This document shows, in pieces, positions 1 through 42,019 of a DNA stretch of 42,019 nucleotides; position 1 is the stretch's first letter; every line of letters starts with the position of its first letter. The stretch is taken from contig JALAGF010001259.1 in NCBI GenBank assembly GCA_030167865.1, positions 1 through 42,019 on the forward strand, read 5' to 3'. The DNA comes from Craspedostauros australis. Its lineage: Eukaryota. A program made the position numbers and the translations under genes. A model generated the notes under the pieces. It saw only the letters and a list, made by a program, of their open reading frames with translations, made no database searches and was not told the origin of the DNA.

Positions 1-840
1 TACATCACATCACTCTCCACACAACAAGAGTTTTGTGTCCACACCAACGATTCTGTGTGAGCACAAGGTAGAGTCACTCTCCGGAAATTCAAGAATCGCG
101 AACAAAGCCCAAACGATGGAAGAAAAAAGAACGTTTTGGGACGAATGACCACTGCGACTCTATTGAAGCGCCAATGAGCACTGTTGCGTCTGTGCGTTAT
201 TCACCTAATAGGTAGATTCGACATGATTTTCAACCCTCCATAACTTTAAAATGATTGGACGGAACAATTCTAGTTCTTGCCATATGATGTATTTGATGTA
301 GGACAAGAGATATACGCAGTTATTTTTAACACAGAAACGACGTTCCCGAGAAAGGTGTACTATTTTCACTCAGGCGGGTCTTATCATCCCATTTCCACGG
401 GTTCATCCAGGGCATACAACAAACCGCTACGTAACCCAAGTTGTGAAGAAATGCGAACGCGTGAAAACACGGCCAAAGTCTGCGCGTCGGTAAATGCGCC
501 ATAGGTAACCCACTCAGCACCAACAAACAACCCAAAAGCAGGTACGTCATTCGTAGCTGGAGGAATCGTTTTTGCTCGCACGCCCACAAGATACAGGCCC
601 TTCTGTACCTGGTGCAAGTTGCCCCTTCTGCCTCATCTCTGTCTGTCCACTGACTCATTTCGCCGTATCTCGTGTTTTGTGCGACATGCACTGGCATGCT
701 TCTCCTCTGAAAAGAACGAATGAGGATGATGATGGCAGAGTACCGCACTGCACCACACTGTACTAAACTGTACCACACACGCCCGTAGAAACGTTCATTT
801 CTTCAAAACGTGACAAAATGTCATCAATTGCGACAGCACA

Positions 841-872
841 ACATCTCCATTGACATCTCCATTGACATCTCC
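841..872. repeat. 12-bp tandem repeat upstream of paralogue A
   Basis: ACATCTCCATTG x2 plus ACATCTCC. Confidence 0.9.
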
Positions 873-1150
873 GTCGCCGCCTCCGACGGCATCAGTTGCC
901 CCATTCTCTCCAACCATAATACTTCACGACGTTATCCACAGAGCGGAGGCAAGCAAGGCAAAGCACATCGGCAACTCCCAACCCAACCACCACTGGCAGC
1001 AACAGTGGCAGTCACAACGACAGCAACACCAGTAGAATCGCGACGATTGCGGAAGCACCGTGGCTGCACTACCCACTCCATTTGACTTCGGCTCCGCCCC
1101 GACCCCGCTTGATCCACCGAAGTAGAATAGAATACCATCCTCTGCACAAG

Positions 1151-3004
1151 ATGCCATCGTGCAAGCAACCGAAGCGATGCCGCGACAGCAAGCCCACCTG
1201 CGAGACCACCTCCGACCTGAGGCCCAACGATGTGCTGCTGGGAAGAGGCACCGGTCCCAATGACAACCCCGGCAACATTGCGTTCCGAGACATCATCCGC
1301 AACGCCTTCGATGAATACAGCGGAGCTCACGTCAGAGGACAAAAGACAGCCGTCGCGCGCAGGATCGTCGCCACGGTGCACTCCAACGGAGGCAGGTTCC
1401 TCCAGAAGAGAAACGACGCATCCAAGCCGAGCGATCAGGAAGCTGGAAACAAGGCAGCCACCGGTGTTGATGGCGGAGCTGAGTCTTCCCAAACGGCTAG
1501 CTGTACCAAGCTAGATGAGCAAAACTCCAACTCTGCCGATGCCAATGCTGATGACGAGAACGTCGGCAAGCACAAAGCCACATATATGATCATCTCCAAC
1601 CAGAGCAAGTTGATCCAGAAAACAAAGCAGGCCTTCCGGTTCATCCAGCGCAAGGACAACCACGGCACCCAAGCACAATCGCATGGACCAGCGCAAGCAA
1701 CAGCGCAAATTGCCACCGAACCGAGCAGGTTAGCGAAATTGGTGGATGACACACCTCCTGGTACAGCCTCCAGCACCTCCCTCCCATGGGACGGTCAGGC
1801 TGTATCCGTGGTGTCGGCCCCATCCCCCGTTCCAGGCGCTTCGTCGAACATCAACGAACTCACATCATTGGCAACCGCAGCGATGCAGCTGCTCAGTCAA
1901 TCAAACGGCCTTACTTCTGCCGCATCAACGAATCCTCCGATCACAATTCATCGCGCCATTGCCGCCAGCGGCGCGCCAAGAAATACCAACATGAACAAAA
2001 CCGCCGCCAGCAACAACAATGGCAGCAACATGAACAGCTCGCCCTCAACAGACATGGCCACCTTGATCAACATGGTGCTCGATCAATCAACTCAACCACC
2101 GGCCGCGCGACCTGCCCAAGCAGCGCAGAATGAGGGACTGCATCTCAATCATCCCCAGGCTCAGGCATCTGCAGAAAACATCATCAACACAGCACGCATG
2201 GGATCTTCCGAGTTCAATTTCTCATCATTCCTGTCGCCGTCATCATCATCGTCGTCGCCATCGGCTTCTTTCCTGTCTTCTGTCCCATTCGGGGGGTCGA
2301 AGCTGCCGTGCGCAACAGCCATGGTCTCAGGCAATCATGCTTCTTCCGGAGCTTCGATGGGCACGGACCCTCTGCTCAGCGCGCTGCTCGCACAGGCCTC
2401 CATGTCACCAGAACTGGGTTTGGCCCTGCTGCTGCAAAGACCTGGCAGCAAGCAACCTCCATCTCTCGCAGCTCCGGCGGTCACTGCCCAGGCCGCAACG
2501 ACTCATGCAACATCCCAGCCCGCCGTCCTGGGAGGTCACGCTGTCCCCTCACCGTTCCCAAGTCAGTTCGATTCCGGTTTGGGAATCAGCAGCAGTGCGA
2601 AACTCCATTCCGCTGGGCAGAACGCACCAGGCATCTCCTGCGCAGCTCTCCACCAGCACTCCAACCTTATCCACGACACTATCCAAGGTTTGGGGCACTT
2701 CTTCCAACACCCGCAGCAGCAACAACAACAACCGCAGCAGCAGCCAAGTACCGGTATCCATGCCGCCCAAGGACTCTTCGTGCAGAATCAAAGATCCTCC
2801 AACGATGTCGGCACAGGAGACAGCTCCGTCTCCACCATCCTCCAGGCCGCGCTCCAGCTGACCCAGCCGTCACCCACATTGATGGGCCAATCCGCGGCTG
2901 CGTTTCAGCAACCCGGACCAGCGTCGATACCAAATACAACCTCGCTGCTGAACAACCAGACGCTGGCCCAAGAAGTCGTTTCGCAGATCCTGCGCGGTGC
3001 ATGA
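1151..3004 (+). CDS. DUF6824-type domain protein, paralogue A, with long Ser/Ala/Gln low-complexity C-terminus (possible transcriptional regulator)
   Basis: Intronless ORF; first ATG at 1151 (the track start at 1082 is TTG); TGA 3002-3004. Motifs NDVLLGRGTGPNDNPGNIAFR, RGQKTAVARRIV, GGRFL and KTKQAFR are typical of DUF6824. Poly-Q and poly-S tracts follow. Confidence 0.85.
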   Translation: MPSCKQPKRCRDSKPTCETTSDLRPNDVLLGRGTGPNDNPGNIAFRDIIRNAFDEYSGAHVRGQKTAVARRIVATVHSNGGRFLQKRNDASKPSDQEAGNKAATGVDGGAESSQTASCTKLDEQNSNSADANADDENVGKHKATYMIISNQSKLIQKTKQAFRFIQRKDNHGTQAQSHGPAQATAQIATEPSRLAKLVDDTPPGTASSTSLPWDGQAVSVVSAPSPVPGASSNINELTSLATAAMQLLSQSNGLTSAASTNPPITIHRAIAASGAPRNTNMNKTAASNNNGSNMNSSPSTDMATLINMVLDQSTQPPAARPAQAAQNEGLHLNHPQAQASAENIINTARMGSSEFNFSSFLSPSSSSSSPSASFLSSVPFGGSKLPCATAMVSGNHASSGASMGTDPLLSALLAQASMSPELGLALLLQRPGSKQPPSLAAPAVTAQAATTHATSQPAVLGGHAVPSPFPSQFDSGLGISSSAKLHSAGQNAPGISCAALHQHSNLIHDTIQGLGHFFQHPQQQQQQPQQQPSTGIHAAQGLFVQNQRSSNDVGTGDSSVSTILQAALQLTQPSPTLMGQSAAAFQQPGPASIPNTTSLLNNQTLAQEVVSQILRGA

Positions 3005-6000
3005 CCACGGACACATGCTCGCAGAGCGGGAGGATTATGTCGAATTGAATCAAATTAAGATGCTCCGCTTCGTCTCTCTCCACAGAAAGGCGAGAAAGCT
3101 AGTGTTGTATTCTACTATGTACATGTAACAGCAATACGAAGTGCAAAACACCTGACAACAACGCTTTGCGCAAACATTCAGCTGGGGCTGTCAAAACTCT
3201 CTGCTTGTGGAGAGTAAATGGCAGGCACTTTTTATCGCATCTCTCTCCATCTGTGTGTTTCAATGCGTGTGGTCTCCGACCGAGGCATCGCTGAAGAAAT
3301 GAAGAGAATGGGTGGGGATTGCGTGTTATCGGACGCCCGACATCAGCCGACAAAGCCCAAAGAGTGTGAAGGGAAGAGTCTGCCTGCTGTGGCCCGTCTC
3401 CTCGTGACACATGTCGATACCGATGACAGAATGCGGACGCAGCCGACGATTGTGGTGGCGCCGAAGGACTGCGTAACATCCAACACTATGAAGACATGGT
3501 GCGAGAATGACGACGCGGGTAGGCATAGTCGTACCCATGGCATGCTTGTGTCATTCAGCACAACAGCTCGTGGATTCGATGGAGGAAAGACAGCTACGAA
3601 ATGGGTGGGCACAGCCATGGGTGTGGGTAGTATTCGTAACTGTTAGCACCATTTGTATGAGTACATTCCATTTCGTGCGTAGTCCACTCTTCCGATGTGC
3701 TTTTCATCATCTTCGAAAATCATCAACGTGATGGGCAGCATCAACGGCCAACAACATCACTGAGAGGATTAGGAATACCCATGCAATGCGAGTACAGTAC
3801 TCTACGCGCAGGGAAATCACCACCACAACTATCGCCGGAACCACGAGCACAAGTGCAGAGACAAGTACTATACTATTCTATTATAATAGTAGAGTAGTGG
3901 GAGCCGCGAGTATGGTGCCATGCGCACGCTCGCGAAAACAGGTGTCTGTTTGGGTCGGGGTGGAATGCGTCCAGTCTCCTACCGTATGTCGCCTCTCATC
4001 TGCAACTCGAACCCGTGCGTAGTCGTATGTGCCATACGCACATGCTTACATGAAAGAACGGAGAGGTTGATGGGAGGGATGCGCGTTGTTGACGCAGTTG
4101 ATCTTGTACCTCCTATTATGACGGAGCACACAGAGTAACGTGTCGCATCTGGCAAGGATTCATCGTGTCGATCGACTCGCAATACTGGCACCCTCCGCAG
4201 GGTGCTCCGCAGGAATGGAAGGAAAGAGAGATCGATGGCAAGAGACAAACAACGCCGAATCGAAACTGAGAAAGCTGGGTGCGGAGATACATCATGGCTC
4301 ATGAGGAACAGTGACAAGCCATCACCAATCATCTGACATGGCGGAGGTGTCCTCCTTGATGTTGCCGGCGCCAAAGATTCTCAGAGCCGAGACCCGGTGC
4401 GAACAGAGCAATGCACACATGTGCCATCATCTGCCACAAGGGCCAAAGATGTCAGAGGTTGTTCGCGCGTTCCTGGACACGCATCAACAGTCGGCTTCAT
4501 TGCGTCGTGTGTACCCCATGTACGAATCTGTGGTATGAGAAAGAAACCGCCGGGGTGAAAGTGCGATAAAGAGAGAGAGATCGGGGTGAACTGTGACGAG
4601 AGAATGAGTGGGTCTGACGCAAAAGGGATGGAAATGAGAAAGGGAGGAAGGAAGAAAGGAGGAGAGTCACATGGATACCGCTGGAGACAAGGAGATCTGC
4701 AGGATCGTACGATACTCTCTCGTGCAGCTCGTACGAACGTCGTAGCTGTAGCATGTGAAGAGAAGAGAAGTGAAGCCAAGGACGATCACAGGTGTGACAT
4801 TGTGGGAGGTGGTGTGCACGAGCGACATACTTCGCCGACACCAACTGGACAGAAGAGCCCTTTCCTACTGGGACGAGAGCACAGCGTTCACGAAGGAGGA
4901 GGCACTCGCGGTTTCTGTCCTTACCCGCACAAGGAGAACAATTGGAATGGTGCTATTGGAGCACGGACAGGCTGAAACAGCGGATGAAAAAATGATTGGC
5001 TCAGAGCGACCTACAAAAACCATGACTACGCGCACGTGCTAGCCATTTGCACGACCACCTCGCAGTCGCCTGCGCCAGCATCAACAGCAACAGCAAGTTT
5101 GAAGCGAAACGTGAAGAAGCGCGGAGAGGGAGTGGACGAAAAACGCCCCAATACAAGCCCAACAACAAGGCCCAAAGAATCATCAAAAGGCCGACCCGTC
5201 TCTCCCAAAAAGTGACGTAGAACGGCGCAAACGAAGAGTTGGACAAAGCCGGTCCGATGCGTTCCCAGTCAGAGCAATTTGCCGGCAGAAGCACAGTTTG
5301 CCGGTTGCGGCTTGATCCGCACACCATAAATGAGGCTGGTGGATGACGACGTGACGGTGATCACTGACAGCTGCAGGGCTGTTGTAGATTGCGTGTTTGT
5401 GCCATCGATTGATAAAGCGCGTGCGCCTACAGCCGTGAGCCCATGTCACAAGTGACACACCCAGACTTGGGGGTGTTAGATGCAATGCCGTTGACGTCAT
5501 CGCGACACGAAGCGAATCGCCAAAGGAAGACTCTGACAAGGAGGAACAATTAACGATGACCTCGCGATCGTGGCCGAGTCAACAAAGCAGATGGAACAGA
5601 TGGACAAAGAAAGAAAACATCAATCCTACGCAGTAGTGGTACTGAAGCGTGCGTGGCTGTGAAGATACGACATTCGATGCGACACGGTGTATCAGGCAAA
5701 GTACGCAGCCCGCGTCTGCCGGTTGCTGTAAAACAAGTACTACACAGACAGGGAACTGTCGTACTTCAGTTGATGGAATGAGAACAACGTGAGGAATGAA
5801 AGTGGCGATGACACAGGCAGCGGTGGAGAGATGACGTGCCTCCCTTTCTGTCTCTCTCTCTTCTCCACCAACACTCAACGCCCAACCCTCTACGTGCATC
5901 GCGCGCGAGAAATCTATCACGACACCAACGCAACCGCAGTCAACCAAATAGGCTTCTGCGGACAGAGCCGAACCACCAAACAACCAACCCAACATGCAAA

Positions 6001-6763
6001 CATGACGTACGAGTCAGTGGAGGAACGCGTCGTGGAGTACGAGCCAGAGTACCTATGGTGCGTAAACGTACCACAACGAACGCAAACAACCCAAAACACA
6101 CGATCGCATTCACGCTCACATTCAACGAGCAACGAAAGAGGAAAGGAATAACTTCGCCTTTCCCACACGAAGAGCCACAAAGTCGATTGACCAAGAATGC
6201 AAACAGCTCGACACTTGCCGCTGTATCATCGACACCGCAACCATCACCGTCACCTCCGCGCTTAAAGCATCGATCACCGGCAACCGCCACCGACAGTCTC
6301 GAACGACGATCTTCACCGACACTCCGCACTTTCCGCGTTCATCATCGTCGTTGTCACTGTCGACGTCTTTGTTCCCATAGATCGTAATCGACGGCCCAAA
6401 CCACATCACGCTGCACTTCTCTCGTGATCTTCATCCGCAGTGACAAACCGACACAATCCCAGTCGCAATCACAATCACAACCCTCCACCCAGCGTCCATC
6501 CATCCCAAACAGATCCACCCATCCATCTACCCACCCATCTATCCGTTGCTCAAGTCCACCTTGCTGATCCCATTCCCTCACGAAGTCGACTGAGAACGCG
6601 AGTGTGAACACAAGTACAAACACATCCACAAACCCAAACCCAGACACATAAGATTACACATACAAAGTGCAACTGCGGTCGCAAGTGCAAGCGCCATCCC
6701 ATTCGCCACATCTTGCGATCATTCGCCACATATCATACTATTCTACTATAATAGCCATCACAA

Positions 6764-6800
6764 CCCATTCCAACCTCCCATTCCAACCTCCCATTCCAAC
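6764..6800. repeat. 13-bp tandem repeat just upstream of the paralogue B start codon
   Basis: CCCATTCCAACCT x2 plus CCCATTCCAAC, ending 6 nt before ATG 6807. Confidence 0.9.
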
Positions 6801-6806
6801 ATCACC

Positions 6807-8390
6807 ATGTACCCCAAGAAGAGCAAGACCAAGATGCAGCAGCACGTGCAGGAGCTGAACGTGAACGACGTGCTGCTGGGCAGAGGCACGGGACCCAACG
6901 ACCACCCAGGCAACATCCACTTCCGAGCCCTCGTCAAGGACGCTCACGAGGAGTACATGGATGCCAAGGTCCGCGGGCAGAAGACCCGCATCGCCCGACG
7001 GGTCATCGCCTCCATCCGCACCAAGTTCAAGGGCCGCTTCCTGCGCAAGCTCACGGCTGACGAAACCCGCGCCAAGACCCTGCGGGAGGGCAAAGGCGAA
7101 GGCGACAGCCCGGCCGCTGCAACCGCCCCAGCCGACGTCTTCGCCGTCGTGACGGACGATCACACGCTGGTGCAGAAGACCAAGCAGGCCTTCCGCCACC
7201 TCATCCGCCAGAACAACGGCAGCACCGGCAACCTCGTCGCTGGTCCTGCCGGTCTCACCAACATCCCAAGCACTCCCACCCGCTCCGCCTCCCTCGTGAG
7301 CAACACCGGCTCCAACGGTTCGCTCGCGCCCAACCACCGCGTCACGCCGGAGAAGATGATGTACGAGCAACGCTACGCGTACGACCAGCACATGCATGCT
7401 GCCAGTCCCAGGCACAGTCTTGCCCACGGCGAGTACCTGCATCCGCAGCACGCCCAGCAGACTCATCAACGTCGCCACTCCTTCCTCCGGCCGCAGCAAC
7501 ACCAACAGCACCACCAGCATGGCAACCACCACTCCGCACCCCAACCATCTGCCGTCAGGGGCAACGTCTCGCTGGGAGCGCACCTCGATCTGGCATCCAG
7601 GTGGAACAACCAGCCCGCCACGTCCTCCACCATGGACCTCCCATCCTCCCTCTCCAAGTTCCACCCGCGCACCTCCTTCTCCGCTGCCCCTGCAGGTGCC
7701 GCCCCAGGCATTCCGCCTCCCGCCGGTCCACGCGCATCCAACAACGGCAACGGCCTTTCGCTGGTCCAGTCCTTGGTCGCGGCGCAGCGTGATCTCAACG
7801 ACGCCCGCAGGCTTCAGCAGGATGCCTACCTCCTCAAGCTCATCGCCGACAAGGAATCCTCGCGATCGCAGTTTGGGGAACAATGGCACCCGAGCAACAA
7901 TGCCGGTGGCGCCACCAACGCAATCCGCGGCAGCAGCAGCAGCGCCAACAGCAACCACAACAACGGCATGCCAAATGGCAGCGGCCCAAACGCCGGACAT
8001 GCTAACGGCACGAGCTACCCAGTGCCAGCATACAACTCCATCCACTCCAGGGAGGGACGCAGATCGTCCGTCTCGTCCGCGCTGTCCGTCTCCACCCATC
8101 CTTCGCTCGGAGCCGCGACATCCGCCTCGGATGGCAAGCCCCAGGAAGCGCCGAAGATGTCCGACATCATCCAGGCAGCTCTCACCCTGACCGGTCCCAT
8201 CCCATCCTCGAGACGTTCCATCGTTTCCAACACATCCGCAGGCTCTGCGTCCGCCAACGGCGCTGGCAACGCAAGGCAGAACGGTCACGCAACTGCCGGC
8301 GCGTCTCATCCTTACCAACCCAGCGCGGCATCTCGCGGTGTGCTTCTCGAGCTTCTGGAAGCCGAGAACACATTGAGAGGGTTGATGTAA
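6807..8390 (+). CDS. DUF6824-type domain protein, paralogue B, His/Gln/Asn-rich C-terminus
   Basis: 527-aa ORF with strong C-ending codon bias. Motifs NDVLLGRGTGPNDHPGNIHFR, RGQKTRIARRVI, GRFL, QKTKQAFRHLIR. Confidence 0.9.
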   Translation: MYPKKSKTKMQQHVQELNVNDVLLGRGTGPNDHPGNIHFRALVKDAHEEYMDAKVRGQKTRIARRVIASIRTKFKGRFLRKLTADETRAKTLREGKGEGDSPAAATAPADVFAVVTDDHTLVQKTKQAFRHLIRQNNGSTGNLVAGPAGLTNIPSTPTRSASLVSNTGSNGSLAPNHRVTPEKMMYEQRYAYDQHMHAASPRHSLAHGEYLHPQHAQQTHQRRHSFLRPQQHQQHHQHGNHHSAPQPSAVRGNVSLGAHLDLASRWNNQPATSSTMDLPSSLSKFHPRTSFSAAPAGAAPGIPPPAGPRASNNGNGLSLVQSLVAAQRDLNDARRLQQDAYLLKLIADKESSRSQFGEQWHPSNNAGGATNAIRGSSSSANSNHNNGMPNGSGPNAGHANGTSYPVPAYNSIHSREGRRSSVSSALSVSTHPSLGAATSASDGKPQEAPKMSDIIQAALTLTGPIPSSRRSIVSNTSAGSASANGAGNARQNGHATAGASHPYQPSAASRGVLLELLEAENTLRGLM

Positions 8391-9226
8391 GAGCACATGC
8401 ATACCCGCAGTGCACATGACATGTACACAGACAGAACAGAGAAAGCCAGAAAGGGGAACAATGTCAATGAACAGGCGAGCAACAAGCAAACAGGCAAGCA
8501 AGCAAGCAACATATAATACTCGTTACATAACATGACTAAGCAACAGCGGGACGATGGGCAGAGCAACACCACCTCTCTGAACAACAGCAGCGACAACAAC
8601 AGGACCACGACATCCGTGATCTCATGGTTAACAATCAACTTTCAATCAAACAAACGAACAATGGACAAAGCAGCAGCATCGCAAACCGAGATGCCTACAT
8701 ACCTACCATACATAACAACAAACAGAACAAACATACTTTAACGCAACTCAACATGAAACAACACCAAAATGTGGACCGTAACAGCAGGAGGGATGTGCTT
8801 TGTGAGTGAAGGCGCATGCGGTGATGGACGATCAGAATGTGAAGGAAACCACGCTGCGCGAAGTTGTTGGTCAACCATTCCATTCCACCTTGCAGTGCGC
8901 GTTGTGAGGACGACGATGTGAGGAAATGGCGATGTGCGGACACGTCGGGCATCGCAACTTGTCCACGTAGTCGACGTGAAGCATGGCGTCAAGACCTGGC
9001 GACAATCCACCAAAGAGAAGAACCTGCAGTGTCCACGAGTACTCAAATCACATGAATGAACGCAGCATGAACGCAGCATGAACATGCATCAAGGGCATCA
9101 ATCCATCATGAAGCATTGCATTGCATATTGTCATAGTAGTGAGAGTTCAAAATCTATTATATGTTCAAATTGGGGGCCGTAGTTGTTTGCAAAGTGGCAG
9201 AACTTGCCATTCATGTACGCATGCGC

Positions 9227-10519
9227 TCATGTATCCACGAGCGGAAGCTTGAACCGCATGAATTGTTGCACCTTCTGCTGCGGAGCCGTCGTCGTCGTCG
9301 TGCGTGGTCTTTCGTTGGTTGGGTTGCCACTGTTGTAAATTGGATTCGTGGTGGCCGATTCAAGATCACCGACCACATGCAGGGCCTGTTCCACGATGGC
9401 GTTGGCGGATGATGCCGTCACTCTGTTGGAATGTCCCATGGTTGCCGTTCGCACACGTTCGTTGGTGCTCGTTTCGGCACCGTACTTGGTGTCAGCGAAA
9501 CAGCGTTGGTGGATGCCCATGGACGAATCGTCGTCGTCGTCGTCGCAAAAGGATGCCGATGTCGAGTCATCATCGTCGTTATCAGCGGCATCGTGGATGC
9601 GACTGCGTCGCGACGGCTTGGACAAGGAAGGACGCAGGGAACGCGTGCGGATCTTGGAATCGTTGTTGTCGTGAGACGGCATCGGTTCGGGTGAGGGACA
9701 GCGCTTGGGCGGCAGCAGCAGCATGGAATCGCTGGATCTGCGCTGGAACATGTCACGGCGGTTGCCTCGAATGTGTTCGCTGCTGACATCGAGTGGTGCG
9801 CAGGTGCAGACATGGCTGTCGGAGGCAACGTGCTTGCGGTGGCGCAGCGATGGAGAGCCCCTGCGGGCGTTGGCAGCGGGCTTGGTGCCATCGTTGTTCC
9901 ATCGATCCCTGCGATGGCAGTAGGGCATGTCCTCCATGACATCGTGGATTCGGCACAGTCTGGGAGACAGCGCTGCGGATGGCTCTGCGCTGATGATGGA
10001 TTCGGCGAAGCGGGAATGGGAGGCCTTGGGCGAGATGGCGAAGGGAGTGCCGCGGTTGGTGCAGCGCGCGTGGGCCGACGAAGACGAAGAGCACAGGCAG
10101 GCGGGTGCCTGCATCTTGGCGTTGTCGTCCTGGATGACGACGTGATCGAACGAGCCGTTGCTCTCCTCCAGGATGCTCTGCAGATGGTCCCTCATCGCCA
10201 ACGTTGACGACGACATCGAGGAGTGCGTGCTGCTGCTGTTGTTGCTGATGCTGTGGCTATTGCTGCTGCTCCCTCTGACATGGCTGCTTCCCTTGTCGTT
10301 GGCGATCTCGCTGCTGGAAGTGAGGGAATGCATGCTCCCTTCATCAATCTGTTCATCCATGTGTGCGTCCATCTGTGCGTCCACCCGTTGTTCATCGTTG
10401 CTGGCACTCATACCCCGTACTCTTACCCCATTTGGCTCAGCAGACTGAGCTTGCGCATGTGATGGCGCTTTTGCACTGCCATTCCCCGTTTCGGTCGGAT
10501 CTGTTGTGGCACACATCAT
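9227..10519 (-). CDS. Hypothetical low-complexity protein with VIQDDNAK, RW and PKRCPS/PSRRS short motifs
   Basis: 430-aa intronless ORF, Ser/Asp-rich. The short motifs resemble those I recall from uncharacterised diatom proteins; no recognisable folded domain. Confidence 0.65.
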   Translation of the reverse strand: MMCATTDPTETGNGSAKAPSHAQAQSAEPNGVRVRGMSASNDEQRVDAQMDAHMDEQIDEGSMHSLTSSSEIANDKGSSHVRGSSSNSHSISNNSSSTHSSMSSSTLAMRDHLQSILEESNGSFDHVVIQDDNAKMQAPACLCSSSSSAHARCTNRGTPFAISPKASHSRFAESIISAEPSAALSPRLCRIHDVMEDMPYCHRRDRWNNDGTKPAANARRGSPSLRHRKHVASDSHVCTCAPLDVSSEHIRGNRRDMFQRRSSDSMLLLPPKRCPSPEPMPSHDNNDSKIRTRSLRPSLSKPSRRSRIHDAADNDDDDSTSASFCDDDDDDSSMGIHQRCFADTKYGAETSTNERVRTATMGHSNRVTASSANAIVEQALHVVGDLESATTNPIYNSGNPTNERPRTTTTTAPQQKVQQFMRFKLPLVDT

Positions 10520-10687
10520 GTGTTGTGTTTGTTGTGTTGTGCTGTATCGTCGTGGGCCTTTGTACTATGCTAATACTGATACCAATACCAATACTGATAC
10601 CAATACTAGTAGTAACACTGTTGGGTTGTCGCAGCAAACCTTCGCGTGGGGAAGGTTGGTGGGGGTCCGTCCAACGCTCTCTCCTCT

Positions 10688-10714
10688 CAATCAATCAATC
10701 AATCAATCAATCAA
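10688..10714. repeat. (CAAT)n microsatellite
   Basis: About six tandem CAAT units; a similar tract lies at about 24896-24921 in the sulfotransferase intron. Confidence 0.9.
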
Positions 10715-12081
10715 GTTTCTCACTGCCATCAGATAAGATCCTGATCGTGGGGTACAACCGATGGTATGGCAAGTACGGGTAGAAGTGATGCTGCTCTTCG
10801 GCTTCCGTATGTTGGGGTGGATCACGACACGAGGAGGTTGCAGCTCGTCTTGGTACTGCGACCGATGGCTCCGATCTTGCACCGATGTGCTGCTGATGTC
10901 CTCAAGTCTTCGCCTGCTACTCTGCTCTGTTGTTGGATTCGTTGTTGCCTTTGGAGTTGCCTTTGGAGTTGCATTGGATTGGGCTGCAACAGCTGCTGCT
11001 CTCGGTATTCCTTCTTGCTGGTCTCTCCTTGTCTCTTGCGTTTCGTTTCTTGGTCTGTGTCTGTGTTGTTTCGTTTCGTTGCTGGATTTGTTTTGTACCC
11101 TTCCCAGACGCGATGATTTCCAGCGCATCTCGCCCGCTCAGTCCGCAATCGGTTGTCCCCAGCAACACGAAGCAACACGTTATAACGCTCGACGACATCT
11201 AACCAACACGCCCATCCAACCACGCCAACAACATCAGCCACGTCAAAACTGCATGCTGCTCAGCTTCGTTGCGACATTCCGCATCCGGACACAAAATTTC
11301 ATCTGGGTTCGTGCGTTCTGCGTGTTCGCACATCGTGCGAATGTTACCGTTATCTTCGTTCGCCGGAGCCATGTTCGGATAAAATCACGGACTTATATTC
11401 CTCCGCTTCCTTCCAGGGAGTTCTTTCATGGGATAAATGATGTTTCCCACGAGAGAAATGAGCGCGTTTACGAACTAGGGCTATGCCTTCGACTTTTCTT
11501 TTCCTCACGCATACAAACGTCACTTCAAGAGAACACATAAATCTGATGGGTTTTGACATTCGTAGGCAGATATCAGTGGCATTCAAACCGGTCACATTTT
11601 GTCATCGGCATTTGCAGCACAAGGATTCTGCAAACGATTCACGCGGAAGTGCGAGAATCAACTTCAGTATGAAAGGTTGAGAAACGAACAGTCTGTCCAA
11701 CCATCCAAAGCGAGACGAAAATGCAGCCGTTTCGGTCTTCATCCAAACAGACAACAGCAAGCCAACGCAACATCCACAGACAGACAAACGTGCATCCGCA
11801 TCAGTTGTGCTGTGGAATGAGAGGCACACTGACAGACATCGGCTGGACAACATGCTGAAGAACAGAGCAGTCTACAGAGCAAAAGGGGGCGCCAACATTC
11901 AAGGCACTGAAGTGCAAGCGTAAGAGTATGGCATGACACAGATGTATCACTATTGAGCAGATTACTGCATTCTGTACTAGTTGCACTTATTCTTTGAGCT
12001 TGATTCGACGCTTTCGATTATCGCGGCCTTCTCGCGTGGTTTGGATCGAGAGTGTGAACCAGCGCAAGCGGACGACCTCCC

Positions 12082-12774
12082 CTAGGCAGTGATATCCGCC
12101 TTCTCGGTGCAGCTGAAGGAGTCGTGGGCGATGATGCACTTGTCGGCGGTGCGGTAGTACTCGTGCGGGCCGTTCTTCAGGGCGTCGCACCAGGCGGTCT
12201 CCCAGCGGTGGGCCTTGTGCTCGGTCAGCTTCGCCATGAGCTTGTCGTGGGCGACGTCGCCCTTGCCCTTCTTCACGCCGTGGACAAGCGACTTGAAGGC
12301 AGAGGTCACGCTGGCAGCGTAGAAGTCGTCATCGTCGTCGTCATCGAAGAAGCAGTAGGGGCAGAGGATGTCCGCCACGAAGCTGTAGTCGTACCAGATT
12401 GGCTGATGCGGCCAGGTGAGGCCGTTCATGCCGTCCTTGGCGGCGGTGATGGAGCCGGACGAAGAGGAGGATGGAGATCCGCGGAGGCCGGAGGCTTCGC
12501 CCTTGACCATGGATGCGACGAGGCGCTTCTCCTCGAAGACGTCCACGAGATCGACCTTATCGAAGGACAGATCAGGATGGACCGCGTGGAAGGTCTCCAT
12601 GAACATGCGGCGGGCGAAGTTCAGCTCCTCGATGGTTGGCTGGTGGGCGTGTTTGACCTCCTCGTCAATGCCGAAGTGGGCCTGGATGCCGCAGCTGTAG
12701 CCAGCCGCATCGGCGGATGTCGCGAGGGAGGATGTCATCAAGGAGATGGCGGCGGCGGTGGCGATGAGCTTCAT
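12082..12774 (-). CDS. Predicted secreted protein (230 aa) with CPYC + poly-Asp and a C-terminal Cys-containing segment
   Basis: ATG at 12774 begins a signal peptide (MKLIATAAAISLMTSSLATSADA). Third positions are strongly G/C from this ATG onward. Motifs GLRGS, LCPYCFFDDDDDDD, WETAWCDAL...KCII. Confidence 0.85.
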   Translation of the reverse strand: MKLIATAAAISLMTSSLATSADAAGYSCGIQAHFGIDEEVKHAHQPTIEELNFARRMFMETFHAVHPDLSFDKVDLVDVFEEKRLVASMVKGEASGLRGSPSSSSSGSITAAKDGMNGLTWPHQPIWYDYSFVADILCPYCFFDDDDDDDFYAASVTSAFKSLVHGVKKGKGDVAHDKLMAKLTEHKAHRWETAWCDALKNGPHEYYRTADKCIIAHDSFSCTEKADITA

Positions 12775-14007
12775 GGTGGGAGGTTGGTTGTTGGCTTGTG
12801 CGTTTGCGTGGTGGTTGCTTGCTGTTTCAGTTTGTGTCTGACTTGGTTTTATGAGAGGTATGGGAGAGCAGAGCTGCTGCACCAGTGTTTGCTCTTCGTT
12901 GCCTTGATGCAACGCGTCACAACATCGCAGAGTACCATGTTCATCGCTGTGCGCCTGTGCGTGCATACCTGCAAATGAATGCCCCAACTCGAACCAAAAG
13001 GTGGAAGCTATGCCATCTTGGTGCGCGTAGGCTTGGTACACATTCCACATCGGCTCCCGCAGATGGATGGATTTGGGAAAAGATCAGCACGGAGGGATGT
13101 TTCTGACATGGTAATCCTTGACACTCTTGACATCCTTGAAGCGGCTGACTCCATTTCATCGCAGTCATGCTCGTGCGAGCAAGGACAGCGTCGACATCTC
13201 GTGTTCTCCAACCAAGATTCGTGCCGTGCATCAGCATGCTTCGGACTCGCTTGTGCGTGGGAGTTCATCTGAAGCTGCTTTCCTCTTCAATTTTGTGTAC
13301 GTTGGGAAGTTGCTGTTGCTGGTGATGGCTGTGTGATGCGATCGCCGCCGAAGATCTTCGTCGCAATCCATGGATGAATGGCCAAGTCCATGGATGGTGC
13401 CGGCCCCAAGGACAAGAAGGAGAGAGGAGAGGAACGATCCAACTGATGGCCACGTGGACGAGTTGACGAGCAGGTTCTTCCACCTGTACTGATACTCGTA
13501 TGTGTGGCAGCGCAGGTGGGAGTCCGGAAGCATTCTTGTCAATTCTGATCGTGTGGACCGTTCATCTTGGCACCATCACAGCGGGATCATCATGCCATGT
13601 CCTCCTCCTGCCTGTCTCTTGTTGCCTTTGATCAATCCCATCGCCCTCCCACTCTCTCTTGGCGCGTCTCAACTTCCCGCGCCAAAAACAAGAAAGATAC
13701 CACTTGCAACATCTTGTGTTGGCTTTCCCACAGAAGAAGCTAACACTGTCCTCTTTGTTTGTTTGATTCACGAGTTTCAATCACGAGGAAGGAGAACAAG
13801 AACATTCCGCGAAAGTGTCTTCGACGAACGAAACAGCAAACAACAGCCACGCAAAGCACATGATCCCACAGCCACAGCAACGGTGACCACCATGGTGATG
13901 ATGAGACGGCGCCATTTCGTGTATCCAACACTCGTCGCTCGTCGAGTCTGCGGACACAGCAGCGTGGAAACGCGTTGACGTAGGGATGCTGGGACTCCGG
14001 CGAAGGG

Positions 14008-16182
14008 ATGACAATGGCAAAGATCCCCAGAGGCAGAGGGATCAGAGCGTCATTGAAACCGATTGCCACGATTGGCTGCGTGATCAGTCTTTGCTTCTTC
14101 AGCGTTTGGAGGTCGAGGGATGTGACGAGGCTGGCGGTTCTTGAAGGCTTCGATGCGCCTCAGCTGTGGGGAGCTGATCACGCAGAGGTGGCAGGAGTGC
14201 TGGCGAGGGAGCGGATGCATCAGCCAGCAGATGAAGTCACGAACCGCGTGAGCGTGGATGAACGTGGTGATGGCAACGCGCGAGACCGCACCAGTCGAGC
14301 AGTCCTTCCAGCCATCATCAAGGCCACCACTCCGGCAGAAGCAAAGTGCTCCAATGTCACCGTTACCGTCATCCTCGACTCCATCTCCCCGAAGGCCAAA
14401 TCCTACGCCTTCTCCTTCATTACTGGCAGGACCTTGCAGCGATACGGCGTGTGCGCAAAGCAAATCAAACGCTTGGAGAACGATGGGCACAATCAGCTTG
14501 GCTTGCAGCAAGATCATGCCGCGGCTGTGGAGAGGAGCGATCAGATCGAGAGTCATGGCGCAGCTTCAGCTCCAGCTTCATCCAACGGCTGCCAATACAT
14601 CATCCACAAGATCAGGCTGCGCCAACGGAACATTGGACAGAAGCTGCGCGAAGTATTGGGTCGCGACAGTGAGCTGCCATCGCCGAAGGCTCATGACGTG
14701 GGCAATGCGCCGAAGTCGCCTGGTGACCACACCATTCTCTCCCCCGCCGAAAGCAGGGAAAGATTATCCCGCGCCACAACATGCCCTTGCGTGCTGGTGG
14801 GCGCGGATGCTCAGCGCATGGTCCGTCTGAACCGGAATCAACAGCTGTATTGCCGCATCATTGTGACGGGTGATGAAAGGTGTGAGATCGAAGATATCCA
14901 TTCTCAAAGCGGCGGCGTTGCAAGTAGCGCAGCGGCAACAGAGCGTATCGCTCGCCAATACTTCAGTTCTCACCTGTTCCCATGCACAGACAGCAACATC
15001 AGCGACGATAGTGACGGTAGTTGCGTTCATGGCACCACAAGCGACGTCCATGGAAGCACAGGCGCAAAGGATGGTATCCTCGCAAAGTCACAGATCTACG
15101 TCCCGCTGGGTCCGAGGTTCGACTTTTGGAGATCACTTCAACAAGTACTACGCGACGAGGAACGACAGCAACAAATTAGAGTGGAACTTAGCCCGAGAAC
15201 TCCTCGAGGCATCACGCGCAACACTGCTCTGGCATCGCAACGGCCACTCCTCTTCAACGCCGTGTTCTCAAAGTCGACATCGCCAAGCCGTATCGAATTG
15301 GAGCGGGTGCTGCAGCAACATTTCATCCTGCAGCAAGAAATGGACACCGCTGCAGGTCTCAACCCCTCTGCCTTGACCGCGAATCCAAAGAACCCAAGCT
15401 CGGAACCTCAAACACTCCAAATCTCCTCCGAACATGACTTCAAGTATCACATCCAGATTGCGGACCAATGGACTGCGCAGCTATCAACGCATGAGCACAA
15501 CCACATGCAGTCCATCAGCTATGCCAACGTCGTGCTGAGGTCCAGATTCACCGTCTGTCCCCTCGGTCACCATCCGGAAACTTTCCGCCTCTACGAGGCA
15601 ATGGAAGCTGGTTCCATCCCCATCATGGTTTTTAATACCACCGAGTATCAGGAGCATGAATGCAGCAATGCACTGGCCCCGATCCTCAAGAGCCTGCGCC
15701 GGTACACGGGCGACGCCGACGTTCATGCCGACATTCATGCTGACTTTCATGCTGATGCTGATGTTTCCAGTGCGCATGAGACCGGCGCCATTCCCAGCAG
15801 CACTGGAAAGTTGCGAACAGAGCATGATGTGGACACGCCGCGGTCCCCAACGAGGAACCGCAACCATAACCACGACATCAGCCCTCATCAAAAGATCGAC
15901 AGCAAACACGACTCCGACGGATGCAAGGACTTGTACTCCTACTATCTGTTTGATCCTGCCCAAGCCGCAAAGTCCAGAAGACTTATCGTCACCGCGACAA
16001 ACAAGATTGTCCTTGTGCTGCTTTCGAACTGGGACGATTTGCCTGGCTTCTTGCGACACGTTCAGGACGCTATGAATCCACGCACTTTGGATACCATCCA
16101 GCTCAACATGCGAACATGGTACGAATGCTTCATGACCAGACATTTCACAAAACTGGAAGACCACATCATGGCAGGGTCATGA
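14008..16182 (+). CDS. Type II membrane glycosyltransferase, exostosin/GT47-like (RXYLT1/TMEM5-like C-terminal domain)
   Basis: 724-aa ORF with an N-terminal membrane anchor (IATIGCVISLCFFSVW). Motifs GDERC, YVPLGPR, RPLLFNAVFS and YANVVLRSRFTVCPLGHHPETFRLYEAMEAGSIPI match the exostosin-like signature. Confidence 0.8.
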   Translation: MTMAKIPRGRGIRASLKPIATIGCVISLCFFSVWRSRDVTRLAVLEGFDAPQLWGADHAEVAGVLARERMHQPADEVTNRVSVDERGDGNARDRTSRAVLPAIIKATTPAEAKCSNVTVTVILDSISPKAKSYAFSFITGRTLQRYGVCAKQIKRLENDGHNQLGLQQDHAAAVERSDQIESHGAASAPASSNGCQYIIHKIRLRQRNIGQKLREVLGRDSELPSPKAHDVGNAPKSPGDHTILSPAESRERLSRATTCPCVLVGADAQRMVRLNRNQQLYCRIIVTGDERCEIEDIHSQSGGVASSAAATERIARQYFSSHLFPCTDSNISDDSDGSCVHGTTSDVHGSTGAKDGILAKSQIYVPLGPRFDFWRSLQQVLRDEERQQQIRVELSPRTPRGITRNTALASQRPLLFNAVFSKSTSPSRIELERVLQQHFILQQEMDTAAGLNPSALTANPKNPSSEPQTLQISSEHDFKYHIQIADQWTAQLSTHEHNHMQSISYANVVLRSRFTVCPLGHHPETFRLYEAMEAGSIPIMVFNTTEYQEHECSNALAPILKSLRRYTGDADVHADIHADFHADADVSSAHETGAIPSSTGKLRTEHDVDTPRSPTRNRNHNHDISPHQKIDSKHDSDGCKDLYSYYLFDPAQAAKSRRLIVTATNKIVLVLLSNWDDLPGFLRHVQDAMNPRTLDTIQLNMRTWYECFMTRHFTKLEDHIMAGS

Positions 16183-16987
16183 CGAGCCGAAGGGTGAACA
16201 GTGACCGCCACAAGATTGCTGCCGGTTTCTGCATGGAGCGTTTCTGGTCATCCTGGAGAGCGTGAAGTGCCACCAATGTGCACGCACGCCACGACATCCC
16301 GCCACCGCATGAATGTTGGTGTTGCCAATGACGAAAGTCTGGAAGATTGCAACACGACGTACCATCAAACCTCTGCTCTGAGTACCATGCCAGTACTATG
16401 CTCCTCTATTAGCTCGTCTAGTATTCGTGTTCAGAAACTATCATCAGTAAAACGACCAGCATCTTGCATGCGCAACTCGGTAGAGGTGCAAACGTCGAGT
16501 ATGAGTACTCCGGCAGGACACACACGCGCACATGTATGTTGCTTCCACAACACAGCACACTGCTCATACGCCTGCTACGGAGAGAGCACGGTGCTCTCCC
16601 CCTCTCTAGCAAGTGTAACTGTACAAAACTTGTTATGTTGGTTAATTTGAAGAGTGCTCCTGCCGTTTGTGCTGGCCTCTTGTTTCTAAAAATGCGATGC
16701 TGAAAAATACGCAGTCTTGTTGGATGGGCTCTGTGTGGAGAACACGCTGTACAAATTGTACAGTAGAGCTCGGACATTCTTCGACTTGGATGTGTAGAGG
16801 TACATAGAATACTCGTATCGTATAATACTTATGATGTGCACCATGTCTGCCATTCGAGCTGCCCATCACTTCGATGACACTTTCGGTGAGGTCGAACTGC
16901 TGCCCTTTCCCCATTCCACCACCAATCAATGAATTGACGAGTGGCGTCATCGATGCATTGGTTGTTTGGTGATGTTGCCTACTCCTT

Positions 16988-18322
16988 CTACTTGTTGTCG
17001 GTGAACCGGAATGGACTGAGCAGGCCAAGCTCCAGGTGCTGATTTGGCAACTGCGTGGGAAGAGTGGAGATCATTGTTGCGTTGCTTGCGCTTGAGCTTG
17101 TCTGTGATGCCGTTACGGTTGTCGTTTGAGACTTGAGATCTGTCTGCTGCGTGGGCGGCAACAGAAACTGCAGCATCTGCAACAACTGGGCCGTCCGCGC
17201 AGTTTGGGATGCCTTCTGCCGCTCTTCCCTCTGTCTTTCGAGGAGCAAGTACATGAGCGCGGATGGCTGTGCCACGGAGGGCGGAAGGATGAGGCCTGGA
17301 GCTGAAGTTGTAGTTGCCGCTGACGGCTTTGTCAGGGACGGATTCGGCGGCGTGTTGCGCAATGATGGGATGGTCGGAGGTACCGGGGCGCGTCGTTGGA
17401 GACTGTCGCAGAGCAAGGCAGATGACAGGGAGTTCGCCGGTCGAAGAATGGAAAGTAAAATGTCGGATACTGATCGGCTTGAGCAAGTGTTGTTGTTGTT
17501 GTTGTTGTTGTTGGTGGTGGTGTTCATGCTGCTGTTGCTGTTGGTGGCACAGGCGATGATGTTTCGGCCAACGATGCCCACGGACGATGGAAGAGACGCG
17601 ATTGGCAGGCCCGTGACGTTTGCAGAAGGCATGAGCTTCTTGCTCGTGCTGGTTAACTTGCTTTGCCTCCGGATCAAATGACGGAAGGTCTGCTTCGTCT
17701 TCTGGATGAGGACGTCGATGTCCTTGATGACAGCGAACTTGTACTTCCCATCCTTGCTCGAGATGATGTCGGCATCATCGTCAACTTCCTCAGGATAGAG
17801 GGATCCGCGGTGATGTGCTGACCCCTTCTTCGATGATGCCCTTGATGCTCTTGATGGCGATGTTGATGTCGTTAATGTCGACATTGCTTGGGAAGTATCA
17901 TCATTGCCTTCACTTGATTGGGTGAATGGCGAAGATTCGATTTCGCTCGTACGGGGATTGGAAGCGGAGGAATGGTGCTCCCAGCTTCTATTTTCCAATG
18001 AACTTCCTTCGCTGGCGGCTTGGTTGTGTTGGTTCTCCAGCAGGCCCGCGGCAGTGGCAGTGGCTGTGGCCGCTGGCGATGTCGATGATGTTGATGCCGG
18101 TTGCTCGATCTTGCGCAGGAAGCGGCCGTTGCGGGCATGGACTTGCTCGACGATCTTGCGTGCGATCATGGCTTTCTGGCCACGCTCGTGAGCAGCAACG
18201 TACTCGGTTTGGAAGGTCTCCGCCAAGGCTCGGAAGGCGATGTTGCCAGGGAAGTCGTTGGGACCGGTGCCGCGCCCGAAGAGGACGTCGGTCTTGCGAA
18301 GGCCGTAGGTGGTGGTTGCCAT
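16988..18322 (-). CDS. DUF6824-type domain protein, paralogue C
   Basis: Likely ATG at 18322 (MATTTYGLRKTDVLFGRGTGPNDFPGNIAFR), then RGQKAMIARKIV, NGRFL, QKTKQTFRHLIR and a poly-N tract. The frame stays open to 18871, but that part looks like UTR. Confidence 0.85.
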   Translation of the reverse strand: MATTTYGLRKTDVLFGRGTGPNDFPGNIAFRALAETFQTEYVAAHERGQKAMIARKIVEQVHARNGRFLRKIEQPASTSSTSPAATATATAAGLLENQHNQAASEGSSLENRSWEHHSSASNPRTSEIESSPFTQSSEGNDDTSQAMSTLTTSTSPSRASRASSKKGSAHHRGSLYPEEVDDDADIISSKDGKYKFAVIKDIDVLIQKTKQTFRHLIRRQSKLTSTSKKLMPSANVTGLPIASLPSSVGIVGRNIIACATNSNSSMNTTTNNNNNNNNTCSSRSVSDILLSILRPANSLSSALLCDSLQRRAPVPPTIPSLRNTPPNPSLTKPSAATTTSAPGLILPPSVAQPSALMYLLLERQREERQKASQTARTAQLLQMLQFLLPPTQQTDLKSQTTTVTASQTSSSASNATMISTLPTQLPNQHLELGLLSPFRFTDNK

Positions 18323-18432
18323 GGTTGACGTGCTGCGATGTGTTGGACTGTGTTGGACTGTGCTGGAATGAGTGGAGTTGTTTGCCGTCGCTCTGATGAG
18401 ATGGCGAGTGATGGATCGATGGCTTGATAGGC

Positions 18433-18470
18433 TGATGGGTTGATCAAGTGATGGGTTGATCAAGTGATGG
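18433..18470. repeat. 16-bp tandem repeat upstream of paralogue C
   Basis: TGATGGGTTGATCAAG x2 plus TGATGG; each unit contains the palindrome TTGATCAA. Confidence 0.9.
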
Positions 18471-19423
18471 ATTGGTGAGCGCGAAGTCGTTCCTTGGTGA
18501 TTGTTCGTCGATTTTATGCGGTCTTGATGCGATGTCTGATTTCTGGAGGTGAATGGCAACTGTCCCCTACAGTCTCGTGTTGGCTTGGCTTGGCTTGGCT
18601 CGAATTGGCTCGAGTTGAATTGAATTGGCGGTCGATGGTTGATGGCTTTTCTGATCTTGAGTTGTGAATGTTCCGGGCGTTCTGGGTGTTGCTTGTGCGG
18701 GAGTGCTTGGCTTCTACCTTTCTCTGCGAGGCATGGAAGCATGCGCGCGGCTCTTGTGTCATGGTTCCATTCATCCCGGAGTACTCCGCAGTACCCTGCC
18801 TTGACCCCACTGCCCCTTCTTCGCGCCACCTGTGATCTCATGGTGGTGCGCAAGGCTCGCTCATCCACCATACCCAGTACACTCTCTACAAGTGCACGCT
18901 TCAGGCACGCGGAGAAGAACAGTCGCGTCGCTGGTATTGGCTCGAAACGAGGACGAAAGGAATAACTTATCTACGAATGTCGCGGCAGTCCGCCTACTAA
19001 GTCGAAGAGTATGCAGCGTTAAATCAAACAGCTACGTCATCGTGGCTTCCATCTCGTCACCTCAAAGCAAAGTCAGGAAAGCTCCCACAAAACCAGAACC
19101 ACGATCAATCAATGCGATCATTCCGAAATGCAGAGGAGCAGTTCCACAAACTCGACAAGTACCTGTAAGCTTCACAGGCTTAAATAATGAGTATTACAGG
19201 TCGGTATGCGCATGGTAGTTCGAAGAGTAGCGCTGTGCTGTGCATGCGCTGCGATTAGTACTTGATACACGCAAAAGCTCGTACCTGGAGAGAGAGTTCG
19301 AACTTGAGGTACTACCTTACCCAATGTCAGCGTCGCATGGTTCGGGTTATGGTGTCTTTGCGCCAACACCAAATCCCACCAACGCCACCAAGGTAAGAAG
19401 GCGAAGTGCCTCCAAACACAGCC

Positions 19424-21004
19424 CTACCGCAACTCGACACCAAGTTTGCCCACAGAGGCTTCTCTCACCTTCTCCTGGAGTCCGTCGATCTCTTCGTTCG
19501 TCAGTGAGCGTTCCATACTCCTGTACATGATGCGATAGCAATGAGATTCACGACCATTCTTGGGGTGCACAAATTGGTCGATGAGTTCCACGGACTCCAC
19601 CAAATCTCCTGCCACGCCTCGCACGAGTTCGAACAGATCGTTCTGATGGAAACTATTGCTGCGAGCGTCATTCTGATCGTCGTCTGTGTTTCCAGTCGCA
19701 CCAACGTCACTGGCTTCGTTCGTCGTCATTTGTTCCACATCGCCGTTCGGTCCATCCGCATCCGCGCGAACTTGTGGTTCAGCGTCGCCACTTCCATGCG
19801 AATTCAACCAGAAGGATATATCCTTGAAGCATGGTGGGTACTTGGAGTACACCTGGAACTTGGGCCATACGTCGATGGGCTGATCCGGTCTGACATTCTT
19901 GAACTGGTTCCAGAATCTCTCATCCGTGGACCAGAAGTACCGAATGTCTGGGATTTGGAAGAGCACCATGGCCAGCCGTTCCAAGCCGAAGCCGAAGGCC
20001 CAGGCCTTGTACTTCGTGCTGTCAAAGCCGCCAGCTTCGAGGACCTTTGGCTCCATGACGCCACATCCCAGAACTTCCATCCACTCACCCTCGAACATCA
20101 CCTCGAGCTCAAGCGATGGGTCCGTGAATGGGAAGAAGTCGTCGTTCCATCGCATGGGAACATCATTCCCGAACAGGACCCTCGCCACACCCTCGAGCGT
20201 GGTCTTGAGGTCCTGCAGCACTTCCTGTTCTGACTCTCCGTCGCCGAAGACTTTGACGCCCTCCATCTGATGGAAGACAGGATAATGTGAAGCGTCGATT
20301 TCATCCCGGCGGTAGACATCCCCGGCGACGAGGAACCGCAGTTTGGCATTCGTGTCGATAGTGCCGTCTGCGGCCATTGCCTCCTCACGGATCTGGTTCA
20401 TAATCTGCACCTGATGCGCGCTGGTGTGGCAGCGCAGGCAGTAGTCAGGGTGCTGGAGGTAGTAGGTGTCGGACATGCTGCGGCTGACGTGATCGGAGGG
20501 GATGAGGAGCGAATCGAAGTTCTGGTACGCCGTGACGACGGTGTTCATCTGGTCGAATTGGCGGTACTCCTCCTTGCCCAGGTGCTGGCGGATCTTCTCC
20601 TTGATGAGATAGAGGGGGTGGGGTATGGGATCCGAATGCAGATGAAGATTCGTGCCGACCTTGGCGGCGATGTGCGGCGGGACGTTGCACACGTGCTTGG
20701 GCACATTGCCCAGGTCGAAGTCAGCGAGTGTCTTCTCACAGGCTCGCATGTCTGGCAATGTCGATTCGGCAGTTGCTGCTGCCATTATTGTTCTCGTTGA
20801 TGATAGCGCTGACAGCGCTTTGGTCGGGGCATGGTACTTGCGGTGCTGCATGGACTGCGGCGCAAATGGCGCAACTGCACACAAAGGCAGCGAGTTCATC
20901 TGTGGCGCTGTGCTCTTCAACGAAGAGGCGCCTGGTCTAAGGGCATTGGCACGAAAGCCCATGCTGCGTGCCGCCCGTGCCAACTGCCGATGCCAATTCA
21001 GCAT
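19424..21004 (-). CDS. FARS2: Phenylalanyl-tRNA synthetase, monomeric organellar (mitochondrial) type
   Basis: Motifs NFDSLLIPSDHVSRSMSDTYY, LRCHTSAHQ, GDVYRRDEIDASHYPVFHQMEG, FFPFTDPSLELEV, WAFGFGLERLAM. C-terminal FDX-ACB domain (DISFW...SHCYRIMYRSMERSLTNEEI). Arg-rich presequence. Confidence 0.95.
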   Translation of the reverse strand: MLNWHRQLARAARSMGFRANALRPGASSLKSTAPQMNSLPLCAVAPFAPQSMQHRKYHAPTKALSALSSTRTIMAAATAESTLPDMRACEKTLADFDLGNVPKHVCNVPPHIAAKVGTNLHLHSDPIPHPLYLIKEKIRQHLGKEEYRQFDQMNTVVTAYQNFDSLLIPSDHVSRSMSDTYYLQHPDYCLRCHTSAHQVQIMNQIREEAMAADGTIDTNAKLRFLVAGDVYRRDEIDASHYPVFHQMEGVKVFGDGESEQEVLQDLKTTLEGVARVLFGNDVPMRWNDDFFPFTDPSLELEVMFEGEWMEVLGCGVMEPKVLEAGGFDSTKYKAWAFGFGLERLAMVLFQIPDIRYFWSTDERFWNQFKNVRPDQPIDVWPKFQVYSKYPPCFKDISFWLNSHGSGDAEPQVRADADGPNGDVEQMTTNEASDVGATGNTDDDQNDARSNSFHQNDLFELVRGVAGDLVESVELIDQFVHPKNGRESHCYRIMYRSMERSLTNEEIDGLQEKVREASVGKLGVELR

Positions 21005-22050
21005 TGTTGCTTGTGGCTGTTGCTCTTAACCAGATTCCGCAGCGTATCTTTGTCTGCTTGCAAAGACGCCGACTTCACTCTGCTCGAATAACAATGACAG
21101 CGACAGGTCCGATTTCTCGACTGTGATGGGTCGCCAGTGTGATCGTATGGTACGATGTAATGTGCGCGAGTCAATGGACGTCTCGGACGTCTTCCTTGTA
21201 CCATGCATTTAGCAGCAGTACAAGCGGTGTTTGGGTTGGTCTTGCGGTCACGGTCTCCATCTCTGTCGCCATGGTCAACATCATCGCGCATACGATTGTG
21301 GTCGTTCGTGTTGCGTCAACCCAAATCCATCACGCCAATCTTTCTCTCCTTCTGCTTTGGCGGGAAACGATTCCGTGTTTCGACAAAGATCATGAAGCAC
21401 AACCGCCTAATACCGTCATTTGACTCAGAGGAATAGACTGGATCTAAAGAAAGTACTTACATAAATTCTTGTCCCTCCATCAGTTCCACGTGAAGCTGAA
21501 GCTGAAGCCAAAGAACAGAGAGAACACATGGCCATCAGGCCGTGTTCGCACGTCTGTTGTGGCTCCCGCAGCTTCGCGATCACGTCAAGATCATCATCCA
21601 CTTCAACTTGGGAACGACACCACACAACTCTGCGCAATGTAACAGGACACAACACACCTACAAACAAGGGGGAAAGGAAGAGGCAACAGCCAACCACAAA
21701 CAGCACAAGCGTGAGCGTTGGATACTGTGACGGTTCATCATCGGAAGAAGCCATCGGCACCGATCCGGCAATCACAACAAAACCAAGAGGAGCAAAAGGA
21801 ACGAAGCGGAAAGCAACGTCGATCTCACTTTGCACAGTGTAACTGCTCCACTCTGTTGCATCCAAAGTATTGCATCCGAAGCAGTGATAGATACTCGCGG
21901 AGACCCCAAGATCCTTGCATCCGACGGAAGAAGCAGGCAACAGAAGAACAGAATTGTAAACAATCGGAACAGAACAGATCATTTCCCGGACCAGAGTGCA
22001 CATCGACTCCTCACGCTGAAGAATCGAAGGACGCAGTCTCCAATATCACG

Positions 22051-23812
22051 ATGTTCACAATGTCCACAATGTCCACAAACATGCGCAGAAGCAGATCCAC
22101 AGGACGATCATCATTGTCGCCATCGTCGTCGCTTTTGGTGCTGTCGCTGACGGTGTTCACCATTCTGAGCCAGAATGCGTGCTGCGATGCCTTCACCATG
22201 CCAGCACCTCGTGTCTCATCGCAGGCATCCACCACATTGAACCTCATTCCGGAATCCGCAAACGCCATCGCGGATCACGCACACATGCTGCAGAACATGC
22301 CGGCCATGGCTTGGCTCAGCGACGCAGCAGCGGCAACCGCCGATGCGGCCGTCGTCGAGGATGGCGGCTGGTGGCAATCCTACCTCAGCGTCTTCAAGAT
22401 GGCCCTTGAGGGTGTGCACGGTGCCATCGATCCTGCCCTGCGCAGTATCGGAGTCACCCAAACGTGGGGTATTGCCATCGCCATCTTTACAGCAGGTGAG
22501 TTCATTCGAGCATGTGTACTCTCTTCCAGGTACTCCTCCATGTATCGCATTCCATTGGATTGCATTGGATTGGATCGGATCATGTTGTTTTTGCCGACTA
22601 TATCTGACCACTCTATTCGTTGCGCACTGTCTCACCCATCATCGCAATTCCAATCAACAAATCAACCAACAAACAAATGAATGAATGAATGAATGACACA
22701 ACATGAAACCACACGACACGACATCAAATCATGTGATATGATATGATATCAAATGACACGCCAACATCCATCCTCATTTTTTCACGCTATCGTTGTTTCA
22801 ATATCACTATTTGTGTTCCTATTCCGCAGTCGTCCGTACCTTCCTGTTGCCACTCTCCGTCCAGCAGTCCAAGTCGGCGGAGTACATGAAGGCGCTCAAA
22901 CCGTACGTCACAGAGATCTCCGAAAAGTTCAAGGACAATGACGATCAGAAAAACCGTGCCCTCGGCAAGCTCTACGAGGATGCCAACCAGAACCCGCTGT
23001 CGGGATGCCTCTTCTCCTTGGCGCAGCTCCCCATCCTGCTCGGATTGTACCGTGGAATCCGCAACCTGGCCATCGACGGAGAGCTCAACGAGCCATTCCT
23101 CTGGATCCCATCCTTGGAGGGTCCCGTCCACGGCCCGGACTACCGCGATCTCGACTGGCTGCTCAGCGGCTGGACCTCTGTTGATGGCGCCCTGCCAATC
23201 CCGTCGCTGGGCTGGGAAACCACACTGGCGTTCCTCGTCATGCCAGTCCTTCTCGTCCTCGGACAATCCTTCACCATGTCCACCCTCACGCCGGAGCCAG
23301 ACAAGGAAACCATGTCGGCGGAGGAATTGGACCAGTTCGAAAAGTCGCAGCGCATCCTCAAGTTCCTTCCCTTGCTCATTGGATTCTTCTCTCTGCAGGT
23401 CCCCGCCGGACTCACGATATACTGGTTCACCACCAACCTCTACACTCTCGGACAATCCCTCAGCGTCAAGGCGTACTACAACGCAAACCCGCCGGAGATC
23501 GAACTCCCAGACTACTGGGACGCCCTCGATGACTTGGAGGCCATGACGCCGGAAGAGCAGCGCGAGGCCGCCAAGGCCGGTCTCGCCAAGGGACCCAACT
23601 GGGAGGACCTCAAGGTCGAGGCCCGATTCCATCCCGTCGTCGAACGCTCCGCCATGCGGGAATCTAGCGCATCCTGGCAACGGGTTGCCGACATTGACCC
23701 GTCGCAACGTGAAATCGCGGCCGAGCTGCAGGAATGGGTCACGGGAAAGCCAGCCGCCAATGGAGCCACGGAGGAGCCCTCCGTCGAGGCGACCGCGGCC
23801 ACCAGCGCATGA
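22051..23812 (+). CDS. ALB3: Plastid membrane protein insertase of the ALB3/YidC/Oxa1 family (2 exons)
   Basis: Exons 22051-22495 and 22830-23812; GT-AG intron 22496-22829 (phase 1) joins WGIAIAIFTA-V-VRTFLLPL. Motifs NPLSGCL..LAQLPILLGLY, FLWIPSLEGP, VPAGLTIYW. Bipartite presequence with CCDA|FTMP cleavage site. Confidence 0.92.
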
Positions 23813-24144
23813 ATATCCCACTCGTAATTTGCATAAAGATGAATGGTTAGAACATGCATGATGATATGGGGTGCCATGCAACAACCTACGTAGTACAGTA
23901 GCTGCTATCAACTCAAGCGGCACCTGTCCTTAGTCGCACAGTACGAATACAAGCAAGCACTTCCACTATTATGTACATTCGATCATGAATGGCAACTTCA
24001 ATAACTCATGTACTCTCCGTGAAGCAGATGATATTCTACCACACGCTACAGGCAGAGAGTGTCATGTGCATAGACAGTACAATGCCAACTTCTGAATCTA
24101 CTTTACTTGCTTGCCTCCACTCCCTCACTCAGTTGGTCACTCAC

Positions 24145-26074
24145 TCAGAAATAGTGACCGATCAACTCCCACGTTGCGTTGGATGCTAGCTCCTTCATCA
24201 TGCGGGAGACCAAAACAACTTCATCCGATGTGAAGTAAGCGCGGTAGGTCTTGCCGGCGAGGAACTGAGGTGGTTTCGACTGGACCTCCATCTCCAAAAA
24301 ATCGACAATCGAATTCACCGTCTCATCAAACTGGTGCGTGTAATCCTCGTAATGCAGCTCCATGATGGGGACGTGCATGTACTGCTGCGCAATGCGAACA
24401 ACATGGTTGTGCCATTGGATCCAACGGTAAAAGTCGGCGTAGCATGGGATGCCGTCCTCAAATTCAGATCCAAGGGTGTGCGGTGGTGGTGTTACAATCC
24501 TTGCTGTTGGTTGCTGCTGCTGTGTTTCTCTTGCCTCTGCGCGGTCGTTGAAGCGCTGCTTGATCTGTCCACAGAAGTCACGGAAGCCTTCTTTGGATTT
24601 GGTGATGGATTCCATTGCTCTTCCTCGCCATGTCGAAATGGAGCTATCGTTCGTCGGGATCTTCTTGGCGTATTCGTTCACTTCCAGATGGAACCTATCC
24701 GTGTGTGTTGGGAGATATCATCGAATGGTGCATGGAAGTACAATCGGGTAGAGTAGATCGTATGTTCAACAATGGAAGACATACATGTTGAGGCGCGAAA
24801 CGACAAGCAAGGTCAGGGGTCGTGATGGCACAAAATGAAGACACGCACATCAATAGCTTGATCAGTCTCGTGCGTCCTTCGCCCTTGAGGCAGCCAATCA
24901 GTCAATCAATCAATCAATCAAGGCGCAGACAGACTGAATTGTATTCACATCTTGCCATACATCACATAGCACCAACGTACCGAGAGACGATGTTATCAAA
25001 AGGATCACGAATCAGATGAATTGCTTTTGCCACGTCCTGATGCGGATAGCTTGATTTCTTCTGGACGAAGACCGTCTTGTGCAGGGTGCTCTCCTCCATG
25101 CTATTGCTGTTGCTGTGACTCCCGCTGGTCTCCACAAAGTTGTCGCTGCTGCTGTAGCTATCATCAGCACCGTCATCCGAAATGCGTCGGTAACTCGTCT
25201 GGGTACACTTGTGAAGGAAGTCGCTGGTATGCCTGATCGTGGATAGAGCTTGTCTGCATCGATTGCAGTAGCCTCCGCAATGTGTTTTGGTGAGCGCAAA
25301 CCTTGCTGGCGGCCGGATGTCCATACGTCGAGAGGACTTGTCAATATGTAATGACGATGACGACGATGACGACGACGAGGACAACGATGCTCGTAAAGCT
25401 GCAGACTTCGCAGGCGCCACCTTGTACTTGATTGGATTCGTCCAGAATGGCGTGCCCTCGAAGTAATCTCGCGTCGAGCCATCGGCATGATTGGCACTCG
25501 TATGATTTCGAGGCTTGGTCGCGTGGGTGGGAACCGATTCTCCATTAATGTCTAAATTGCGACTTCCGTAGTTGGTTGCGATGGATGTCTTGGTGACGGT
25601 CTTGACAAGGTGGCCGGTGTAAGACGTGCCAGAGTTGGGGAACGACATCAACCAAACGATCTTTGGTGCAGCCTGTCTACCTTTCCCAGCGCTTGCAGTG
25701 CCCCCTGCGCTCAGGGATGAGATCGAAGGGGCATTAGCTTGAGCGGCGAACAGCTTGTATGATCCCATTGGCCTGGACGTAGATGCGGACGTAGATACGG
25801 ACTTGCATGGGGACGAGGAAGCGGATGCTGATGCGGATGTGCGAATGTCATCAGAAAGCAACACTTGAGATATATTGATTGCTTGTGATGAAAAGAGGAA
25901 CACGAAGGCAGCGATGCAGATCGAACATAGGGCGATGATGTTCATGTGGCGCTGCTGCTTGGGGGAAGGGTGGTGTTCATGAACGTTGCTGCGGCTGCGC
26001 CATCGTTGAGGCGACTGCTGCTGATACTGCTGAGCCCGTGAAGAAGTCTCCTTAGTCTGCATGCTTTCGAACAT
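24145..26074 (-). CDS. Type II membrane sulfotransferase-like protein (2 exons)
   Basis: Exons 26074-24981 and 24694-24145; GT-AG intron 24980-24695 (phase 2) joins IHLIRDPFDNIVS-R-FHLE. PAPS-binding-like WLMSFPNSGTSY, KTH, RDPFDNIVS and LHYED motifs. N-terminal TM segment IIALCSICIAAFVFLF. Confidence 0.8.
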
Positions 26075-27403
26075 TGCGCGTCTCTGCGAGCGCCACTTTT
26101 GCTGTTCCTGTTGCTTGTGATCTTGCTGCTCCCGTCGATGATATTGCCATTCGAGCTACCCGCTTGTGTTTGTGACGATAGCACTGAAAACGTCCGATGC
26201 AGAAGTACCAAAGGGATTATGATGATGATGATGATGAGTGCGCTCGTCCGCATGCTGTGCTGGATGCGATGCTCCGAGCGGAGAAGGAGACCACCCTCGA
26301 ATGCCCACATCAGACATGCTGGTGCCTTTCCGCCCGCATCCAAAGTGACCAAGAGATCCAGATGAGATGAGTGCTCTGCGCGTTGGGGATTACTACTCGT
26401 AAGAGGAGTATCCGTGTGTCCCACGCGACCAAGAAGCGTCATGTATCGCGCAGGGTGCTCCCTCTCTGAAAGATTCGAACCTTGCGTGACTTGCGACGTT
26501 GAAACATGATCTTCGCGGATGTCCCATTCGTATTGACTGCCGCATGATTCGATCGTTGATCACACAGGCAGATCGCCGCCATGGCCACCGCCGTAGTTGT
26601 CGGTGCAGCGGGAGATCGAGAAGAAGATGCTTAGCGCAACGGAATCTTCGTTCCCGCCTGTCTCATCCGCCCTGGTCGCTGCACGAAACATCGAAAGTGG
26701 CTCGTTCCATAATCGCACAAGTTCCATCAAGGATGAAGCTCCCTGCGTGGCGTCTTGGCAGCCCCACGCTTGCTCATGGTATCCTTCCTTCATCTCTCTG
26801 GATTCTGGACGCATTATGTCCATCCCAGCTTCGATCTTTGTTGCGGTTGTCGCCCCCGTCTTTGTCGTTGTTCCCGCCAAGGACAACACTATTGAAACGT
26901 CAATTTGCAAGTCATATTTACAGTCTGGTTGTCCTCCCCAAATCCGTCAACATCCGTATGAATCATGGGAGTCAACCACAATTATCCACGATTGAACAGT
27001 ACCATAGCATAGTGTGTCCCAGATAGGTATAGTCCGATCACATCGATCTGTGCACGTTTCAAAATAGTCATGGGAGTCAAAGAGATGGAAGAGTCTCTAT
27101 TGGAAACGCTCTCTATTTATCATACATTGAGTCTGTTGCAACCCGTATAGCGTGTCCTCAGATGACGCGGAAAAGTGAAGATACGATTCTCGACATTTCA
27201 ACATGTCAGATCCATTTCCCCTCCGCAACGATTCGCTTTCGTGACACAGAACAAACATGTGACCATGCAACGTTGTTTGCGATGGGCCCGTCTTGCCTCC
27301 CTTGCTCCCTCCTGCTCACATTACAACAATCCTGAGGGGTTGAGCGTACAGTCTCTGTCATTATTCCATCACAACTACGTCTCGCCAGAGTAGATAAATC
27401 ACA

Positions 27404-28837
27404 ATGAAGATCGCACCGCTCGCTACACTCTTGATAGGCGCACCATCCTGCGCCGCGTGGATCAATGCATCTCCATCGAACGGTTCAACCCGAGCAGCAG
27501 GGGCGCTGCGTCCATCAGGTTTTTCATTGCATGCCATCGGCAGCGCTGGATTCGGAAGTTCCGATGCCAGCGACGTGGATGCGGCCGTGGCGGAGTCCAT
27601 CGCCATCGCCAAGCAGGAGGTGGGAGACGACGTGGCCATGGCGTTCGTGTCCTGCACGGCAGACGCCGACGTGCCGCTCGTGCAACAGGAATTTCAGCGA
27701 CAGCTGCAATGCAGCAACATCCACGGCATCACGTCGTCGGGCGGCGTGCTGACGAAGCAATCTGGATCGATACCGAATGCCGTTGGTTGTCTGCTGATGT
27801 CGGCGGATGCGGGCGATTTCGTCACGTCTTACCATGCGTCGGATGCGGCGGCGGCCGTGCGCGAATTGGAGGCATCGGGGAAGGCGTTTCGTGCCCCCGG
27901 TGACGGTGCCGATGCTATAACGGCCCCACCGTTGTTCCAGGCCATCTTCATGAGCGCTACTCCAGGCATGGAAGAGGAAGTGATTGATGCCATCGAGGAG
28001 GCATTCCCGAACACGCCTATCTACGGCGGAACTGCCGCGGACAATGATCTGAGCGGCAAGTGGATGGTGTTTGGAAGTGACGTGAAGGCCGATGATTCCG
28101 GCGATGTCACACCAGCCTCCGGGACAGGAATCAGCCTGGTGGGTATTGGAGCGGACGTGAAGATGGGAGCAAGCATGATCGGTCCGTACCAACCAACGCA
28201 GCGCAAGGTGACGGCCACCAAGACCGACGGACGGCGAGTCTACGAGCTGGATGGACAACCGGCAGCGGATTGGGTGTACAACGAATGGCTGGGTGACGAA
28301 GTGAAGGAGGCGTACGAGAATGGCGGCCTGATCCTCGGCCAGACGGCCCAACGCCCCATCGCGTTCGAGGTGTCATCGGGAGGTGCGAGCGGCCCCCGCA
28401 AGCTGCTACAAGGGCGCAAGAAGTCCGCGCAGCCAGACGCAGATCCGGAGTACATCACGGCGCATTTGGCGGCGCTGGGTGGCCCCGATGAGAAGTTCGT
28501 GGAATTCTTCACGCCCATCCCCGAAGGCAGCGAATTGACGGTGATGGACAGCGGCGATGGTCCATCGACGGGATACGCGGCTGCGCTTGAGACGGCGTAC
28601 GATGCAGCCTCCGCAGGCGTGAGCGTCCCGAAGGCAGGACTGCTGGTGTACTGCGGAGGCATGGCCATCGCCGTGGGTGATCAGCTGAACGATGGATTGC
28701 TCAGCCCATCCTATCAGCAACGCTTGGGCAACATGCCCATGATGGGAATGACTTGCTTCGGAGAACAAACCTGCACACCCCAATCCAACACCAACGTGCA
28801 GCGCAATCTCAGCGTCGGCATGGTCTTATTTGAATAG
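27404..28837 (+). CDS. FIST-domain (FIST_N + FIST_C) protein with N-terminal targeting peptide
   Basis: 477-aa intronless ORF. Motifs HGITSSGG, PIYGGTAADN, VTATKTDGRRVYELDGQPAAD, LLVYCGG, GMTCFGEQ, NLSVGMVLF follow the FIST pattern. Signal peptide MKIAPLATLLIGAPSCAA|W. Confidence 0.85.
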   Translation: MKIAPLATLLIGAPSCAAWINASPSNGSTRAAGALRPSGFSLHAIGSAGFGSSDASDVDAAVAESIAIAKQEVGDDVAMAFVSCTADADVPLVQQEFQRQLQCSNIHGITSSGGVLTKQSGSIPNAVGCLLMSADAGDFVTSYHASDAAAAVRELEASGKAFRAPGDGADAITAPPLFQAIFMSATPGMEEEVIDAIEEAFPNTPIYGGTAADNDLSGKWMVFGSDVKADDSGDVTPASGTGISLVGIGADVKMGASMIGPYQPTQRKVTATKTDGRRVYELDGQPAADWVYNEWLGDEVKEAYENGGLILGQTAQRPIAFEVSSGGASGPRKLLQGRKKSAQPDADPEYITAHLAALGGPDEKFVEFFTPIPEGSELTVMDSGDGPSTGYAAALETAYDAASAGVSVPKAGLLVYCGGMAIAVGDQLNDGLLSPSYQQRLGNMPMMGMTCFGEQTCTPQSNTNVQRNLSVGMVLFE

Positions 28838-29614
28838 GTGGATAACGCAAATCAATCAAAAGCCCACGGTCCCCGTGCCCGTTAGTATGCCGAGCATGCA
28901 ACCAGAGTAGAGTAAGCCGGTGTTTAGTACGAGCATTTTACATCTCCGCAGCGGTGGTCATCCAAAACGATATAGTAGTAGTACTGTGTAGTTCTTGTTG
29001 ACGTCTCTCTCTCTCTCTCGTGCTCTCTCACCCTGCTTCTAGCTATGTCTAAGGTACTCGATTAGACCTGTTTCAATGTGCTGCTGGAACATGAAAGAGA
29101 CATCTTGGCACCGGTAACACAGCACAATGCAACGCTTCGCAGCGAACGCGAACAAGCACACAGACACCCGCGCCATGCAGTATTCCCACACAAGGATCAA
29201 CACACAACAAACACCTCTTCGTTCCGACCAAGAAGACAGCACCATCACAACTGCGCGCCAAAGAGTGCCTGAACATACTACTACTGTTAATACTCCACAC
29301 CACTCTTTGCTCGGATAATAGAATAGAATACAATACAATAGTTGAGAAGAGGACAAGACCAGATCACGTCAGTGTTGTCGTTGCCATCAACAAAGCAGGA
29401 AGAAGACGCGAAGCAAAGACTTCGTTCTAGTGGAGACCGCTCCCTCAACATTTCTTGGTCATCATCAGGAGGTTCGAAGAGGCATCGACGGTGACTGCAC
29501 AAACGCAATCAAATTGCTCTCCATCCTCTGCTTCCACGTCTCATATTCGTTACAGACGCAGCCTGCGACTACGATACCGACGAATAGCGCACAAGCAATT
29601 TGACGCAGCACAAG

Positions 29615-31391
29615 ATGTCGAAGTCCCCTTCGTTGCGACGAATCCAGGCGGATATCCGCGAACTGTCGTTGGATCCTTCCGATCGCTACTATGCTGCCCC
29701 CATGGAGAATGACATGTTCGAATGGTAAGTGCGCCAATCCTTGCCTACCTGCCTACCTGGATGCGTGTACGCATGCATTTGCGCGCATCCCATGATCGAC
29801 ACCGCAAGAGGAGTTGCGGACCACGAGATCGTGGACTCCAGGATTTGTTGCTGCTCTTTTCTTTTCGCTCACCTTCTTACTTTACTACTCGACACCCATC
29901 TCACTCACTGTGTTCCATCGCATTTCACTTCATTACATTACATCGCACTGTTCCAAATGCATCATCTTCCAAACGACAAACACTGCTCTTGGTCTCCACA
30001 ACACTTCTCGCCCAAGGCATTTTACCATCCGAGGAGCCGACGACACCGACTTTGCTGGAGGCATCTACCATGGCCGCATTCTCGTAAGTGCCACGTGGGA
30101 ACTTCCATTTCATTCCACGACGATGCTCTTTCATTCCTCGCACGTTGCCCGTTTCTGCTCAAGAGTATCCTGCCGATCACACCTTGAAATATGCGTCACT
30201 TCACTCTGACTCCGTCGCTCCATCTTCTCCAATCTCCATTTCCAACGTATCCGCACACCCTTTCCCTCATTCAATTCCATCCCATTCATGACGCAGTTAC
30301 CACCGGAGTACCCATTCAAACCACCGCACATCATCTTCCTCACGCCATCCGGGCGGTTCGAAACGCACACGAAGGTGTGCCTGTCATTCTCGGCGTACCA
30401 TCCAGAACTGTGGCAACCAGCATGGGGCATCCGTCTCATCCTCGAGGCCCTCATCAGCTTCCTCCCAACGCCTGCAGACGGCGCCATCGGGGCGTTGGAC
30501 TGGACCACCAAGGAACGCCAGCACCTGGCCAAGAAGTCCGTCAACTTCTGCTGCCCGACCTGCGGCCCCATCAAAAACATCATCCCTAAACTCAAAACCA
30601 ACGGCAACGGCAACAAGTCATCTTCCAGATTCGCGAAGGAGATTCAGGAACTGCAACGCATGCAAGAGATGAATGAAAGCAAGAACGCCAACACCAACAA
30701 GGAGAGCACAAGTGACAGTGGCAGCGATGAAAAAGACCATGGCAGCGACAATGCCAAGCAGAAAGAAAACGAAGCGGCTGCAGATGCGCAAACGCAAACT
30801 AAGGCAGAGGCAGGAGCACATGTACAGCCGGGAGACGACACGAAGGCAGAGCCGCAAGCAGAGAGCAACGGTGTCGATGCAACAGAGGAAGCCGCCAAAT
30901 CAGCATCGGCTCCATCGACTGCGATGGATCCTCAGGCGTCATCGGAGTCAGCTGCGTCACAGTCGTCGTCATCGAGGTCGAGTTTGGCGACCTCGCATCC
31001 GTCACCCAGCGCGCCTGTGGAAACCCAACCTCCGGCCAACGTCACACCCGCAACTGTGACAACTGCGGTGCAAATGCAGTCACTGCGGAATGGAACAGCA
31101 CCGTTGGCAACCGACAGACAACCAGAGGGAGAGACAGCAACCGCACCTGCAGACGGCGTTGCTGGCGGTGGCCCGGATGCCGATATCGATGTTGACACCG
31201 CAGCGCTTGATCAGTCCATCACGGACGGGCCCAACGTCCAGGGTCCCCATGACCCACAATGGATGATGGAGCCTCTCCTGCATCTCATGATCGGTCTGCT
31301 GGCTGTCATCTGCTACATGCTCTTCCAAAAGTGGAACGCTCTGTACGCCGAGCTGCTTCACTTGCGTGCATTGAACCAACAAGCGTTGTGA
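29615..31391 (+). CDS. UBE2J1: Ubiquitin-conjugating enzyme E2, UBE2J1/Ubc6 type, with C-terminal membrane anchor (3 exons)
   Basis: Exons 29615-29724, 30017-30083 and 30297-31391; GT-AG introns 29725-30016 and 30084-30296. Spliced product reads MSKSPSLRRIQADIREL...FEWHFTIRG...YHGRILLPPEYPFKPP...TPSGRFE..TKVCLSFSAYHPELWQPAW, with a TM segment near the C-terminus. Confidence 0.93.
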
Positions 31392-31660
31392 TGTCGCATT
31401 ACGAGTAGTACACACGGAATATTGCAGGAGTTCATGTCAGGAGTGTTGTGACTGCGACCGGCAGCCGCCACGCAATCCAACAAATAGCAAACACACTTGT
31501 ATGTAACGAAACGAAACTAACATGAAACATCGGCCCGGCCTCTGCTACACGTATGGCAAAAAACAACAACCTGCTCTTTTCAGCGTGCAGTACATGCATG
31601 CAACGAGAAGAACCACAATCCATTCAACTTCGTTGCCGTGCCTACTTCATTATTCTTTAA

Positions 31661-31686
31661 AGAGAGAGAGAGAGAGAGAGAGAGAG
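31661..31686. repeat. (AG)13 microsatellite
   Basis: Uninterrupted AG run between the convergent UBE2J1 and xpt-fusion 3' ends. Confidence 0.95.
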
Positions 31687-31789
31687 CAACGGCAACAAAG
31701 GGAGGCAGGAAGGAAGTAAGATGGAACAAGATGCTGCGACGCCTTTGGTCTGCTCATTCCGTATGCATAGTGTCCATCATAACATCACT

Positions 31790-34700
31790 CTACAACGAGC
31801 TATGCTTACTCGCGTGCCTTCCACTGTTCCCGTTGTTGCTGCTGTCTTCGTAAGCCTTCTTGCTTTCATCGGCCTCCTGCTTCAGGGACTTTTCCTTCTT
31901 ATTGGACTTCATCTTCTGTTCCTGCGCGTACCCCTCCTCCTCCACCAGCTCGATGACGCCGTTTGCCACGGAAGCAACGCGGCAAAGAGATTCGACGGGG
32001 ACGTTGAATCCGGCCAGCGTCGTGCGTCCGTTGTCGTATACCTTCTCCAGCAGCACCCCCACACCGACGCACGTGGCGCCCGAATCCGAGATGATCCGCA
32101 GCAGCGCCTCCTGTGATGACCCGCCGCTCAAGAAGTCGTCGATGACCAGGATGCGATCATCCTCGTCCAGATGGCTCTTGCTCACCAACAGCTCGCGGCT
32201 CTTGCCCAACGTTTTGGAGGAAAATGCCGCGCTGTAGGTGTCGGCCATCACAAGAGAGCGTTCCTTGCGTGCGTACACCACGGGGACCTGCAGGTACTTG
32301 GCCATCGGCAACGCGATCACCAATCCTGTGGTGGCGACTGTCAGGATCTTTGTGGGGCGCAAGTTCATGAATCGCTCGGCCTGCAGTTAATTGTAGCACC
32401 GTCCACGATGGAGAAAGGGTCGAGAGTACGGAATGAGGCAGTTGCCAAATGGGGTTGGGATTGGGTCGAACCACAACAGAGCACAACCAGAATGAGAATA
32501 GAAACCATATTGAACATGGGGTTAGAATCAAGATCGCAATCATATCATATCATGCCATCTCGACTCATCTCAACACAAAGAAGTATACCCCCGATCGTCG
32601 TTTAGCGAGCAATGCGTGCATACACGCGGAGCAGCATAGTTCAATTGCTTTCAACACTTACCAACTCGTTGGCACAATCATCCATGAGGTTGACATCAAT
32701 TTGCGTCTCCATGAAACTGGACACGTCGATGATGTCCTTTGGCAGCACTTTGCCGTCCTTCAGCACGCGATCCCGCAGGAACATGCTGGCTGTGCCTCCG
32801 CTGCTCTTGCCAAGCTCGCTGTCGGACCCAACTTGCAGGAACTTTTGGTACTCCAAATCGAATGTCAGCTGCAAGGTCTTGAGCATCTCGTTGATGGCTT
32901 CGCTGACGCTGACGAGCGTGCGCATGCAGTTGCAAAAGTACATGTCGACGTCGACGATGCCGTAGTCGAAGATCTCCATCTCCCCGTCGTAGAAGCAGAG
33001 GCATGTCTTGAATCGTGTCACGCGGGTTGGCTCGGAGAACGGGCTGAGGGCATCGACCAGGTACTCCACATTCATGCCAATGTCGTTGATCTTGTAGCCG
33101 GAACGTATGCGCGGGCTGTTCGCGGCCATGTCCTGGATTTGGCGGTTCTTGAGGTTGGAGGAACTCTTGCTGGTGGATAGAGACGACAGCGACGATGGCG
33201 ATGAAATTGGTATGAGACCCGGGGGGTGCGTCTTGGGCAGATTGGCGTTCTCGATCATGTCCTGCGTCGGCATGGGCTCCACCTCGAACGACGTGCGTGA
33301 AGAGATGCACGGTAACCCTGTGACATTGTAGACGGATCGCGCCTTGAAGGATGCCATGTCCTCGATGGAGACCAGCCCATCCTCGACGCAGGCATCTTCC
33401 CAGTCACCAAAGTTCTCCGCAAACTCGATGCCGTAATTACCAAAGGTGCCCTGAAAGCTCTTGAAGCAGACATTATCCACGGCGCTGACCCACATGGTGT
33501 CGTATCCCTGCAGTTCATCTGGTTCACGTTCGAAATAGACCTTGGCCTTTTCGCTGTTGCGCGCCTTTTCCAGTCGGACAGATCTGGTTTGAATGGCCAT
33601 CATTCGTTCCTGGAATTGCTGCTCTTCCAGCTCCTCCTGACGCTTAGCCTCTTCGTCGTTCTCGTCGTCATCGAAGCTGTCATGCTTTGCAAATGCATTC
33701 TCTGCGTATCAGGTGGCAGTACGGTACATAAACATAATCATAGATGTATAGGTGCGAAACAATGGTCATGAGAGAGCATTTGATGCAAGAAAGTGGAGCG
33801 ACCTCCAAAGTACTGGCGACACATGATAATATGACACACGTACAAAACAGGTGTCCAGTACAAATCGACGAAGGCATCGCTACAAACGCCTTCAATTCGT
33901 TCGAAACAGGCAGGTACCGCACCCCTGCATCGCAAGTGGTGTTTGACACCGCTTTGTATGCTCGCAACTCATCCACTGAAGCACACCCGCCACAAAGCAA
34001 TCGAGTGAAATGAAAACTGACCTTCTTGATCATCGGCCGAACCGCTGCCATCATCCCATCGATCCCACGGTTCGATCTCGTCGTCGATCACGTGAGGCAA
34101 GCGGAAGGTTCGGCTGGCATCAATGCCTTCGCCATCACCACGCTCCTCTATCTCCCTTTCCCACTCCTCCAGCTGCTGTTCCAAAAGTTCGTTCTGTTTT
34201 TCGATGTCCCATTCCTCGTCATCGTCGTCCTCCGTCTGCCGACGTTCCACTTCCTGCAGGTACCGCAAGATATCAAGGTCCAGCCAATTCTCAGCGACGC
34301 GGTAGGGTTCGTACTGCGACAGCGTGGCTTCCGCGGACTTGTACTGTTCCATGGTGGGCATTGGGCGTTCCAGCATGTACTTCGGTGGATCCGTGGACCT
34401 GGAGCCGCTCTGACTGCCGACGTTGATGTTCGGATTGGTGGACATCACGGGCCCCGAGGACATGGCGGCAACTCCCGCCGCAGCCGTGCCGGGCGTGATG
34501 CGATTGGACGACGCCGTGCCGCCGCTGTTGGCGATGGATTGCATCTTCTGACGCTGCGAGTTGTCGGCGGAGACCGTCGTCGACTTGAGCTCCACGAAGC
34601 TCTTTGAGGAGGAAGAAGCGGACGCCAGAAAGTCGCTGTTGGGGTTATTCGCGTTCATGAAAGTGCTGGGATCGACACCCTCCCCGTATCCCTGCTGCAT

Positions 34701-35000
34701 CCGTTGCTGCCGTTCCATCTCCTGGAAGAAGACATCATCGGGAGATGCATCGGGCGAGACGGGGTCGTACCATTGATTAATGTCGCTGTCATCGGAAGAC
34801 TTCTTTCGGTTGCGCTTGGCAAACAACGTCGTGCTTGTTCTGCTTGCTCTGCTCGTTGTTGCTGCAGCACCTGCCTTGGGCATTGGTTCTGGCGGTGGCA
34901 CCCATGATTGTACTGTCGTCGTTGCTGATGCAGCCACGAGAGCGACCAGCAGCCTTCCAAACGGAGGTTTGGGTAGAACTGACACAGTCCGATCAATCAT
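31790..35000 (-). CDS. xpt: ~869-aa protein: targeting peptide, acidic region, degenerate Ham1/ITPase-like domain and C-terminal xanthine phosphoribosyltransferase domain (3 exons)
   Basis: Exons 35000-34022, 33701-32662 and 32380-31790; GT-AG introns 34021-33702 (phase 1) and 32661-32381 (phase 0); total 2610 nt, in frame. Xpt motifs RVLKDGKVL..DIIDVSSFMETQID, TKILTVATTG, YARK, FSSKT, DRILVIDDFLSGG, GVGVLLEK. Confidence 0.85.
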
Positions 35001-35392
35001 GCTTCTTGAGCTGTGCGAGTGCGTGTGATGAAGTGGCATGGCAAGTGACGGAGCCAGTATATGAACCTATCGGGCGACGGGGCTTGTTCCTCCCGCTCTA
35101 CGAGCCACCTCCAGTCCAACCAAGGTGCTTCAACAATGTTGCTTTTGGTGCGCCCGAATGCAAATCCAAGCAACATGGTGATGTGCTTGGATCGCATCAC
35201 GACACCAAGCAACCTTCCCATCAGCCGAGGAACACACATCAAGCGGCAATCACCAAAAACTCCACGATTCCGTCTCTTCCGTTCTCGGGAATGATTTGGA
35301 TACTTGTCACAGATTTTTGTTTGGCGTTGATGAGTGAGTCGTATTAGTCCGACAGTCTCTCACCACATTCACCTGTTCGACATCCGTATCCG

Positions 35393-35408
35393 GAGGTGAC
35401 GTCATCTC
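35393..35408. promoter_or_regulatory. Candidate bZIP (CRE-type TGACGTCA) site in the divergent xpt-fusion / carrier promoter
   Basis: GAGGTGACGTCATCTC is a near-perfect 16-bp palindrome near the centre of the 841-bp intergenic region; a second TGACGT lies at 35462-35467. Confidence 0.35.
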
Positions 35409-35841
35409 AACAGTTCGAGGATCATCCAGTTGGATTGAACCAATCAGAATGCTTCGATTCATGACGTGATGGGTCATCTTTTTGAAAACACGCACAGACA
35501 CAACACTGCGCACGCCAACGTGCGTCACAACAGGCCTGTGTGTGGGATGACCAACACCAACAACAACCGGCCAAAACTGCACACAAGGCACAACGACGCA
35601 ACGCAGCCAGTACGACGCGAAGGCGCAAAGTCCATGAATTCGCAAGATCCTTCACCATCAGCTTCGGCCACCTCCCTCGTCTTCACAAGAAGAACGAAAG
35701 CAAGACAAGACGAACAAGCACAGACACTCCACCATCACAATACCATAATCCACTGGTACTGAATCATATTATATTGTATTGTATGATATAATACATACTC
35801 ATCCATTTGCAACAGCACCATAATCGAAGAGAAACAACAAG

Positions 35842-37695
35842 ATGTCGGAAAAGAAGGAAGAAACGGAGTTGTCGTTCCGCGAGGTGATGCAGAAAGCATC
35901 CAAATCGGCCATCCGCGGAGGAACGGCCGGTGCCGTCGCCATGGGTGCCAACGTCGCCTGTCTCATGTGGATGCGAACAACCGTGAGTACTCTGGACATG
36001 CCGATGCTCATGCATTGGCTCACGTACCCAAGGTTGCTGCTGCTGCTATTGCGCAACGCACGGCCCCGATCAAAATGAAGAGCGTGGAATCATGCCTTCG
36101 ATGCAGACGTATCGGATCCTGTTGAATTTGGAATTTGGAACGACGTGGAGCACAAACCATCATGTCAAAGGTCGAAAGATGTAATTCTCCCAACGCAAAG
36201 GGGAATGCGCGAGGGACCACTTGTCAAACCCCTTTGATGTTCCATGATTGCAATGGTGATTGGAATTGGCAGACAGCTCAAGCAATTCGGAGCCTGGGCA
36301 AGGTCGAAAGCACATGGAACAAAAAGGAACATTATTGATGGTCTTGCAGACACGTGCTCGTCCCCCCGCCATGCTCATGCCAAAAGACAGTCTTGAACTT
36401 TCCCTCAAGTCTTCCATCGAATTCCCGCTCACCACCTCGTCCATTCCTTCATGTACTCTTTGCCATGCCACCCATCACCATGTCCAATCCAATGACGACG
36501 AAAACGGCGACGACGTCAACCTCATCAATCAATACGTCAATCAATACGTCAATCAATACGTCAATCAATATGCCAATCAATATGCCAATCAATATGCCAA
36601 TGCATCAATCTGCAGGTCAACTACCAATACCGCAACGGAACCACCTTCCCAGTGGCCCTCCGCACGCTTTACGCAGATGGTGGTATCCCGCGTTTCTACC
36701 GTGGCGTCTTGCCAGCCCTTTTCCAAGGACCATTGTCGCGATTTGGTGACACTGCGGCCAACACGGGTGTCCTCACTCTGCTCAATTCTCTCGAAAGCAC
36801 CAAGGATCTTGCGGTTGGTGTCAAGACCATTGCGGCCTCCGCATCTGCCGCCATCTTTCGTATCTTCCTGATGCCAATCGATACCGTCAAGACGACCGTG
36901 AGTTGACAATCCATTGATCGGTGCCAATTTCGCCTTGCAATTACATCTACGTGTGCAATGCGGCGCAGTGCGACATGTGATGTATATGTTCACGTGAGAG
37001 AGAGTGCTGCCGGTGCACTCTCTCGTTGCAGTGCCATGTTGAAATCAATGAAAGCGATCAGGTGCAGCATGGGCTTCGTGACAATATTCAGTGCATGGGA
37101 CGTTGGTTTGATTGGCTCTGATTGAGCTGAATGCCTGTTGTGCCGTATCCATTCTTCTTCAATTCTGCTTGCAAATGAGTCTCACCCTCGTCACCATTGT
37201 TCATCATTCATCCCTCGCCGCCACTAAATCCATGACTGCTCCTCACAGATGCAAGTCACAGGAAAATTCAGCGTCGTCGTGGACAAGGTCAAGGCAACCG
37301 GACCTCTCGCCTTGTACAACGGAAGTCTCGCTGCCGCATCCGCCACCTTCGTCGGACATTACCCATGGTTCTTCACCTACAACTACCTCAGCGAACGCAT
37401 CCCCAAGCAGGACACGCAGCTCGGCGAGCTCGGCCGTCGTGCCATCCTCGGTTTCTGCTCCTCGGCCGTCTCCGACACCTGCTCCAACAGCATCCGCATC
37501 TGCAAGGTCTACAAGCAATCCTATCCCGAACAGATATCTTACCCTCAGGTCGTGCGCAACGTCATCGCCGAGAGCGGCGTGAAGGGTCTCCTGTTCCGCG
37601 GATTGGAGACCAAGATCCTTTCCAACGGTCTGCAGGGAATTCTCTTCTCCGTGTTGTGGAAGCACTTTGAGGAGGTTCTGTTTCCAAAGAAGTAA
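35842..37695 (+). CDS. Mitochondrial carrier family (SLC25) protein (3 exons)
   Basis: Exons 35842-35982, 36616-36897 and 37249-37695; phase-0 GT-AG introns 35983-36615 and 36898-37248. Signature PIDTVKTTMQ, DGGIPRFYRG, ESGVKGLLFRG; repeats 1 and 3 have degenerate signatures (WMRTTVNYQ, SIRICKVYKQ). Confidence 0.9.
36527..36598. repeat. 12-bp minisatellite, 6 units, in intron 1 of the carrier gene
   Basis: (AATCAATACGTC)x3 followed by (AATCAATATGCC)x3, ending 17 nt before the exon 2 boundary. Confidence 0.95.
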
Positions 37696-38344
37696 GCGAA
37701 GAAACGATGACATGGCATCAGCACATCAATCGTGGTTGCGTACGTGCGTTCGTGTGCAAACTCCGGAGTACTCTGCTCTTCCATGCACCACGTGCCTGCC
37801 ATTGATCGGACACCGCTACGCCAAACCGGAAAGTAACCGGTGCCAATGATGAAGAAGAGGCACGCAAGAGTGGCATCCAAACGTCTCCGCGTGGTATTTC
37901 ACTGGTCTCTCATCCATTCATCCACGCAACAATCCATACAAACATAAAGAAAAAACTCTTTGCACATGCTTCACATAGCCTAATTCCACCAGACGCATAT
38001 CCATGCCACTCTCTCGAGAGTAGTATAAAAGTATCGCCGTTACCTGCTTTCATTTCGAATGTCAATGTTCATGAGAGCCCCGCTGCAATCCAAGACAACA
38101 CAGCGCAAGTGACGAACTGATTTTCTGCTGCTGCTGATGTTGTTTGGCACATGTCCAATCCGTTGTCAAATGCATGGGCTGATACATGGCAGAACCAGTA
38201 CTCTGAATACTACTCGTAGTTCGACGACGCTTTGAATGGAAATGCAACGAATTTTCTATTGCTGACATAGCTGCCTTACCTGTTTCTCTATACTAGTACA
38301 CTTTGTACAAATGGGTGATACGTGTCCACGCGATTGGATGCTCC

Positions 38345-40060
38345 TCAACGCAACCGCACCCTCTTCCGCTGAGGCGCGGCCGGCAATTCCGGGACATTGC
38401 TCTCGGCATCCTCGATCCACCGACTGCGCCGATCCAAAAAGGTCTTCATCTCGGCGCCATTTTGCGGCAATTCTTCCGCGGGCGTATCGGCGTAGTAGTC
38501 GGATGGAATCTCCTCCTTGTAATGCGCAAATAGTTCTCGCGTCAAGGACAGAGCGTACTGCGGAATCTTGCGATTGCGACGGAATTCTCGGATGGGAATA
38601 TCGGCGAGCACGTATCCTTCGTCGCTGTCGGAATCGAGCTCCTCCAGGACCGCGCCGTCGGGACCTACGATCATGGAATGGCCACCGTACTTGGGGAGCT
38701 TCGGGTAGGGAATATTGGACATGGCGGAGTACATCTGATTGGTCATGGCCGTGCAGATGACGTCCTCGCGGGAGAAGAGGGTGGATGTGCGCAGCATGAT
38801 CTCGGCGCCCTTCATGGCGAAGGCAGCGTAGACGAGGGGATCCATCTGGACGGTGGAGACGGCGAGGTTGCCGTATTCCGTTTGTATGACTGGGAATTCT
38901 GCATCCATGCCGTATAGTTCCTGGAACCTGGAGCGCACCGATTCGACGGTCGTGGTGGTGATCTCGAAGGTCTCGAAGAAGCGCTTGATGTTCTTCGCCT
39001 TCCAGATGGTCTGGTGGATGCGACCCTGTCGGTTGATGACGGTCTGCAAGCTGAGGACGTGGCCTGACCAATCGTCTTCGTCCTTGGCGTAGGCACCGAA
39101 GATGATGTAGACGTCGTGCTTCTTGGCGAGATCCAGCAACGGCTTAACGTAGGGCGAGTCTTCGGTGATCTGGATGGACCAATCGAGCTGCCGCTGGCGG
39201 TTCCACTGTGGACCAACGAGCCCACCAGTGAGGGGGAATTCGTGGAAGAGCAGGATGTCCGGTTTGCCGTCACTGTCGGATGACGAGCATGCCTTCTCTG
39301 CCCAGGAGAGCATGCTTTGCAGGTTCTTCTGCATTGCGGCCTCCCGTCGCTCCTCCTCGTTCAACCCACCCTTCGTTGCCGCATCGTCGGAGTAGAAGGT
39401 GGAGAGGTCCTGACAATCCGTTTGCATCGCGGCGATCTTGACATTGTCCTTCTCCAGCGGCTTGCATGGGTAAGATCCATCTGCTCTCACCGGGCGTTCC
39501 CTGTAGAACTTGGTGCGATCTCTGGCCCCGCTGGCCAGGACACGATGCTCCGGCATGCTGCTGCTGATGGAGGGTAAGAACTGCTGCTCGCGGCCCATCG
39601 TTGACGCTCCGATGCTGATTAAACCATCACGAGCGTTAGTGTCATCGCCAAAGTCAACATTGATGTTGCTGCAGCCATCAACCGAGGATGCGTGCCTCGA
39701 TGTTGCTGCGAAAAGTGGTTTGTGGAGAATGCCTGATCTTCTGCTCGTGCATGACCGAGTTCCGTCTTCAGTTGCTGGTGAGGAGAGCCTTCGGATGGTT
39801 GGATGCGTTTCCGAGGAAACCTGTGGCTGTCTTACCCGTCGTCCGCCTGCGTCCACGTTTGTGATGCTGTGGGTGAACAGTGCCGTTGTCGACAATGGCA
39901 CTGATGTTGATGTTGATGCTGACGTGGACGTTGAAATTGATGTGAATGATGGCGTTAATGATGGTGTGAATGATCGTGTTCGTGTTGTGAAGGTCGACGC
40001 CAGCGCTGAGACAGACACTGCTGCGGTTGCCATGAAGGCCATCGAGATGAAGGACTTCAT
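38345..40060 (-). CDS. Nitrilase-superfamily (carbon-nitrogen hydrolase fold) protein with signal peptide and Ser/Thr-rich N-terminal extension
   Basis: Likely ATG at 40060 (MKSFISMAFMATAAVSVSA). Fold motifs VKIAAMQ, PDILLFHEFPLTG, AKKHDVYIIFG, VINRQGRI...WK, PVIQTEYGNLAV, AMKGAEI, GGHSMIVGPDGAVL, EGYVLADI. Confidence 0.88.
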   Translation of the reverse strand: MKSFISMAFMATAAVSVSALASTFTTRTRSFTPSLTPSFTSISTSTSASTSTSVPLSTTALFTHSITNVDAGGRRVRQPQVSSETHPTIRRLSSPATEDGTRSCTSRRSGILHKPLFAATSRHASSVDGCSNINVDFGDDTNARDGLISIGASTMGREQQFLPSISSSMPEHRVLASGARDRTKFYRERPVRADGSYPCKPLEKDNVKIAAMQTDCQDLSTFYSDDAATKGGLNEEERREAAMQKNLQSMLSWAEKACSSSDSDGKPDILLFHEFPLTGGLVGPQWNRQRQLDWSIQITEDSPYVKPLLDLAKKHDVYIIFGAYAKDEDDWSGHVLSLQTVINRQGRIHQTIWKAKNIKRFFETFEITTTTVESVRSRFQELYGMDAEFPVIQTEYGNLAVSTVQMDPLVYAAFAMKGAEIMLRTSTLFSREDVICTAMTNQMYSAMSNIPYPKLPKYGGHSMIVGPDGAVLEELDSDSDEGYVLADIPIREFRRNRKIPQYALSLTRELFAHYKEEIPSDYYADTPAEELPQNGAEMKTFLDRRSRWIEDAESNVPELPAAPQRKRVRLR

Positions 40061-41166
40061 TGTTGCTGCTGTTGTTGCTGCTTTGGATGGTGGTGGATTC
40101 GACTTATGAGCCTTTGGAGTCTTCCCGTGCCGATCGTCGGTCTTTGGTTGTTGGTTGTCGATGGCTCTGCTAGTCGCACGATTTATGTGTCTGCCTGAGC
40201 TGTATTGATCGCGGACTTTGTGAGCTGACTGTGCGATTTGCGCATTCAAGAGACACAAGCAAAGGCAGAGCAATGGTGCGATTCTGATCCTGTTCGCGGA
40301 TGTGTGATGAAGAATGTGGTTTGATCGCTCGCTTCCTTGCTGACTTGCTAGCACCGTCTGATGGTCTGATGAGCATCCAGGCGAAAAACGGAGCTGAGGG
40401 TTCTTTTGTTTGCCGGCGAAAGAAGACTCTGCTCGCGCGCTTTGCCGATGCTCTCAAAGAGTGTCGTGATTGCGCGAGTGGGATGATGGATGCTGATGCC
40501 AACAATGCCAGTCCTACCAGCCCCCCAATCAAGATGTTTGCCTTCTGCAAACATGCGCCGCAACTGTCATTCGGACTCAGCGATGACACTTGCCCGGCTT
40601 CACACTTCTTTGTCGTTCCTGCAACACTGCGGCACCCTGCTCCATTTGTTCTCATTTCTTCGCGTTCGTCATCGCCCCGCTCTGATACTTCCTGGGCGCA
40701 ACAATCCGGAGCTTTTTGCCTTGTTCGTGTTTGGTCAACCCCTCTGATCACACGTGGGTATGTTCGTTTACTTGAATTCTGATTCTGTTGTTAGCGGACG
40801 ACTATGTTGGGTAAATTTAGTAACTGGCAACGACAGGTGTCAGTCTTCTGTTCACGGACAAAATGTCACGCTCCAATATTGTTCGAGATTTGGAACGATC
40901 GATTGCCACGCAAGCAGCAACCACACGCAAGGAACACGCAAGACAACAGCAACAACAATTTCACCACGGGAACCGCGGTAAATACGTTTTCGGCGTCGTT
41001 TTCCGATGGGACTCCATTGGTAGTCCAAGTAGTCATTGTGTAACATGTTCACAATCTAGAAGGTACTCCCATAGACAGTTCATCGACGTAGTGTGAACAT
41101 GGTATTACGGTTGGTCACTAGTTATGTTATGTTGGTTGTTCGTGCTGCATGGGACTCGCTCCACTC

Positions 41167-42019
41167 TTACTCAGTCTCTGTGGTATCGTCCTCCTTGGTG
41201 TCGGGGTTCTCCGATGGCGGGTTGACCTTCTCGGTCTTGGGGGTCACCGGCGGATAGTAATACTCCTCCCCGTCGTCGTCGTCTGACTCGCAGTCAATCT
41301 TAATCAACTCAGCCACACGAATCTTGCGAATGACCGTGGCGCAACGCTGGTTGCTGGCGCTGGAGACAACAGCGGAAGGCACCACGACGGGGTCAGGAAT
41401 ATCAGCGCGACGAGCACGTCTGCGAGCAGCAGTGCGGCGGGAAGCACGAGCAGACGTGTCCATCGAACCCACACTCACGCGAGATGATTGACGAGCGGAC
41501 TGCACAGTGAAAAGAAAGAACCCAAGGATGTGTGAGTGAACAAGTGGGAGTTGTGAAGAGCAGAAGACGAAACCGGTATCGAAAACACTTACCCTTGCAG
41601 AATGTCCTGATCCGGTAGCTCGGCGACCACGAGAAACTGTCATGCGAACAGGCGCAGGACGGGAAAACGTGCATTCGTCATCGGACGAACTGTAGTCATC
41701 CTCTCTCTGGTGAGCACGAGGGTTCAGCTTAAGTTTGCTATGCCTCTCTGTTCGCCTGTAACGCGCCAAGTTGGTGGCGCAATGGGTGACTGGGCTCGCG
41801 CTGTAAACCGGCACCATGCGCACGATCAGCAGGGGCGCATCAGTGTGCACATCGCTCTCCCGATCATTGATGCCAACAGAAGGATTGATAAAATCAATCC
41901 CATGCATGGCTTGGTCGGAGGTCATTTCAAACCGGTCACTGACTTGGATTGGCAAGAACTCCTTGTGCACACGGGCAGGCTGCGGGTGCCCACGACACAT
42001 GTTGCGAACTGCCAACGCG
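41167..42019 (-). CDS. 3' part of a hypothetical protein gene, truncated by the window edge; probable 93-bp intron
   Basis: Open frame from the edge to TAA at 41167-41169. Candidate in-frame intron 41592-41500 (GTAAGT...TGTGCAG, T-rich). Arg/Ser-rich then acidic C-terminus; no recognisable domain. Confidence 0.55.
   Translation of the reverse strand, partial: ALAVRNMCRGHPQPARVHKEFLPIQVSDRFEMTSDQAMHGIDFINPSVGINDRESDVHTDAPLLIVRMVPVYSASPVTHCATNLARYRRTERHSKLKLNPRAHQREDDYSSSDDECTFSRPAPVRMTVSRGRRATGSGHSARVSVFDTGFVFCSSQLPLVHSHILGFFLFTVQSARQSSRVSVGSMDTSARASRRTAARRRARRADIPDPVVVPSAVVSSASNQRCATVIRKIRVAELIKIDCESDDDDGEEYYYPPVTPKTEKVNPPSENPDTKEDDTTETE

Follow-up and report, generated by a model that had tools for sequence, protein, structure and literature searches.

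The gene examined here lies on the minus strand of contig JALAGF010001259.1 of Craspedostauros australis, within the 42,019-nucleotide stretch of DNA that was analyzed (the window). It raises the question of what a domain related to the Ham1/RdgB ITP/XTP pyrophosphatases, but stripped of their catalytic residues, does in one polypeptide with a xanthine phosphoribosyltransferase (XPRT). The gene is nuclear, has three exons, and belongs to a raphid pennate diatom (Table 1). As a preliminary description had proposed, three open reading frames (33969..35066, 365 aa; 32641..33708, 355 aa; 31790..32386, 198 aa) splice in frame, across two GT..AG introns read from the sequence, into a single protein of 869 aa. 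We placed the start codon at the ATG at 35000; another in-frame ATG lies at 35039. The joined coding sequence (2610 nt, 869 aa plus the stop codon) contains no internal stops and has a GC content of 0.55/0.41/0.73 at codon positions 1/2/3, and the introns have a GC content of 46-47% versus 55-58% for the exons. Both intron lengths are 2 mod 3, and an unspliced reading would reach a stop 17 codons into intron 1 (after residue 343) and 6 codons into intron 2. The second junction lies within the XPRT domain and is exact, with exon 2 residues 308-345 corresponding to XPRT profile positions 4-41 and exon 3 residues 1-148 to positions 43-191, so that splicing restores the domain exactly. The first junction is supported by the collinearity of exon 1 with the N terminus of a Pseudo-nitzschia orthologue (P0089; BLASTP E 4e-23), because the middle and XPRT domains follow in that protein as well. 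At E <= 1e-3, 147 long homologues of exon 2 were recovered; of the 120 orthologues listed, 112 contain PF00156 and align with 90-99% of exon 2. Among these 120, several (e.g., P0006, P0023, P0061, P0067, P0068, P0093, P0094, and P0097) bear MMETSP or CAMPEP transcriptome labels, and to judge by these labels, fused transcripts exist in relatives. According to a preprint, XPRT is one of the three proteins that Thalassiosira pseudonana up-regulates most strongly in dark anoxia (bioRxiv 10.64898/2026.07.20.739533), which indicates that the protein is made in a relative.

Table 1. Features of the fusion gene, in the order of transcription; positions are those of the window
Feature	Position	Strand	Description
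Exon 1	34022..35000	-	326 codons plus base 1 of codon 327; donor GTCAGT; targeting presequence and acidic low-complexity N-terminal region with short conserved motifs
Putative signal peptide	34905..35000	-	Residues 1-32 (MIDRTVSVLPKPPFGRLLVALVAASATTTVQS); Trp33 would be +1 of an ASAFAP-like cleavage site
Putative transit-peptide-like stretch	34800..34904	-	Residues 33-67; rich in Ser/Thr/Ala/Arg/Lys, with KRNRKK at its end
Intron 1	33702..34021	-	320 nt, GTCAGT...CAG, phase 1, GC 0.47
Exon 2	32662..33701	-	346 full codons plus last 2 bases of the codon split by intron 1; donor GTAAGT; conserved lead-in, Ham1-like domain, linker, and first 38 residues of the XPRT domain
Lead-in segment	33505..33594	-	Exon 2 residues 36-65, IQTRSVRLEKARNSEKAKVYFEREPDELQG; conserved; precedes the Ham1-like domain
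Degenerate Ham1/RdgB-like (ITPase-fold) domain	32830..33504	-	Exon 2 residues 66-290 (protein residues 393-617); ~225 aa
Former catalytic loop, ISSRTSFEVEP	33274..33306	-	Exon 2 residues 132-142; S134-R135 at the RdgB D68-D69 positions (alignments)
Ser-rich insertion	33112..33273	-	Exon 2 residues 143-196; specific to the window, in a variable loop; holds PPGL
XPRT domain, Bacillus Xpt type (type I phosphoribosyltransferase)	31937..32778	-	Exon 2 residue 308 to exon 3 residue 148; interrupted by intron 2
Intron 2	32381..32661	-	281 nt, GTAAGT...CAG, phase 0; interrupts the XPRT domain
Exon 3	31790..32380	-	196 codons plus TAG; remaining XPRT domain, then the tail
C-terminal tail	31793..31936	-	Exon 3 residues 149-196; Lys/Glu/Ser-rich; not conserved

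The two ends of the protein had been read as a diatom plastid-targeting pattern and a Bacillus-type Xpt domain; our results are consistent with the first reading and support the second. At the N terminus, a crude script scan found a hydrophobic core from residue 17 followed by VQS/W at 32/33; orthologues have A/W, A/F, or G/F at the same place. The core was scored in 70 of 85 orthologues with complete-looking N termini by the same script, whose small-residue/aromatic dipeptide rule is easily satisfied by chance. In the consensus of 121 diatom sequences, AKR.K directly precedes the WY motif. Taken as a reading of patterns aided by this script, these features suggest that the protein is probably plastid targeted. 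The remainder of exon 1, in which no Pfam family was matched, contains short motifs conserved in 12 diatom orthologues (WYDPV..DVFFQEMERQ, AEATLSQYEPYRVAENWLD, and EPWDRWD). At the other end, the NCBIfam models TIGR01744 and NF006671 together cover XPRT profile positions 4-191, PF00156 is matched with E 2e-11, and the best structural relative is B. subtilis XPRT (PDB code 1y0b, E 1.1e-25; also 2fxv), followed among PDB entries by PurR (E 7e-13). The intron splits the equivalog scores into 21.1 + 137.6 bits (cut-off, 164.45) and 24.5 + 135.5 bits (cut-off, 177), and a sum of such pieces is no more than an approximation. Intact diatom orthologues narrowly miss the equivalog cut-offs with 153-167 bits, whereas red-algal-type members pass with 178-192 bits. 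In most of the 12 aligned orthologues, the sequence stops about 10 residues or fewer after the XPRT domain; the tail that follows it in the window has only a weak PcfK match (E 0.0096, below the PcfK cut-off).

The bacterial XPRTs examined are stand-alone proteins of about 190 aa, whereas that of the window is fused, and its active site has both conserved and altered parts. The PRPP-binding loop (D124-D125; VIDDFL in the window) and the bridging loop (R80, K81, and L85; YARKERSL) are kept. Among the residues retained are R80, K81, L85, S98, D124, D125, F126, and K156, which in the Bacillus enzyme bind PRPP or (p)ppGpp according to a study of that protein (bioRxiv 10.1101/2020.03.04.977603). 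Six of nine pocket residues that are invariant in 62 bacterial XPRTs (E58, S60, K81, S98, D124, D125, F126, A128, and K156) are kept and three are changed (E58A, S60T, and A128S). The same three changes mark the ochrophyte members with an intact XPRT domain; red algae keep E58 and A128. Additionally, N129 is Gly in the window, and the Asn of the Bacillus FLNHQ motif (N27, counted on the printed chain) is replaced by Glu in the window and by Asp in most ochrophytes. We take N27 to be a xanthine-specificity residue; a literature search for this role of the Bacillus residue recovered no paper. Because three pocket residues are changed and the summed scores fall just under the equivalog cut-offs, the substrate of the transferase is not certain.

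The identity of the middle domain is less apparent from the window itself: its exon 2 has no Pfam match of its own at E <= 1, and its sole RdgB match in the PDB is not significant (E 1.4), and the Ham1 assignment is therefore based on profiles and on relatives. When the 305-aa piece of the window was searched with phmmer against 1.84 billion proteins, 88 matches had E <= 1e-3, including P0147 (1.5e-29), P0162 (2.4e-16), P0166 (1.0e-15), and P0187 (1.5e-8). Nine of 28 distant relatives scanned passed the Pfam Ham1p_like (PF01725) cut-off of 22.5 bits (best, 42.0), and two more lay just under it; 20 of the 28 had PF00156, and 5 had both domains above the cut-off. Single relatives recovered RdgB-fold structures directly (P0166 with 2pyu, E 2.6e-5; P0147 with 1b78, E 7.8e-4), as did a profile of 23 family members with five Ham1-fold PDB sequences (E 3.1e-8 to 3e-4, RdgB structures being matched at 3.1e-8). 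In hhalign comparisons, the family profile matched E. coli RdgB with Prob 97.1% (E 5.3e-11) and a 61-row RdgB profile with Prob 97.7% (E 1.4e-12), whereas all eight control proteins stayed at Prob 0.6% or less. Profiles of diatoms only gave moderate scores against RdgB (Prob 44-85%, E 2.4e-4 to 5.8e-6; best, 85.4% with E 5.8e-6). Sub-threshold Ham1 matches occurred in 8 of 61 diatom members (best E 0.0072), among which no family besides two transferase families recurs in more than two members. The NCBIfam RdgB/XTP-diphosphatase models matched 10 of 11 non-diatom relatives (E 1.7e-8 to 4e-3), in every case with scores well short of the equivalog cut-offs. Furthermore, the predicted Atlas model of an orthologue 55% identical to the window protein (P0034; whole-protein pLDDT 0.48, pTM 0.33) could be superposed on a Ham1 cluster over 186 residues with TM 0.63 by query and 0.68 by row, and its structural neighbours include three Ham1 clusters (TM 0.62-0.63 by query); feature scores in the Atlas were 0.79 and 0.84, a range often reached by shuffled proteins.

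From the relatives, the profiles, and the orthologue's model, we conclude that the middle domain is a divergent Ham1/RdgB domain, as the preliminary description had it, even though the window's own domain gave no significant Pfam or PDB match by itself. The homology spans RdgB residues of about 12-126 (E. coli RdgB; PDB codes 1k7k, 2pyu, and 2q16) in a constant register that pairs K119 of the window with K53, GLP with ALP, and R..F.C with R..F.C; the DG turn is likewise kept. The peptides originally singled out as Ham1-like all lie in exon 2, the one at 33369-33274 being exactly exon 2 residues S111-P142. PPGL, however, which had been equated with the Ham1 PG motif, is a chance match, since it belongs to a 54-residue low-complexity insertion at which 12 orthologues show gaps or unrelated short sequence. 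Besides this variable loop, the domain differs from RdgB in the conserved 30-residue lead-in, which has no RdgB counterpart. In 121 diatom sequences, S40 of the lead-in is invariant and R42, L43, A46, A52, F56, R58, and P60 are at least 90% conserved; S40 and L43 are nearly invariant in the wider family too.

Alignments, a column table, and a dipeptide census uphold the earlier reading of the catalytic ADDSG motif as SSRTS. The dipeptide at the D68-D69 positions of RdgB is SR in 104 of 119 diatom proteins, none of which has an acid at either position. Across 203 family proteins, Asp is never found at the D69 position and Glu only once; an acid at the D68 position is kept in 58 of 84 non-diatom relatives. 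For comparison, in the alignments 2pyu differs from 1k7k in having Ala at the second Asp. The metal-binding Glu (E41) position aligns with E106 or D107, depending on a one-residue gap, and D107 is at least 90% conserved in diatoms. D99 is invariant in 40 of 40 family members, and D75, D99, D107, E113, D114, K119, R121, E139, E141, R226, D238, E242, D250, and D252 are invariant or nearly so in the 121 diatom sequences. The TxNxxK, FGYDP, and SHR motifs are not recognizable in the window, again as described before, and in the relatives no Pfam Ham1 match reaches beyond positions 14-140 of the 186-position profile. Local alignments never extended past RdgB residue 126 and so left out its C-terminal third (residues 127-197), where FGYDP and SHR lie; a forced global alignment over this third was of low confidence. 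In human ITPA, E71-D72 are the equivalent of E. coli D68-D69, Glu44 is the counterpart of E41, and F149 and R178 belong with the base-binding FGYDP and SHR motifs. Glu44 and Asp72 are called crucial in PMC9016069. K13, K53, and R87 are named as the RdgB triphosphate site in PMC3899018, and two of these three are lost in the window. K53 alone is kept (as K119, present in 39 of 40 family members), K13 is replaced by Cys (C78), and R87 by Gly (G201) when Y202 is aligned with Y88; an alternative register pairs R197 with R87. Red algal members have Lys or Arg at the K13 position, and non-diatom ochrophytes keep an ARY motif resembling the SARY of RdgB. On these grounds, the domain would appear to hydrolyze ITP or XTP no longer.

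The Maf nucleotide pyrophosphatases share their fold and the Lys/Arg phosphate site with RdgB, and replacing their general-base Asp, which we infer to correspond to RdgB D69, abolishes activity (PMC3899018). Their S-R-E-K-D-K signature, including the catalytic Asp, is absent from the window domain, and no Maf family was recovered in any Pfam, NCBIfam, or PDB search of the window or its relatives.

A survey for the same architecture, proposed earlier for ochrophyte proteomes, recovered the fusion in diatoms and other ochrophytes and also in a chromerid and eight red algal genera. The fusion tree follows organismal groups, and in every case the Ham1-like domain is attached to a phosphoribosyltransferase domain, whole or as a remnant. 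The window gene is the diatom orthologue of an old, vertically inherited fusion of red algae and algae with red-derived plastids. Among diatoms, the Ham1-like domain is almost as conserved as the XPRT domain (mean pairwise identity, 70% for its N part and 65% for its C part versus 76%); the corresponding values are 39% for the N-terminal region and 18-35% for the loop and linker, the loop with the Ser-rich insertion being at 18%. Few stretches in the 121 diatom sequences are better conserved than the former catalytic loop. The preliminary description knew of no account of this architecture, and our literature search for a Ham1-like/XPRT fusion likewise found no paper, but for one environmental relative, PF00156 and PF01725 are already given as precomputed domains in the database. 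In diatoms, the orthologues go by no other names than "xanthine phosphoribosyltransferase," "phosphoribosyltransferase domain-containing," or "hypothetical protein."

Several other explanations of the locus have to be weighed against a non-catalytic Ham1-like module. That the XPRT part and the upstream reading frames are separate genes or a misjoined prediction is hardly credible, given that intron 2 splits the XPRT domain and splicing restores it, that orthologues with PF00156, several of them transcriptome ORFs, cover nearly all of exon 2, that exon 1 is collinear with orthologue N termini, and that a GC content of 73% at third codon positions extends across the join with no stop. Nor do we give more than a very slight chance to a coincidental Ham1 likeness masking another or a new fold. 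The insignificant matches of the window's own domain and the feature scores of a size often reached by shuffled proteins would fit such a coincidence; yet a chain of significant matches leads from the window through its relatives to Pfam Ham1 and the RdgB structures, the hhalign probability for RdgB far exceeds that of every control, all alignments share one register, and the structural neighbours of the orthologue's model include Ham1 clusters.

If the fold is accepted, the domain could still be a relic that serves only as a spacer while the XPRT domain alone works. The loss of catalytic residues and the tolerance of a long low-complexity insertion point that way, but the diatom identities, close to those of the XPRT domain and far above those of the N-terminal region, loop, and linker, the conservation of the former catalytic loop, and the retention of the domain by all sampled lineages, Cyanidium-type red algae as well as diatoms, make this very improbable. 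A bifunctional enzyme, in which the Ham1-like domain still hydrolyzes a nucleotide (ITP/XTP by an altered mechanism or another phosphoanhydride), is a more substantial alternative that we nonetheless consider unlikely. Such a protein would produce XMP/IMP by cleaning up deaminated purine NTPs as well as XMP by salvaging xanthine, and because both reactions yield XMP and pyrophosphate, the original gene fusion would be explained. The many invariant or nearly invariant charged residues, D99 and K119 among them, the acid at the D68 position in most non-diatom relatives, the basic residue at the K13 position in red algae, and the ARY motif of non-diatom ochrophytes all speak for it. Against these stand the lack of Asp at the D69 position throughout the family, at what would be the residue essential in Maf enzymes, the loss in diatoms of both acids together with K13 and R87, and the failure of every relative to match the part of the profile with FGYDP and SHR.

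We therefore return to a module without catalysis and regard as reasonably probable a protein made up of a signal/transit peptide, an acidic region, and a non-catalytic Ham1-like module (a clamp, maybe a sensor) on a plastid XPRT, as an old red-lineage fusion. The XPRT domain would make a purine nucleoside monophosphate (XMP, perhaps GMP) from the free base and PRPP inside the plastid, and the Ham1-like domain, no longer hydrolyzing ITP or XTP, would act on the transferase in the sensing or scaffolding role that had been suggested for it. ITPase is a homodimer (PMC5075207), and Bacillus XPRT is described as "an unstable dimer" whose bridging loop places Arg80 in the site of the neighbouring subunit (bioRxiv 10.1101/2020.03.04.977603). 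As Ham1 enzymes pair in this way and the Bacillus transferase is a weak dimer with an inter-subunit active-site loop, the fused domain would most likely act as a clamp that holds two XPRT domains together. Its conserved former active-site cleft (K119, R121, R135, R197, R226, and D238) may additionally bind a phosphorylated purine ligand without metal and thereby tune the enzyme. Canonical NTP binding is doubtful in diatoms, however, because K13 and R87 are also gone, and this weakens the sensor half of the proposal.

A bolder version, to which we assign a low probability, is that purine salvage in the plastid has had a built-in regulator ever since the red algal ancestor, namely, a dead ITPase that would clamp the XPRT into its active dimer and read a phosphorylated purine (e.g., XMP/GMP, a deaminated NTP, or (p)ppGpp, the plastid alarmone). 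In this version, the ochrophyte pocket changes (N27 to Asp/Glu, E58 to Ala, and A128 to Ser) may have moved base preference from xanthine toward guanine; if so, the enzyme would be linked to purines serving as a store of nitrogen. The same pathway offers a precedent for an enzyme fold retained as a ligand-sensing module in Bacillus PurR, whose phosphoribosyltransferase-fold domain is catalytically inactive and serves as a sensor of PRPP/(p)ppGpp (sensor role, PMC8789054). In PurR, the dead domain has the transferase fold and the output is DNA binding, whereas in the window protein the dead domain would be that with the Ham1 fold and the transferase looks active.

The three minus-strand ORFs that the preliminary description had assigned to a single spliced gene of ~869 aa do constitute one gene: the exons, separated by canonical introns, join to 2610 nt (869 codons plus the stop) with no internal stop codons. 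The two introns each have a length of 2 mod 3, and without splicing the frame would be closed by a stop 17 codons into the first and 6 codons into the second. The exons have a GC content of 55 to 58% versus 46 to 47% in the introns, and GC at codon positions 1, 2, and 3 of the joined coding sequence is 0.55, 0.41, and 0.73. In searches against the NCBIfam profiles of xanthine phosphoribosyltransferase (XPRT), exon-2 residues 308 to 345 matched positions 4 to 41 and exon-3 residues 1 to 148 matched positions 43 to 191; the XPRT domain, cut by intron 2, is exactly restored by splicing. Exon 1 matched the N terminus of a Pseudo-nitzschia orthologue (P0089; E = 4e-23), which continues from this N terminus into the same two domains, Ham1-like and XPRT. 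Of seven ORFs in alternative frames of the locus, six on the opposite strand and one on the same strand, none had a Pfam family match, and tRNA and Rfam scans of the whole window found none.

Features of the gene and its neighborhood in the window
Feature	Positions	Strand	Remarks
ORF	33969..35066	minus	ORF listing
ORF	32641..33708	minus	ORF listing
ORF	31790..32386	minus	ORF listing
Second in-frame ATG	35039	minus	exon 1 reading frame
Exon 1	35000-34022	minus	start ATG 35000; donor GTCAGT
Acidic N-terminal region	34022-34799	minus	exon 1 residues 68-326
Intron 1	34021-33702	minus	canonical
Exon 2	33701-32662	minus	donor GTAAGT
Conserved cysteines of Ham1-like domain	32830-33504	minus	C78, C131, C233, C235 (exon-2 numbering; +327 for protein position)
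Intron 2	32661-32381	minus	canonical
Exon 3	32380-31790	minus	terminates TAG
(AG)13 microsatellite	31661-31686
12/24-nt tandem repeat	36525-36601		~6 copies
DUF6824 ORF	920-3004	plus	Pfam E ~1e-17
DUF6824 ORF	6594-8390	plus	Pfam E ~1e-17
RXYLT1/GT47-like glycosyltransferase	13984-16182		Pfam
DUF6824 ORF	16988-18970	minus	Pfam E ~1e-17
Class II phenylalanyl-tRNA synthetase core + FDX-ACB domain	19424-21025		Pfam
60KD_IMP (Oxa1/Alb3-type insertase)	22757-23812		Pfam
FIST N and C domains	27398-28837		Pfam
Ubiquitin-conjugating enzyme	30210-31391		Pfam; convergent neighbor ending 31391
Carbon-nitrogen hydrolase	38345-40453		Pfam

Taken alone, the middle domain of the window's protein is indecisive, recovering no Pfam family at E <= 1 and the RdgB structure 1k7k at E = 1.4; hence, we settled its proposed relationship to the Ham1/RdgB family through its relatives. 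A phmmer search of 1.84 billion representatives with the 305 residues preceding the XPRT part recovered 88 proteins at E <= 1e-3, 62 of them at E <= 1e-10. Of 28 distant relatives scanned, 9 passed the Ham1p_like (PF01725) cut-off of 22.5 bits (scores, 23.7 to 42.0) and two more fell slightly under it; the phosphoribosyltransferase family PF00156 was found in 20, and both domains were above the cut-off in 5. All of these Ham1 matches lie inside profile positions 14 to 140 of 186. Individual relatives recovered known structures (the Tribonema fragment P0166 alone matched the RdgB structure 2pyu at E = 2.6e-5, and the Vitrella protein P0147 matched 1b78 at E = 7.8e-4), and a profile of 23 family members recovered, besides XPRT at E = 6e-49, five PDB sequences of the Ham1 fold with E values of 3.1e-8 to 3e-4. 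At E <= 0.01, the NCBIfam RdgB or XTP-diphosphatase models matched 10 of 11 relatives from outside the diatoms and neither of two diatom proteins, with all scores of the relatives far under the equivalog cut-offs. Among 61 diatom members, 8 gave sub-threshold Pfam matches to Ham1, and no Pfam family besides two transferase families occurred in more than two members.

Profile-profile comparisons with hhalign used as a target Escherichia coli RdgB, translated from NC_000913.3; since a search for its homologues returned only proteins 85 to 100% identical to it, the 61-row RdgB profile is shallow. A family-wide alignment of 39 rows, trimmed to the domain, matched RdgB alone with Prob 97.1% (E = 5.3e-11) and the RdgB profile with Prob 97.7% (E = 1.4e-12), and the 27 non-diatom rows matched RdgB alone with Prob 97.5% (E = 7.4e-12). 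Diatom-only alignments reached Prob 44 to 67% (E = 2.4e-4 to 5e-5) against RdgB alone and Prob 85.4% (E = 5.8e-6) against the profile; either query against eight other E. coli proteins, as controls, yielded Prob <= 0.6% and E >= 0.09. For two orthologues, the feature neighbors that the ESM Atlas lists for the middle domain were Ham1 clusters only (scores of 0.79 and 0.84; leads only), and the Atlas model of the Seminavis orthologue, of low whole-protein confidence, superimposed on a 218-aa Ham1 cluster with TM scores, over 186 residues, of 0.63 (by query) and 0.68 (by row). The middle domain is thus a Ham1/RdgB homologue, as the preliminary description had proposed, with a secure alignment to RdgB residues ~12 to 126; its last third is shortened and lacks such an alignment. 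The peptides on which that proposal had drawn, including the coordinates 33369-33274, are exact. PPGL, read there as the Ham1 PG motif, was rejected, as it sits in an insertion specific to the window.

Exon 2 as a query recovered 147 homologues (607 to 2000 aa; E <= 1e-3). The 120 of these that were listed are 45 to 57% identical to it and cover 90 to 99% of its length; precomputed annotation places PF00156 in 112 of the 120 and PF01725 in none. Several are MMETSP transcripts, and the named ones are diatoms without exception (e.g., Seminavis, Fistulifera, Epithemia, Cyclotella, Cylindrotheca, Pseudo-nitzschia, Mayamaea, Thalassiosira, Skeletonema, Odontella, and others), labeled "xanthine phosphoribosyltransferase," "phosphoribosyltransferase domain-containing protein," or "hypothetical protein." For at least one environmental relative, both domains are already flagged in database domain tables.

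The catalytic residues of the Ham1-like domain are extensively replaced. The position of RdgB D68, the first acid of the catalytic loop, is S134 in the window and is acidic in 0 of 119 diatoms and Asp/Glu in 58 of 84 other members, and that of the second acid, D69, is R135, with Asp in 0 and Glu in 1 of 203 sequences (the non-diatom counts take in near-duplicate cluster members and are not independent). At the triphosphate-binding positions, K13 corresponds to C78, where red algal members have Lys or Arg; K53 corresponds to K119 (retained in 39 of 40); and R87 falls at G201 if Y202 is equated with Y88, a position at which the non-diatom ochrophytes have Arg ("ARY"). The two RdgB structures 2pyu and 1k7k differ at the second Asp, which is Ala in 2pyu, a variant reportedly used for substrate trapping; in the family alignment, RdgB D69 is the counterpart of Asp72 of human ITPA. 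Glu44 and Asp72 of ITPA are termed crucial in PMC9016069. PMC3899018 assigns the triphosphate site of RdgB to K13, K53, and R87 and describes abolished activity upon replacement of the general-base Asp in Maf enzymes, which have the same fold. As read from these aligned positions, a complete catalytic set is kept in no lineage, with the diatoms retaining least.

Despite the lost catalytic residues, the Ham1-like domain is constrained. Mean pairwise identity among the 120 diatom orthologues is 70% in its N part and 65% in its C part, alongside 76% in the XPRT domain, 39% in the N-terminal region, 35% in the linker, and 18% in a variable loop. Across 121 sequences, A133, R135, T136, S137, F138, E139, E141, and P142 of the former catalytic loop are invariant or nearly so, as are many charged residues of the domain. 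Conserved among diatoms are also several cysteines, of which C233 is invariant and C78, at the RdgB K13 position, and C235 reach a conservation of at least 90% across the 121 sequences. C233 and C235 form a CxC motif, replaced by Val or Ala in many non-diatom relatives; these cysteines could be a putative redox or metal site.

The XPRT domain of the window matched the Bacillus subtilis XPRT structure 1y0b at E = 1.1e-25. Judged by the residue roles and the nine invariant positions given in bioRxiv 10.1101/2020.03.04.977603, it retains R80, K81, L85, S98, D124, D125, F126, and K156 and shows the changes E58 to Ala, S60 to Thr, A128 to Ser, and N129 to Gly. Where the Bacillus motif FLNHQ has Asn, the window has Glu (FMETQ) and most ochrophytes have Asp; a literature search on XPRT Asn27 found no paper. 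Three pocket changes, i.e., Asn to Asp/Glu, E58A (TVATTG), and A128S (DDFLSxG), are common to the ochrophyte members with an intact XPRT, that of the window among them; red algal XPRTs retain the Asn, E58, and A128. Members of the red algal type score above the NCBIfam XPRT equivalog cut-offs; the ochrophyte members fall slightly short, as does the window's protein (approximate, from summed intron-split pieces). These substitutions suggest that the base preference of the ochrophyte enzyme may have changed, so that the database name may misstate its true substrate in diatoms. The XPRT half is itself degenerate in the Parmales-like P0145 (ARK bridging loop absent; VDEFLGTG), Vitrella P0147 (QAHHK, VDTFL), and Cyanidium P0195 (IGDFM); thus, either half of the fusion can decay. 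P0145 groups with a further homologue, P0154, next to Triparma, a placement suggestive of a bolidophyte paralogue. A search with another homologue, P0176, matched only itself and two Triparma proteins.

The named members in the clusters of 30 relatives all fall in non-diatom ochrophytes (Triparma and Parmales, Heterosigma, Tribonema, Chrysoparadoxa), a chromerid (Vitrella), and red algae (Rhodochaete, Pyropia, Rhodosorus, Compsopogon, Hildenbrandia, Cyanidium, Galdieria, Agarophyton), with none outside these groups. In a quick maximum-likelihood tree (34 rows, 518 columns, six fragmentary rows omitted, SH-aLRT support only), the complex-plastid sequences formed one clade (99) apart from the red algal rows; diatoms grouped with bolidophytes (99), diatoms with one another (97), and the window with raphid pennates (95). 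These groupings indicate that the fusion is old and largely vertical in descent. The fusion marks red and red-plastid algae, and land plants are tabulated without an XPRT orthologue (PMC10107265); it is thus a lineage-specific piece of nucleotide metabolism, probably that of the plastid. A scan of bacterial and archaeal genomes (one per species) with two XPRT peptide patterns yielded, as the 80 best bacterial matches to the XPRT domain, loci with 36 to 49% identity, by record title 79 from Chloroflexota of the Anaerolineae type and one from Moorella, a sample that, being biased by the patterns, says little on the donor of the XPRT domain. Eight inspected ORFs are stand-alone and of ordinary XPRT size (193 to 237 codons, stop to stop). 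The 6-kb flanks of the 80 loci (838,107 bases) held no RdgB match (tblastn, E <= 1e-4) and no match to the family HMM (E <= 1e-3); this pattern-biased sample thus offered no bacterial operon precedent for Ham1 plus XPRT.

At the N terminus of the window's protein, a hydrophobic core from residue 17 leads to VQS|W at 32/33 and a Ser/Thr/Arg/Lys-rich stretch, and orthologues from complex-plastid lineages have A|F, A|W, or similar sites; these features fit plastid import. The acidic region following the presequence has no Pfam family match and carries short diatom-conserved motifs, WYD.VD..ASPDDVFWEEMERQRL, AEATL.EY.AF.V.DNWLD, and SDEPWD.WG; a D-W-Y/F motif after a KR-rich stretch is found in other ochrophytes too.

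On balance, we somewhat favor the view that the protein is an active plastid purine phosphoribosyltransferase carrying a noncatalytic, Ham1-derived module. The module would have lost its pyrophosphatase activity and would most likely stabilize the dimer of XPRT as a clamp; a phosphorylated purine may bind in the cleft that it conserves. The sequence analysis establishes the architecture, the homology, the lost residues, the conservation, and the distribution; the loss of activity, the clamp, the binding of a ligand, and the plastid location are inferences. Should the dead domain sense nucleotides or hold the dimer together, the protein would clearly exemplify the conversion of a house-cleaning enzyme into a regulator. 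Both halves belong to well-known families; their fusion and the decay of Ham1 to a conserved pseudoenzyme are described in none of the papers found. The only diatom paper found on the enzyme (bioRxiv 10.64898/2026.07.20.739533) places a Thalassiosira pseudonana protein annotated as XPRT among the top three up-regulated proteins, at a log2 fold change of 1.22, when dark anoxia had lasted 24 h, which points to an enzyme that is made and regulated. That paper treats it as a plain XPRT traced to Ochrophyta, and the present survey adds red algae and a chromerid to the range of the family. Our literature searches for the fusion or for the enzyme in these algae, which took in the text of this preprint, found no description of the fusion.

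The Pfam-matched neighboring ORFs in the window have no obvious tie to purine metabolism, and the three DUF6824 ORFs constitute a small local family. The tandem repeat has the unit TCAATCAATACG. The (AG)13 microsatellite, ~100 nt past the stop codon, lies in the gap between the XPRT-fusion gene and the convergent ubiquitin-conjugating-enzyme gene.
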